Source of the DNA: a plasmid
Sequence record: NZ_CP114643.1
Reading direction: 5' to 3' (one strand)
Length of the DNA stretch: 29,481 bases
Shown here: in pieces, positions 1 to 29,481 of the stretch
Numbering within the stretch: the stretch's first letter is position 1
Layout: each line of letters begins with the position of its first letter
Notes under the pieces: generated by a model
The model's database searches: none
What the model was told of the DNA's origin: nothing
The model's input: only the letters and a program-made list of their open reading frames with translations
Translations under genes and position numbers: made by a program

Positions 1-74
1 TTTTGTTAAATTTATATAGAAAATAAAGTAGATATTTACTTTTAAATAAAAGTTATGTATTATGATGAACGTAA

Positions 75-92
75 ATATCTATTTCTAAGGAG
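75..92 (+). promoter_or_regulatory. Conserved upstream element (ATATCTATTTCTAAGGAG; imperfect copy of the TAGATATCTA palindrome + AGGAG RBS) 6 nt before the PF57-like start
   Basis: Seen directly. Near-identical 18-21 bp element also at 2937..2957 (+) and 29409..29429 (-), each ending in AAGGAG just upstream of an ATG. Confidence 0.5.
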
Positions 93-98
93 CTTAAT

Positions 99-797
99 AT
101 GCAAAATACAAACCTTGAGGTTAAGGCCCATACAAAACCATTAAAGAAATATCATAGTAGATATTACAAAATAATATCAATACTTAGATACTTTCAAAAT
201 AATGCACTTAAATACAATCAAACAGCAATTTTAAATGCATTAAACACTTTTCTATTGAAAGATGGTCTTAAACAAATTACACTTAGAACTTTAAGAAAAG
301 ATTTAGCATTTCTATGCAATAAAGGCATTATTAAAAAAACTTTATTAAGACTGGGTGAAGGGAACGGAACATATATAAGATACACAGTAACTAAATACAG
401 TGTTAAAAATTTAAAAAAAATACTCAAAGCTAAAGAAGAAATTGTAGAACATGACGCAAACTCAATATACAAATTCACAAAAGAAACACAGAAAAAATAT
501 TACTTACAAAACAAGGAGATTAAAATTTTTAAACGTAAAAATGCAACCAAAAATGTCAGTCAATATATAACTAATAATAGATATATAAATAATAAAGAAA
601 AAAAAGAAAGAGAAACAAAAAATGAAGAAATAAACAATACAGATTATCTAATAAGGAATGTGTCTAAATGGAAAACAATGAGATATTTAGACAAAATAGA
701 AGAAAATGAAAACAAAAAAAGATACGAAGATAATATGCTAAAAACTAAAAAATGGTTAGAAACCTCAAATATAGAAAATAATACTTACAAGATTTAA
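99..797 (+). CDS. PF57/62-like plasmid replication/maintenance protein (first gene of the Borrelia four-gene partition cluster)
   Basis: 232-aa lysine-rich ORF with RBS AAGGAG. Position and size match the PF57/62 - PF50 - PF32 - PF49 order of Borrelia plasmids. N-terminus MQNTN is shared with the ERF-like gene at 2965. Confidence 0.5.
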   Translation: MQNTNLEVKAHTKPLKKYHSRYYKIISILRYFQNNALKYNQTAILNALNTFLLKDGLKQITLRTLRKDLAFLCNKGIIKKTLLRLGEGNGTYIRYTVTKYSVKNLKKILKAKEEIVEHDANSIYKFTKETQKKYYLQNKEIKIFKRKNATKNVSQYITNNRYINNKEKKERETKNEEINNTDYLIRNVSKWKTMRYLDKIEENENKKRYEDNMLKTKKWLETSNIENNTYKI

Positions 798-827
798 GGG
801 ATAGAAAACAAATTTTAAGGAAAAAAC

Positions 828-1400
828 ATGAAAAACTCGTTGAAAAAATTAAAGGAGAAGAAGTCAGAAATTAAGTTAAAAGAAAAAATAAAAAATACTT
901 TCTCTAAAATAGAAAAAGTAAAAACCAAAACAATGTATCACACAAAGGTATTTAATGATCTTTTTACTTTCGGAATTAGTCAAAAAGAAGAAGGCAAATT
1001 CTTTATAGCCTTAAGAGGTTTGTTTGACAATGAAAATAGAAGTACATTTCACTTGTTTAGCATTAAGGATCGTAATGACAAATTTTTGGGCATGTTTTAT
1101 GGATTTAGGAGACTCAAGAACTCAATTCTGCTCAGATATAAAGATAACATAAAACAATCTAGTGAAGTTATAACAATATATAAACCCTATTACATAGAGT
1201 TTAGATTTAAAAAAGGTAGTATCTTTTGTTATATCAAAGCAATTCATGCCTTAACTAAAAAAGAAAAATTAGAAAAAAATTATGCTCAGAATCTATTGGA
1301 AAGAATTATTACCTTAGAAAACGAGGTGTACAAATTTTATAATAAAAAAAGACCAGATGGAGGGATTATAACTAAATGGATAAAAAAAAACCAGAAATAA
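828..1400 (+). CDS. PF50-like plasmid maintenance protein
   Basis: 190-aa ORF immediately upstream of the ParA gene and overlapping it, RBS AAGGAAAAAAC. Synteny with the Borrelia PF50 position. Confidence 0.45.
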   Translation: MKNSLKKLKEKKSEIKLKEKIKNTFSKIEKVKTKTMYHTKVFNDLFTFGISQKEEGKFFIALRGLFDNENRSTFHLFSIKDRNDKFLGMFYGFRRLKNSILLRYKDNIKQSSEVITIYKPYYIEFRFKKGSIFCYIKAIHALTKKEKLEKNYAQNLLERIITLENEVYKFYNKKRPDGGIITKWIKKNQK

Positions 1401-2140
1401 TCACTATTGCATCAATTAAAGGTGGTGTTGGGAAAAGTACAAGTGCCATCATATTTGCAACTTTATTAGCAAAGAAATACAAAGTATTATTAATTGACAT
1501 TGATACACAAGCATCAACTACTAGTTATTATCATGATAAACTGATAAAAGATAATATTAATATTGTAAATATAAATATCTATAAAGTCTTAAATGAAACA
1601 TTAGATATTAACGATTCAATCGTTAATATAAGGGACAATCTGGATTTTATTCCAAGTTATATTCATTTACATAAATTTGTTAGAGAATCTATTCCTTTAA
1701 AAGAATTAAAACTAAAAGAATGCTTATTTTTTTTGAAAAAGAAATATGACTATATAATATCGGATACTAATCCTAGTTTGGATGCTACATTAGCTAATGC
1801 TTTAATATGCAGTAATTATATAATAGTACCAATGACAGCAGAGAAATGGGCAGTTGAAAGCCTAGAATTAATAGAATTTTATATGAAAGAATTAAGACTA
1901 AAACTTACAATTTTTATTCTTATAACAAGATTTAAGAAAAATAATACACATAAAGAATTACTGGAATATATACAATCTAAAAAGGGATTTTTAGGTTTTA
2001 TCCATGAAAGAGAAGATTTGAATAAACGAATATCAAAAAATGATATTTTTGATTTAAATAGAGATTATATAAGAGATTATGAAAGATCCTTGGATAACTT
2101 TCTAAATAAAAAATCAAATAGTGCGTTTAACGCACTATAA
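1376..2140 (+). CDS. ParA-type partition ATPase, Borrelia PF32 family
   Basis: N-terminus MDKKKPEIITIASIKGGVGKSTSAIIFA carries the deviant Walker A (KGGVGKST) typical of ParA/Soj and closely resembles Borrelia PF32 N-termini. Length 254 aa. Confidence 0.85.
   Translation: MDKKKPEIITIASIKGGVGKSTSAIIFATLLAKKYKVLLIDIDTQASTTSYYHDKLIKDNINIVNINIYKVLNETLDINDSIVNIRDNLDFIPSYIHLHKFVRESIPLKELKLKECLFFLKKKYDYIISDTNPSLDATLANALICSNYIIVPMTAEKWAVESLELIEFYMKELRLKLTIFILITRFKKNNTHKELLEYIQSKKGFLGFIHEREDLNKRISKNDIFDLNRDYIRDYERSLDNFLNKKSNSAFNAL
2118..2138. promoter_or_regulatory. Perfect 21-bp palindrome ATAGTGCGTT-T-AACGCACTAT (10-bp arms) covering the last codons of ParA, 13 bp upstream of the PF49-like start
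   Basis: Seen directly. GC-rich island in AT-rich DNA. Candidate centromere-like (parS-type) site, operator or hairpin attenuator. Confidence 0.5.
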
Positions 2141-2151
2141 AAGGAGCAAAA

Positions 2152-2724
2152 ATGAAAAATGTTGTTTTAAGTAGTAGAATTCTAGATACTAACGAAAATA
2201 CAAAATCATTTGAATTGAAAAATAAAAATTTGGATCGTTATAATGAATTAAAAGAAAAACTTAAACAAAATGCTAGAAAAGAAATTTATTATAAAGTAGA
2301 GAACATTAGGATTTTAAAAGAAATAAAAGATAATGAGTATTATAAATTAGATGGCCACAAAAATTTTGATAACTTTATTAAGAGTTATAGAATGGCTAAA
2401 ACTCAAGTGTATGCCTATTTAAGATTAGCAAATGCTATAGAAGAAGGAATGCTAGCAGAGCAGTATATAATTGAAAATGGTATTAATGAGTCACTTGCAA
2501 TGATAAAAAATAAGGAAAGTGTAAAAATAAAGAAGTTAAGACGAAATCCAATAAAACCGTTGAGGTTTCAACTTAAAAGCCAAGATAGTTATAATTTTTA
2601 TAAGGAGCATTCTAAATTTACAGCATTTATATTGGATACACTTTTTTCAAATGATAAGAATTATTTGGATAAATTATTCAAACAATATTCTGGTTTAAAG
2701 TTAAAAAATGATCAATTTAAATGA
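2152..2724 (+). CDS. PF49-like protein (putative ParB-analogue/BpaB-like DNA-binding partner of PF32)
   Basis: 190-aa ORF directly after ParA with RBS AAAGGAG. Fourth position of the Borrelia partition cluster. Family assignment is by synteny and size only. Confidence 0.45.
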   Translation: MKNVVLSSRILDTNENTKSFELKNKNLDRYNELKEKLKQNARKEIYYKVENIRILKEIKDNEYYKLDGHKNFDNFIKSYRMAKTQVYAYLRLANAIEEGMLAEQYIIENGINESLAMIKNKESVKIKKLRRNPIKPLRFQLKSQDSYNFYKEHSKFTAFILDTLFSNDKNYLDKLFKQYSGLKLKNDQFK

Positions 2725-2820
2725 GTAACTTGAAAAATTCTAATTATTTTGATACTATTCTGTCAGGTTGTATTGAATATTTTAATACTCCGGAAATAGT
2801 AATTTTATGAACTTTAGTAG

Positions 2821-2870
2821 GTTCTATTGATGATTCTAAATTAGAATTATGAATAGAACTTGCTTTTTTT
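2821..2870 (+). terminator. Putative rho-independent terminator downstream of the partition operon
   Basis: Imperfect 16-bp inverted repeat GTTCTATTGATGATTC / GAATTATGAATAGAAC (14/16 complementary, 7-nt loop) followed by TTGCTTTTTTT. Confidence 0.35.
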
Positions 2871-2936
2871 ATTTATATGTTTAATTTTTTTGTTAATAGC
2901 ATTGTAAATTTTTAGTTTTTGTTATACTATTTTTGT

Positions 2937-2957
2937 TAGATATCTATTTCTAAGGAG
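2937..2957 (+). promoter_or_regulatory. Conserved element TAGATATCTATTTCTAAGGAG (10-bp perfect palindrome TAGATATCTA + RBS) upstream of the ERF-like gene
   Basis: Seen directly. Same element at 29409..29429 (-) and a degenerate copy at 75..92. Preceded by GTTTTTGTTATACTATTTTTGTTA, which matches the window end plus window start. Confidence 0.5.
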
Positions 2958-2964
2958 TTTTAAT

Positions 2965-3957
2965 ATGCAAAACACAAATAATATTACAAAAACAAATATG
3001 CAAGATGTAATGAGTAACCAAGGTTTAATAATGCATGAGAAACAATCAAAGCTAGAATTTCTAAAGTCACTGCACACTTTACAAATGCAATTAAGTGGTG
3101 TAGGTAAGAACCTTACTGGCTTTGGATATAAATATCAAGATTTTAATGAAATAATAAGAGAAATCAAGCAAGTTATAAAAACCAATAATCTAGATATTGG
3201 ATTTACTCAATGCCCAACTATAAAAAATTTTGATGGTAACATAGTTAATGTTATTGAAACAACATTTTATAGTACCAAGACTGGGTATAGAGAATCATTT
3301 GATACACCAATATATACAGAAGAATTGAAATCTATAGAATGGAAAAGTAAAAATACCTTTCCTCAACTTGTAGGTTCATGCATAACCTACTTTAAACGCT
3401 ATGCACTTGTAGCTTACCTATCAATTGAGAGTGAGGTAGATACTGACGCAAATACCTTAGGGACTAGACAAGATGCAACAGAGGAACAGTCTAAGGGTGT
3501 AGAAATCCCACCTGTAGATGTGAAATCTAACAATTTGACTAATGATAAGGTAGAAAAAGACGTTAAATCTAATAATCCAGTATCTGTAAATAAAGCTAAT
3601 TCAATTAAGTTTAGTTGCTATAGGAGTCTTCTCATAGCAGCACGTAGAATGCATAAGTATTTGGTTAATAAACCATTTGATAGTATAGCGCAGATAAATG
3701 CATATTTAAATGCTATAAAGCTGGGAGATGATTCATCCTTATTAGAGTATTTTAATATGCATAAAGCCTTAAGGAATGTTAACTATTGGATAGAACTCAT
3801 AAGAGAATATATATTTAAGAATAATCATCTTATGAGAAGGTTAGATCAATTTGAGGCCTTTGTAGCCCTTATGCAACCTAAATACGAGGATAGTCCACTG
3901 AAATTATTTGGATTCTTGTCAGTAGAGAACGAGTTGAGATATTTATTTAATGCATAG
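2965..3957 (+). CDS. ERF-family single-strand annealing (recombination) protein
   Basis: Motif LSGVGKNLTGFGYKYQDFNEIIREIKQVI matches the ERF signature (FGKYKY..EDIL..V) of P22 Erf-like SSAPs. 330 aa. N-terminus MQNTNNITKTN is shared with neighbouring genes. Confidence 0.55.
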   Translation: MQNTNNITKTNMQDVMSNQGLIMHEKQSKLEFLKSLHTLQMQLSGVGKNLTGFGYKYQDFNEIIREIKQVIKTNNLDIGFTQCPTIKNFDGNIVNVIETTFYSTKTGYRESFDTPIYTEELKSIEWKSKNTFPQLVGSCITYFKRYALVAYLSIESEVDTDANTLGTRQDATEEQSKGVEIPPVDVKSNNLTNDKVEKDVKSNNPVSVNKANSIKFSCYRSLLIAARRMHKYLVNKPFDSIAQINAYLNAIKLGDDSSLLEYFNMHKALRNVNYWIELIREYIFKNNHLMRRLDQFEAFVALMQPKYEDSPLKLFGFLSVENELRYLFNA

Positions 3958-3976
3958 ATGATAATTTAACGCAACT

Positions 3977-3994
3977 AAGCCCCATTAGGGGCTT
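3977..3994. terminator. Bidirectional rho-independent terminator (AAGCCCC-ATTA-GGGGCTT) between convergent genes
   Basis: Perfect 7-bp GC-rich stem with a 4-nt loop. Flanked by A-rich sequence on the left and T-rich on the right. Lies between the + strand stop at 3957 and the - strand stop at 4000. Confidence 0.55.
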
Positions 3995-3999
3995 TAATA

Positions 4000-4362
4000 T
4001 TAATTTTTGAGTTTTGAATACCTCATGTATACAGACTGGGCAATAGGTTTAGTAATGCTGATGTAATCTTTGAGTAGCTTGATATTGAATAGTAATGAAT
4101 CAATTGTGTGATCATGTTTAAGAGTGGAAGAATCAAAGTAAGTAAATTTAGGATAGTTTGTGTCGTTAATAAACTTCTTTCTAGTTCGAGTTAAGAATAC
4201 TTGTAGGTACATGATGTAATCCGTAAGCTTAGCTTCATAAGTACTTAAGTCTTTAATAGTGTGTTTTATAGGAGGAGTTGGTTCATCCATTAGTGAGGCG
4301 ATAGTTGTGCAAGAGAATATAAATAATATAGCTAGATTGATAAATAAATAATTTTTTTTCAA
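4000..4362 (-). CDS. Small lipoprotein, last gene of the late operon (Rev-like position)
   Basis: N-terminus MKKNYLFINLAILFIFSCTT is a signal peptide plus lipobox-like Cys, typical of spirochaetal lipoproteins. 120 aa. Confidence 0.45.
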   Translation of the reverse strand: MKKNYLFINLAILFIFSCTTIASLMDEPTPPIKHTIKDLSTYEAKLTDYIMYLQVFLTRTRKKFINDTNYPKFTYFDSSTLKHDHTIDSLLFNIKLLKDYISITKPIAQSVYMRYSKLKN

Positions 4363-4363
4363 C

Positions 4364-4708
4364 TTATGACTCCTTTAATATCTTGATGTAAGTACTCATA
4401 ATTTTATTTCGCTTAGCTCTGAGTTGAGAGATGTATTTTAGATAATCATCATTATCGTAGTAATCACTTGAGTGTTCTATAATTTCGATGTTAAGGCGTA
4501 AGATTTCTTCAATCTCTGAGAGTAGTTTGATAGCTTCTTTTTGTTCCATTCTATTTATACTAGCTTCATAAAGGGAGTATACGTAATTAACTACTTTAAG
4601 GAAGATATTAGTGTAGTGAGCAGTATTTTTGTCTTGATATTTATTTTGTAAAATCTGTGTAAATTTAGTTAGGATTTCAATACCTAGTTTGGCATTACTT
4701 AAATTCAT
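4364..4708 (-). CDS. Hypothetical protein in the lysis region
   Basis: 114-aa ORF tightly coupled (4-nt overlap) to the upstream gene. Helical, charged composition. Confidence 0.3.
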   Translation of the reverse strand: MNLSNAKLGIEILTKFTQILQNKYQDKNTAHYTNIFLKVVNYVYSLYEASINRMEQKEAIKLLSEIEEILRLNIEIIEHSSDYYDNDDYLKYISQLRAKRNKIMSTYIKILKES

Positions 4709-5025
4709 TTATTCTCCTCCTCATGTGATGTAATGTACATAGGTAACCTCATGTTGTCTGGATTAGTATTAACTTGCAGTATAAATTGATTGATTTTGTT
4801 TTGAATAGGTTCTAAATCAGACTTTATTTGTGGAGTTAACGCATTATCTAGTATTTCCATATTTTTAGTGTAAATGTACGTGTATTGTGTGTAGAATTCC
4901 CTGAGAAGAGAGAATGCTTTATGAGAAGTCTCATCAAACGTACCATCCTTAAAATTAGAAAATGCATCAATTAAATTTGAGATTGCCTGTAAAGAATTCT
5001 CCAAATGTTTTCTGTCTAGTCGCAT
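4705..5025 (-). CDS. BlyB-like soluble lysis-accessory protein (positional call)
   Basis: 106-aa hydrophilic ORF immediately downstream of the holin-like gene and overlapping it, as for blyA/blyB on cp32. Confidence 0.3.
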   Translation of the reverse strand: MRLDRKHLENSLQAISNLIDAFSNFKDGTFDETSHKAFSLLREFYTQYTYIYTKNMEILDNALTPQIKSDLEPIQNKINQFILQVNTNPDNMRLPMYITSHEEENK

Positions 5026-5207
5026 GTTGTTCCTCCCTGATTATTTTTGTCTTTGTTGTTTTTTAGTTTATCTATGATGATGCTAATGATGTCTTTAAGC
5101 ACAGGTTTAAGTAGGAAACCAATTCCCAAGATTAAACCTGCAATAATTAGTAACTTATTACTATCAATTCCAAGTAAAAGTTGTATTAAGTTATTTGTGT
5201 CATTCAT
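5016..5207 (-). CDS. Holin-like small membrane protein (BlyA-like)
   Basis: 63 aa. One clear transmembrane segment LLIIAGLILGIGFLL followed by a highly charged C-terminus (KLKNNKDKNNQ). Sits at the end of the tail module, where cp32 carries blyA. Confidence 0.45.
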   Translation of the reverse strand: MNDTNNLIQLLLGIDSNKLLIIAGLILGIGFLLKPVLKDIISIIIDKLKNNKDKNNQGGTTCD

Positions 5208-5281
5208 GTGGGCTTTAACCTCTCCTTTAAAAATTTGTGTAGATATAAATATACAACAAAAACTAGTTTTTGCTACATTAT

Positions 5282-6088
5282 TTATAATTTTACCAGTACT
5301 GGTACCCTATTTCCGTTGATATATCCACGCTTTTGTATATACCATCCTCTTAGAACTGGACATAAGATATCTATATAAGCATTCCTAGCAGAGTAATAAT
5401 ATATTGTTGACTTTTGTGATTGAGAAGAATATTGGGTAGTTACTTTTTTGATGTAGTTAGAAGAGCCAGCATTAATTGTAATATCAGCATAAATATCTAA
5501 GTAAATGGGTTTGTCATCATCAGATTCATAGAAAACAAGACTTACCTCTTGAGTTGAGTACTGTGAGGTCATATCCAGTACGTAAGCTTGGCTTTTAAGA
5601 GAAGACACATAAATATATGTACTTGAAGTTCTACTCTTTGATGAGGTGAAGCCTGAAGGGATTCCCGTTAAGTACTCAGGTATTTGTGCTCGTTGTAGAG
5701 TGCTGTAACTTGATGTTACAAAGTAATTATCTTTACTTAAGCTGTAAGTTGAGAGCCCACTACCAAGTTTGTCTTTAACCTTACTATAAGTACTAGAGAT
5801 ACTACTAGAATCATCATTTAAGAATTTAGTAAGAATTTTATTATACACTTGAGTTATAAAATTATCATCTTGTAATAGTTCTGTAGCAATAGTGCTTTTG
5901 ATAATGTCTTTAAAGTAGTTAAGACCCTCACCTTTAAAAGTTTTATCTTTAGCACTCTGAAGGAAGTTCTCAAAGGTAATAGCATTACAGCTAGCAACCC
6001 CATCATCAAGTAATAATAAATCTGTATTTTTAACTGATTGTATTCTATTTAAATCTTTAATTTGAATAGAATCATCTTGTTGAGTCAT
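5282..6088 (-). CDS. Tail fibre / receptor-binding protein candidate
   Basis: 268 aa. Ser/Thr/Tyr-rich C-terminal half. Last structural gene after baseplate J/I-like genes, the position of fibre genes in Mu/P2-like modules. Confidence 0.35.
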   Translation of the reverse strand: MTQQDDSIQIKDLNRIQSVKNTDLLLLDDGVASCNAITFENFLQSAKDKTFKGEGLNYFKDIIKSTIATELLQDDNFITQVYNKILTKFLNDDSSSISSTYSKVKDKLGSGLSTYSLSKDNYFVTSSYSTLQRAQIPEYLTGIPSGFTSSKSRTSSTYIYVSSLKSQAYVLDMTSQYSTQEVSLVFYESDDDKPIYLDIYADITINAGSSNYIKKVTTQYSSQSQKSTIYYYSARNAYIDILCPVLRGWYIQKRGYINGNRVPVLVKL

Positions 6089-6100
6089 TAATTCCTCCGT

Positions 6101-6718
6101 TTAAGAATTAAAAGAAATAATTTCATTGTTATTTTGATCTTGTAGTTTTAAGATTCTACCAACAGGTATTAAACTTTTAAGAAAATTATAAATAGAGTGT
6201 GCATATCCTTTAGGTAGATAGTTAAAAATTAAGGTTTTGCATTGTATTGTATCCTGGTGTTTATAACAAATGAGTATTTTTTTATTCTTAGTATGACTAG
6301 GAGATATCTTGGCATTAAAATTGGTTTTAATAGGTCCTAGTAATTTTATATTAATAACACCATCATTAGGTACAGTGATTTGGGTATTAACATGAAGAAA
6401 AGTTTTAAACATACGTGTTAAGGATGCATCAGTGCCAATATGTTTTAAGCAGTAAATAATAGTATCAATATTGTTTGTAAGGTCTTTAACAGGTTGTTTT
6501 TCAACGTAGAAGATATTAAATATGCTAGATAGCCAAATGGCAATAAATTTGGACGTACAATGTTTACTAATAGGAATCTGAATAAAATTAGAATTTAGAC
6601 TTTTAAGTTCAAGGAGCATCACGTTAGCAAAATGTAATTCGTTTTGTATAAACTTATTAAGTTGACTATTGCTAGTAAAAGCAGTTTTATTCATATGTCT
6701 CCTAAGATTCAATATCAA
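6101..6718 (-). CDS. Baseplate protein (gpI / Mu gp48-like position)
   Basis: 205-aa ORF overlapping the upstream J-like gene. Called by synteny only. Confidence 0.3.
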   Translation of the reverse strand: MILNLRRHMNKTAFTSNSQLNKFIQNELHFANVMLLELKSLNSNFIQIPISKHCTSKFIAIWLSSIFNIFYVEKQPVKDLTNNIDTIIYCLKHIGTDASLTRMFKTFLHVNTQITVPNDGVINIKLLGPIKTNFNAKISPSHTKNKKILICYKHQDTIQCKTLIFNYLPKGYAHSIYNFLKSLIPVGRILKLQDQNNNEIISFNS

Positions 6719-7574
6719 TAATTAATCTACTCGTAGTATCAAATACAAGCAATTGTGAGGGTTCAATAGATATATCTGTATTTTCGCTAAATTCATTAAT
6801 GTCAGAAATACTTGTACTTGAATCATCTTTAGTTGCTGCAAATATTTTCATGCTTTTAATAGCTTTAATTTCATTAACAGGAGCAAAGAAGTCTTGATGC
6901 TGGAAGTGATTACCCATCCCTAAGTAATTATGTGTAATAATTCTGTTGTAAATATCCCTTATTTGTTTATCGATATTAAGGTAAGTATGATTTTTAATGT
7001 CTAGAGTATATTTAACTTTAAGATAAACATATTTTTTCTTCCCAAGAGTGACTTTGTATGATATATGTTGATTGATTTCATTTGTGCCATCAATTTCAAT
7101 GTCACCCTCAAGAGTAGTACCACTGGGAATAGATGTATAGAGAGTACTGTAAAGGCTGGCTTTAAATGTAGAGTCACTAATTTGATCTTTACCAGGATTC
7201 AGAACTGATTCATTTAAGATTAGGTATATTTTAACTTTACCAGCTTCACTTGTAAGATTAGCAAACTCAACTTTATCTAAGTTAAGTAATGCTTTTATCA
7301 TACCAGGGTGTGTGATACTATTTGAAGTTATGTGTTTTTGGATACTACCGAAGAATTCACCACCAGGTTGCATCCTCTCAAAGAATAAATTAAGTTCATT
7401 AATGATTTGCTCTTCAACAATTGAGAGTGATGTTGCAATCATATTATAAATGGAGGATGGGTCATCATTTATTACAACATTGTACATCTGCATAAGGTAC
7501 TCTCTTTTAATATCTATGATACTTTTGATATTTTGTTTTAATACACCAAAATTAGGATCAAATATAATACTCAT
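6702..7574 (-). CDS. Baseplate J-like protein (P2 gpJ / Mu gp47 position)
   Basis: 290 aa. 4-nt overlap with the upstream W-like gene. Order spike-W-J-I-fibre. Confidence 0.35.
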   Translation of the reverse strand: MSIIFDPNFGVLKQNIKSIIDIKREYLMQMYNVVINDDPSSIYNMIATSLSIVEEQIINELNLFFERMQPGGEFFGSIQKHITSNSITHPGMIKALLNLDKVEFANLTSEAGKVKIYLILNESVLNPGKDQISDSTFKASLYSTLYTSIPSGTTLEGDIEIDGTNEINQHISYKVTLGKKKYVYLKVKYTLDIKNHTYLNIDKQIRDIYNRIITHNYLGMGNHFQHQDFFAPVNEIKAIKSMKIFAATKDDSSTSISDINEFSENTDISIEPSQLLVFDTTSRLIIDIES

Positions 7575-7903
7575 GTGTTAATAACCGTTTCAAGTAAATC
7601 ACCAGGGAAGTAAAATGTAATATGCAAAGTTTTAAGTTTAAGTACAGTTTTAATTCCTGTAATATTAATTTGCAGTTGGTTAGCTATATTATAAAAATAT
7701 GATTTTATTTCATTTAGATTACCCAGTTTACATACTTTTAAAATATACAAATAATCAAGTCCCCATCCTAAAGCATAGGGTATACTGCCCTTTAGAGTGT
7801 TAATGAATATGAATAATCGTTGTTTTTGTTCCAAAATACCATCTATGATATGTAAGTCATAATTAAATATTAAATCGAAGTTGTCATTAACTTTAATGTC
7901 CAA
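7571..7903 (-). CDS. Baseplate wedge protein (gpW / gp25-like)
   Basis: 110 aa, the characteristic size for gp25/W-family proteins, placed between the spike and the J-like gene. Confidence 0.35.
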   Translation of the reverse strand: MDIKVNDNFDLIFNYDLHIIDGILEQKQRLFIFINTLKGSIPYALGWGLDYLYILKVCKLGNLNEIKSYFYNIANQLQINITGIKTVLKLKTLHITFYFPGDLLETVINT

Positions 7904-7977
7904 TCTTTACACCTTTATACATTTATATGTTTAACCTTTAACCACTAAAGTAAATATAATGCTATTATAGCAAAAAA

Positions 7978-8727
7978 CTAATTAAGTAACTCATGAATTT
8001 TACGTCTAATATCATAAATCCCAAATCTACTAGATTCATCTATAATAGCTTGTCCTGTAACTCTTAAGTTAGAGATAGCGTTTGTTATATCAATTAAGAT
8101 GCTTTTTAGAGTTTGAGAATCATTTCTAATATCAATTTTATTAGATTTGATTAGGATCTTATTTTTGGCAGTTAAATCAAGGTTATAATTTGCATTTATA
8201 TCAATGTCATCATTAGATGTGATTAAAACGTCATCTTTGGTTGTTATACTAAGATCAGTACAATTAATATTGATATTTTGATTAGCATTTATGTTGGTAT
8301 TATCTGAGTGTATATCGATTTGGTTATCAGATGTAAGTTCAAGTTTATTATTGGTTTTTAAGGATATATGCTCACAAGCCATTTCTAGATATTTAGGATC
8401 TATAATACTTAAAATATAGAAATGACTTTTATCAAAATTAATGTCATCATCAGGATTAAAAAGATTGATACTAGATTGCAGTAGTAATACCATCTCTCCT
8501 TGTTTTGGATTTATATTGATATTTGATATATTATGTGTATCAATTTCAAGGTTATCAAATTCTTCCAGGATTACAACACCTTTTTGAGACGCATGATCAA
8601 AAGTTTTAATTTTGCCTATTTTAGTAATAAAAATATTACTAAATATCCATAGTTTTATTTCCTCTTGTGTTAGTGCTGTCCCATATAAATTTTGATTCAT
8701 TCTGTAAAGATCATAGTTTAGCGACAT
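7978..8727 (-). CDS. Baseplate central spike protein (beta-helix repeats)
   Basis: C-terminal half is made of short Asn/Ile/Asp-rich repeats (NINANQNININCTDLSITTKDDVLITSNDDIDINANYNLDLTAKNKILIKSNKIDI). These resemble gp5/gpV-type spike beta-helices. Confidence 0.4.
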   Translation of the reverse strand: MSLNYDLYRMNQNLYGTALTQEEIKLWIFSNIFITKIGKIKTFDHASQKGVVILEEFDNLEIDTHNISNININPKQGEMVLLLQSSINLFNPDDDINFDKSHFYILSIIDPKYLEMACEHISLKTNNKLELTSDNQIDIHSDNTNINANQNININCTDLSITTKDDVLITSNDDIDINANYNLDLTAKNKILIKSNKIDIRNDSQTLKSILIDITNAISNLRVTGQAIIDESSRFGIYDIRRKIHELLN

Positions 8728-8751
8728 GCGCTCTCCTTTTAAATTAAGCTT

Positions 8752-9675
8752 TCACTTTAAGTTATCTATTATGACATGATTAGAGTCATCATAAAGTTTA
8801 AGAATTAATGAACACTCAGAGTAGTTACTAAGAATTGCTGATACGTCCTCAATAGTATTTTTAATAGTATTTCCCATGTTATCAATAAAGGATACCTTGT
8901 CTGCAACTCTAAGTGCATGAGTATAGGTGACCTTAGCATTCCACCTTATTTGTGTAACTTTGTAGTTAGGCCCGATTGAAATTTCCTGTTGAGGGATAAA
9001 CTCTAATCCATAATCCTCAAGTGGTTCATAATAAGTATTAGTATCACTCTTTGTATTGTTGGTAAAAATAAAGTTACATTCAACTGAATTATCCGCATTG
9101 CCAATATCAGGAATAACTCTTTGTATATACTTATGAGACATCTTAGAGATAAATTCTTGGGGGGTTTGGGCAGTAATGTTTTCAGTAATAATTCTACTTT
9201 TATCAGCATAGCTCATTTTAATAATATTTTTACCAGGAAATACCCATTCGATAGCTTGAGAGACAGACATACCTATAAATTGTTTGTTTTTAAGATCACG
9301 TTTAAAGAAATTATCTTTAGTAGCTAGGTGTAGAGTAATCTCAACAGCAAAATCTCCACTAGGATAATCAGTACTCATAGGTACACCAATATAACCAGAT
9401 GAAATAAATTGAAAACTTGGTTGGTGATAATATTTTTTATAAAATATCTTAACAACATCACCTTGCCTGAGGTTAGAAGTAAAGTCTAAGGGTAAATTCC
9501 AAAGTACAAGTTTTACTTGTTTGGCCTTCACATAACTAAAACTAGAATAGACATTTGAAATAGATATATCAACATGAATGCCATCTTGAGTATCAATTAT
9601 GATATAAGGTGAGGTACTTTCTTTGAGTGTTGAGGATACCTTATAAAATTCAATTTTAAAATCATATTTAAGCAT
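8752..9675 (-). CDS. Baseplate hub / tail protein (Mu gpP or P2 gpD-like position)
   Basis: 307-aa ORF between the tape-measure-proximal gene and the spike. Called by synteny only. Confidence 0.3.
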   Translation of the reverse strand: MLKYDFKIEFYKVSSTLKESTSPYIIIDTQDGIHVDISISNVYSSFSYVKAKQVKLVLWNLPLDFTSNLRQGDVVKIFYKKYYHQPSFQFISSGYIGVPMSTDYPSGDFAVEITLHLATKDNFFKRDLKNKQFIGMSVSQAIEWVFPGKNIIKMSYADKSRIITENITAQTPQEFISKMSHKYIQRVIPDIGNADNSVECNFIFTNNTKSDTNTYYEPLEDYGLEFIPQQEISIGPNYKVTQIRWNAKVTYTHALRVADKVSFIDNMGNTIKNTIEDVSAILSNYSECSLILKLYDDSNHVIIDNLK

Positions 9676-9680
9676 TGGTG

Positions 9681-10331
9681 TTACCTTTTAGGAATTGTTT
9701 CTATTTTTGTATTTTGTGTTTTGTAAATTTCTTTACTTATATCTAATCCATTTTCTTTCTTTAGTGAGGCATTATAATGAAATTTTTTTAGTGTAAATGT
9801 TTTAATAACTTCCATATTTAAACTAACTTCAACCTCATCAATGTAGGGTGTATCTTTAAATGAGATTGAATTTATAACAATTAAATCTTTAATACCAAAT
9901 GTTGGACTATAAGCAGTAAATAACACTTGAGCTTGAAGTCTTTGAGCAAGTTGTTCTTTTGCCAAATTCCCATCAAATGCTAAGAGTGCATTACCAAAAG
10001 GAGTAGATTTAAGCAAACTTATCATTTCTCTGTAAGGACTTGTGAGTATTCCTTTATGCAGAGATATAAATTCACCTGTTAGTGTGGGGTTATAGCTAAC
10101 ATATTCAGCTTTACGAGAGTAATAATTTATAACAGGTCTTTTTGTGCATGTGGTGTTATAAGTTCTGTTAAGTAGTTCATTCTTGGGTTGAATAAAAAAT
10201 AATTGGGGTAAGTATTGTAAACCTTTAAGATCAGGTCTTGGGAATAATAATATAAAATTATGATTGATAAATGATGATGATATTTGCGTTAATATATCTT
10301 TGATTAAGTTTAATATTTCAGCAGAATTCAT
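9681..10331 (-). CDS. Tail protein following the tape measure (Mu gpN / P2 gpU-like position)
   Basis: The annotated ORF extends to 10460. Start reassigned to the ATG at 10331 (MNSAEILNLIKDIL), directly after the tape-measure stop at 10342 and with a G-rich RBS. Confidence 0.3.
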   Translation of the reverse strand: MNSAEILNLIKDILTQISSSFINHNFILLFPRPDLKGLQYLPQLFFIQPKNELLNRTYNTTCTKRPVINYYSRKAEYVSYNPTLTGEFISLHKGILTSPYREMISLLKSTPFGNALLAFDGNLAKEQLAQRLQAQVLFTAYSPTFGIKDLIVINSISFKDTPYIDEVEVSLNMEVIKTFTLKKFHYNASLKKENGLDISKEIYKTQNTKIETIPKR

Positions 10332-10341
10332 ACCTAACCCC

Positions 10342-11607
10342 CTAAGGAATCCTAGTAGAGTCATCACCACCTGTATGAGTAGTATGCTTATAATATGCCC
10401 CAAGACTTGAACCACCATCACCACCAAGGAAGCTTGGTAGTATTGATTTAAGTTTGGCAAAAAAGTACTCTAGAGAAAATATGCTTTTAATATTTTGTAT
10501 AAGTGGATTAATAATATCCTTTTCTAAATCAAAGTTGCGTGTCCAAGTAATTATTTGCAGCAAGTATTTTGATATAGGTGTTAGAATATCACTAGTTATG
10601 TTTTTAAGCTCATCATCTAATTTTTTAATATCACTATGAGTATTTTCAACCAGTCCTAAGTTTTTTGTAAGACCCAGTGAGGTAAAATCACGTAGCATGT
10701 GTTCTAACATTTCAGAAGCAATGTTTGGGTCATAAATTACATTTGATTCATATCTGTCTTTAGAATATTCTAAGTATTTACTTCCAAAATCGTCAAATTG
10801 ACTCATTAAAGCAAATGTAGAGTCGCCCTTACCAGAGAGTAGGTCTGCTATTGATGATATGGCTTGGTCAGTTGAGAGTATACCACTGCCTTTAATTTTA
10901 GCTGCAAATTCAACGGCTTTTAAGAGTGTATCTTTGTTATGAATGCCCATGTTTTTAAGCGTGCTCTTAATAACTCCAGCTTTGTTTAAGAAGTCTTCTC
11001 TCTCTATTCCTGAGTGGAACGATTTAATGCCTTTGAGTTTACCAAGTATAGTTGTTTTCTCATCACTGTTAAAGAATTTAGAGCTAATTAGGGACATTCT
11101 CGCTTGATTTGATTTTTCTTTAAGAGCATTGATTGCGTATCTTGCAAAATTAGACATAGCATTAGATGCTACATTACCAATAGCTGAACCAATTGCAATA
11201 GGGACAGTGATACTTTTTCTAGCTTGTTTGATTAACTTATTTTTTTGTTTAGTATCTTCTTGTAAGTGTTTATATTCTAATGCTCGTAAATCTTTGGATG
11301 ACATAAGTGAGCGCTTAAAAGCTTCATATCGTGCTTTGTGAAATGTGTGACCTTTCTTAATTAGTTTTTTAGTCTCACTAAGTCTAAACTTTTCTATTCT
11401 TTCTCTTAAATGTTCATATTTGTTTTGTTTTTGAAGTGATAGTTTTTTTTCATTTAAATTATACTTAATAAATTCTTTACTACTTCCCAATGTTATTCGT
11501 TTAGGTGTAATTAAATGTTCTAGTTTGGAGATATCCTTTTCTAATGATTTACGTGTTGCTGCATGATCTAGTGTCCCTTTAAATTTAATTGTAAATTTAT
11601 CATTCAT
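10342..11607 (-). CDS. Tail tape measure protein
   Basis: 421 aa, largely alpha-helical and charged. Small-residue segment AIGSAIGNVASNAMSNFARYAINAL and Gly-rich C-terminus GGDGGSSLG. Lies immediately after the chaperone pair and before the baseplate genes. Confidence 0.5.
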   Translation of the reverse strand: MNDKFTIKFKGTLDHAATRKSLEKDISKLEHLITPKRITLGSSKEFIKYNLNEKKLSLQKQNKYEHLRERIEKFRLSETKKLIKKGHTFHKARYEAFKRSLMSSKDLRALEYKHLQEDTKQKNKLIKQARKSITVPIAIGSAIGNVASNAMSNFARYAINALKEKSNQARMSLISSKFFNSDEKTTILGKLKGIKSFHSGIEREDFLNKAGVIKSTLKNMGIHNKDTLLKAVEFAAKIKGSGILSTDQAISSIADLLSGKGDSTFALMSQFDDFGSKYLEYSKDRYESNVIYDPNIASEMLEHMLRDFTSLGLTKNLGLVENTHSDIKKLDDELKNITSDILTPISKYLLQIITWTRNFDLEKDIINPLIQNIKSIFSLEYFFAKLKSILPSFLGGDGGSSLGAYYKHTTHTGGDDSTRIP

Positions 11608-11615
11608 AAGTAACC

Positions 11616-11852
11616 CTACTTAGCTAGAATAAGTTCTAGTATTTGCTTTTCTAACTTGGCACAAGCTATGTTATTAACCTCAACAAGTTCATCATAGTAC
11701 ATAACTTTAACTTCACTATAAGAACAAACATTTGCAAATACTGGAAGCCAGTATTTATTGTTTTGAACCCTTTCAATTAAATTAAAGTAACGCTCTTTAA
11801 CTATTTCAATATTTTTTATAAAATTCATTGTTTCTTTATTATAGTTATGCAC
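11616..11852 (-). CDS. Tail assembly chaperone, downstream frameshift partner (gpT/E'-like)
   Basis: 78-aa ORF overlapping the 3' end of the preceding chaperone ORF by 8 nt in another frame. This is the classical G/GT arrangement between tube and tape measure. Confidence 0.3.
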   Translation of the reverse strand: MHNYNKETMNFIKNIEIVKERYFNLIERVQNNKYWLPVFANVCSYSEVKVMYYDELVEVNNIACAKLEKQILELILAK

Positions 11853-12288
11853 AAATGTGTCCTGTATTTTTTATATTATTAACTACATATTCATAATTAA
11901 ACTGTGCATCATTGATGTAATCAAATACAACAAAATCACCTACATTGTTTTGATATTCTTTAAGGAAAATAAAAGATGGATTTTTAAATTCAGCATCTAA
12001 ATGAAAGGTATTGAACTGCACACAGTATATAATTGCAATGAGATAATCTTTATAATAAGTTGCAAACTCTCTATTATTATCAAGTATAAGATAAAACTCA
12101 TCTATGAATCCAGGCTTTATCATTAAATTAGTAATTTCTCTTAAGTATTTGATGTCGTAAAGTTTTTGGGTGCCATCCTGTTGAGAAAATCCAAGTACTA
12201 AGTCCCACTCGTACATTGGAAGTACTTTTAATGGATACTGGTGTGTTTTATCTTTACTTAAGATGTGCATTGTATATCGTGTAATCAT
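11845..12288 (-). CDS. Tail assembly chaperone (gpG/E-like)
   Basis: Start reassigned to the ATG at 12288 (MITRYTMHIL...) with RBS AAAGGAG, just after the tube stop at 12299. The ORF-track start at 12447 would overlap the tube gene by 149 nt. Confidence 0.35.
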   Translation of the reverse strand: MITRYTMHILSKDKTHQYPLKVLPMYEWDLVLGFSQQDGTQKLYDIKYLREITNLMIKPGFIDEFYLILDNNREFATYYKDYLIAIIYCVQFNTFHLDAEFKNPSFIFLKEYQNNVGDFVVFDYINDAQFNYEYVVNNIKNTGHICA

Positions 12289-12298
12289 TGTGACTCCT

Positions 12299-12727
12299 TT
12301 AATGTATTTTATGTATTTTTTCGCAATTAACTGCTCTAATCTCAAATGTAACCTTTTCAGCCTCAGCAGAGTAACTTCTTGAGGGTTCCTCAGTAAATAC
12401 TGCAGTATTACTAATAATTTTTGTTGCAATATGGTCATTAAATACAAGGTCTAGTATCTTATCATGTTTACTTATATTCATGTTATAAAACTGCTCATCA
12501 GCAAGTTGTGTTAGCAGGATATAATCTTGACTACCAAGTGTCACTTCAATGTTAAAGATATAAGTAATGGTTTTAGGATCTCTAAAGCTAACTACAGGCA
12601 TACCCCGATCCTCACTACTAATTACTGCCCTTGAGGAAGGTTCAGTTGTAATTTCTAATTTACCACTGTTAATTTGCTTACCACCTATTGAGAAGTAAAT
12701 ATCTTTTATGTTAAATAAGTTATTCAA
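12299..12727 (-). CDS. Tail tube protein
   Basis: 142 aa, directly downstream of the sheath-size gene and upstream of the chaperone pair and tape measure (Mu gpM / P2 FII position). Confidence 0.4.
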   Translation of the reverse strand: MNNLFNIKDIYFSIGGKQINSGKLEITTEPSSRAVISSEDRGMPVVSFRDPKTITYIFNIEVTLGSQDYILLTQLADEQFYNMNISKHDKILDLVFNDHIATKIISNTAVFTEEPSRSYSAEAEKVTFEIRAVNCEKIHKIH

Positions 12728-12730
12728 AGT

Positions 12731-13855
12731 TTATGACCTCCTATTATGAGTGTTTAAGTAATCACCAATGTCTTGTGAGGTGATATTAAGAGTCACACTA
12801 TTCATGCTGAAGTTGTAAATAATACCTACAGATAATGATAGATCTAAGTTGGTACTTGGGTTTATCTTCATGCTAAGATCTTTGTAGGAGACAATAATAC
12901 CTTGATCAATAAAGGTTTTAAGCGTGCACTCTAAAGCGGCAGTGTAAGCATTATCTCTCTTCCCATCAAGTTGCAGACTAGATAATTTACTGTTAGCTCT
13001 ATTATTGAAGTTCCATACTCTAATTAACTTGGATGTAAGTTCATATTTGATGTAATGGTATGTAAATATCTCATCAATTGGGGATCCATCAAGAGTTACT
13101 CCTTCTTTGAATGCAGGAATGCCATCAAGACCAGTTTCATTAAGGAGTGAGTAAAAGTTAATATTAGCACTTCTAAGTTTACTGATTGTGTCACTATCAG
13201 TAATAGGGTGTATCCCGTTAAACTTTACTCCATAAGGGTTCACAGCATGAAACATGCTAGCTTCATGTAAGTATTTAGATATGAATCTTAAGTTAAGATG
13301 TTCTTCTGCCTTAGAGTGGATAACAATAATCCTAGATTTAGTGTTAGTAGCATCTGTAAAGAGCGCTTTTATTTCAGACTCTTTGGTTGCAAATACAAAG
13401 AAATGCTTATCTTCTTTAAAATGTGTGTAGTCATCTTTGTAAAGAGTAATCCCATCACCACCATCACTTGAATAAGTATTAATAAGGGTAATAAAAGTAT
13501 TTCTGTTTTGTATTAGCTCTGTTTTAATTGCTTGTGCCGCTGTAGATTCCTTGTATATAAGTAGTTTAACTGATCTTAGGCCCGCATCTCCATAGGAGAA
13601 AAATGCACATAGTGCCCGCTTAAGGTATGCTTTCTCATTATTAAATTCTGTCTCATCATTACTCCCTTCTTTCTCTAGGGTATCAATTAGTTTTTCAAAG
13701 TTATTTATATTCAAGTGTAGTATCTTTACTTTGGGTGTTGATGATGCAAGCTTAATTTTTGCACATTTATATACAAGTAGTGGCTGGTAGTAATTTACAT
13801 TTTTGATGTCTAATGTTTCATGAATTAAATTGACATTAATTGTATCTTGTGGCAT
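12731..13855 (-). CDS. Contractile tail sheath protein
   Basis: 374-aa ORF followed by a tube-sized gene, as in the sheath-tube-chaperone-TMP order of myoviruses. Confidence 0.4.
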   Translation of the reverse strand: MPQDTINVNLIHETLDIKNVNYYQPLLVYKCAKIKLASSTPKVKILHLNINNFEKLIDTLEKEGSNDETEFNNEKAYLKRALCAFFSYGDAGLRSVKLLIYKESTAAQAIKTELIQNRNTFITLINTYSSDGGDGITLYKDDYTHFKEDKHFFVFATKESEIKALFTDATNTKSRIIVIHSKAEEHLNLRFISKYLHEASMFHAVNPYGVKFNGIHPITDSDTISKLRSANINFYSLLNETGLDGIPAFKEGVTLDGSPIDEIFTYHYIKYELTSKLIRVWNFNNRANSKLSSLQLDGKRDNAYTAALECTLKTFIDQGIIVSYKDLSMKINPSTNLDLSLSVGIIYNFSMNSVTLNITSQDIGDYLNTHNRRS

Positions 13856-14155
13856 TTACCTCTCCTTTGGTGTTTCTATTATTTGTACATTGGCTTTAAA
13901 TGAACTGCTGGCACAGTATGCTAAGCTTTCATGCGTAGAGTGTAGTTTTAAGGCACCACTTTGATTTAAGTTTGACGTATTATAAATATATATGTTAATT
14001 AAAGTAATATACTCATTAGAATCAATGATAAATGTGTTTTGTTTTCCGTAATAAAGGAAATCACTAAATTGTGAGTATAACTCTAGTACTCTTGTATATG
14101 CATTTTTTTGAGGTTTGTTTTGTATAAAACAAATGAAATACAGTGTAAAGAGCAT
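13856..14155 (-). CDS. Hypothetical head-tail joining/tail completion protein (start uncertain)
   Basis: 99-aa ORF whose first about 30 codons overlap the upstream gene in another frame. No internal Met, so the true start may be a non-ATG codon. Confidence 0.2.
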   Translation of the reverse strand: MLFTLYFICFIQNKPQKNAYTRVLELYSQFSDFLYYGKQNTFIIDSNEYITLINIYIYNTSNLNQSGALKLHSTHESLAYCASSSFKANVQIIETPKER

Positions 14156-14390
14156 ACGTCATTTCATTGACGTTATCATAAAATGCACCTGTACGCATGT
14201 TATGATTAAATAAACCCTCAACATTATCAAACTTAATAACTAAAACATTTTCATTATCTACTGTAAGCTTTGACATATATGGATGGTTGTACGTGTTAAT
14301 GACTTGTATATCAAACTGTGTAACAAATTCTTTAAAGTTTTTCAGTATAGTAATTATGTATTTTTGTATATTGTAAATATCAAGTATCAT
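14064..14390 (-). CDS. Head-tail connector/tail completion protein candidate
   Basis: 108 aa, translationally coupled (4-nt overlap) in a run of four 108-127 aa genes between the capsid candidate and the sheath. Confidence 0.3.
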   Translation of the reverse strand: MILDIYNIQKYIITILKNFKEFVTQFDIQVINTYNHPYMSKLTVDNENVLVIKFDNVEGLFNHNMRTGAFYDNVNEMTYALYTVFHLFYTKQTSKKCIYKSTRVILTI

Positions 14391-14758
14391 GTATGGGTCC
14401 TAGCCTGAATTGAATCAAGCATTAATCCAGTATCAATTAGTGGTGTTGTTGGGTGTGCACTTTCCTTAGCTCGCTTAGCATTAATAGTTTTAGTTGATAG
14501 TTTAGGTGTTATTTGGCCTGCTAGGACATAGTCTTTATAAAAGTGAATAAATAACTCTCCAAAAGATCTCATACCAACCTCAATACCTTTATTAAATTCA
14601 CCATGCATATAAGGGGTATTAATATACTCCTTAAACGCACTTGAGGATGCTACCTTGTGTAGGTGACTTCTAGTAGGCATCTTATCACTTCCAAGCTCAT
14701 GCATAAGTGCGACATTTGCTCGCAAGTCAAACCAACCAATCTCAAGCTCTATGTCCAT
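14387..14758 (-). CDS. Head-tail connector/adaptor protein candidate
   Basis: 123 aa, coupled to its neighbours. Position typical of head completion and neck genes. Confidence 0.3.
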   Translation of the reverse strand: MDIELEIGWFDLRANVALMHELGSDKMPTRSHLHKVASSSAFKEYINTPYMHGEFNKGIEVGMRSFGELFIHFYKDYVLAGQITPKLSTKTINAKRAKESAHPTTPLIDTGLMLDSIQARTHT

Positions 14759-15123
14759 GCTATCCTCCGTAAAATGAGTGTCTTGTACCCCAAGCTATAA
14801 TCAAGTTTAATTATTTCAAAGTACTCCTCATCCAGTGCTACTCTGTCTTGAATATCAAATTCTAAGTTTGCATATGTATAAAGCTTAGCTAAGTGACTTG
14901 AGTCAAATAGACCGGAATCTTCAATTAAACTAAGCTCACGCTCAGAGATATCAATAATAATTCCAACAAACTCTGTGTAAGTATGTTTACTAAATGTAAT
15001 CTCATTACTTTGCAACTCTTCATCTCTGTCGTGTATCCCTTTATAAAACTTAAATAATGCTTCCTCAGCAAACCTATTTATCATACGGGTTGCCATACTG
15101 GAGATTCTATTGCGCAGGTTCAT
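14749..15123 (-). CDS. Head-tail connector/adaptor protein candidate
   Basis: 124 aa, start overlapping the upstream stop. Acidic protein. Confidence 0.3.
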   Translation of the reverse strand: MNLRNRISSMATRMINRFAEEALFKFYKGIHDRDEELQSNEITFSKHTYTEFVGIIIDISERELSLIEDSGLFDSSHLAKLYTYANLEFDIQDRVALDEEYFEIIKLDYSLGYKTLILRRIAWT

Positions 15124-15506
15124 TACACAACTCCTATGGTTTTATGTGCATTAGATTTAATTTGTGTTACAAGATTTTCAAAATGAGTGCAATAATCTAC
15201 CAAGTTACTACTACCCTCTTGCTGGTAATAATCAATCTCAAGCTCACCAAGTTTTTCCTTTTTTACTTGTACAAATTCATTTATTACTCCATAACGCCTA
15301 AGTTGGCATCCTAGGTGATAGGTTAGTAGTAGTGATAACTGATTAGCATTAAGTGAATTTAAGTTAATTCCACGTGTTGAAAGAATCATTTCAAGTAAAT
15401 TTGATTGGACTTTAAACATATCAAAGCTTAAATCTGAGTCACTTACACCAAGAGAAGCTTTAATGTTATTGTATATTTCTTTAAATCCATCAGACTCACT
15501 ACTCAT
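15123..15506 (-). CDS. Head completion protein candidate
   Basis: 127-aa ORF directly after the capsid-sized gene. Confidence 0.3.
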   Translation of the reverse strand: MSSESDGFKEIYNNIKASLGVSDSDLSFDMFKVQSNLLEMILSTRGINLNSLNANQLSLLLTYHLGCQLRRYGVINEFVQVKKEKLGELEIDYYQQEGSSNLVDYCTHFENLVTQIKSNAHKTIGVV

Positions 15507-15510
15507 ACTT

Positions 15511-16482
15511 TTAACTTTGCTTAATATTAACTCTTAATATGCTTTTTCCTGTTGCAATAAGTCCGCCAAGCACAAAGTCAAGATATGAATATGCAACATC
15601 AGTTGAATCTTTATCTATTTGTTCATTGGGCATTGGTAACATGTACTTACTAGGTTTGAATTTAATTAGTTCTGCATTTAATGGATATATAAGTATTTGG
15701 TTTGATAGTAAGTTACTTGTTTGCACACAAACGTCTTTTCTATTATTAACAGCTTTAATAGTCTTAATTAGCAAATCTTCCCATGAATCAGTTGAAGAAC
15801 AAATATGAGAATTTGATGATGATGGTATTGCATATGACTTAACAAGTTTTAAACTTGTTTTAGGGTCAACTAGTACCATCATAGGAGTTGAGAACTCATC
15901 ACCAAGTTCTAACTTTGAGAGACCCTCTTCAATCTTTTCAAATATCTTATCCATTTTATCTTTATTGGAAGCCTCAACATCTTCTTTAATCTGATCTGGT
16001 ATATTAAGTAAGCCGTACATATTAGGAAGCAGACGCTTTTGATTCTTACCATCTTTTTTTATTGTGACAGTACCAGTTAAAATAAAGTGATTTATAAGTT
16101 TAATAATCTCATTACTAGCAAGTTTATACGCCTCACCAAATGGAAGTAAATTGTTATTTACATCACCTGCGTAATCATCATTTTGGTAATACTGCTGTGA
16201 GGATTGCTTTAAATGTCTAAACTTGTATTGTAATTTAAGATAGTGCAGTTGAGCTGTATCTGACCTAAAAATAGTTGAGATACTCCTAACTTCATTAATT
16301 AATGTTGTAGGATTAGCATTAAGAAATGCGTCCCATTTAATTGTTTTCAGGTATCCTGTCTTTAAGTCAACGTCCTCTATTTGCTCACTAGCAAACCACT
16401 CATAAAATACTGGTAATTTAATTTGGGGAAATATATTTGATATTTCTTTAGCATAATAGTTTTGATCATATAAATCTGACAT
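15511..16482 (-). CDS. Major capsid protein candidate
   Basis: 323 aa (HK97-fold size range). Follows the scaffold-like gene and paralog trio and precedes the connector genes. Called by position only. Confidence 0.3.
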   Translation of the reverse strand: MSDLYDQNYYAKEISNIFPQIKLPVFYEWFASEQIEDVDLKTGYLKTIKWDAFLNANPTTLINEVRSISTIFRSDTAQLHYLKLQYKFRHLKQSSQQYYQNDDYAGDVNNNLLPFGEAYKLASNEIIKLINHFILTGTVTIKKDGKNQKRLLPNMYGLLNIPDQIKEDVEASNKDKMDKIFEKIEEGLSKLELGDEFSTPMMVLVDPKTSLKLVKSYAIPSSSNSHICSSTDSWEDLLIKTIKAVNNRKDVCVQTSNLLSNQILIYPLNAELIKFKPSKYMLPMPNEQIDKDSTDVAYSYLDFVLGGLIATGKSILRVNIKQS

Positions 16483-16494
16483 TTGTAATCTCCT

Positions 16495-17052
16495 TTAACT
16501 TGGTTTACCTTTATTACCATAAATAGCTACATGAACCAAACAAATTTTTTTCTCAGCATCAAGGTCTATGACGTCTGATAATGCTATGGCATTAATTTTG
16601 CTATTATTTGAGGTATCTTTTTCAAGCTCACCATTTGAATCAAATTTAAGCTTATCTTTTCTTTTGATACTACTGTTTTGTTTTGCAACTAAGTATCCAG
16701 TAAATTCATTTGTTATTGGAAGTACTGTTGCAGTACTAGTAAACTCATCTATATCTATGCATATACCGTAAATATCATCCTCACCCCCAACCTCAACATG
16801 AGGTTCATATTCTGTATCAATTACTTGTTTCACACCACGTTTATATGGATACCCCTTAAAGAAGAAATTTTCTAATTTGTCATATCTACTAGTAACAGTG
16901 CCCCCTTGATTAGCGAAGTGTAAATTTTTATCTCTAAAATCAACCCTGTTACTAAAGGTACTACTATCATTAGTAGGATTTTTCATTTGTTTTTTTAGCT
17001 TTTTAAGCTTGTCTTGATAATCAGTTACTAACTGAGTTACATTTGTTGACAT
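16495..17052 (-). CDS. Head-module paralog 3 of 3 (unknown function)
   Basis: 185 aa. Shares a conserved core with the 17840..18397 and 17076..17840 genes (FANQGGT.TS, GYPYKRGVK, HVEVGG, YGICIDIDEFTSTA.VLPITN.FTGYLV). Confidence 0.4.
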   Translation of the reverse strand: MSTNVTQLVTDYQDKLKKLKKQMKNPTNDSSTFSNRVDFRDKNLHFANQGGTVTSRYDKLENFFFKGYPYKRGVKQVIDTEYEPHVEVGGEDDIYGICIDIDEFTSTATVLPITNEFTGYLVAKQNSSIKRKDKLKFDSNGELEKDTSNNSKINAIALSDVIDLDAEKKICLVHVAIYGNKGKPS

Positions 17053-17075
17053 CTAACTCTCCTAACCTATAGGTT

Positions 17076-17840
17076 TTAAGAAACTGCCTTATTACCATAA
17101 AGTGATATTTTTATTAAATGCAGTTTGTAATCTTCTTGCTCTTTTTTAGATTCATCATCAGTAAGTTGCAGCGTATATATACTTGATAATGCAATGGCAT
17201 TAATTGATACTTGTGAGTAACTTGATGCTTTAATAACTCTTCCATATGAATCAAAATCTAATTTATCACCAACATTAATGCCACTAGAGCTTGCTGCAAC
17301 TAAATATCCTTGGAAGTTATTTGTTATTGGCATTACTGTTGCTACATTCCTATACTCATCAATGTCAATGCATATCCCATACATATTCTTACCATCAGAC
17401 ACCTCAACAGAGATTGAATCAGGTTTTGTAGTTTCAACTTTTAATTTAACTGCTCGTTTATACGGAAATCCTATAGCAGTGTATTCCTCTATCTTGTCAG
17501 TACTACTTGACACAGCTTGAGAGATAGCATCAAATGTTATGTTTTTATCTCTAAAATCAGCTTGAGGTTTAAATACTGCTCTATCATAATTAAAGCTTTT
17601 AGAGTATTTCTTTAACTTTAATATATAGTCTTTAAGTGTCTTACCCTCAGTAGTTTCTAGAACTGGTGCATGCCTCTTGCCTCTCCTTTTGCCTCCTGAT
17701 GTATGGATATGTGATTCTTGTTCTAATTGTTGTTTTAAAGACTCTACAATCTCAGTATCATCCATTGAAGCATACATTTCAGGATCAAGTGATTCATTTG
17801 GTCTTAAGCTTGGCGTTTGTTGTTCCTTACTACGCAGCAT
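17076..17840 (-). CDS. Head-module paralog 2 of 3 with N-terminal extension (unknown function)
   Basis: 254 aa. C-terminal 180 aa is paralogous to the flanking genes (GFPYKRAVK, YGICIDIDEYRNVATVMPITNNFQGYLV). Extra N-terminal 70 aa are acidic then basic (GGKRRGKRHAP). Confidence 0.4.
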   Translation of the reverse strand: MLRSKEQQTPSLRPNESLDPEMYASMDDTEIVESLKQQLEQESHIHTSGGKRRGKRHAPVLETTEGKTLKDYILKLKKYSKSFNYDRAVFKPQADFRDKNITFDAISQAVSSSTDKIEEYTAIGFPYKRAVKLKVETTKPDSISVEVSDGKNMYGICIDIDEYRNVATVMPITNNFQGYLVAASSSGINVGDKLDFDSYGRVIKASSYSQVSINAIALSSIYTLQLTDDESKKEQEDYKLHLIKISLYGNKAVS

Positions 17841-18397
17841 TAGTTGATTCCTCTATTTCCAAATATACTTACAAGGGCTATATAGAGGTTATCATTGATT
17901 TTAAATGACTTTGATAAGGCAATACCATTAATTGTGCGAGAACTTGAACCACTATCATTTTCAACCTCTCCATTAGAATCAAATTTAACTTTTACTCCTG
18001 GTGTAATTGAAGATTGACTACTTTGCTTTACTACTAAGTATCCAGTAAAGTCATTTGTAATAGGAAGTATACTAGCAGTACTAGTAAATTCATCTATATC
18101 AACACATATTCCATATAGATCAGCACCACCCCCCGCCTCAACATGTGGTTCATAATCATCATCAAAAGATAACTTGACACCACGTTTATATGGGTAACCT
18201 TTAAAATAATGATTTTGTAGCCTATCAACACTACTAGTAATAGTGCCCCCTTGATTAGCAAAGTGTAATCCTTTATCTTTAAAACCTATATCTGCATGAA
18301 AAAGCCCAACATCTCTATTTGGGTTCTTCATTATGTCTTGTATTTCTTTTACCTTTTTATCATATTCAGTCTTTAGTTGTGTTATGTTCTGTGACAT
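17840..18397 (-). CDS. Head-module paralog 1 of 3 (unknown function)
   Basis: 185 aa, about 60% identical by eye to the 16495..17052 product. Stop overlaps the start of the next paralog. Confidence 0.4.
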   Translation of the reverse strand: MSQNITQLKTEYDKKVKEIQDIMKNPNRDVGLFHADIGFKDKGLHFANQGGTITSSVDRLQNHYFKGYPYKRGVKLSFDDDYEPHVEAGGGADLYGICVDIDEFTSTASILPITNDFTGYLVVKQSSQSSITPGVKVKFDSNGEVENDSGSSSRTINGIALSKSFKINDNLYIALVSIFGNRGIN

Positions 18398-18409
18398 ATA
18401 TGTTACTCC

Positions 18410-19096
18410 CTAAGCGCTTTTTTTAGTTTTAAGGTTATAAAACTGTTCTCGTATTGACTTGTAAGCATTAACAATAGAGATATTAAACTCATTAAAGTTA
18501 TGTGGAGTAAAATTAGGATCCAGTATTGATAATACTTCATTTGATAAGCTAAATTTAACATCTCCTTTAGAAGTGATTTTAGTAGCCTGTATTCTTTTCT
18601 TTATATTTACTTTAGCAAGATTAACAAGTTGTTCAAGCACCTTACCATCTAAATGCTGAGTGTCTCTTACCTTAGAAATAGCGTAAATATCATCAATTGG
18701 AACATATTTCCTAACAAGCTCTCTGCGTTGTGCCTGCATTATATCTTTGAGTGAGTATCCCTTAGAAAGAAGTGATTCTTTATTAAAATGTGAACTTAAA
18801 TGCTTACGTGCCAAATTATCAATCTCATTAATACGAGTAGCTTCAAGTAATAGTTTCTGCTCTTGTTCTTCTCGTGCCTGTGCCTCAGCAAGCTCACGTG
18901 AGATCCTTTCATTAATACTTAAATTCTTGTTAATGTGCTCTTTTTCTTTTTCTGCCTTATATACCCTGTATTCCTCATAATCTTTTAAATTTAAATTAAC
19001 ACTCTCTTGAGTGTTCCTAAGTTCTTCTGTGTTTGTATTAGTAGTATCTTGACTCTCTTGTGTCCTATCTAAATTTTCTTGTATTTCTTGGATCAT
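18410..19096 (-). CDS. Scaffold-like acidic coiled-coil protein
   Basis: 228 aa. Glu/Gln-rich helical N-terminal half (AEAQAREEQEQKLLLEATRINE). Lies between the portal candidate and the capsid region. Confidence 0.3.
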   Translation of the reverse strand: MIQEIQENLDRTQESQDTTNTNTEELRNTQESVNLNLKDYEEYRVYKAEKEKEHINKNLSINERISRELAEAQAREEQEQKLLLEATRINEIDNLARKHLSSHFNKESLLSKGYSLKDIMQAQRRELVRKYVPIDDIYAISKVRDTQHLDGKVLEQLVNLAKVNIKKRIQATKITSKGDVKFSLSNEVLSILDPNFTPHNFNEFNISIVNAYKSIREQFYNLKTKKSA

Positions 19097-19107
19097 AACC
19101 TCTCCTT

Positions 19108-20322
19108 TTAATATTCATAAAAAAATAATTTTAATCTTAAGGCATGAAGCTCTCTTTGACTTAAACAATTACTTGCTTCTAATTCCTTATATTTACGCAC
19201 TAATTCTATGAGTTTAGAGTCCCTATCGTACTTTTCCTCCTCACCAAGTATGTGTAGTGAATTAAACCTCATATCTAAGTGGTAATGCTTGTTTAATTTG
19301 CTATTAATAGTAACTTCTATCTTTTCTTGCACACTCTTTAAGAAGTCATAGTAATTAGACCTATCACCCTTACCCTCATTGCCTAGTCCCTTAACTTGTT
19401 CATTAAAGCTACGTGTTAGTGGCTCTTTTGTGTCAGCCCCAATCTTAGCTTTGACTAATGCTAAGGCTTCCTTAAGATAGCTAATATCATACTTTATGAC
19501 TTCCATTGATGCATCAGTTTCACAGCTATAAAAGATCCCACCATTATCCAACTTAGATTTAAGTCTTGCAAGCTCACCTACTAATTCATCATTTGCATTA
19601 ACTGACAATGTGACATTATTATCTTTTGTAGATGAAGCATTCTTAGTAAAGAACTCTTTAAAGAAGTTACCTCTGCTCTTATTTGTACCTTCTTTTGATA
19701 CTGCAGCAGTTGATAGGTCCTCTTTAATATGTGAGAGTGATTCATCTTTGTAAAACAAAAAGTTATGGGTATCTATTCTCTTCTCTATTTCTTGGTAGAT
19801 CTTCTCTAGTAAATACACATCAAGAAGGAAGCTTTCACTGTAACATGGAATATAAGAACCCAATATATAATCATAATTAGAGTATATGATTAATCTACTT
19901 TTGTGTATTGTTAATGTAGTAAAGCCTGAGGAACTTAAGTCTAAACTTTCACCTTTAAAGTAGTAGTTTATATGAGTAGACTCTGGTCCAAGGTCATGTA
20001 CCCTAGAATAATCTAAATACATAAATCCTATAGGAAGTTCACTATTAACTTCCAAGTGCAAATCACCTGTCTGGTCTGCAGTTTTAACTAAAATATACCC
20101 AACACCATTAAACCGACAGCTAATAATACACTGCATTAATGCTTCTTTAAGCTCGAGTTTAAGTTTATCTAATTCTTCGCACATAGATGTAACAGAAGAA
20201 GACGTACTCTGCAAACTAATTCCATTCTTTAGCACGTCTTCTGCTACATTCTCTATATAATTCCTAAAAAATATTGAATACTTATATAAGTCCCTTGCGT
20301 TTACTTTAAACCTTAAACTCAT
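19108..20322 (-). CDS. Portal protein candidate
   Basis: 404-aa ORF. First large structural gene after the large terminase (separated from it by the inserted Bdr-like gene). Called by synteny and size only. Confidence 0.35.
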   Translation of the reverse strand: MSLRFKVNARDLYKYSIFFRNYIENVAEDVLKNGISLQSTSSSVTSMCEELDKLKLELKEALMQCIISCRFNGVGYILVKTADQTGDLHLEVNSELPIGFMYLDYSRVHDLGPESTHINYYFKGESLDLSSSGFTTLTIHKSRLIIYSNYDYILGSYIPCYSESFLLDVYLLEKIYQEIEKRIDTHNFLFYKDESLSHIKEDLSTAAVSKEGTNKSRGNFFKEFFTKNASSTKDNNVTLSVNANDELVGELARLKSKLDNGGIFYSCETDASMEVIKYDISYLKEALALVKAKIGADTKEPLTRSFNEQVKGLGNEGKGDRSNYYDFLKSVQEKIEVTINSKLNKHYHLDMRFNSLHILGEEEKYDRDSKLIELVRKYKELEASNCLSQRELHALRLKLFFYEY

Positions 20323-20461
20323 TTAAATAACATCTAACCTTACACAATAAATATAATGCAACAATTAGTTTTTGATATAATTTAATTAACAAAAAAATTT
20401 ATTTTTTACAAAAAAAAATAACTATTGGATTTTCACTTTTATGCTTTTGCTTATTTTAAAT

Positions 20462-21211
20462 TTACTTATTTAATAATGAATACACTATTGAGATTAATGT
20501 TAAGAATATCCCTACATTAAGTGTGATAAGAGTTCCAAACATCCATCCATGTAATTTTAATGTACCTTTAATTTCTGAGGTTGATTTGTCTATCTTACTA
20601 TCAAGAGTATTTATCTTACTATCAAGCTCAGTCCTATTTATTTCCATATCTTTTCTAACAAGAGCAACTTCATTACTTACAGAGGCAATCTCAGATTTTA
20701 AGCTTGTCTCTACTTTGTCAATTTTATTATCAAGATCTCTAATATCAGATTTTAAGCTAGCTTCAACATTGTCAATTTTATTATCAAGATCTCTAATATC
20801 AGATTTTAATTCAGTTCTAACATTCTCGATTTTATTATTTAAGTTATTCTCAACGTTATCTATTTTATTATCAAGTTCTCTAATATCGGCTTTTAAGCTA
20901 GCCTCAACGTTATCTATTTTATTATCAAGTTCATTAAATTTATTATCAATTTTATTATTAAGTTCAGTATGGACTGCTTTAATCTCAGATTTTAAACTAA
21001 CTTCTACCTTTTCAATATCAGATTTTAAGCTAGCTTCAACTTTTGCAAGCTTAATGTCAAAGTTTTCTTTAAGATACTCAATATCTTTGTGAGTAAGCTC
21101 ATTTTTATAATACCTGTAAGATAAATCCTCAGCAATCTCCTGATTAATACCCGCTTTAATAAGCTCAGCTAATACCATTTGTCTTGTAATAATAGTTTGA
21201 GGCAAACCCAT
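20462..21211 (-). CDS. Bdr-like repeat protein: coiled-coil KID-repeat protein with C-terminal membrane anchor
   Basis: Central array of 11/18-residue repeats (LDNKIDNVEASLKSDIRD x several). C-terminal hydrophobic segment WMFGTLITLNVGIFLTLISIVYSLL. This architecture (KID-containing repeats plus C-terminal anchor) is that of Borrelia Bdr proteins. Confidence 0.5.
   Translation of the reverse strand: MGLPQTIITRQMVLAELIKAGINQEIAEDLSYRYYKNELTHKDIEYLKENFDIKLAKVEASLKSDIEKVEVSLKSEIKAVHTELNNKIDNKFNELDNKIDNVEASLKADIRELDNKIDNVENNLNNKIENVRTELKSDIRDLDNKIDNVEASLKSDIRDLDNKIDKVETSLKSEIASVSNEVALVRKDMEINRTELDSKINTLDSKIDKSTSEIKGTLKLHGWMFGTLITLNVGIFLTLISIVYSLLNK
20640..21060. repeat. Imperfect tandem DNA repeats (unit about 54 bp, with 33-bp sub-units) encoding the Bdr-like repeat region
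   Basis: Seen directly, e.g. TCTCTAATATCAGATTTTAAGCTAGCTTCAAC.TT.TC.ATTTTATTATCAAGATC recurs at 20739..20790, 20791..20840, 20870..20925 and 20990..21050 with substitutions. Confidence 0.5.
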
Positions 21212-21252
21212 ATAGAAACTCCTTATATAATTATTATATAATAATTTAAATA

Positions 21253-22611
21253 TTATATGAACCTTATTTTAGTAAAATGTGCTTTTAAAGAACTCCTACC
21301 CAAACTAAGTAACATATATAGAGCAGATAATGCATCAATTGAATCATCATCACCCTTACCATCACCTTTATACTTGTAAATATCAGCAATAGCAGATTTA
21401 CTACTAAAATCTAGGATACTTAAATTTGATGAGTTAATAGGACCTATTAAAGTAGCAATTCTAGTAAATTTATTACTTATAGGTTTAATAGGAGCAATTC
21501 TGTAATGATGATTCATATGTGCCCTAAGATTAATAAACACTTTAGTAATACTACCTTTCCCAGTAGTATTATCCCTATCTTCAATATAAAGTGTATGCAC
21601 ATTTAAGTTTTCTAGTATAGTCATAATTGTATTTAATACTCTTGGGTCACTTGCTGGAAGTTTGTCTTGAAATATAAATGCATAATACTTGTTATCTACT
21701 CGCTCTAATACACAAAGTGCACTGTTATCACAACCAATACTATAAGCAGGTTCTAGGTAGGCTATTGGGGATTTAAATTCATATTTTTCTTTACTTATAA
21801 GATTAACATTAGTAAATATAGCCTCATTAGATGCAACCCATTCTCCTAAGAGCACTCTTGCTTTATATGTTGGTTGGTCTTTATATAGTTGTTCTTGTGT
21901 CTTAATAAAGTCTAAGGGTATTAATGCGTTATCATATGTTGTAAAGTTATATGTAGCATAAATATCAGTATTATCAATATAATCAGTTTTAAAGTAATGC
22001 TCAGGATGATCTGGGTTGGTATCAAAGATGATACTTTGCTTTCCAACTCTGAGTCTTTTAAGACATTCTATTAATGTTTCTTTATGAAGAGTAGTTGCTT
22101 CATTAACATAGATGATAGCAGAATTAGAGCCTCTGAAGCGTTCAAAGTCACTTGCCTTATCTCCACCATATAAATTAACTCTTAAGGAATCTACTTCAAA
22201 ATAAGAAGTATTGGAATACTTGGGTACAAATGATATATTAAGCATACAAGCAATTTTATCAAATTGCCCCAATACATTAAGTTCTAAAGATTTTTGTGAA
22301 TTGCCCAAAATAAAATTATTGGTATCTTGCTTGTATAAATGTCTACCAGTAAGCAGTATTTTTAAGAATAGATAACATGCTAAGAATGTTTTACCACTGG
22401 CAATCCCTCCACAAAGAATAATCTTAGTTTGCTTATGTTCTTCAATACTATTTATAACTGCTAATTGTTTTGGTGTTAAATGTGTTTGCTCAAAGTTTTT
22501 AAAGTTAACATCTAAACTTTTAGGCTTAATGTAATCTTGTATATCAATCCCATATTTATGTTTATATTTTTTTCTGTATTTAACAAACAAACTACTCTTG
22601 TATATATCCAT
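21253..22611 (-). CDS. Terminase large subunit
   Basis: 452 aa. Walker A motif ILCGGIASGKTF near the N-terminus and acidic nuclease-like C-terminal half. Immediately downstream of the HTH small-subunit-like gene at the head of the late operon. Confidence 0.7.
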   Translation of the reverse strand: MDIYKSSLFVKYRKKYKHKYGIDIQDYIKPKSLDVNFKNFEQTHLTPKQLAVINSIEEHKQTKIILCGGIASGKTFLACYLFLKILLTGRHLYKQDTNNFILGNSQKSLELNVLGQFDKIACMLNISFVPKYSNTSYFEVDSLRVNLYGGDKASDFERFRGSNSAIIYVNEATTLHKETLIECLKRLRVGKQSIIFDTNPDHPEHYFKTDYIDNTDIYATYNFTTYDNALIPLDFIKTQEQLYKDQPTYKARVLLGEWVASNEAIFTNVNLISKEKYEFKSPIAYLEPAYSIGCDNSALCVLERVDNKYYAFIFQDKLPASDPRVLNTIMTILENLNVHTLYIEDRDNTTGKGSITKVFINLRAHMNHHYRIAPIKPISNKFTRIATLIGPINSSNLSILDFSSKSAIADIYKYKGDGKGDDDSIDALSALYMLLSLGRSSLKAHFTKIRFI

Positions 22612-22614
22612 AAG

Positions 22615-23163
22615 TTATTCTTTGTATTTAGTAATATCAATAACAGATTTAAGTTTGAGGAGCACTTTATAACACAGATCCATTTTTTTAGTTTCAATTT
22701 TTTTTTCAAGCTCTTTAAGTTCACTTATCTTTAAATTAAGACTGAAAGAATCATTAGAATCTGCATTTGTAATATCTTTCCTACACTGCAGTATTTCATT
22801 ATGTAATTTGTCTGCCTGCTTAACATCATCTTGTAATTCTAGCTGACAATACTTATTAAAGGATGAAAGAAAGGTTAATGCAATATTGTTTTTCTCAATC
22901 TCTACTTGATTTTTAAGTCTATTAGCGTGAGTTTCAGTCTCTAAACTTCGGGCAAGCATATTATTGAAAGTATCCTCACTAATAGTAAGCTTAGAGGTAC
23001 TAGTAACATAATTTGATTCATCTTTTAGGGATTTCCATTTGCGTCGCATCTTACCAACATTAACACGAGATACCCCCAATTCTTTAGCGATTTCTGCATC
23101 CTTAAGTCTACCCTCTTTAAAGTAGACTATATAATCATTGTAGGTTTTCTTAAGTCTGCTCAT
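22615..23163 (-). CDS. Terminase small subunit-like HTH protein
   Basis: Start reassigned to MSRLKK (ATG 23163, RBS AAAGGAT). Helix-turn-helix AEIAKELGVSRVNVGKMRRKW followed by a coiled coil. First gene of the operon, 4 nt before TerL. Confidence 0.4.
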   Translation of the reverse strand: MSRLKKTYNDYIVYFKEGRLKDAEIAKELGVSRVNVGKMRRKWKSLKDESNYVTSTSKLTISEDTFNNMLARSLETETHANRLKNQVEIEKNNIALTFLSSFNKYCQLELQDDVKQADKLHNEILQCRKDITNADSNDSFSLNLKISELKELEKKIETKKMDLCYKVLLKLKSVIDITKYKE

Positions 23164-23325
23164 ATCCTTTAACTTTAATTTAATAAATAAGTTAACATAA
23201 ACTATACACCAAAACAATAAAGTTTACAAAAACAATATTTTTATATAAAAGCAGATATACACATATAAGTAACTAGGTTATAATACTTAAATTAATTAAA
23301 TATTAAAATTTAAAGGAGAATATTT

Positions 23326-24249
23326 ATGAATAAATATATATATTGTTTAATACTATGTAGCATGTTACTTTTCTACTGTTGCGGAGAGCGTAATCCTATG
23401 CCAAAAGGGAATAACCTAACAAATGATTCTAATACTACCTTAAGTGCTGATGAACAACAAAAAGTTGATACTCTAATTTATGTATTTAAAAAAATGATAG
23501 AAAATGATAACCAATTGAACATGGAACAAAAAGAAAAATACAAAATGTTTGAAATTTGGTTATTAAAAGATACTCAAAAACAAAAAGAATTGGCTGATCA
23601 TTTTCAATATGTATACTATCTTTTAGACCAAGAAACAAAGCCACAACAAGCAAGCAACATACCTACTAAACAAATTATAGTAAATACTATTGATTGCGTA
23701 GCGTCAAATCAATGTGATGGCAGAAATGATGTGTACTCTTATCATCGAGATGATTCGATGACTGATGGAGAAAAAATAAAAAGTTTTTTTAGCAATCTTT
23801 TACACAATATACTTGACACACTTAAAAAGTCTAACAATAACATAAATACATATGAAGAAGTGTTTAAATATCTTAGATCAGAATTCGTTTCTCCAAACAA
23901 TGCTATTATTACGGGTTTATCAACCGATGAGACACTTAACAAAATGAGATTCAATAATCAACAAATAAAAGCAATAAGATTCTTGCAAGATAGTATAGGT
24001 AAGAGTAAACAACATATAAATAATTCAACATATATATCTTTTATAGTCTTAAGCAATTCAACGGTTAAACCGGCACTAGATTATATATATAATGAACTTT
24101 TAAAGTGTAATGAAAATCAACAAAGTATTGATAATTTTAATGAGGATTTACACAACTATTTTTGGTCTCTAGCTCCAAATAAAATTAATGATGAGACAAT
24201 AAAGCAATTACCAAATAAAGTGACTATTAAATGTGGAAATGCTAATTAA
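23326..24249 (+). CDS. Lipoprotein, 307 aa, function unknown (candidate lysogenic-conversion surface protein)
   Basis: RBS AAAGGAG. N-terminus MNKYIYCLILCSMLLFYCCGE is a signal peptide with lipobox-like Cys. Divergent from the late operon. Confidence 0.45.
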   Translation: MNKYIYCLILCSMLLFYCCGERNPMPKGNNLTNDSNTTLSADEQQKVDTLIYVFKKMIENDNQLNMEQKEKYKMFEIWLLKDTQKQKELADHFQYVYYLLDQETKPQQASNIPTKQIIVNTIDCVASNQCDGRNDVYSYHRDDSMTDGEKIKSFFSNLLHNILDTLKKSNNNINTYEEVFKYLRSEFVSPNNAIITGLSTDETLNKMRFNNQQIKAIRFLQDSIGKSKQHINNSTYISFIVLSNSTVKPALDYIYNELLKCNENQQSIDNFNEDLHNYFWSLAPNKINDETIKQLPNKVTIKCGNAN

Positions 24250-24730
24250 ATAAATTAAACACAAATAAAAAATATAATTAAGAAAGGAAATTTAAAATAG
24301 ACTCAAACAAAATTTGACAAATATAATAATCTAACCTTATAAAATCTTCATATATTACAGTTCACACTGCTAAGTATATTATTTTTTGCAAAAGCAAACT
24401 GATCAAAAAATAAAAGAAAAAACTATTATTTTAAATAATGATGACAATTAGAATTGTAATTCTTTATCTTGTATTTATTTATACTTGAAAACTACAAGAA
24501 CCTTGACCTCTATAAAGAGGGTCAAAAGAGTAAATATACAGGACTTAATCGGATCTCAAAACATATCTAAATAAAAGAAATCATCTAATATTCTCAACAA
24601 TTATAGACAAAATGTTTGCTCGCCTCAAAGATGAGCTATTATGTACTGAAAATAGCAGTAAACATTTAGATGGACTTACATCAAATTGGCAATAAACAAA
24701 TTATTAAAATAAAAATATAAGGAGATATAA

Positions 24731-25165
24731 ATGAAAATAATTAATTTTGTTTTAATTTTATCACTATTAATTAGTAGTTGTGGACAATATGAAAATGCGA
24801 ATAATGTTTCAAAAAGGAGATCTAAGAGAGACATAAAGCAACAAATAGACGAGGTTAAAAAAACACCTGAGGAAGCATTAAAAGAGAAGTTAAGTGAAGA
24901 AGAAAAGGTAAATCTAGAGTTTTTAAAAGAAGCTTTAGGTGATGAGAGTAAATTTGGTCAGTTTTTAATCTTTGATGAATCTAAGATAAAATCTGCTCTT
25001 GAACATATAAAAGAACAACTTAAAAGTTGTAATGGTGATGCAGAAGGTGGTAAAGAAACGTTTAAAACTGTTGTACAAGGATACTTTAGCAAAATGGATG
25101 AAAGTACATTAAATGGGTTTAAAGATGGAGCAACAAGCACTTGTCAAGCAGGAGCAGGGGGATAA
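24731..25165 (+). CDS. mlp: Mlp-family (multicopy lipoprotein) lipoprotein
   Basis: MKIINFVLILSLLISSCG signal/lipobox, then EKLSEEEKVNLEFLKEALGDESKFGQFLIFDESKIKSALEHIKEQLKSCNGD...TFKTVVQG...GF...TSTC. This matches conserved Mlp blocks recalled from B. burgdorferi cp32. 144 aa. Confidence 0.75.
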   Translation: MKIINFVLILSLLISSCGQYENANNVSKRRSKRDIKQQIDEVKKTPEEALKEKLSEEEKVNLEFLKEALGDESKFGQFLIFDESKIKSALEHIKEQLKSCNGDAEGGKETFKTVVQGYFSKMDESTLNGFKDGATSTCQAGAGG

Positions 25166-25485
25166 ATAAAGAGATAAATAAAGCCAAAGGCTGAAAGTTA
25201 ATAAATAGGAAATTAAGAAAGAGAAATTAAGAAAGATGTAAAAAGAGAAAGCAGTATGAATTCCCAAAAAATAGAAAGAGCTAGAATAAATAGGAAGAGT
25301 AAAAGGATTAAGTAAATGGGATTAAGAAAGAGGGAAGTAAACAATTGGTTAACAATGGGTAAGAAGATAAGAATTGAGAAGAGAGACGTTACATTGCAAA
25401 GGTAAGAGATAAGGAAATGAAAAAAAGGTATGAAATAAAAGAATAGGAGATAAGGAAGTATATAAGTAAGTGTTAATATACTATA
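25166..25485 (+). repeat. About 320-bp purine-only (A/G about 85-90%) low-complexity tract on the + strand
   Basis: Seen directly. Degenerate AAGA/AAGAG/GGAA-type units, with only tiny ORFs on the + strand. Confidence 0.5.
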
Positions 25486-25658
25486 CATTTATTCCTAAAT
25501 TATCAAAACATACTCTTAAGTAGTATAAAACTAATCTTTAACACACATACTATATGCAATGACCCCCCTCTAAATTTGACTCTATAAACAAATATTTGCT
25601 AATATTATAGTAACTATTTATACATATTTTTATAACCTTTACTTAAAATCTAAATTAC

Positions 25659-26429
25659 ATGAAAAGGCAAGATTATCTTAAGGAAAAAATTAATCAACTC
25701 ACTAAGCAAAATGAACTCCTACTAAAAGAATCTCAACACTACAGGCAAGAATTAGAACAACTCAAAAGTAAATTAGACAAAAAAACTACTAAACCTCCCA
25801 AACCTAAACCTGTAAGGTTTTATCTTAACGACAAAACAACTAGACTTGTAAAACGTTGTATAGAAAAACTTAAAAGTATTGACCCAATATCTGGTTGGTT
25901 TGTATATATCCTCTCAATTACTGGTTGCAGGGGAGTAGAACTGCAAAACGTAAAACTTACCGATATTTCTAAAGAAATTAGCTCTGATGGTGAGGTTTTA
26001 TACTCACTTCGTGTTAATGTTGCAAAAAAGCGTAGTAATATCTGTATAAGAGAAGTAGTTGTTAGTGAACCTGAATTTGACTCTATTATGAGAATACACA
26101 AACACTATTTTGATGCTAAGGGTAAAGACAGTCGGCGTACATATCTCTTCCAAAAAAGCAAAATTAGATTCAAAGACAACAAGATTAATATAAATAAAAT
26201 AGCGGTTCAATTTAAATCATTACTTAAATCTTATGGATTTAAAGAGCGTAAATCACTACACCTATGCAGAAACATATTTATTGCCACCCTTAAATCTCGT
26301 GGGTACAACTCATTTGAAATAAAAGAGCTTATGAAATACTCCTCCACCTCAGAGATTGATAACGTTTATGGTCTCTCCAGTGCAAGTAAAATCCAGGCTT
26401 ACAAAGATATTAAATCCAGCTTGAAATAA
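25659..26429 (+). CDS. Small tyrosine recombinase (integrase/resolvase family) with N-terminal coiled coil
   Basis: Box I Arg in ITGCRGVELQNVKLTDI. Box II HLCRNIFIATLKSRGYNSFEIKELMKYSSTSEIDNVYG gives the H-x-x-R motif plus catalytic Tyr about 35 aa downstream. 256 aa, with no large N-terminal arm-binding domain. Confidence 0.55.
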   Translation: MKRQDYLKEKINQLTKQNELLLKESQHYRQELEQLKSKLDKKTTKPPKPKPVRFYLNDKTTRLVKRCIEKLKSIDPISGWFVYILSITGCRGVELQNVKLTDISKEISSDGEVLYSLRVNVAKKRSNICIREVVVSEPEFDSIMRIHKHYFDAKGKDSRRTYLFQKSKIRFKDNKININKIAVQFKSLLKSYGFKERKSLHLCRNIFIATLKSRGYNSFEIKELMKYSSTSEIDNVYGLSSASKIQAYKDIKSSLK

Positions 26430-26502
26430 TTTCCATTCTTGCTACATTTATAGTACAATTAAAACAACTTTAAAACAAAAAATCTCTATTTCTTCAATAT
26501 AA

Positions 26503-26530
26503 GGACACCAAGAGGTGGTGTTCTTATATA
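26503..26530 (+). terminator. Weak rho-independent terminator candidate after the recombinase gene
   Basis: GGACACCA-AGAGG-TGGTGTTC hairpin (8-bp stem with one G-U pair) followed by TTATATATAA. Confidence 0.25.
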
Positions 26531-26999
26531 TAATGAGCTAAAAACTATCAAAATACTTTTCAATAATTTATATTTTTGCTATAATATACTAACTATTATA
26601 ATGTTATTTAGTATCAACATTATTATTTTAATATTATCTTAAAATTTCTTTTTTTGTTACTCATAAGGGCATGCAAATGCTCTTTTGATTACTAAATATG
26701 CTTAAGCACATATCAAAACAACTTGATGCAATGATTATTTTTTGCTAAAATAATTTATCCTTAACCTATACAACCACATACCTCATACAAGAATAAATAT
26801 CCAATCTGGTTTTGGGTATCTATTCTTTTTCAAGTAAGTTATTTATTAAACTAATTAATATAATTATTAAACATTTCAAGGTGAACATAATGATTCTTTT
26901 TAATATTAATGTAAACTTAAAATTATCATTGAGGTATGTTGAGTAAAAAGATTTATAATTCTTTCTCTATAGCAATATTTCCTTCTCTATGTAATAGTT

Positions 27000-27416
27000 T
27001 CAATACTTTCTAAATATCCTCTTTGATGTAACCTGATAAGGAGTCCCTTTCTCTTTAAGCTTAAGTGAATCATATAGCACCTCAGAGTTATTAGTTGCTA
27101 TAAAGTGAGATCCAAAAGCTTTATCAAGCTTAACTTCACTCACTTCAAATTCATTTGATTTACTTACGTAATTCTTATACTCCCATCTAACATCACTCTT
27201 AATACCATAGTGCGCAAGTATCCTGCATGGGTTTAAAATAAAGCAATTACTCTTTATATATCCTAAATTAACAAATTTATTATAATTATAATTAATATCG
27301 GAAATAGTAAATTCTAAAGTCTTAAATTTACTTATATAGTAATGCAGGCATAATAAGTAACATCCAAATTTTTGTATTTCTTTCTTTAACTTTGGCTCAT
27401 TTTGTTTTATATTCAT
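27000..27416 (-). CDS. Hypothetical Cys/His-containing protein (possible Zn-binding or Cys-His hydrolase)
   Basis: 138 aa. C-x3-C-x-H (GCYLLCLHYY), then C-x6-C-x3-H (CFILNPCRILAH) and GSHF. Last gene of the exonuclease operon. Confidence 0.3.
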   Translation of the reverse strand: MNIKQNEPKLKKEIQKFGCYLLCLHYYISKFKTLEFTISDINYNYNKFVNLGYIKSNCFILNPCRILAHYGIKSDVRWEYKNYVSKSNEFEVSEVKLDKAFGSHFIATNNSEVLYDSLKLKEKGTPYQVTSKRIFRKY

Positions 27417-27460
27417 ATTTAACCCTTAACCTCCTATTTTAAATATTAATAAACATAAAT

Positions 27461-27826
27461 CTAAATAAATGGCGAGGTTATAAACTCATTATCTCCATCA
27501 ATAGCGTTAGCAAAACATTTAGCATTATCAAATAAAGACAACATCTCAGTTATAAATGAATGCATTTTAAAGTACGTGTCCACACAGATACTATTTTTAT
27601 TAATCTTGATAATTCCACATGATATGAAATCACGATGATGTTTTTTATAAACCTTTAAAAATATGTCTAGGTGCTTCATTGCATCAGTAGCAGTAAATGT
27701 TGGAAGCTCCTCTTCATTATTCCAATAAAGTCTATAATTTTTACTATATAAGACTTTTTCAAATTCTGATTTAAAACACATCATTTCATCGATAATCTGT
27801 GTCTTTGAAATAACTTTACTACTCAA
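27461..27826 (-). CDS. Hypothetical protein
   Basis: 121-aa ORF co-oriented and translationally coupled (8-nt overlap) with the upstream small membrane protein gene. Confidence 0.3.
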   Translation of the reverse strand: MSSKVISKTQIIDEMMCFKSEFEKVLYSKNYRLYWNNEEELPTFTATDAMKHLDIFLKVYKKHHRDFISCGIIKINKNSICVDTYFKMHSFITEMLSLFDNAKCFANAIDGDNEFITSPFI

Positions 27827-28046
27827 TAGATGCCTCCTTATTTTGAATTCGGGTCCTCTCCAGTTCCTTCAAATCACGTGCAAATAATTCTAAGGCCTCA
27901 AGACGTTCTTTTCTTAAGTAATACTCATAAAGAGATTTCCTTATAATCCCCTTTATGTATCTCAAACTCAACCTTAAGACCCTACATCCTATTACTAGTA
28001 ATATTACCATCAAACCACCCCAAACACTTGCAATAAGTATGTTCAT
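27819..28046 (-). CDS. Small membrane-anchored protein
   Basis: 75 aa. N-terminal TM ILIASVWGGLMVILLVIGC followed by a charged helical tail. Starts 12 nt downstream of the exonuclease gene. Confidence 0.3.
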   Translation of the reverse strand: MNILIASVWGGLMVILLVIGCRVLRLSLRYIKGIIRKSLYEYYLRKERLEALELFARDLKELERTRIQNKEASIE

Positions 28047-28057
28047 ACTCCAATCTC

Positions 28058-29401
28058 CTAACCAGCTAAAGTATCAAGAATGTAGGCATTATATGAGGAA
28101 CCCAAATTAAACCCAAGAGCATCTGTATTTATCAGATACCTAAACCTATCCTTAATAGCACGCTTGGTTGTATCTATTACAAATAGATTACCCCCAAACC
28201 TATAATTTACATGTTCACTAAATAAATTATCTTTAAACATATTATCTATGCATAATTTAAGCTTATCTTTAATAGATTTGGTTATCTTTGCAAGTTCTAA
28301 AGCATTATCTTTCTCAATTTTATTGATCTGTGCTTTCAAATAATTAATTTCAGTAAGGCTATCCTTTAAATGCTGAGTTTGTACCTCACCAATCTCAAGT
28401 TCAATAGACTCAACAAACTTCATAAATTCAACTTTGTAATCAAGTTCTGATAAATTTTTATATACACAACTATCCTCAAGCATACTTTTGATATGCTCAC
28501 TTAAAGTCTGTAAATCAATAGTTTGAATATCACCTTCAGCTCTTAAGGACTTACATATACGAACTACCTCAATATCTAATTCTTTGACAAATGACATTAC
28601 TTTACTTATAAGATCATTATTACGTATAATAACACAATTGATTGGTTCATTTCCTATAAGGAAGAATAGATTTCCTATACTTAAACCTGTGCATGCAAGT
28701 TGTAATTGTACTTGAATATAATACTTAAAGAAATACCTATTATCTAAGAAATTACCAGTCTTATTATATTCTAAAATAGCACTGCGAAGACTTAGATTGT
28801 CACTATATTTAATCTCAAGTACCTCTGCCTCTCCTTGAGCATTTACAAACCATCCATCAATTGTTAAGCCAACTAATGTACCCTCTCCATTGAACTTTTT
28901 AAAGTAGTTATACTTATCTATACCATTAGCATATTTATTCTTATGTATAACCTGGATATTATCAGAGTATATGCTAAGAAATTCATCAACTGCTAAATTT
29001 TCTAATACCTTACCTTTTCTCATGCTCAAATTATCTTCAAATGGCAATTCTTTACCTAACGATTTAAGCACCCTGGCAGTCATTAATTTTAAGGCGCTCT
29101 CTGCACCAATAAATATACTTCCTACCTCACTTGCACCCATACGCTTTAATGATTCTCTTTGAATACTAAAATCAATTTTGCTATTAAACTTAAAGAATTC
29201 ATTCTTGGAAATCTTTGGTAGTCTGCGTCCTATTCTACTTATCTTAGTTGTATTTTTGTGTGTGTTCTTAAGCTGTTCTTGACTTTGATTTACTAATTCT
29301 TCATAACCTTTAAACACTTGCTGACCATAGACACTAAGATGTCCCATCCCTACCTCTAATTTGTTATCATTTGTTTTTGTTATTTTATTTATACTTGTCA
29401 T
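28058..29401 (-). CDS. YqaJ/lambda-exonuclease-like (PD-(D/E)xK) recombination exonuclease with C-terminal extension
   Basis: Core TLVGLTIDGWFVNAQGEAEVLEIKYSDN fits the D...E-x-K catalytic signature of YqaJ-type viral recombinases. Start placed at ATG 29401 (MTSINKITKTN), which has RBS AGGAG and the conserved upstream element, rather than at the ORF-track start 29464. Confidence 0.5.
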   Translation of the reverse strand: MTSINKITKTNDNKLEVGMGHLSVYGQQVFKGYEELVNQSQEQLKNTHKNTTKISRIGRRLPKISKNEFFKFNSKIDFSIQRESLKRMGASEVGSIFIGAESALKLMTARVLKSLGKELPFEDNLSMRKGKVLENLAVDEFLSIYSDNIQVIHKNKYANGIDKYNYFKKFNGEGTLVGLTIDGWFVNAQGEAEVLEIKYSDNLSLRSAILEYNKTGNFLDNRYFFKYYIQVQLQLACTGLSIGNLFFLIGNEPINCVIIRNNDLISKVMSFVKELDIEVVRICKSLRAEGDIQTIDLQTLSEHIKSMLEDSCVYKNLSELDYKVEFMKFVESIELEIGEVQTQHLKDSLTEINYLKAQINKIEKDNALELAKITKSIKDKLKLCIDNMFKDNLFSEHVNYRFGGNLFVIDTTKRAIKDRFRYLINTDALGFNLGSSYNAYILDTLAG

Positions 29402-29408
29402 TATTAAA

Positions 29409-29429
29409 CTCCTTAGAAATAGATATCTA
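29409..29429 (-). promoter_or_regulatory. Conserved element TAGATATCTATTTCTAAGGAG (palindrome TAGATATCTA + RBS) upstream of the exonuclease gene
   Basis: Reverse complement of 29409..29429 is identical to 2937..2957. The following coding sequence (ITKTN...) also parallels the ERF-like gene. Confidence 0.5.
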
Positions 29430-29481
29430 ATAAGAAATAATATAGCAAAAATTGTTTTTGTCAAAGTTTTTGTTATATTAT

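Follow-up and report, generated by a model that had tools for sequence, protein, structure and literature searches.

The maintenance cassette and its three leaders

The window analysed here, the 29,481 nucleotides of sequence record NZ_CP114643.1, is a whole circular cp32-like plasmid of B. miyamotoi with 99.9% identity to cp30-2 of B. miyamotoi MN18-0001. Pfam matches and the RefSeq annotation of the near-identical cp30-2 place a maintenance cassette on its plus strand (99..2724), with genes for PF57 (Borrelia_orfA, 99-797), which is the putative replication initiator and the first gene of the maintenance operon, PF50/DUF226 (828-1400), the ParA protein PF32 (1376-2140) and PF49, the 'Plasmid_parti'/BpaB analogue (2152-2724). 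Pfam also identifies a gene for an ERF single-strand annealing protein at 2965-3957 on the same strand, and one for a YqaJ+DUF244 exonuclease that runs on the minus strand from 29401 down to 28058. Since the window is complete and circular, the sites at 72-92 and 29409-29429 discussed below are divergent neighbours with ~120 bp between them.

A preliminary description of this DNA pointed to a shared sequence in front of three of these genes, and such a sequence is indeed present. The 21-mer TAGATATCTATTTCTAAGGAG occurs exactly at 2937-2957(+), where it ends 7 nt before the ERF ATG at 2965, and at 29409-29429(-), before the exonuclease ATG at 29401, whereas the copy at 72-92(+), TAAATATCTATTTCTAAGGAG, which precedes the PF57 ATG at 99, has one mismatch (TAAATATC...) and contains the Shine-Dalgarno sequence AGGAG at 88-92. 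All leader copies abut a Shine-Dalgarno sequence in the sense orientation. Over the whole window, the three leader sites are the only matches to the 21-mer at <=3 mismatches, the box being absent from the window's other genes, and none of 100 dinucleotide shuffles gave any match at that threshold. Alignment of the three regions agrees with this, as the repeat finder recovers the copies independently, both as a direct repeat (72-95 / 2937-2960, 92%) and as an inverted repeat (72-99 / 29402-29429, 93%). Moreover, the likeness runs into the coding sequence, as had been noticed before: MQNTNNITKTNMQD of ERF and MTSINKITKTNDNK of the exonuclease share 64% nucleotide identity over codons 2-15, which places them at rank 1-2 among the 496 gene pairs of the window (mean 33%, sd 8%), and the MQNTN start common to PF57 and ERF, with 10/12 nt matching, ranks first of the 496.

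A promoter can be predicted upstream of each leader. For PF57, the consensus scan alone gives TTTACT-17-TATTAT at 35..63(+), so placed that the box begins 8 nt past the predicted -10 element and spans nearly the entire 5' UTR; a TTTACT...TATAAT arrangement likewise lies upstream of PF57 in Lyme cp32 plasmids. The putative ERF promoter, TTGTAA-15-TGtTATACT with an extended -10 (2902..2928, +), was recognised by eye and went unreported by the consensus scan because of its 15-nt spacer; here again the box begins 8 nt past the predicted -10 element. For the exonuclease, the scan predicts TTGACA-16-TATTAT (11/12) at 29437..29464(-), with the box beginning 7 nt past the -10 element and an inverted repeat, CAAAAA-N3-TTTTTG, within the spacer. 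This exonuclease-type promoter, TTGgCAAAAATAGTTTTTGCTATATA, is kept before both DUF244 and ERF in Lyme cp32 plasmids.

Variation of the box among Borrelia replicons

The leaders were compared in ~30 related cp32-family replicons of Lyme and relapsing-fever Borrelia. A profile search of genome contigs with the DUF244 alignment gave mostly Lyme-group cp32, and relapsing-fever plasmids were fetched individually from PLSDB. Throughout these ~30 replicons, the 10-16 nt directly 5' of the ribosome-binding site are alike in the three leaders of one replicon and unlike between replicons. The window and B. turicatae pcp30-1 read ...CTATTTCTAAGGAG in three leaders each; Yekat-17 cp30-7 carries three copies of ATACrCTTTATAGGAG, cp29 of MN18-0001 (the strain that also carries cp30-2) three of TACATTATAGGAG and B31 cp32-1 three of AwTAmCCATAGGAG, and the same three-copy, replicon-specific pattern is repeated in about 25 further replicons. 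The ERF coding sequence of cp29 equals that of the window from the ATG on, but its leader differs, so the box moves with the maintenance cassette and not with the gene. Among relatives, the SSAP gene downstream of the leader is either ERF or RecT.

A match within replicons combined with a difference between them requires either a replicon-specific trans factor or concerted evolution. The earlier idea that one common regulator couples the replication/partition operon with the phage recombination genes is thus upheld in its first part by the co-variation of the box at the three leaders, but not in the mechanism then attached to it, a dimeric repressor sitting on a perfect 10-bp palindrome. That palindrome, TAGATATCTA, is present at two of the three sites, whereas the PF57 copy reads TAAATATCTA in the window as well as in L002 and L050, and ATAATATCTA in L048, and at PF57 the palindrome is imperfect in every plasmid of the same type. 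Its positions 3 and 7 differ between same-type copies (TAAATATC at PF57, TAGATACC at the DUF244 gene of B. turicatae, where the full copy is TAGATACCTA). The dyad is therefore not conserved, and it is confined to the cassette type of the window: a search of other Borrelia plasmids for the palindromic box found the remaining box types without a palindrome inside the box. Moreover, the invariant core CTATTTCTAAGGAG lies outside the left half of the palindrome.

A complementary copy in a candidate small RNA unit

A fourth copy of the box, complementary to the other three, lies just past PF49 in a conserved unit composed of a promoter, a 5' hairpin, a seed and a terminator (~2730-2875, + in the window). 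An ungapped 13-mer search for it had returned merely chance matches in coding regions, at 1324(-) and 18682(-); a 2-nt indel had hidden the true complement from that search, and it came to light only when the PF49-ERF spacer was read directly. The fourth copy is present in nearly every replicon, always directly after a 5' hairpin and ahead of a terminator. Relapsing-fever plasmids have it on the PF49 strand, downstream of that gene, and in Lyme cp32 plasmids it lies in the ERF-PF57 interval and runs opposite to PF57. The unit and the PF57 box also occur on linear, non-prophage relapsing-fever plasmids without intact ERF or DUF244 genes, which points to PF57 as the primary target.

In the window, the consensus scan with TG predicts a promoter at 2730..2758(+), made of TTGAAA (2730-2735), a 17-nt spacer and the TG-extended -10 element TGaTACTAT (2750-2758), in the position of the TTGATT-N17-TATACT that precedes homologous sRNAs of B. 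burgdorferi B31. The predicted replicon-specific sRNA, suggested by its fold and compensatory pairs, would span 2765..2875(+), with a 5' hairpin at 2770-2788, a single-stranded seed or anti-box, ACTCC-GGAAATAG-TAAT, at 2787-2803, and a terminator stem at 2816-2864 followed by a T-run (T7) from 2865, all on the plus strand. Apart from a 2-nt bulge, the seed CUCCGGAAAUAG is complementary to CUAUUUCU and GGAG in the leaders, and it is left unpaired in the predicted fold (-32.1 kcal/mol, z = -5.3). Compensatory changes affect 9/32 pairs in an alignment of the window type (5 sequences from 4 species), with G.U pairs on the sRNA strand, and 13/19 pairs in an alignment of the terminator stem (20 sequences), where many G.U pairs would become A.C if read on the opposite strand.

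A covariance model of the unit, R1, was built from 20 members with the window type excluded. In a search of 801 nt with filters off, it matched 2752-2873(+) over its full length with 26.4 bits and E = 5.7e-4, a local-search score equivalent to an E of roughly 0.02 when scaled to the whole window, and the next best match reached 8 bits. With default filters, R1 gave no match in window-type plasmids and retrieved B. persica short-PF57 contigs at E = 4e-4 and 3e-3. No Rfam family matched the window at E up to 1.

Transcripts of this unit have been catalogued in B31, where an intergenic minus-strand sRNA occupies exactly the homologous place in 7/7 cp32 plasmids (SR0979, SR0982, SR0984, SR0990, SR0996, SR0999 and SR1004; Popitsch et al. 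2017, PMC5216591, Table S1). The text of that paper treats them as intergenic only, without a target or function, and its authors caution that peaks beside repetitive cp32 sequence may be mapping artefacts. We found that SR0979, SR0982, SR0984 and SR1004 each comprise a hairpin and an anti-box complementary to the box and the Shine-Dalgarno GG of their own plasmid, and that the mapped 5' ends of the B31 sRNAs fall 6-8 nt downstream of TTGATT-N17-TATACT. The possibility that SR0979 is an unrelated intergenic RNA was ruled out by the anti-box in its sequence. The unit of the window is presumably transcribed in B. miyamotoi as well.

Predicted pairing of the seed with its leaders

Overall, seed-to-leader energies are about -14.5 kcal/mol for cognate and -5.9 kcal/mol for non-cognate combinations (0/20,000 permutations). 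When the whole candidate region was paired with the PF57 leader by RNAduplex in 28 replicons, cognate pairs reached -20.5 kcal/mol vs -11.8 (sd 2.8) for non-cognate ones, ranking first in 19/28 and second in 8/28 (0/20,000 permutations). With the seed alone, RNAduplex gave -14.8 vs -5.8 kcal/mol for the PF57 leader (cognate rank 1 in 16/16), -14.2 vs -5.9 for the ERF/RecT leader (15/17) and -14.3 vs -5.9 for the DUF244 leader (16/17), each test with 0/20,000 permutations and with the window at rank 1 in all three. The window sRNA itself scores -12.5 kcal/mol with the PF57 leader, where non-cognate pairs average -7.2 (rank 1), -12.8 vs -7.0 with the ERF leader and -12.8 vs -7.3 with the exonuclease leader (rank 1 of 17 in both). 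The window-type pairing amounts to just 8 + 4 bp around a 2-nt bulge, and in a single-sequence shuffle test with the PF57 leader 164/1000 shuffles paired equally well, a non-significant result due to the AT-rich sequence; support for the predicted pairing in the window is comparative. A scan of the whole window by RNAduplex yielded nothing beyond the antisense strands of the three sites themselves, a trivial result.

The Shine-Dalgarno GG is always inside the complementarity, and transitions between leaders and fourth copies are mostly G.U-compatible (21 vs 6 raw cells, p = 0.003, the cells not being independent). That such pairing takes place in vivo is an inference. The shared first codons are poorly explained by the sRNA, as its hairpin part against the coding sequence gave -10.4 vs -8.6 kcal/mol and cognate rank 1 in 1/26. 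At the DNA level, a fourth protein-binding site would give equal covariation; RNA is favoured solely by strand-specific evidence, namely the G.U pairs, the strand from which the B31 transcripts come and the promoter/terminator unit. A full-text literature search found no published account of the seed/leader pairing. Another candidate, a cis-antisense promoter inside PF57 (TTGATA-18-TATGAT, 180-151, minus), was discarded: it is inseparable from coding conservation, and promoter-like matches number 25 vs 23.6 expected.

A model for replicon-specific control

From the three boxes, their match within and divergence between replicons, the complementary fourth copy in a co-varying unit and the B31 transcripts, all of them observed, we propose as the probable explanation that the ribosome-binding sites of the PF57, ERF and exonuclease mRNAs are masked by an antisense-type sRNA specific to the replicon. 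The shared cassette would then be the 5' untranslated leader of the three mRNAs (PF57, ERF and the YqaJ/DUF244 exonuclease), and its replicon-specific core, the 10-16 nt abutting and including the Shine-Dalgarno sequence, would be the target of an sRNA made by the same plasmid (~2765-2875, +). The seed 5'-CUCC GGAAAUAG-3' would pair with CUAUUUCU..GGAG and so cover the ribosome-binding site, which would lower translation, and possibly mRNA stability, of the three genes in proportion to sRNA dosage, a copy-number-type negative feedback. Repression is what the position of the pairing would predict, and with it a possible role of the pairing in setting copy number or compatibility. Since each compatibility type has its own seed and box, the co-resident plasmids of MN18-0001 (cp30-2 vs cp29 vs cp26) included, each sRNA would act on its own replicon only. 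The longer likeness between the ERF and exonuclease 5' regions, from the promoter to about codon 11, would represent a flanking inverted repeat that also permits inversion of the cassette.

Copy-number control and compatibility of paralogous Borrelia plasmids have been described as largely unknown (PMC9039534, PMC10406323), and cp32 parS and incompatibility sites as undefined (PMC2938228, PMC10016077). In this regard, a replicon-specific sRNA that co-varies with the ribosome-binding region of PF57 offers a concrete mechanism, which could explain how the plasmids are kept apart. It would also assign a role to a group of sRNAs catalogued in B. burgdorferi and account for the co-regulation of ERF (ssbP) and the nuclease (nucP) with plasmid maintenance, with possible uses in the curing of specific plasmids and as a sequence-based plasmid typing marker. 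A broader version, to which we give somewhat less than an even chance, is that every PF57-type Borrelia replicon, cp32-like or linear, carries a private sRNA-leader 'address code', in which the seed of a trans-encoded antisense RNA fits solely the ribosome-binding region of its own initiator, fixing copy number and compatibility and, on prophage plasmids, acting also as an immunity-like brake on ERF and the exonuclease. If that were true, the code would be the long-sought determinant by which 10-20 closely related plasmids can coexist in one cell.

Alternative explanations

The strongest competitor, improbable as we judge it, would make the boxes DNA operators or centromere-like sites for a protein encoded in the cassette (either PF49/BpaB, which is the ParB analogue, or PF57). 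In the manner of omega of pSM19035 or KorB of RK2, this protein would regulate its own maintenance operon as well as ERF and the exonuclease, and the fourth copy would be one more binding site. The location of the box, at about +1 to +20 of the predicted promoters, is a usual one for an operator, palindromes of at least 10 bp are enriched just upstream of it (16/82 leaders vs about 5.5 expected), and the boxes change together with the cassette and the variable proteins it encodes; the palindrome of the window itself, however, is not conserved in other box types and is imperfect at PF57 throughout its own type. Also against it, all copies read in the sense direction and keep a fixed register relative to the Shine-Dalgarno sequence, whose GG is always part of the complementarity. 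The fourth copy belongs to a unit of promoter, hairpin and terminator in which the G.U pairs are strand-specific, and is represented in B31 by a transcript of the antisense strand.

As Chenail 2012 is summarised in PMC10016077 and PMC12472547, BpaB of B. burgdorferi binds the 5' non-coding DNA of ssbP, a member of the ERF family (PMC5663514), and of nucP, both in vitro and by ChIP, and changes the transcript levels of the two genes. The PF49-like protein considered in the preliminary description as a binder of the palindrome thus has a precedent in that species. According to PMC12472547, overexpression of BpaB made ssbP and nucP transcript levels higher, not lower, which counts against repression by the sRNA. 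A parS of cp32 has not been identified (PMC2938228), leaving room for such a site, yet all cp32 BpaB alleles tested bound one erp operator through a conserved C-terminal region (PMC2938228), a poor fit to a replicon-specific site. Protein binding could also coexist with the proposed sRNA as an additional layer.

Much less probable is a purely neutral origin, in which the copies are kept alike by gene conversion between cassette-flanking repeats, helped by the plasmid's own ERF and exonuclease, with the likeness arising as a side effect when cassettes invert or are exchanged. The ERF and exonuclease 5' regions do form the longest inverted repeat that the repeat finder reports in the window (right arm 2930..2997, left arm 29369..29436; 68 nt, 82% complementary), which, across the record origin, encloses both the sRNA gene and the maintenance cassette. 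Its counterpart in B31 cp32-1 is >100 nt long and identical, and both orientations of the cassette are found among relatives, with every Lyme cp32 plasmid, as well as B. miyamotoi Izh-5 cp30-3, showing the opposite one. That the leader precedes either ERF or RecT and that the likeness extends into the first codons also suit an exchange. To this extent, the alternative raised in the preliminary description, promoter-plus-leader shuffling by recombination, is partly correct. As the sole cause it fits poorly at PF57, where only some 20-28 nt around the ribosome-binding site are alike and the copy is a direct repeat of one partner, so that recombination there would delete the cassette. The short box is moreover matched by a complementary seed in a separate unit, also on linear plasmids without the ERF/exonuclease repeat, and neutral conversion predicts neither the Shine-Dalgarno register nor the G.U bias.

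Finally, the idea that the match reflects no more than a generic strong leader and ribosome-binding site, or that AT-rich DNA produced it by chance, is effectively refuted: AAGGAG is a generic Shine-Dalgarno sequence and AT-rich leaders look alike, but the shuffles gave no 21-mer match, other window genes lack the box, and its non-Shine-Dalgarno part matches inside replicons and differs between them.

Comparison with known systems

The closest relatives of the proposed RNA are the B31 cp32 sRNAs. Like the SR0979-type RNAs, the predicted window unit has a sigma-70-type promoter, a 5' hairpin, a variable seed opening with CC and a terminator with a T-run, lies at the edge of the PF57-PF49 cassette and carries a seed complementary to its own PF57, ERF and DUF244 leaders. 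The B31 sRNAs, however, are encoded upstream of PF57 and opposite to it, whereas the window unit follows PF49 on the strand of that gene; its terminator sequence is unrelated to theirs, and the covariance-model score is weak.

In cp32, as far as the summarised accounts go, ERF (ssbP) and nuclease (nucP), two gene classes that the window also carries beside the same cassette, are co-regulated by a cassette-encoded factor acting through their 5' non-coding regions. That factor, BpaB, binds DNA through a short TTATA core, and its tested alleles bound the same DNA, whereas the element of the window is replicon-specific, sits at the Shine-Dalgarno sequence and has a predicted RNA complement. The omega protein of pSM19035 and KorB of RK2 are global regulators and centromere proteins at once; in the window, one type of site is likewise repeated in the control regions of par/rep and other operons: it stands in three leaders, with one more copy on the edge of the cassette.

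Antisense (countertranscript) RNA control of plasmid replication is known from R1 (CopA/CopT), pMV158 (RNAII-repB) and the repABC plasmids (ctRNA). There, as proposed for the window, a small plasmid RNA is complementary to the translation start of the initiator, and the specificity region varies between related plasmids, which sets incompatibility in those systems. The predicted seed of the window would pair with the PF57 box and its Shine-Dalgarno sequence, and the predicted unit (2730-2875) has its own promoter and intrinsic terminator, with transcripts known from the B31 homologues. The RNAs of R1, pMV158 and repABC are cis-encoded opposite their targets with perfect complementarity; in the window, on the contrary, the RNA gene (2765-2875) and the PF57 leader (72-98) lie on the same strand, ~2.7 kb apart, the short seed would pair imperfectly, and three targets, including two recombination genes, would be addressed.

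A second parallel is c4, which Citron and Schuster are said to have described in 1990 as the antisense immunity RNA of the plasmid prophages P1 and P7. Between c4 and the window sRNA there is no sequence relationship, and c4 acts on targets that precede it in its own transcript and govern an antirepressor, whereas those proposed for the window are on three separate transcripts, including that of the replication initiator. In both cases, as proposed here for the window, a short RNA of a plasmid prophage would pair with repeated targets that overlap a ribosome-binding site, and in P1 and P7 compensatory differences between the related phages give the specificity (heteroimmunity).

A leader sequence repeated before three genes of a prophage plasmid

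The window (29,481 bp) is 99.9% identical over its whole length to cp30-2 of Borrelia miyamotoi MN18-0001, whose circular record (29,483 bp) begins at position 99 of the window. Its terminase, portal, holin, Bdr and Mlp genes are those of a cp32-like prophage plasmid, and Pfam identifies a PF57-like gene (Borrelia_orfA, 99-797), PF50/DUF226 (828-1400), PF32 ParA (1376-2140), PF49 (Plasmid_parti, the BpaB/ParB analogue, 2152-2724), an ERF single-strand annealing protein (2965-3957) and, on the minus strand, a YqaJ+DUF244 exonuclease (29401-28058). On the circular molecule, the exonuclease gene is thus next to PF57 and diverges from it. The bdr gene at 20666-21060 (minus strand) contains tandem repeats with a 54-nt period, which are ordinary Bdr repeats.

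The preliminary description of this DNA had pointed to a common sequence before PF57, ERF and the exonuclease, with a likeness reaching into the coding sequences, and both observations hold. The 21-mer TAGATATCTATTTCTAAGGAG occurs exactly at 2937-2957 (plus strand) and 29409-29429 (minus strand), and with one mismatch at 72-92 (plus strand); allowing up to 3 mismatches, no other site was found in the whole window, and shuffled windows gave no match. A repeat finder independently recovers all three copies, and no inverted repeat in the window is longer than the one formed by the ERF and exonuclease 5′ regions (2930-2997 versus 29369-29436, 68 nt, 82%). Codons 2-15 of these two genes show 64% nucleotide identity, where 496 gene pairs average 33% (sd 8%), and the MQNTN start common to PF57 and ERF is the top match at codons 2-5 among all gene pairs.

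Promoter-like elements, all of them consensus matches only, precede the exonuclease (TTGACA-16-TATTAT, 11 of 12) and PF57 (TTTACT-17-TATTAT), together with an extended -10 element read by eye before ERF (TGtTATACT). At the three genes the shared box starts 7-8 nt past the predicted -10 element, and would therefore cover the entire 5′ untranslated leader up to the Shine-Dalgarno. In the spacer between -35 and -10 of the exonuclease promoter there is an inverted repeat, CAAAAA-N3-TTTTTG (29441-29458, minus strand), kept in Lyme cp32 plasmids as GCAAAAATAGTTTTTGC before both DUF244 and ERF, which may be a separate, replicon-independent operator.

The box is specific to each replicon

A search of other Borrelia plasmids for the box, as suggested from the sequence of the window, recovered the arrangement of three leaders, with a sequence that differs between replicons. 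The relapsing-fever side was sampled with whole plasmids or cassette regions of B. miyamotoi, B. turicatae, B. puertoricensis, B. hermsii and B. coriaceae, and the Lyme side with B. burgdorferi B31 plasmids and about 25 Lyme-group cp32 loci. Across almost all of these replicons, the 10-16 nt directly 5′ of the Shine-Dalgarno are the same in the PF57, ERF (or RecT) and DUF244 leaders, and they are unlike from one replicon to another: CTATTTCTAAGGAG in the window type, ATACrCTTTATAGGAG in Yekat-17 cp30-7, TACATTATAGGAG in MN18-0001 cp29, TTCATCTAAAGGAG in p410 cp30-2, AwTAmCCATAGGAG in B31 cp32-1 and AATAGATGTTCGGAGG in B. lusitaniae. The three-copy layout occurs in Lyme and relapsing-fever lineages alike and is thus older than the diversification of cassette types. 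Such identity within a replicon calls for a replicon-specific factor that co-evolves with the boxes, or for concerted evolution. Plasmids cp29 and cp30-2 co-reside in strain MN18-0001, and the ERF coding sequence of cp29 is that of the window from the ATG on but follows a different leader, indicating that the box goes with the maintenance cassette and not with the downstream gene.

Two irregular loci were also found. In B. sinica cp32-5 (locus L014, 10001-11338), the box in the DUF244 leader belongs to a different replicon type (the one of locus L011) and the gene is split into three ORFs, a natural mismatch of box and cassette that coincides with gene decay. In MN18-0001 cp26 (locus L044, 3467-3627), ERF is annotated from an internal ATG, upstream of which there is a normal ERF start and an intact cp29-type leader (TACATTATAGGAG), unlike cp26's own box (TTCACAAATTAGG); this ERF may be recombinant or decaying.

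A predicted small RNA complementary to the box

Most likely, the box is where a trans-encoded sRNA of the antisense type, specific to each replicon, finds its targets. In the ERF-PF57 gap of every B31 cp32, Popitsch et al. 2017 (PMC5216591, Table S1) catalogued an intergenic sRNA on the minus strand (SR0979, SR0982, SR0984, SR0990, SR0996, SR0999 and SR1004). SR0979 (CAGCGUAGUUAUUUAAACAUUUUUCAGUUUUGACUAC-CUAUGGUAAUU-UGC...) is composed of a 5′ hairpin and a stretch that is reverse-complementary to the box of cp32-1 itself and to the Shine-Dalgarno GG, and the same combination is present in the sRNAs of cp32-3 (seed CCUUAUAUUUG, leader box ACAAATATAAGG), cp32-4 (CCUUAUUUUGU, ACAAAATAAGG) and cp32-9 (CCGUUUAUAUG, CATrTAAACGG). 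The mapped 5′ ends of these four sRNAs fall 6-8 nt past a conserved TTGATT-N17-TATACT promoter, with a GC-rich hairpin and a T-run downstream. When each replicon was searched with its own box, a fourth, complementary copy appeared in most Lyme loci; on the relapsing-fever side it lies directly downstream of PF49 and on the same strand, also on the linear, non-prophage plasmids lp27 of B. miyamotoi, lp31 of B. hermsii, lp30 of B. coriaceae and lp31 of B. turicatae, so the system is not peculiar to cp32 phages. On these linear plasmids, which carry vsp/vlp genes, the promoter-hairpin-seed-terminator unit (23640-23791 in lp27, locus L043; 25160-25310 in B. hermsii lp31, locus L041; also in the lp30 and B. 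turicatae lp31 loci, L048 and L049) has a seed that fits their own PF57 leader.

The window has the same predicted unit: a promoter scan lists TTGAAA (2730-2735), a 17-nt spacer and TGaTACTAT (2750-2758) on the plus strand, followed by a putative 5′ hairpin GUAUUGAAUAUUUUAAUAC (2770-2788), a seed CUCC-GGAAAUAG (2788-2799) and a terminator stem (2816-2864) with a T-run. Its complement in the leaders is CUAUUUCU and GGAG, to which the seed would pair with a 2-nt bulge in between, an indel that made the ungapped search miss this fourth copy. The 114-nt RNA has a folding energy of -32.1 kcal/mol (z = -5.3) with the seed unpaired. An Rfam search of the whole window matched no family at any place, and a covariance model made solely from members of other types missed the window under default filters; with filters off, over 801 nt, the model aligned 2752-2873 (plus strand) end to end (26.4 bits, E = 5.7e-4, roughly E = 0.02 scaled to the whole window), setting the window seed in the variable-seed columns of the family. 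At this score, homology with the B31 sRNAs is likely, not proven; the argument for it draws on architecture, position and covariation.

Pairing energies (RNAduplex, kcal/mol) of cognate pairs, with seed and leader from one replicon, were compared with those of non-cognate pairs using 20,000 permutations. The whole candidate region, leaving out flanking promoters and leaders, gave -20.5 versus -11.8 (sd 2.8) with the PF57 leader in 28 replicons, the cognate pair ranking first in 19 and second in 8. The 18-nt seed gave -14.8 versus -5.8 with the PF57 leader (first in 16/16 replicons), -14.2 versus -5.9 with the ERF/RecT leader (first in 15/17) and -14.3 versus -5.9 with the DUF244 leader (first in 16/17), the permutation count being 0/20,000 in all four tests. 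The window itself ranked first in both directions with the whole region (-17.1 versus a row mean of -11.9) and first in every seed test (-12.5 to -12.8 versus about -7.1). Taken alone, its 8 + 4 bp pairing is not significant, and the support for this putative pairing is comparative.

The terminator stem shows compensatory changes in 13/19 pairs among 20 non-window-type members, with many G.U pairs whose counterparts on the opposite strand would be A.C mismatches. Among five sequences of the window type, drawn from four species, 9/32 pairs are compensatory, again with G.U pairs. Transitions between leader and fourth copy were G.U-compatible in 21 versus 6 raw cells (p = 0.003), with cells that are non-independent and a few rows misaligned.

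A possible protein layer beside the RNA

As a rival reading, the box region may be a DNA operator for the PF49/BpaB protein, a layer that could coexist with the RNA. According to Chenail et al. 2012, as relayed in passages of PMC10016077 and PMC12472547, BpaB binds non-coding DNA 5′ of ssbP and nucP, occupies both regions in vivo and, when overexpressed, raises both transcripts. SsbP belongs to the ERF family (PMC5663514), and the pair under BpaB control in those passages is exactly the ERF/exonuclease pair described here, which makes a protein layer plausible. The perfect 10-bp palindrome initially proposed as a repressor operator, TAGATATCTA, stands at the ERF and exonuclease copies only. 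Before PF57 the window reads TAAATATCTA, as do B. turicatae pcp30-1 and B. miyamotoi lp70, B. coriaceae reads ATAATATCTA, the DUF244 copy of B. turicatae is TAGATACCTA, the invariant part of the window box type is CTATTTCTAAGGAG, and other box types have no palindrome within the box. Just upstream of it, A/T-only palindromes of at least 10 bp occur in 16/82 distinct leaders versus about 5.5 expected from shuffles, an excess compatible with a protein site beside the box. B31 cp32-1 (locus L037, 19075-19092 and 18752-18770) has TTATTAATAA before PF57 and ATTTATAAAT before ERF/DUF244, and the A/T-only palindromes of Lyme cp32 leaders include TTATA, a motif published for BpaB. Three points speak against BpaB as the explanation of the replicon-specific box: the tested BpaB alleles all bound one erp operator, through a C-terminal region that is conserved (PMC2938228); the box is always in sense orientation and in constant register with the Shine-Dalgarno; and its complement lies within a transcribed, structured and strand-specific unit.

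Shared first codons and cassette inversion

The sRNA model does not explain why the ERF-exonuclease likeness runs from the promoter to about codon 11, with a partial reach into the first codons of PF57. On the box strand, the fourth copy resembles a degenerate copy of the entire PF57 initiation region, such as AATACAA(A)CCT, codons 3-7 of PF57 in the window, but the sRNA 5′ hairpin pairs with the first codons with no more than a weak, non-specific cognate preference (-10.4 versus -8.6 kcal/mol, rank 1 in 1/26). It is simpler to suppose that promoter, leader and first codons were duplicated in inverted orientation at ERF and the exonuclease, bracketing the cassette. In the window, DUF244 diverges from PF57 and ERF follows PF49, whereas in B. 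miyamotoi Izh-5 cp30-3 (locus L038) and all Lyme cp32 plasmids, including B31 cp32-1, ERF diverges from PF57 and DUF244 follows PF49; opposite orientations in B. hermsii and B. burgdorferi are also found in a review (PMC10016077). This suggests that the cassette was inverted repeatedly by recombination between leader repeats. RecT can replace ERF behind the leader. In B. miyamotoi Yekat-17 cp30-7 (locus L003, 3639-4907), a RecT recombinase occupies the place of the window's ERF with the same kind of leader and similar first codons (MTNINNITKTDMQ); at a fixed junction, one annealing protein has been swapped for another that is not homologous to it.

A proposed antisense system

By pairing with the box, the sRNA would cover the ribosome-binding site of the PF57, ERF and exonuclease mRNAs. 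The replication initiator is considered to be PF57 (PMC9039534, PMC10406323), and the sRNA-PF57 pair is present on plasmids without ERF and DUF244, so that PF57 is likely the primary target. Transcription of the predicted window unit, in-vivo pairing of seed and leaders, whether the targets are lowered or raised, and the consequences for copy number and compatibility are steps that we infer. The B31 sRNAs were already catalogued, as was BpaB control of ssbP and nucP published; a literature search covering few subscription journals gave no paper tying those sRNAs to PF57, ERF or DUF244 leaders, and no proposal of antisense control of Borrelia plasmid replication.

In countertranscript control of plasmid copy number, the specificity region of the RNA determines incompatibility, and an sRNA aimed at the initiator PF57 would resemble such systems. 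On prophage plasmids the same seed would also restrain the ERF/exonuclease recombination pair, in a way similar to c4, the RNA behind immunity in P1 and P7, two prophages maintained as plasmids. The Borrelia system would be one in which an antisense RNA controls a plasmid initiator, with a design that is trans-encoded, seed-based and multi-target.

Follow-up and report, generated by a model that had tools for sequence, protein, structure and literature searches.

The window, that is, the whole stretch of 29,481 nt analyzed here (NZ_CP114643.1), is a circular cp32-like prophage plasmid of Borrelia miyamotoi of about 29.5 kb, and it shows 99.7–99.8% identity to cp30-2 of strain MN18-0001 (99.7% over the 24.9 kb aligned). 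The late operon, on the minus strand, includes the genes for the large terminase subunit, TerL (21253..22611; Pfam Terminase_6N/6C and NCBIfam PBSX TerL), and for the portal protein (19108..20322; Pfam Phage_portal_3, 177 bits). Between them lies, on the same strand, an ORF encoding a Bdr family repetitive protein of 249 amino acids (20462..21211), which starts with ATG and is preceded by a ribosome-binding site, AAGGAG, at 21224..21219. The gene is separated from its neighbors by 41 nt on the TerL side (21212..21252) and by 139 nt on the portal side (20323..20461), exactly as described in the initial annotation; the accompanying statement that all other late genes are tightly coupled agrees with the median intergenic gap of 9 nt in the late operon, but is slightly overstated, as gaps of 60, 74, and 74 nt are also present. 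The 139-nt spacer is counted as the longest truly non-coding gap of the operon because the only larger one (441 nt) contains an intact DUF1463 ORF. The GC content of bdr is 0.279 and that of the plasmid 0.293, so that base composition gives no hint of a foreign source. Scans of the window for Rfam families and tRNAs returned no matches.

The ORF at 20462..21211 encodes a genuine Bdr protein of Borrelia, with an N-terminus of group 1. The product had initially been described as Bdr-like, and the profile search bears this out: it matches NCBIfam Bdr_N_group1 (NF040499) with 96.4 bits (E 6e-28), against a cut-off of 40 bits, over residues 8–59 and over positions 1–52 of the 52 in the profile. In RefSeq it already carries this name, since it is 100% identical to WP_070401422.1, annotated as bdr in NZ_CP150061.1 ("Bdr family repetitive protein"). 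At E ≤ 1e-5, 229 homologues were retrieved; the best 120 of these 229 are all from Borrelia, with the exception of one probable contaminant, nearly all are named Bdr, and BdrA and BdrC of B. hermsii are among them. The latter two share with the window protein the group-1 head, the KID-containing 11-residue repeats, and the C-terminal anchor, with 50–54% identity over 90–98% of the length. At 249 amino acids, the window protein exceeds every one of the best 120 of the 229 homologues (137–236 amino acids), and its C-terminal end, IVYSLLNK, resembles that of some linear-plasmid Bdrs and differs from that of the soft-tick prophage alleles (SLLVK). Matches were found in 628 plasmid records, all from Borrelia, Borreliella, or Candidatus taxa, and no more than 36 representatives among 1.84 billion proteins match the head domain. 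The match to the Pfam KID repeat model PF02524 is borderline (an 81-residue fragment scores 19.3 bits, the cut-off being 20.8), and the product contains only five S/T-x-x-D/E motifs, phosphorylation of the repeats being a proposed trait of Bdrs. The gene itself is thus known, as a named family member annotated at the same position in hundreds of public plasmid records.

The architecture, as seen in sequence and model, consists of a conserved helical head of about 60 residues, a long helix made of 11- and 7-residue modules that contain KID, and a C-terminal membrane helix. The head domain (residues 8–59; 21035..21190, minus strand), delimited by the full-profile match to Bdr_N_group1 and folded as two short helices in the AlphaFold model, is ~100% identical at the nucleotide level across five co-resident paralogs. 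Both the KID-containing 11/18-residue repeats and the C-terminal membrane anchor noticed in the first reading of this DNA were recovered: the product has six KID tripeptides and self-identity peaks at lags of 11, 18, 29, and 47 residues, and its hydrophobicity (Kyte-Doolittle) reaches a maximum of 2.1 at residues ~224–247 (20471..20542, minus strand), a segment modeled as a helix and followed by only two residues. The WMFGT motif (W223, M224, F225, G226, and T227) is invariant or nearly so in 44 homologues. In the model (mean pLDDT 90), short helices at residues 10–19 and 24–35 are followed by a single continuous helix from residue 41 to 247; along the stalk there is one hydrophobic residue per turn, with spacings of 4, 4, 3, 4, and 3 over 18 residues, a pattern that suggests an oligomeric coiled coil. 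Such a protein would be anchored in the inner membrane by its tail, its head and stalk lying in the cytoplasm, and Bdrs of B. burgdorferi have been reported at the inner membrane and not at the surface (PMC10016077). The Foldseek search of the model against the PDB gave no match at E<1, and the MerR-type regulators at its top (E 1.4) reflect only the shape, two short helices and one long one.

The widespread DUF1640/CCDC90 (MCUR1) family has the same layout as Bdr (small head, long coiled coil, C-terminal membrane helix), and Bdr could be a diverged member of it instead of a Borrelia-specific invention. Pfam PF07798 is matched with 27.7 bits (E 3e-6), NCBI lists some Bdrs as "DUF1640 domain-containing protein", and the Bdr profile marginally matches (E 0.006) the PDB entry 6h9l, which we take to be a member of the DUF1640/CCDC90 family. 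This relationship, which would be compatible with the interpretation favored below, is nevertheless unlikely, as the PF07798 score falls below the Pfam gathering cut-off of 33.5 and only the coiled-coil part is aligned (profile positions 47–151); searches with the head alone returned no Pfam family, those with the tail did not return PF07798, and the structural search mentioned above retrieved nothing at E<1. The profile search of the PDB is, moreover, led by apolipoproteins and keratin, and these stronger matches point to a shared 11-residue repeat composition. A likeness of the Bdr head to the DUF1640 head motif was borne out by no test. With the whole protein, 25 coiled-coil families of Pfam were matched, nearly all below their cut-offs, and only Baculo_PEP_C and Fzo_mitofusin marginally reached theirs. 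That the ORF is a relic without function, or arises artefactually from low-complexity repeats, could be argued from a 189-amino-acid antisense ORF that stays open across the repeats (20523..21092, plus strand), indicating that these repeats can yield spurious ORFs; however, the bdr gene is intact, every indel is in frame in the five paralogs and in eight species, the head and the anchor are conserved, the ribosome-binding site is strong, and the gene is retained on degraded plasmids of B. recurrentis. On these conservation data, the idea of a relic or artefact is effectively refuted, and it carries next to no probability.

The order TerL-bdr-portal is found in B. miyamotoi, B. parkeri, B. turicatae, B. 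nietonii, B. puertoricensis, B. hermsii, B. recurrentis (as remnants), and the reptile-associated B. turcica, and in B. miyamotoi 137 plasmid records cover at least 80% of the junction-spanning query. None of the 11 Lyme-group loci (10 scanned loci plus cp32-1 of strain 297) has a bdr or any other gene between TerL and portal, which are ~100 nt apart in all 10 scanned loci and in cp32-1; the 10 loci of this control set derive from a search of genome contigs with a TerL-alignment profile, in which nearly all loci retrieved were of the Lyme group and prophage plasmids of relapsing-fever species did not appear. Judged from gene order, the terL/portal slot is where the prophage plasmids of both relapsing-fever and reptile-associated Borrelia normally carry this gene, and the insertion is evidently ancient and lineage-wide, not local to the window; the difference between the lineages may reflect either a gain in the relapsing-fever lineage or a relocation in the Lyme group. 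A separate observation is that the head and the anchor of B. hermsii BdrA almost exactly match those of the slot Bdr of B. nietonii cp30-1. According to a recent review, relapsing-fever cp32s carry bdr beside the replication locus, but the window plasmid does not, and its partition genes have no adjoining bdr. In the papers searched, no discussion of a bdr located between terminase and portal was found.

In cp32 of B. burgdorferi, by the initial account, bdr adjoins the partition genes. Such a bdr does exist, and it belongs to the Bdr family and has KID repeats, but its N-terminus is of group 2 (NF040500) and its C-terminus is different; the true counterpart is another gene, located next to mlp after the lysis cassette (strain 297 cp32-1, 16508..17158), whose product belongs, like the slot Bdrs, to group 1 (NF040499, 93.8 bits). 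This mlp-adjacent bdr is co-oriented with the late operon and has the TATAAT-RBS-ATG arrangement upstream, although it follows the lysis genes and so closes the operon on the 3' side, and the protein identity is ~35%. One type of bdr, preceded by one and the same -10 box and ribosome-binding site, thus occupies one end of the late operon in one lineage and the other end in the other, which argues that the gene moved as a cassette.

The upstream spacer (21212..21252, minus strand) contains, before the ribosome-binding site, a candidate bdr promoter, with the -10 box TATAAT at 21238..21233 (scan match 10/12) and a weak -35 box, TTCATA, at 21261..21256, inside the end of TerL. In all 10 species examined the TATAAT stands 21 nt before the ATG of bdr (18 nt in B. 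turcica), whatever the gene upstream, and the 41-nt spacer is nearly invariant among relapsing-fever species. When the relapsing-fever spacer is compared without gaps to a Lyme cp32, the top-scoring of 61,718 positions places it in exact register with the sequence that precedes the group-1 bdr of B. burgdorferi, a gene with its own promoter according to a review (PMC10016077). Promoter-like sites in the region (19) are below the chance expectation from shuffled sequence (23.6), and it is only from the conserved -10 box that we infer an independent bdr promoter. An internal promoter had been proposed in the 139-nt spacer; with no promoter-like or terminator-like site detected there by the scan, and with the total of sites below chance, this proposal finds no backing, and the 41-nt spacer is the better promoter candidate as far as can be judged from the sequence. 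In the paralog alignment, the downstream spacer (20323..20461, minus strand) comprises a conserved portal-proximal part (20323..20407; 89–100% identity among paralogs) and a variable distal part (20408..20461; 56–74%), with a run of nine T at 20410..20418. Folding of this spacer in the window revealed no significant hairpin (z -0.4), whereas a terminator-like hairpin with a U run follows bdr in B. parkeri, B. turicatae, B. nietonii, B. puertoricensis (z -6.75), and B. turcica. Because of its own -10 box and ribosome-binding site, bdr can probably be expressed from the resident prophage, and read-through from the late operon on induction is also probable because there is no upstream terminator and the ribosome-binding site is strong.

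The hypervariable part of the gene is an array of imperfect in-frame DNA repeats (20586..21060, minus strand), with units of 33, 21, and 54 nt that encode the 11-, 7-, and 18-residue KID repeats. The imperfect 54-bp/33-bp repeats originally placed at 20640..21060 were thus found, in an array that extends to 20586: Tandem Repeats Finder gave periods of 54 nt (20687–20838, 87% matches), 87 nt (20765–20965), and 33 nt (20981–21048), and a repeat search gave a 47-nt unit present seven times over 20687–21060, with spacings of 54, 54, 33, 54, 99, and 33 nt and related copies down to 20586. The longest exact repeat inside bdr is 41 nt, with a spacing of 54. The five co-resident paralogs of one strain have bdr alleles of 750, 720, 687, 597, and 576 nt, all in frame, and each difference in length can be made up from 11- and 7-residue units; between 21022 and 20560 the paralogs show 24–88% identity and up to 65% gaps, the flanks are ~100% identical, and a 24-mer map depicts the array as a mosaic of modules common to other paralogs. 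Within each of three plasmid types, the locus length (3651, 3616, and 3520 nt) is constant over nine isolates, and the allele of the window matches the MN18-0001 allele at 100% identity. Because the nine isolates per plasmid type are unchanged, the array points to recombinational diversification and not to rapid instability. The repeat-number variants that had been anticipated exist, then, among the paralogs of one strain but not among the isolates of a plasmid type, and the description of the repeats as unstable went too far. The pattern would be accounted for by in-frame unequal recombination or gene conversion between co-resident paralogs, by which the length of the stalk would change and the head, the anchor, and the reading frame would be preserved.

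A fast contingency locus, where frequent slipped-strand changes within a population would supply antigenic or functional variants during infection, could also be imagined from the long imperfect repeats, with their exact 41-nt duplication at 54-nt spacing, and from the five lengths in one strain. This possibility is very improbable, not only in view of the constant locus length in the isolates but also because the allele is the same in the window and in MN18-0001 even though the plasmids are 99.7% identical over 24.9 kb; in addition, the repeat units (21, 33, and 54 nt) and all five paralog lengths are multiples of 3, on/off switching being therefore impossible, and the reported location of Bdrs at the inner membrane is at odds with a role at the surface. 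In earlier work on B. burgdorferi, as far as it is summarized in PMC3303823, the bdr locus examined was stable in culture and variable between strains. Each of the five replicons has a length of its own, with heads and anchors that are identical. On this basis, the slot bdr may be a cassette under host selection, its stalk length held distinct on each co-resident prophage plasmid by diversifying selection and not by neutral drift. Length-specific homo-oligomers would then serve as a membrane tether or ruler peculiar to one plasmid or prophage; this reading is speculative and has a low probability, and, if true, the tether could act in segregation, replication-site anchoring, or exclusion.

In lambdoid phages, a moron is an extra gene located between genes that are adjacent in related phages. 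The likeness of the slot bdr to lambdoid morons includes the insertion between genes adjacent in relatives, a candidate promoter of its own, and retention upon decay of the phage genes, and it extends to a terminator-like hairpin in sister species only; in contrast, the window has neither a terminator hairpin nor a distinct base composition, and the cassette is ancient and fixed in the whole lineage. The retention is illustrated by pl33 of B. recurrentis, where TerL is frameshifted and truncated, the portal gene is reduced to 43–67 codons, and bdr is intact, a situation that occurs twice. An intact bdr beside decayed phage genes has therefore been kept for a reason other than virion production; group-1 Bdrs are also found on non-prophage plasmids. 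The initial description of the gene as a moron is sustained by the adjacency of TerL and portal in the Lyme prophages, by the -10 box and ribosome-binding site that travel with the gene, and by its persistence after decay, but the insertion is ancient and not specific to the window.

Alternatively, the slot bdr could be an integral late-operon gene, expressed only on induction and involved in the phage life cycle through membrane tethering of packaging or assembly, help in lysis, or superinfection exclusion. Its orientation, the spacing of 41 nt, the strong ribosome-binding site, and the lack of an upstream terminator are all in line with this role, as are the conservation of the slot in seven relapsing-fever species and B. 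turcica and the placement of this type of bdr in Lyme cp32, where it follows directly on the lysis genes and likewise runs in the direction of the late operon. In Pfam, the C-terminal fragment matches only a phage holin family (E 0.075) and XhlA of PBSX (E 0.19), and neither match is significant. The Lyme-group prophages still make particles, although they have no gene between TerL and portal, and a bdr that remains intact where TerL and portal are pseudogenes, or that resides on non-prophage plasmids, is difficult to reconcile with a phage function; consequently, an integral late gene is a doubtful alternative. The best explanation, with a probability of roughly 0.8, combines a group-1 Bdr, a lineage-wide slot, a recombining repeat array, and a moron-like cassette, and bdr would behave in the prophage as a moron-like accessory element.

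In summary, the terL-bdr-portal order cleanly splits the prophages of the relapsing-fever and reptile-associated clades from those of the Lyme group, and is usable as a synteny marker. The preservation of bdr between a broken TerL and a broken portal gene in B. recurrentis argues that the moron-like cassette serves the bacterium and not the virion, and may thus offer a hint on the function of the Bdr proteins.

The 3.7 kb around the bdr gene match plasmid cp30-2 from Borrelia miyamotoi MN18-0001 (NZ_CP150061.1) with 99.8% identity. This circular molecule of 29,483 bp aligns at 99.7% with nearly the whole window, and its annotation shows the organization of a cp32-like prophage: partition genes followed by an extended late operon on the minus strand (a DUF603 gene, TerL, portal, DUF1357, DUF228, and the BlyA/BlyB lysis genes), with mlp and integrase genes also present. 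TerL (21253..22611, −) and portal (19108..20322, −) were confirmed by Pfam and NCBIfam, and bdr (20462..21211, −; 249 aa) lies between them, separated by 41 nt on the TerL side and 139 nt on the portal side. The median gap between late-operon genes is 9 nt, and no truly non-coding gap exceeds the 139-nt spacer; the sole larger gap (441 nt) holds an intact DUF1463 ORF (12299..12727, −; 142 aa, TTG start, Pfam DUF1463 233 bits), where the plasmid feature table has no gene (locus tag RS06420 is skipped). Three DUF228 paralogs follow the DUF1357 gene in tandem (16495..18397, −; 185, 254, and 185 aa), a triplet that Lyme cp32 also has, and a 307-aa ORF upstream of mlp (23326..24249, +), with a lipoprotein-like N-terminus (…LLFYCCGE…), matched no Pfam family.

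The bdr product, called Bdr-like in the initial annotation, belongs to the Bdr family: residues 8-59 align with the complete NCBIfam profile Bdr_N_group1 at 96.4 bits (cut-off, 40 bits), and an identical protein is annotated as 'Bdr family repetitive protein'. Homologues numbered 229, and the best 120 of these, which include B. hermsii BdrA and BdrC2-4, are all from Borrelia except one probable contaminant and are nearly all named Bdr; a 188-aa Bdr (62% identity) filed as Pseudomonas aeruginosa on a 3.8-kb contig is almost certainly Borrelia DNA contaminating that assembly. A search of 1.84 billion proteins with the head domain alone matched no more than 36 cluster representatives. Those inspected are Bdrs, with two exceptions: a spurious match to a protein with leucine-rich repeats, and an unnamed repeat protein from a metagenome. 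The metagenomic protein (P0151, 146 aa), built of tandem units of ~45 residues (…VERQLVLKHLEKSNVNPRVIEEVRQDFHRRD…), shows a weak likeness to the Bdr head in three stretches (E 2e-4) and could be either a distant Bdr relative or a chance match. The other Pfam and PDB matches are helical or coiled-coil proteins with 11-residue repeats (apolipoproteins, keratin, DUF1664, CCDC90-like); they are confined to the repeat region and nearly all fall under the cut-offs, Baculo_PEP_C and Fzo_mitofusin being the only non-Bdr matches to reach them, marginally. A Foldseek search with the model of the product returned nothing significant.

The ORF itself, its Pfam/NCBIfam neighbours, and the repeat and hydrophobicity analyses also confirmed the spacers, the KID-containing 11- and 18-residue repeats, and the C-terminal anchor described initially. 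The product contains six KID tripeptides, self-similarity maxima at lags of 11, 18, 29, and 47 residues, and a hydrophobic peak at residues 224-247; at the DNA level, the repeat periods are 33, 54, and 87 nt, and a 47-nt unit is present seven times across 20687..21060. In the AlphaFold2 model (built with 44 homologues; mean pLDDT 90), short helices at 10-19 and 24-35 are followed by a single unbroken helix, 41-247, which gives a head-stalk-anchor architecture. The lack of a signal peptide, together with the merely two residues after the membrane helix, suggests a tail-anchored protein residing mostly in the cytoplasm, and the hydrophobic spacings of 4, 4, 3, 4, 3 per 18 residues, or one hydrophobic residue per turn, suggest that the stalk oligomerizes as a coiled coil. 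Antisense to the repeats runs a 189-aa ORF (20523..21092, +; …SILLSRSLISDFKLAST…), most likely a repeat by-product; antisense ORFs of 95-101 aa within bdr have also been gene-called in B. hermsii and B. coriaceae (plasmid records L059, 3620-3907, and L060, 3602-3907).

The order DUF603-TerL-bdr-portal is found in all lineages of B. miyamotoi (137 plasmid records covering at least 80% of the junction-spanning query), as well as in B. parkeri, B. turicatae, B. nietonii, B. puertoricensis, and B. hermsii, in decayed form in B. recurrentis pl33, and, with an additional 105-aa hydrophobic ORF before the portal, in the reptile-associated B. turcica. A tblastn search found no equivalent of this very hydrophobic ORF (lp27, 5397-5714) in the window (E 2.5). 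The upstream spacer measures 39-41 nt across these species (26 nt in B. turcica) and the downstream one 111-164 nt wherever the portal directly follows bdr; by comparison of these loci, the position of bdr is lineage-wide. In the Lyme group, by contrast, the portal follows TerL after ~100 nt without an intervening bdr, both in cp32-1 of strain 297 and, across several species, in 10 of the 10 loci containing both genes. Lyme cp32 carries two bdr genes elsewhere, which NCBIfam tells apart: the one between the lysis cassette and mlp is of N-terminal group 1, like the bdr of the window, whereas the one adjoining the partition genes is of group 2. The initial comparison with a cp32 bdr beside the partition genes thus referred to an existing gene but to the wrong paralog, since the true counterpart lies at the opposite end of the late operon. 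The bdr between TerL and portal is the only one in the window, whose partition region (1..2730) has none; this arrangement does not match the statement in a review that relapsing-fever cp32s have bdr beside the replication locus (PMC10016077).

The initial annotation regarded bdr as a moron inserted between TerL and portal, and the sequences flanking the gene bear on this reading. The 41-nt spacer (21212..21252) is near-invariant among relapsing-fever species, with the core ATT(A/G)TATAATAATTAnATAAGGAG; a TATAAT box precedes the ATG by 21 nt in all relapsing-fever species, as it does at the B. burgdorferi group-1 bdr, and by 18 nt in B. turcica, regardless of the gene upstream. The −10 box and the ribosome-binding site are both conserved. 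When the relapsing-fever spacer plus ATG was slid ungapped over both strands of a Lyme cp32 (61,718 positions), the best match lay upstream of the group-1 bdr and precisely in register, as the unique top match for the B. parkeri spacer (29/44) and tied for top for that of the window (28/44). Given this match, and since the Lyme group-1 bdr has its own promoter according to the review (PMC10016077), the control region seems to have moved together with the gene. On the other side of bdr, downstream, the sequences of B. parkeri, B. turicatae, and B. nietonii can form terminator-like hairpins with 8-bp stems and a U run after them; B. puertoricensis has a strong hairpin of this kind (−20.9 kcal/mol, z −6.75), and B. 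turcica has one too. The window has no such hairpin there (fold z −0.4), and a T9 run alone remains. Scans of its 139-nt spacer (20323..20461) found no terminator and passed no promoter-like site on the coding strand; a block near the portal, conserved between species, contains a TA...T hexamer without a −35 partner, and the internal promoter proposed for this spacer is speculation.

The pl33 plasmid of B. recurrentis has a frameshifted, truncated TerL and a portal cut to its first 43-67 codons, with an intact bdr between them; bdr is retained in decayed plasmids. B. crocidurae and B. coriaceae also carry group-1 Bdrs outside prophage contexts. The decayed unit is present twice in strain A1 (about 260-5560 of pl33), with TerL frameshifted or down to its last 30 codons and bdr genes of 789 and 441 nt, both intact. 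For MN18-0001, the plasmid table lists no portal on cp26 (1598-2942) and no TerL on cp30-1 (3574-4925), but an intact bdr on both; as the table leaves out pseudogenes, the two phage genes may have decayed next to a bdr that stayed intact, much like those of B. recurrentis. The control region that seems to travel with the gene, the hairpins of other species, the intact bdr amid decay, and the non-prophage Bdrs fit a moron-like accessory gene, possibly kept to benefit the bacterium, and the bdr-free TerL-portal junction of the Lyme group also favors a moron; the lineage-wide position and the missing hairpin of the window count against it, and caution is advised because the region holds no more promoter-like sites than shuffled sequence does and the base composition of bdr is not distinct.

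The repeats had been described as unstable-looking, with variants in repeat number likely. MN18-0001, with bdr at this position in five replicons, carries five lengths: 750 nt on cp30-2 (the equivalent of the window), 720 on cp26, 687 on lp101, 597 on cp30-1, and 576 on cp29, all in frame and differing by sums of 11- and 7-residue units. Among these paralogs, identity is ~100% from the TerL 3′ end across the 41-nt spacer and into bdr for its first ~190 nt. It drops to 24-88%, with gaps of up to 65%, in the repeat region (21022..20560), is again ~100% in the membrane-anchor segment, and in the downstream spacer amounts to 56-74% for the first half and 89-100% for the portal-proximal half; the in-frame length polymorphism is limited to the stalk. 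Over 1187..20776, the window shares 99.3-99.5% identity with cp30-1-type plasmids; both repeat flanks are 100% identical, and the repeats differ by 153 nt. Across TerL and the DUF603 gene (21300..23300) the agreement becomes patchy (85-99%), and the partition region differs. The window is clearly a mosaic that arose through recombination between prophage plasmids residing in one cell. In an exact 24-mer map, its array is a patchwork of modules common to the cp29, cp26, and lp101 alleles, which indicates probable shaping by recombination or gene conversion between co-resident paralogs. Rapid change was not apparent: locus length is identical in nine isolates per plasmid type for three types, and the allele of the window is identical to that of MN18-0001. 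This constancy in B. miyamotoi agrees with published data on B. burgdorferi, in which the bdr locus under study did not change in culture and repeat numbers varied between strains (PMC3303823).

In summary, the initial finding is real and its main reading correct; this Bdr gene is already known and annotated, and the comparative details are of modest added value. The gene would be expressed in two ways, from a promoter of its own and by late-operon read-through, and it may benefit the host.

Follow-up and report, generated by a model that had tools for sequence, protein, structure and literature searches.

Mlp lipoproteins divide into two classes (PMC6719511), and cp32 plasmids in both Borrelia groups have mlp loci with one or two cistrons, the partition genes being reversed in the relapsing-fever type (PMC10016077). 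On Lyme cp32s, mlp lies between orfD and the ERF gene, beside revA or bdr; RpoS upregulates only some of the Lyme mlp genes (PMC6719511). Lyme cp32s also carry a variable, recombining lipoprotein position between the integrase gene and the start of the late operon, namely the erp (ospE/ospF/elp) locus (PMC3303823; PMC10016077), and on some of them an "mlp type 3" gene is found directly beside erp (PMC3303823). Relapsing-fever cp32s have been reported to be without erp and rev (PMC10016077).

The stretch of DNA analysed here (NZ_CP114643.1; 29,481 nucleotides, hereafter the window) covers essentially all of a cp30-type prophage plasmid of Borrelia miyamotoi. It shares 99.7% identity with its closest record, cp30-2 of strain MN18-0001, relative to which several indels occur away from the region of interest. 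Two minus-strand genes head the long late (virion and lysis) operon: a DUF603 gene, which is gene 1 in this plasmid type (22615..23163; Pfam DUF603, E 3.6e-32; its start was placed at 23163 according to RefSeq in the near-identical record), and the large terminase subunit gene, gene 2 (21253..22611; Pfam Terminase_6N and Terminase_6C; NCBIfam PBSX terminase, E 1.1e-45). Across a divergent intergenic region (23164..23325), two plus-strand genes are read away from this operon, as the preliminary description had stated, and encode proteins of 307 aa (23326..24249) and 144 aa (24731..25165). The far side of the position is bounded by a plus-strand phage tyrosine integrase gene (25659..26429; PHROG 1 integrase), whose Pfam Phage_integrase score of 27.1 bits is exactly the gathering score. 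The third gene put forward as a lipoprotein gene (4000..4362, minus strand, 120 aa) was likewise recovered, at the other end of the operon.

The 144-aa protein is indeed an Mlp. It matches the Pfam family PF03304 with an E value of 1.9e-22 (80.6 bits, cut-off 21) and the solved structure 6QBI_A with an E value of 1.1e-22, and it has 58 homologues across Borrelia and Borreliella. It is a plain member of the short Class I group to which Lyme cp32 proteins such as MlpA/BBP28 (PDB 6QBI) belong. The 307-aa protein was less readily placed: neither the curated Pfam Mlp model nor NCBIfam gave anything on it, even at E <= 10, and PHROGs and NCBIfam held no match for any of the three predicted lipoproteins. 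Nevertheless, the BLAST and HMM comparisons with Borrelia families that had been proposed at the outset assigned it to Mlp, and the 120-aa protein to OrfD/PF143. With a probability of about 90%, we consider the 307-aa protein to be a two-domain Mlp-family member encoded at the normal mlp locus of a relapsing-fever prophage plasmid.

This reading rests on two modules. The C-module (about residues 200-304, nt 23923-24237) is Class I-like: it matched the neighbouring 144-aa Mlp in BLASTP (E 2e-8), a custom HMM built from 59 short Mlps scored 26.6 bits on residues 200-304, and hhalign returned a probability of 98.9% (E 1.6e-17). In a 50-sequence alignment with short Mlps, Cys261 and Cys303 fell in near-invariant Mlp columns that are at least 90% conserved. 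The C-module itself lacks a signal peptide and a tether. The N-module (about residues 38-195, nt 23437-23910) is Class II-like, with BLASTP matches to the 203-aa Mlp of B31 lp56 (E 3e-13), which from its length and the published classes (PMC6719511) would be the Class II member of B31, and to a 207-aa Mlp of B. hermsii (E 1e-18); hhalign against single-module long Mlps gave a probability of 99.6%. An AlphaFold2 model of the whole protein (pLDDT 84, pTM 0.77) matched the fold of MlpA/BBP28 (6QBI). While the output does not say which module was aligned, the level of identity suggests that it was the C-module. This module shares the sequence profile and the conserved cysteine pair of short Lyme Mlps, and probably their fold as well.

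The N- and C-modules showed no direct similarity to each other and no detectable internal repeat (hhalign E 0.5); a tandem duplication of one module is therefore not claimed, and we describe the protein as a fusion of two Mlp classes. The same value bears on a view that confines the Mlp domain to the C-terminal third and sees in the first 160 residues an unrelated helical domain that the Pfam Mlp model incidentally includes for Class II. It would also fit that view that the N-module reached only E 0.05 over just 29 columns against short Mlps, and that the profiles of long and short Mlps align in the signal peptide and tether only. However, the 203-aa Mlp (E 7e-45) and the 207-aa Mlp (E 9e-24) both align in their mature part with positions 1-120 of the 121-position PF03304 model, and these two long Mlps in turn match residues 38-200 of the 307-aa protein over their entire mature length. 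We regard this view as unlikely, and either way the N-module falls within what the field calls Class II Mlp (PMC6719511). Both modules are here called Mlp domains because a single Pfam model spans both classes.

Proteins of this architecture are widespread among relapsing-fever Borrelia. Among 1.84 billion proteins, only 23 representative clusters matched the 307-aa protein; about 10 of them are two-module forms of 299-342 aa, and 15 pass the Pfam Mlp model PF03304. Names were retrieved for ten clusters, of which seven are 299-342 aa long; all ten are called Mlp family lipoprotein, and they come from B. miyamotoi, B. coriaceae, B. persica, B. parkeri and B. duttonii. With B. turicatae and B. 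puertoricensis, two-module Mlps occur in at least seven relapsing-fever species, where they align end to end at 30-98% identity.

In B. hermsii, by contrast, the two modules are encoded by separate adjacent genes, 30 bp apart, on lpN31 (207 aa and 141 aa), in the same long-then-short order that is found here within one polypeptide. This arrangement could suggest that two adjacent mlp genes were recently fused by accident into the 307-aa ORF, or that the ORF is an assembly artefact or a functionless pseudogene of such a pair, a view to which the indels relative to the closest record might lend some weight. We judge it extremely unlikely. The spread of full-length forms over so many species at such a range of identities argues for long-term maintenance of the open frame, the ORF is intact across many independent B. 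miyamotoi assemblies, and the predicted structure is confident and compact.

The preliminary description had taken the 307-aa protein for the possible founder of a new surface antigen family, and lipoprotein cassettes for mobile modules moved to both flanks of the late operon. Taken together, we find these proposals highly improbable. The silence of Pfam, NCBIfam and PHROGs speaks for the first of them. Similarity to Erp (OspE/OspF/Elp), Rev or BppA was not found: the 307-aa protein hit no Pfam or NCBIfam family at all, and Mlp is the name of every homologue for which one was retrieved. Both halves of the protein are homologous to Mlps, the fold matches 6QBI, and proteins 98% identical to it already carry the Mlp name. 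The claim of a new family is thus already refuted. Public labels are uneven at this point: the annotated genes under the plasmid matches are all Mlp genes except for one "hypothetical protein", and the latter name is given in RefSeq to the near-identical 307-aa protein of MN18-0001 cp30-2 (99.7% by tblastn).

The position of mlp does differ from that of B. burgdorferi, here exemplified by B31 cp32-1 and lp56, as had been noted: the genes lie between DUF603 and the integrase gene rather than between orfD and the ERF gene. This difference, together with the B. hermsii lpN31/lp31 mlp pair, which lies outside a prophage context among vsp/vlp genes, could be read as mobility. However, the order DUF603 (minus), one or two mlp genes (plus) and integrase (plus) recurs on cp30 plasmids of three species, B. 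miyamotoi, B. turicatae and B. coriaceae; the integrase gene borders mlp in the latter two and on other B. miyamotoi plasmids. The order is therefore standard in B. miyamotoi and other relapsing-fever cp30 plasmids; it is a difference between lineages and gives no evidence of cassettes hopping between the two flanks. The 307-aa protein thus belongs to a well-known family and the gene order is the common one for the species, the combination of results that the preliminary description had named as refuting it.

In map terms, the locus is equivalent to the erp locus of Lyme cp32s, to which no sequence relationship was found; the erp genes are co-oriented with the late operon, and the mlp genes here run against it. 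The Lyme "mlp type 3" gene beside erp thus provides a precedent for the position seen here, and the short Lyme Mlps, too, are encoded by non-virion genes of cp32-type prophage plasmids. To look for the Lyme pac region, a sensitive blastn search of the B31 cp32-1 region upstream of erp against the window yielded a sole match of 61% identity, over the integrase 5' end and about 105 nt upstream, and we make no claim of a pac site.

The gene at the other flank does not support the idea of cargo there. The 120-aa protein matches Pfam Borrelia_orfD (PF02999; E 2e-25, 89.5 bits, cut-off 27) and the BBA14 structure 7QDV (E 1.3e-25), and is 52% identical to the BBA14-family CDS of B31 cp32-1 at 16087..16440 (BBP26 in PMC8877311). 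Its gene comes after blyA, blyB and a blyB-like gene, as in Lyme cp32s, and ends the minus-strand operon. The protein is OrfD (PF143/BBA14; gene 4 of the ABCD operon at the 2.9 locus), whose gene is conserved at the end of the blyA-blyB-orfC-orfD lysis (holin) operon and has the same place in Lyme cp32s; speaking of variable cargo at both flanks is thus misleading. What holds is that a small gene with the features of a lipoprotein signal terminates the operon.

Those features were read from the sequences and judged by the rule summarised in PMC8877311. In each of the three proteins, a short charged N-region precedes an uncharged hydrophobic H-region of at least 10 residues, and a Cys stands at 17-19. 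Lyme cp32 OrfD copies are said to fail the part of the rule that concerns H-region length and last residue (PMC8877311), whereas the copy here (MKK + NYLFINLAIL + FIFS-Cys18) satisfies it and may therefore be a true lipoprotein. The 144-aa Mlp has the lipobox LISS-Cys17. In the 307-aa protein (MNK + YIYCLILCSML + LFYC-C19), the uncharged H-region spans 10-11 residues and ends in L or M, followed by Cys18/Cys19. The residue before the lipobox Cys is usually A, G or S; in this protein it is Y or C (LLFY-C or LFYC-C), which makes the lipobox non-canonical, and its homologues have LYS-C or LYC-C in the same column. A literature search found no reports of B. miyamotoi Mlp expression, lipidation or localisation.

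The operon end was also said to be followed by a strong bidirectional terminator. The gene orfD converges there on the ERF gene (2965..3957, plus strand), and folding computation places a real GC-rich hairpin between the two (3977..3994; 7-bp stem, AAGCCCC-atta-GGGGCTT), within a 61-nt stretch that folds at -15.2 kcal/mol (z = -2.65). However, neither strand has a T-run directly after the stem, and a terminator scan called nothing at 3977-3994, so that the hairpin is best described as a possible transcription stop. At the same ERF/orfD junction, B. turicatae has a different hairpin, then a T-run.

What did stand of the claimed mobility is that the content of the mlp position varies by recombination: there may be a single mlp gene or a pair, in fused or split form. 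A search by tblastn with the Mlp proteins collected by then had found no mlp beyond the two genes; only comparison with B. miyamotoi cp29 brought out a decayed, Class II-like mlp pseudogene relic in the 481-bp spacer between them (24386..24695, plus strand). Its 3' piece (24606-24692, with the stop at 24693-24695) is identical in 29 of 29 residues to the C-terminus of a 211-aa Mlp of B. miyamotoi LB-2001 cp29 (E 3e-17). A weak 5' piece (24386-24478), in a different frame and containing a stop codon, is identical in 15 of 31 residues (E 0.004 in a very small search space). In the same comparison, homology broke sharply at about 23354 and about 24598. Together, the relic and the breakpoints show that the cassette next to the integrase gene was replaced while its position stayed fixed, a parallel to the variable regions of Lyme cp32s that hold erp and mlp. 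The relic between two mlp genes is one small new point. A repeat search of 23100-27100 returned short AT-rich matches only, probably due to chance.

In the divergent region, a plus-strand promoter-like site (TATACA-17-TATAAT, 23256-23284) and a ribosome-binding site (GGAG, 23315-23318) precede the 307-aa gene. A 44-bp block conserved in three species (23192-23235) overlaps a minus-strand promoter-like site for the late operon (23229-23201). Such matches were no more frequent than in shuffled sequence, and both sites are regarded as putative promoters on the basis of their motifs.

In the reading we favour, this is the mlp locus of a B. miyamotoi prophage plasmid of the relapsing-fever cp32/cp30 type, a variable position for lysogenic-conversion genes between the late-operon head (DUF603 and large terminase) and the phage integrase gene. 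It holds three mlp-derived units: a fused two-module Mlp (Class II-like first, then Class I-like, the second module having lost its own signal peptide and tether), a decayed Class II-like remnant and a Class I-like Mlp of the short kind. The mlp genes point away from the late operon, have their own ribosome-binding sites and probably their own promoter(s), and may be independent of late-operon transcription. By analogy with the surface-exposed Lyme Mlps, we expect export of the products, lipidation at the conserved Cys and membrane anchoring, and they may likewise be exposed at the surface. Content varies among plasmids via homologous recombination in the conserved flanks, the position itself staying fixed across relapsing-fever species, and OrfD at the far end of the operon is a constant part of the holin cassette.

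The finding is largely ordinary: near-identical proteins are already called Mlp in public annotation, and the locus, being the mlp locus that a relapsing-fever cp32-like prophage would be expected to have, mostly changes nothing. For annotation, its use is in revealing that the curated Pfam and NCBIfam models miss the Mlp subgroup of the 307-aa protein, which is why RefSeq labels near-identical proteins inconsistently, as "hypothetical protein" or as "Mlp family lipoprotein". The evidence for cassette replacement at a fixed site beside the integrase gene is of modest value. As to the family itself, the long relapsing-fever Mlps are fusions of Class II-like and Class I-like modules, an architecture relevant to Mlp serodiagnostic antigens and to studies of Mlp function.

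The window (29,481 bases) amounts essentially to a complete circular prophage plasmid from Borrelia miyamotoi. Over the 3.1 kb surrounding the finding, it shared 99.7% identity with plasmid cp30-2 of strain MN18-0001 (29,483 bp), whose annotation has the same gene content, and all 139 matching records in a plasmid search were from Borrelia. In the window, unlike in the MN18-0001 record, a frameshift divides the DUF764 gene into overlapping ORFs of 99 and 108 aa (13856-14390), and a 323-aa ORF annotated there as two hypothetical proteins is intact (15511-16482); these differences are probably indels or sequencing errors.

The three ORFs named in the preliminary description were present at the coordinates and on the strands claimed, encoding proteins of 307 aa (23326..24249, +), 144 aa (24731..25165, +) and 120 aa (4000..4362, -). 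On the minus strand, facing away from both plus-strand genes, DUF603 (22615..23163, -) and the gene for the large terminase (21253..22611, -) head a long block. It includes portal, DUF228 and further cp32 virion genes and ends with blyA, a pair of blyB-like genes and the 120-aa ORF. When the window is followed along this late operon, DUF244, two small ORFs and DUF261 run forward; the integrase and the mlp genes for the 144-aa and 307-aa proteins run in reverse; DUF603, terminase, bdr and portal through to blyA, blyB, the blyB-like gene and orfD run forward; and ERF, PF49, PF32, PF50 and PF57/62 run in reverse. A bdr gene (20462-21211) separates terminase from portal inside the late block, an arrangement shared with B. 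turicatae cp30-2.

The segment DUF603 (-), one or two mlp genes (+), integrase (+), then DUF261 (-) and DUF244 (-), recurs in B. miyamotoi LB-2001 cp30-2 (217-aa and 142-aa Mlps) and cp29 (211-aa and 142-aa Mlps), in B. turicatae cp30-2 (one long Mlp) and in B. coriaceae cp30-1 (one Mlp, of 321 aa). In the plasmid search, DUF603 and Mlp features lay under one joined match in 30 of the 30 matches listed, and B. turicatae cp30-2 shares the partition-ERF-orfD plasmid end. In contrast, B31 cp32-1 carries DUF244 and DUF261 forward, the integrase in reverse, then erpA, erpB, DUF643, DUF603 and terminase through to orfD forward, followed by revA (reverse), mlp (forward), ERF (reverse) and PF57/62, PF50, PF32, PF49 and bdr (forward); lp56 of B31 is similar, with bdr replacing revA. 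The claim that mlp order departs from that of Lyme cp32 was thus borne out, and the difference is one between the relapsing-fever and Lyme lineages: relapsing-fever mlp occupies the map position of Lyme cp32 erp in opposite orientation, and the PF57/62-PF50-PF32-PF49 cluster (99-3957, with ERF) is inverted relative to Lyme cp32, in the same orientation as ERF. This inversion, common to B. turicatae cp30-2, is mentioned in the literature. The cp32s of both groups have mono- or bicistronic mlp loci, and those of relapsing-fever species are without erp and rev and have reversed replication genes (PMC10016077). B. miyamotoi cp30 plasmids vary in Mlp gene number and in PF32/49/50/57-62 cluster orientation (PMC6945570), and some Lyme cp32s carry a "mlp type 3" gene directly adjoining erp (PMC3303823). 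Between integrase and DUF261, the window has 570 bp without an ORF (26430-26999), where B. coriaceae cp30-1 carries a complete gene for a DNA adenine methylase and B. turicatae cp30-2 a short fragment; both of these species have an SSB gene further along, an annotation absent from the window. These differences suggest gene loss in B. miyamotoi.

The 307-aa protein had been proposed as a possible new surface antigen family. It gave no match to NCBIfam, PHROGs or Pfam, the last even at E <= 10. A word-indexed search returned eight clusters, confined to B. miyamotoi and B. turicatae; each is named "Mlp family lipoprotein" (one 98% identical) except the exact match, a "hypothetical protein". Exhaustive phmmer found only 23 clusters among 1.84 billion representatives; about ten are proteins of 299-342 aa that align end to end, 15 pass Pfam Mlp, and all ten checked by name are Mlp family lipoproteins (B. 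miyamotoi, coriaceae, persica, parkeri and duttonii). Searching plasmids by tblastn added matches in B. turicatae and B. puertoricensis. Homology searches place the protein firmly among the Mlps. While the earlier observation was largely correct, its interpretation fails the test set with it, as the family is well known and the gene order is the usual arrangement in the species and its relatives. Naming in RefSeq is uneven, the near-identical MN18-0001 cp30-2 protein (NZ_CP150061.1, 23222-24145) being "hypothetical protein" and a 98%-identical one "Mlp family lipoprotein"; the subgroup goes undetected by the curated Pfam and NCBIfam models. For the B. turicatae cp30-2 long Mlp (NZ_CP073194.1, 4501-4587 of the retrieved locus), the RefSeq start (286 aa, MSNPQ...) apparently lies downstream of the true one: with an earlier ATG in the same frame, the protein gains MTKFINYLVLCSTLILYCCGDRNP, which is typical of lipoprotein signal peptides and aligns with the 307-aa protein. 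Mlp function is unknown even in Lyme Borrelia (PMC10016077), and our literature search found no data on how Mlps of B. miyamotoi are expressed, lipidated or localised.

The protein comprises two modules. Its N-module (residues ~38-200) aligns over the entire mature length of long Mlps, matching by BLASTP a 203-aa Mlp of B31 lp56 (E 3e-13; itself Pfam Mlp, E 7e-45) and a 207-aa B. hermsii Mlp (E 1e-18; itself Pfam, E 9e-24), and by hhalign the single-module long Mlps (99.6%). The C-module (residues ~200-304) matches the adjoining short Mlp (BLASTP, E 2e-8), scored 26.6 bits with an HMM that we built from 59 short Mlps, and gave 98.9% probability by hhalign (E 1.6e-17), with Cys261 and Cys303 in near-invariant Mlp columns. 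Mlps fall into two classes (PMC6719511); from this and from length, we infer that the long form corresponds to Class II and the short form to Class I. In the fused form, the N-module extends to the equivalent of the long-Mlp C-terminus ("TGLST" versus "AGLTA") and the C-module starts near the onset of the structured part of the short Mlp, and thus is without its signal peptide and charged tether. Direct comparison of the modules by hhalign showed no similarity between them, and the protein is therefore described as a fusion of two Mlp classes and not as an internal duplication. B. hermsii lpN31 encodes these modules in two neighbouring genes (207 and 141 aa) with 30 bp between them, both covered by a single tblastn alignment of the 307-aa protein. 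This long-short pair, on lpN31 and lp31 (4330-5409 and 4830-5909 of the retrieved loci), lies outside a prophage context, on a linear plasmid among vsp/vlp antigenic-variation genes.

The 144-aa protein is, by homology, an ordinary Mlp. It matched Pfam PF03304 (E 1.9e-22) as well as 6QBI, the chain of the solved MlpA/BBP28 structure (E 1.1e-22), with homologues in 58 clusters from relapsing-fever and Lyme species. The 120-aa protein, described as cargo at the far flank, is instead OrfD, by its matches to Pfam Borrelia_orfD (E 2e-25) and PDB 7QDV (BBA14/OrfD; E 1.3e-25) and by 52% identity to the BBA14-family CDS of B31 cp32-1 (named BBP26 in PMC8877311). Since this family stands in the same place in B31 cp32-1 and lp56, where it immediately follows blyA, blyB and another blyB-like gene, and is the fourth gene of the "2.9 locus" ABCD operon (PMC8877311), the gene is a fixed part of the lysis cassette and not variable cargo. 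Lyme cp32 OrfD copies reportedly fail the H-region rule for lipoproteins (PMC8877311), whereas here the N-terminus (MKK, a 10-residue uncharged H-region whose last residue is Leu, and FIFS-Cys18) meets it; this OrfD may be a real lipoprotein.

The divergent DUF603-mlp intergenic region spans 162 bp. A 44-bp block (23192-23235; TTAACATAAACT.TA.A.CAAAA.AAT.AA.TTTACAAAAACAAT) has been kept across three species (B. miyamotoi, B. turicatae and B. coriaceae) and overlaps a minus-strand promoter-like site; it is a candidate promoter or operator of the late operon. The half nearer to mlp varies more and retains TATAAT (23279-23284) and a GGAG ribosome-binding site. Promoter-like matches were no commoner than in shuffled sequence, so these sites are positions to test, and the regulatory features of the region are putative. 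At the convergent ERF/orfD junction, a 7-bp GC-rich hairpin (3977-3994) has no adjoining T-run and was not called by the terminator scanner; the corresponding junction of B. turicatae carries a different hairpin with a T-run after it, which lends mild support to a role in termination. The interval between the short mlp and the integrase holds a strongly purine-rich (A/G) plus-strand tract of ~300 bp (25166-25470) with loosely repeated AAGAAAGAG/ATTAAGAAAGA motifs, to which we could assign neither an ORF nor a known element. The tract is on the integrase-proximal side, where in Lyme cp32 the pac region precedes erp (PMC11008901); its DNA showed negligible similarity to the Lyme region.

The two mlp genes are separated by a 481-bp spacer that points to cassette turnover. 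Over its final 133 bases, the spacer shares 98.5% identity with B. miyamotoi cp29 DNA covering the 3' end of the 211-aa Class II-like mlp and a short intergenic gap. Positions 24606-24692 encode DKMFARLKDELLCTENSSKHLDGLTSNWQ, identical at 29 of 29 residues to the C-terminus of the cp29 211-aa Mlp and followed by a stop codon; a weaker fragment (24386-24478), frame-shifted and stop-containing, resembles its residues 45-75. Judged from sequence, 24386-24695 is a decayed Class II-like mlp pseudogene relic. Homology to LB-2001 cp29 spans 22600-23354 and 24598-26500, and the segment 23355-24597 has no counterpart in cp29. The breakpoints, ~23354 just within the part of the first mlp that encodes the signal peptide and ~24598 in the 3' end of an ancestral Class II-like mlp, fit replacement of the cassette by recombination. 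The view of lipoprotein cassettes as mobile modules thus gains partial support, as recombinational replacement like that of the variable regions known in Lyme cp32s (PMC3303823). The relic and breakpoints offer a small example of cassette replacement; beyond this, the value of the finding is a modest point of annotation and architecture, namely two-module Mlps that curated models miss.

Follow-up and report, generated by a model that had tools for sequence, protein, structure and literature searches.

What does a site-specific recombinase do on a prophage that exists as a circular plasmid, and where is the DNA site on which it would act? Both questions are raised by a locus in plasmid record NZ_CP114643.1, of which a stretch of 29,481 nucleotides was analyzed (the whole stretch is referred to as the window). 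An initial annotation, made from the letters of this DNA, had pointed to a small tyrosine recombinase next to a 570-bp AT-rich region. Multimer resolution, integration into other replicons, and inversion of an adjacent segment had been proposed as roles, with the AT-rich region as candidate res/att site.

A Tyrosine Recombinase with a Predicted Zipper Helix

We found the recombinase gene (int) as first described, i.e., an ORF at 25659..26429 on the + strand, which runs from ATG to TAA and encodes 256 residues. The protein is 100% identical to a RefSeq "tyrosine-type recombinase/integrase" on B. miyamotoi plasmids. Its match to Pfam PF00589 (residues 65–237), the profile suggested at the outset, scores 27.1 bits, which is exactly the gathering cut-off (E = 4e-6); the match is borderline but real, and most members of the family carry a precomputed PF00589 match. 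The PHROG_1 integrase profile also matches (E = 4e-8). Searching the PDB with the single sequence returned nothing relevant, and searching it with a profile of the recombinase returned a weak match to XerA alone (E = 0.17). When the AF2 model (pLDDT of 81.8, pTM of 0.71) was compared with PDB and BFVD entries using Foldseek, all the significant matches were tyrosine recombinases or integrases, the best being XerH, XerA, lambda Int, IntI, Cre, and Flp.

In the predicted structure, a single long helix (residues 3–40, nucleotides 25665–25778) is followed by a basic Lys/Pro linker (residues 41–57) and a catalytic domain (residues 58–255), which is also supported by profiles. The coiled-coil N-terminal sequence quoted in the initial annotation was correct: the helix has a clean heptad register and forms a five-heptad leucine zipper, with L7, L14, L21, Y28, and L35 in d positions and I11, N18, S25, L32, and L39 in a positions. 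This zipper helix probably serves dimerization. The Pfam profiles and the AF2 model agree with the earlier statement that there is no arm-type DNA-binding N-terminal domain, and the helical core-binding (CB) domain is absent as well, since one helix and a disordered linker precede the catalytic domain.

The active-site residues noticed earlier also held up. In an alignment of 26 diverse family members, the Box I Arg (R91, within TGCRGVEL), K123/K124, the Box II H-x-x-R (H201 and R204), Y227, and Y237 are invariant, and the R, K, H-x-x-R, and Tyr nucleophile are kept in B. tachyglossi relatives too. As assigned from profile alignments, and not from residue-level structural superposition, the fifth pentad position (the second His) corresponds to Y227. 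It is L or F in the B. tachyglossi relatives and therefore a variable hydrophobic or aromatic residue in this family, not His. This replacement is an observation that weighs against a maintenance role.

Could the protein have lost its catalytic activity and be kept as a DNA-binding regulator? The Pfam score at threshold only, the replaced second His, and the missing CB domain would fit such a scenario. We nevertheless consider it highly improbable because the other catalytic residues do not vary between Lyme and relapsing-fever members or in B. tachyglossi, because Cre and Flp likewise have no His at this position but a Trp, and because dN/dS is 0.12–0.25, with an omega of 0.10–0.17 for the catalytic domain. 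Judging from these ratios, the whole catalytic domain is under purifying selection. Taken together, the profiles, fold, invariant residues, and dN/dS point to a bona fide tyrosine recombinase that is apparently competent for catalysis.

BppC Orthologs on cp32-Type Plasmids

Full-length homology (E ≤ 1e-73) extends to more than 90 Borrelia/Borreliella proteins, one of them named BppC, and a profile search of 1.84 billion protein representatives restricts the family to Borreliaceae. Homologs occur on ~375 Borrelia/Borreliella plasmids, among them all B31 cp32s, lp56, and the minimal cp9. The orthologs on B31 cp32, lp56, and cp9 (annotated as BppC or "site-specific integrase") are 52–64% identical to the recombinase in the window. 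The idea that canonical cp32 prophages are without an integrase was therefore wrong.

The window itself is a cp32-type plasmid-prophage. A 1.7-kb query spanning int and the adjacent gap (25400–27100 of the window) is 99.8% identical to B. miyamotoi MN18-0001 cp30-2. The synteny is that of cp32-type plasmids: cargo lipoprotein gene(s) are followed by int, which converges with a DUF261 gene, beyond which lies DUF244/YqaJ in the same orientation as DUF261. The order from int to DUF244/YqaJ is common to B31 cp32-3 and lp56, and the synteny including the cargo lipoprotein is also found in relapsing-fever species. The conserved neighbor, of BppB type, is at 27000..27416 on the − strand (Pfam DUF261, E = 1.5e-56). 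By homology and synteny, int is the B. miyamotoi ortholog of BppC, a Borreliaceae-specific core gene of cp32-type plasmid-prophages. It is not new, since it is already annotated and has already been noted for B. miyamotoi cp30 plasmids.

The gene is retained on every circular cp32 derivative, down to the 8–9-kb cp9, which keeps essentially just replication/partition genes plus int, and the reduced circles cp19 and cp24-1 likewise keep it. Copies on linear plasmids are often decayed, one out of four being intact on lp97 and only a fragment being left on hermsii lp59. Retention on cp9, cp19, and cp24-1, together with decay on linear plasmids, is an observation that speaks for a maintenance role. 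Very few genes are retained to this extent; we found no published assay of BppC.

Probable Terminators and a Decayed Methylase Gene Downstream of int

The region 26430..26999 has no ORF longer than 59 codons between stops and a GC content of 22.5%, compared to 29.3% for the window. It is therefore AT-rich and without longer ORFs, as first reported. Part of it nevertheless derives from a gene: the rightmost ~150 bp (26854..27003, − strand) are what is left of a Dam-like DNA adenine methylase gene. In tblastn searches with the intact 271-residue Dam of Izh-5 cp30-5, two of the remnants gave 15/18 and 13/16 identities (E = 9e-7 and 2e-5). Residues 1–9 are encoded at 27003..26977, residues 10–25 at 26980..26933 in a shifted frame, and residues 254–271 at 26907..26854. 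Residues ~26–253 are deleted in the window, and ~680 bp have been lost in North American plasmids. In B. parkeri, B. puertoricensis, B. coriaceae, and Asian/European B. miyamotoi, the same position is taken by an intact dam gene. A Dam-like methylase kept by prophages of Old-World and soft-tick relapsing-fever spirochetes has thus been lost from North American B. miyamotoi cp30-type plasmids, with possible consequences for phage or restriction biology that depends on methylation.

Repeat and promoter/terminator scans revealed that the rest of the gap contains hairpins and promoter-like boxes. The inverted repeat IR-A (26497..26529, + strand; ATATAAGGACACCA-agagg-TGGTGTTCTTATAT), which starts 68 nt past the int stop, is a probable int terminator. 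It recurs 3' of int in other units, with compensatory changes in the stem (GAGCACC/GGTGCTC) and loops of 3–8 nt. Further along the + strand are a promoter-like box P1 (26557..26585; TTTTCA-17-TGcTATAAT), the best match in the region with 10/12 positions, and a hairpin with a T-run (26661–26688; TCATAAGGGCAT-gcaa-ATGCTCTTTTGA), which is conserved in European plasmid L006. A second promoter-like box, P2 (26723..26751, + strand; TTGATG-17-TGcTAAAAT), was found by the promoter scan and in repeats D15 and D16, and is conserved on lp97 at 8330–8371 (92.9%). Next comes IR-B (26789..26827; AAGAATAAATATCCAA-tctggtt-TTGGGTATCTATTCTT), which lies where the dam/DUF261 operon has its 3' end and probably terminates transcription from both directions. 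Its consensus, from eight loci in three species, is a 15-pair hairpin in which one C:G pair has changed to U:A in a compensatory manner, with loops of 4–8 nt and A-/T-rich flanks. IR-B occurs once in many, but not all, relapsing-fever int-to-dam spacers and is missing where dam is missing. Neither cp19, nor the second spacer of the cp30-4xcp19 cointegrate, nor B. coriaceae has it, and all Lyme cp32, cp9, and lp56 loci lack it as well.

With arms and spacers of 14-5-14 and 16-7-16, respectively, IR-A and IR-B have a lox/dif-like geometry, and the arm sequence of IR-B is conserved across three species. Either could in principle be the core of the res/att site that the initial annotation placed in this gap. 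The comparative data essentially refute this reading and leave it a negligible likelihood. A loop, or "spacer," ranging between 3 and 8 nt cannot be reconciled with cleavage in a fixed register, the flanks are terminator-like, and IR-B is not present in the Lyme cp32, cp9, and lp56 loci or in int-bearing cp19 and B. coriaceae. Moreover, the distance between int and DUF261 is 5 bp in Lyme cp32 versus 122–838 bp in relapsing-fever species, part of the gap is a dam pseudogene, and nothing downstream of int is conserved family-wide. For these reasons, and in view of the compensatory stem changes, we rejected both repeats as lox/dif-like cores; they probably behave as terminators. On these comparative grounds, the 570-bp gap is a composite of a probable int terminator, a variable spacer specific to B. 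miyamotoi, a probable dam-operon terminator, and a decayed Dam gene; it is lineage-specific and holds no conserved recombination site.

Orientation of Neighboring Segments

A small enzyme with no CB domain, as FimB and FimE are, might instead be a FimB- or Rci-like DNA invertase that flips a nearby segment such as the gap or the replication/partition cluster. The PF57/50/32/49 cluster is surrounded by a perfect 24/24 inverted repeat (29406–29429 and 2937–2960) and is inverted relative to B31 cp32; a partition cluster is also inverted between Izh-4 cp30-1 and cp30-2 (PMC6945570). However, the 24-bp repeat is a shared leader/RBS module with three copies (the third at 77–92, in direct orientation) and hence looks regulatory, and all 37 near-full-length matches (≥80% of 25400–27100) are single collinear pieces. 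Comparing closely related plasmids revealed no polymorphism in orientation, and the repeat was rejected as an inversion site. Inversion of an adjacent segment by this enzyme thus appears very improbable.

Boundaries of Natural Fusions and Integrated Copies

Since cp32-like units are found inside the linear plasmids lp56 and lp97 and as circular cointegrates, the protein could be a true integrase that inserts the prophage into linear or circular plasmids at an att site near int. The six natural fusion/integration boundaries are, however, spread over five different places. The left unit of lp97 ends inside int, at about residue 204, and the cp32 in lp56 was opened within the DUF228 cluster, ~8 kb from int. 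As for the circular cointegrates, the crossover is in DUF228#3 for cp30-4xcp19, in late genes 8–10 kb from int for cp30-6xcp30-11, and within the ~940-bp int cassette for cp30-5xcp24-1, the one case that would suit an att site near int. A break in homology with lp97 at exactly 26497 resembled a site-specific junction but reflects local divergence, and the true boundary of the unit is inside int.

Such scattered boundaries are the pattern expected from homologous or illegitimate recombination. All three circular-cointegrate crossovers lie in long identical blocks, and homologous recombination is therefore sufficient for them; this applies to the three cointegrates, the lp97 truncation and the lp56 opening being uninformative in this respect. 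In addition, an arm-binding domain is lacking, the annotation of the closest record includes no Xis-like gene, and cointegrate fusions are rare (3 of 344 plasmids). The mapped junctions thus point to homologous recombination, and not to BppC, as the source of cp30/cp32 fusions. The proposed integration into other replicons is not supported, and an integrase function, largely refuted by these boundaries, is very improbable.

A Conserved Block Upstream of int, Homologous to the Lyme pac Region

We found by cross-plasmid alignment that the sole flanking non-coding DNA alignable across relapsing-fever cp30, Lyme cp32, and cp9 is a block upstream of int (25503..25658, + strand; 62–68% identity). 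This block includes the promoter, the 5'-UTR, and a conserved TGCAATGA box at 25555–25562, a second copy of which is part of P2. The promoter predicted by the scan (25576..25605, + strand) has a −35 TTGACT, an 18-nt spacer, and an extended −10 TGcTAATAT; when 15 loci of three plasmid classes were aligned, all shared TTGACT, and TGnTAAAAT was almost without exceptions. The gene would thus be transcribed from its own strongly conserved promoter of the sigma-70 type. RNAalifold found no conserved inverted repeat in the block, and neither repeated binding motifs nor a core inverted repeat were recognized upstream of int. Visual inspection of the Lyme 5'-UTR suggested a 9-7-9 palindrome, which was dropped, as it is not kept in cp9 or relapsing-fever copies. 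Non-coding blocks shared by cp9 and the window were weak AT-rich matches only, and an Rfam scan of 25000–27500 gave zero matches.

The homologous DNA in Lyme plasmids, the int–erp intergenic region, contains the pac/cut site of phiBB-1. This phage packages linear cp32 by a headful mechanism, with a pac/cut site at ~26 kb, "immediately upstream of erp" (PMC11008901). In B31 cp32-3, int is at 25500–26276 and erpG starts from 26708, which leaves a 431-bp intergenic region. With pac/cut placed in this region, the BppC gene is a neighbor of the pac site mapped recently, an arrangement also known from cre/lox and pac in P1.

This proximity brings up a cyclization system similar to P1 Cre/loxP, where a site in the terminal redundancy would recircularize headful-packaged DNA and multimer resolution would be a second use. 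Apart from the vicinity of pac, it is favored by the conservation of the upstream block, which no other non-coding DNA matches across cp30, cp32, and cp9, and by the cointegrate crossover that falls inside the int cassette. However, no lox-like inverted repeat is recognizable in the block, cp9 retains int though its packaging genes are lost, and genes for an ERF annealase and a YqaJ-like exonuclease are present in the window. The latter two represent a P22-type route that could circularize terminally redundant DNA without the recombinase. We therefore view cyclization as the primary function as possible but doubtful.

A Proposed Role in Keeping the Replicon Monomeric

The most likely role, which we infer from the above comparisons, is that BppC maintains the circular prophage-plasmid as a monomer, in the manner of Cre and Xer. 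We assign a probability of roughly 0.6 to this reading, in which the downstream gap with its terminators, spacer, and dam stubs is not the site. The recombinase would resolve plasmid multimers or replication concatemers, the resulting monomers would let the ParA-type partition system segregate the plasmid, and the enzyme may also help to recircularize headful-packaged DNA. Phage-plasmids commonly carry recombinases for dimer resolution (PMC7969092).

Of the roles proposed initially, multimer resolution stays the most plausible, although no recombination site was found in the upstream block or family-wide downstream of int. Two further observations need to be weighed. Each of the three circular cointegrates retains two int cassettes as direct repeats, which are 97–100% identical in cp30-5xcp24-1; an efficient resolvase with a site in the cassette should have resolved such cointegrates. 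Furthermore, cp26 is a stable circular Borrelia plasmid too but is missing from the replicons with a recombinase homolog, so a dedicated resolvase is not obligatory for circular plasmids in Borrelia. We found no statement on a host Xer/dif system in the literature on Borrelia.

Comparison with Known Systems

The closest relative is B. burgdorferi BppC (e.g., BB_M37 and the cp32-3 gene at 25500–26276), an ortholog with 52–64% identity over 80–100% of the length. The two share the 256–261-residue size class, invariant active-site residues, a conserved promoter, and a convergent DUF261 neighbor. They differ in that relapsing-fever copies have another N-terminal helix sequence, with one extra heptad in the window copy, and in that no Shine–Dalgarno sequence precedes the ATG of the B. 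miyamotoi gene, while AAGGAG is present in Lyme copies. Mlp, rather than a divergent erp gene, is the upstream cargo, and a Dam gene, decayed here, is inserted between int and DUF261.

FimB and FimE are similarly close to being catalytic domains only, with ~200 residues. They invert a promoter segment beside their own genes, while no invertible segment is seen beside int, and they have no N-terminal coiled coil. ResD/rfsF of F and TnpI/IRS of Tn4430 are tyrosine resolvases with a site upstream of the gene. They resemble the present system in the proposed monomerization role and in the conserved upstream block overlapping the promoter, but this block contains no recognizable repeated binding motifs or core inverted repeat, and the likeness is at superfamily level only.

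Single-recombinase Xer systems (XerH/difH, XerA, and XerS/difSL) provide the best structural matches (XerH 5jk0, E = 2.7e-5; XerA 5hxy). In these systems, one enzyme works alone and its gene usually adjoins its site. Simple Xer-like tyrosine recombinases have a CB + CAT architecture (Smyshlyaev 2021, PMC8138268), whereas BppC has no CB domain. The NCBIfam XerA model scores 22.8 bits against a cut-off of 220, the gene is borne by a plasmid-prophage rather than a chromosome, and no dif-like core was detected in the upstream block, the downstream inverted repeats probably being terminators.

The biology is most reminiscent of Cre/loxP of P1, a temperate phage that exists as a circular plasmid, uses headful pac packaging, and has cre/lox near pac. 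Cre, too, lacks an arm-binding domain and has an aromatic residue in place of the second pentad His (Trp, compared to Tyr in the recombinase). The structural likeness is generic (Foldseek E ~2e-3, 15% identity), no lox-like site was found, and Cre has a full helical CB domain where BppC has one zipper helix. We can therefore propose, tentatively and as a less likely scenario, that BppC proteins form a structurally distinct class of tyrosine recombinase in which a zipper helix and a Lys/Pro linker replace the CB domain, and which would act on a non-palindromic site in the pac-proximal block both to recircularize and to monomerize the prophage. If this were true, BppC enzymes would be the missing Cre/lox equivalent of Borrelia plasmid-prophages.

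int encodes a very divergent tyrosine recombinase

The reading frame at 25659..26429 (+), which we call int, encodes exactly the 256-aa protein that the initial annotation had described as an arm-less tyrosine recombinase, and it is a genuine one. The Pfam model PF00589 (Phage_integrase) matched aa 65-237 with 27.1 bits, exactly its gathering threshold (E = 4e-6), and PHROG_1 "integrase" matched at 4e-8. NCBIfam gave Xer-like matches alone, far sub-threshold (22.8 vs 220), and a PDB search returned nothing relevant with the single sequence and a weak XerA match, nothing else, with the family profile. The protein is therefore highly divergent within the superfamily. An AlphaFold2 model, computed from an alignment of 26 family members covering the relapsing-fever and Lyme clades, is confident (pLDDT 81.8, pTM 0.71). 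In the PDB, all of its significant Foldseek matches are tyrosine recombinases, namely XerH (5jk0, E = 2.7e-5), an S. aureus integrase, XerA, lambda Int, IntI, Cre, and Flp. Among viral models, significant matches are nearly all annotated integrases or unnamed proteins. The catalytic Arg, His, and Tyr are conserved, with R91 (TGCRGVEL), K123/K124 in a beta-hairpin turn, H201-x-x-R204, Y227, and Y237 invariant in the 26 members. The position of the second His in the RKHRH pentad is taken here by Y227 and in the two most distant relatives by L or F; it therefore accepts hydrophobic or aromatic side chains, much as Cre and Flp have Trp there. Against six relapsing-fever orthologues, dN/dS is 0.12-0.25 (0.10-0.17 for the catalytic domain alone).

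In the model, aa 3-40 form one long helix in regular heptad register (d = L7, L14, L21, Y28, L35; a = I11, N18, S25, L32, L39), with weak Pfam matches to bZIP, HALZ, and TSC22 zippers. This copy carries one extra heptad, a 7-residue insertion that most relatives lack. The catalytic domain (CAT) follows after a Lys/Pro-rich linker (aa 41-57), and neither an arm-binding (AB) nor a core-binding (CB) domain is present. Since tyrosine recombinases have been classed as simple (CB + CAT) or complex (AB + CB + CAT) (Smyshlyaev et al. 2021, PMC8138268), this architecture is atypical, and it apparently has no earlier description.

By tblastn, 375 plasmids carry homologues, and every one of them comes from Borrelia, Borreliella, or a Candidatus Borreliaceae species. 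When the family profile was run against 1.84 billion representative proteins, there were only 28 matches, every traceable one from Borreliaceae and the most distant from "Ca. Borrelia tachyglossi." The initial annotation had started from canonical cp32s not being known to need an integrase, a premise contradicted by the tblastn matches listed, among which B31 cp32-3, NC_000950 (cp32), lp56, and cp9 carry homologues. RefSeq labels these "site-specific integrase" or "tyrosine-type recombinase," the B. burgdorferi orthologue is named bppC (e.g., BB_M37), and "site-specific integrase" had already been described as characteristic of B. miyamotoi cp30-1 and cp30-2 (Kuleshov et al. 2020, PMC6945570). 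Rather than novel, int is a known core gene of cp32s, already annotated and named. The gene is unmentioned in the phiBB-1 genomics paper (PMC11008901), and our literature search for a functional test of the protein found no such paper. What remains of interest is the zipper-plus-CAT architecture, together with the proposed function and putative site of BppC.

int lies on a complete or near-complete plasmid-prophage

The 29,481-bp window represents a cp32-type circular plasmid-prophage of Borrelia miyamotoi, in full or nearly so. Its 25400-27100 stretch is 99.8% identical to MN18-0001 cp30-2 (29,483 bp, circular) and 100% identical to several further North American B. miyamotoi plasmids. The replication/partition cluster PF57/62-PF50-PF32-PF49 (99-2724, +) and the ERF annealase gene (2965-3957) are followed by lysis and late genes on the minus strand, terminase, DUF603, two Mlp family lipoprotein genes, and int. 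Beyond int lie a convergent DUF261 gene (27000..27416, -), two small ORFs, and a YqaJ-like/DUF244 exonuclease gene. For a 307-aa lipoprotein-like ORF (23326-24249, +; signal/lipobox MNKYIYCLILCSMLLFYCCGE), Pfam gave no match; in RefSeq it is labelled "hypothetical" on cp30-2, and its lp97 paralogue "Mlp family lipoprotein."

A leader/RBS module, ATCTATTTCTAAGGAG followed by 8-9 nt and ATG, is present in identical copies at 77-92 (+), 2942-2957 (+), and 29409-29424 (-), preceding the PF57/62, ERF, and exonuclease genes, respectively; within it, the palindrome TAGATATCTA occurs in two copies. Two module copies make a perfect 24-bp inverted repeat (29406-29429/2937-2960) bracketing the replication/partition cluster, which is inverted relative to B31 cp32 and lies in opposite orientations in Izh-4 cp30-1 and cp30-2 (PMC6945570). 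The module is probably a shared operator/translation-initiation element and possibly also the substrate of this inversion.

The gap holds a methylase remnant and terminator-like hairpins

The 570-bp gap between int and DUF261 (26430..26999; 22.5% GC vs 29.3% for the window) has no ORF longer than 59 codons. Comparative data explain the gap; its identification, like that of the int protein, is secure, and its proposal as a res/att candidate was wrong. A "DNA adenine methylase" gene (dam) of 246-273 aa sits between int and DUF261 in B. parkeri, B. puertoricensis, B. coriaceae, and Asian/European B. miyamotoi; it overlaps DUF261, so the two are apparently co-operonic. With the intact Izh-5 protein, tblastn recovered remnants of dam aa 1-25 (27003..26933, -; frameshifted) and 254-271 (26907..26854, -); about aa 26-253 are gone in this plasmid and its North American paralogues. 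We set the internally deleted gene (26854-27003, -) against two comparison plasmids (L005, 1866-2681; L056, 2977-3795); other lp97 units carry about 570 bp extra at the deletion point. Thus, dam is internally deleted in North American B. miyamotoi cp30-type plasmids and intact in Asian/European B. miyamotoi and soft-tick relapsing-fever species, a loss that may affect 6mA methylation as well as restriction or phage biology. The spacer proper, from the int stop to the dam stop, spans 424 bp here (26430..26853), as against 122 bp (B. coriaceae), 247 bp (B. parkeri), 294 bp (B. puertoricensis), and 434 and 838 bp (two Asian B. miyamotoi plasmids); its middle (about 26530-26790) is B. miyamotoi-specific. 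Lyme cp32s have no dam and an int-DUF261 distance of 5 bp.

Two inverted repeats are present in the gap. IR-A (26497-26529), 68 nt past the int stop, has counterparts 3' of int in other units, where the stems differ by compensatory changes and the loops measure 3-8 nt. IR-B (26789-26827) is one of a family of hairpins, AATAAATACCYAA-loop-TTRGGTATTTATT, conserved across three species; the family shows a single compensatory C:G to U:A change, 4-8-nt loops, and A-/T-rich flanks. Initially considered as lox/dif cores, both were rejected because variable loop length misfits a fixed cleavage register; it does fit terminators between convergent genes. IR-B was not found in any Lyme cp32, cp9, or lp56 locus, in int-bearing cp19, or in B. 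coriaceae, and therefore tracks dam rather than int.

Two segments (26557-26690 and 26723-26832, +) have promoter-like boxes that share TTTTTGCTAWAATA, and each box is followed after about 75-100 nt by a hairpin and T-run (26661-26688 and IR-B). They could represent two small plus-strand transcripts, the second of which would lie antisense to the dam/DUF261 operon at its 3' end. By eye, the first contains a 13-codon hydrophobic ORF, MLFSINIIILILS. An Rfam scan gave no match for the hairpins or these segments. The 8-mer TGCAATGA lies upstream of the int -35 element (25555-25562; GCATGCAATGA in Lyme cp32 and cp9) and again at 26726-26733, overlapping the -35 of the second box, and may serve as the operator of a shared regulator.

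Upstream of int, about 150-230 bp are the sole flanking non-coding DNA conserved across cp30, cp32, and cp9. This block has an invariant promoter (TTGACT-17/18-TGnTAAAAT), and we found no conserved inverted repeat in it. Relapsing-fever int genes have no recognisable Shine-Dalgarno before ATG (…TTAAAATCTAAATTACATG; window 25630-25661), whereas Lyme cp32 copies have AAGGAG, which suggests that the relapsing-fever group translates int very weakly or under a different control. A tract between the Mlp stop and the int promoter (~25200-25470, +) is strongly purine-rich (GC skew +0.55 and AT skew +0.39 in 25001-25500), and a purine bias is seen in other B. miyamotoi plasmids too; a 91-aa minus-strand ORF there (25213-25488) is probably spurious.

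Natural fusions point to homologous recombination

The initial annotation had suggested that int might integrate the element into other replicons or invert an adjacent segment. We found no invertible segment, since every near-full-length match of 25400-27100 is collinear, and integration is unsupported by the scattered fusion boundaries. Linear lp97 carries tandem decayed cp30-like units, with int intact in one of four copies; the leftmost starts inside int, at about aa 204. In B31 lp56, the integrated cp32 was opened in the DUF228 cluster, about 8 kb from int. Circular fusion plasmids have also been reported (3/344; Hoornstra et al. 2024), and we mapped all three crossovers against free-standing parents. 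They fall inside the ~940-bp int cassette (about -190 to the stop codon) in cp30-5xcp24-1, in the third DUF228 gene, about 6.8 kb from int, in cp30-4xcp19, and in the late-gene block, 8-10 kb from int, in cp30-6xcp30-11. All three lie in long stretches of partner identity, a signature of homologous recombination rather than of a dedicated att site, and the element itself encodes a homologous recombination module (ERF/YqaJ). The single crossover in the int cassette is compatible with chance.

The tandem DUF228 paralogue cluster is a recurrent breakpoint (~6836 and ~37135 in B31 lp56; cp19 coordinates 7396-7790 for cp30-4xcp19). In NL-IR-1 cp24-1, a 24.7-kb circle, tandem partial duplication of [bdr-terminase-DUF603-Mlp-int-dam] has produced two intact recombinase genes, of 256 and 249 aa (12026-12796 and 20196-20945).

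A possible role in plasmid monomerisation

The small cp9 (8.3-9.4 kb) keeps little beyond replication/partition genes and int, the reduced circles cp19 and cp24-1 retain int, and copies on linear plasmids are frequently decayed. Together with purifying selection, this pattern argues for a role bound up with the circular replicon, rather than one in virion production or integration. By analogy with known recombinases, we tentatively favor, at a probability of roughly 45%, resolution of plasmid multimers or concatemers to monomers. Multimer resolution, as first suggested for this gene, stays plausible, although cointegrates with two direct int cassettes persist, one pair being 97-100% identical, which speaks against an efficient enzyme resolving at a site within the cassette. 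Also against it, cp26 is not among the replicons with a homologue, and cp26 stays a circular plasmid without one.

Alternatively, int might mainly cyclise incoming phage DNA as Cre does. Headful packaging of cp32 by phiBB-1 begins at a pac/cut site "immediately upstream of erp," at about 26 kb (Faith et al. 2024, PMC11008901), which on B31 cp32-3 is the int-erp intergenic region, and a putative site in the conserved block upstream of int, the classical res-upstream-of-gene layout, would also lie close to the packaged ends. However, that block offers a conserved promoter and no conserved inverted repeat, and we consider cyclisation unlikely as the main role; every other reading is more improbable still. 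Recombinases for dimer resolution are common in phage-plasmids (PMC7969092). The role we propose for int would be that of Cre of P1, which monomerises multimers and concatemers.
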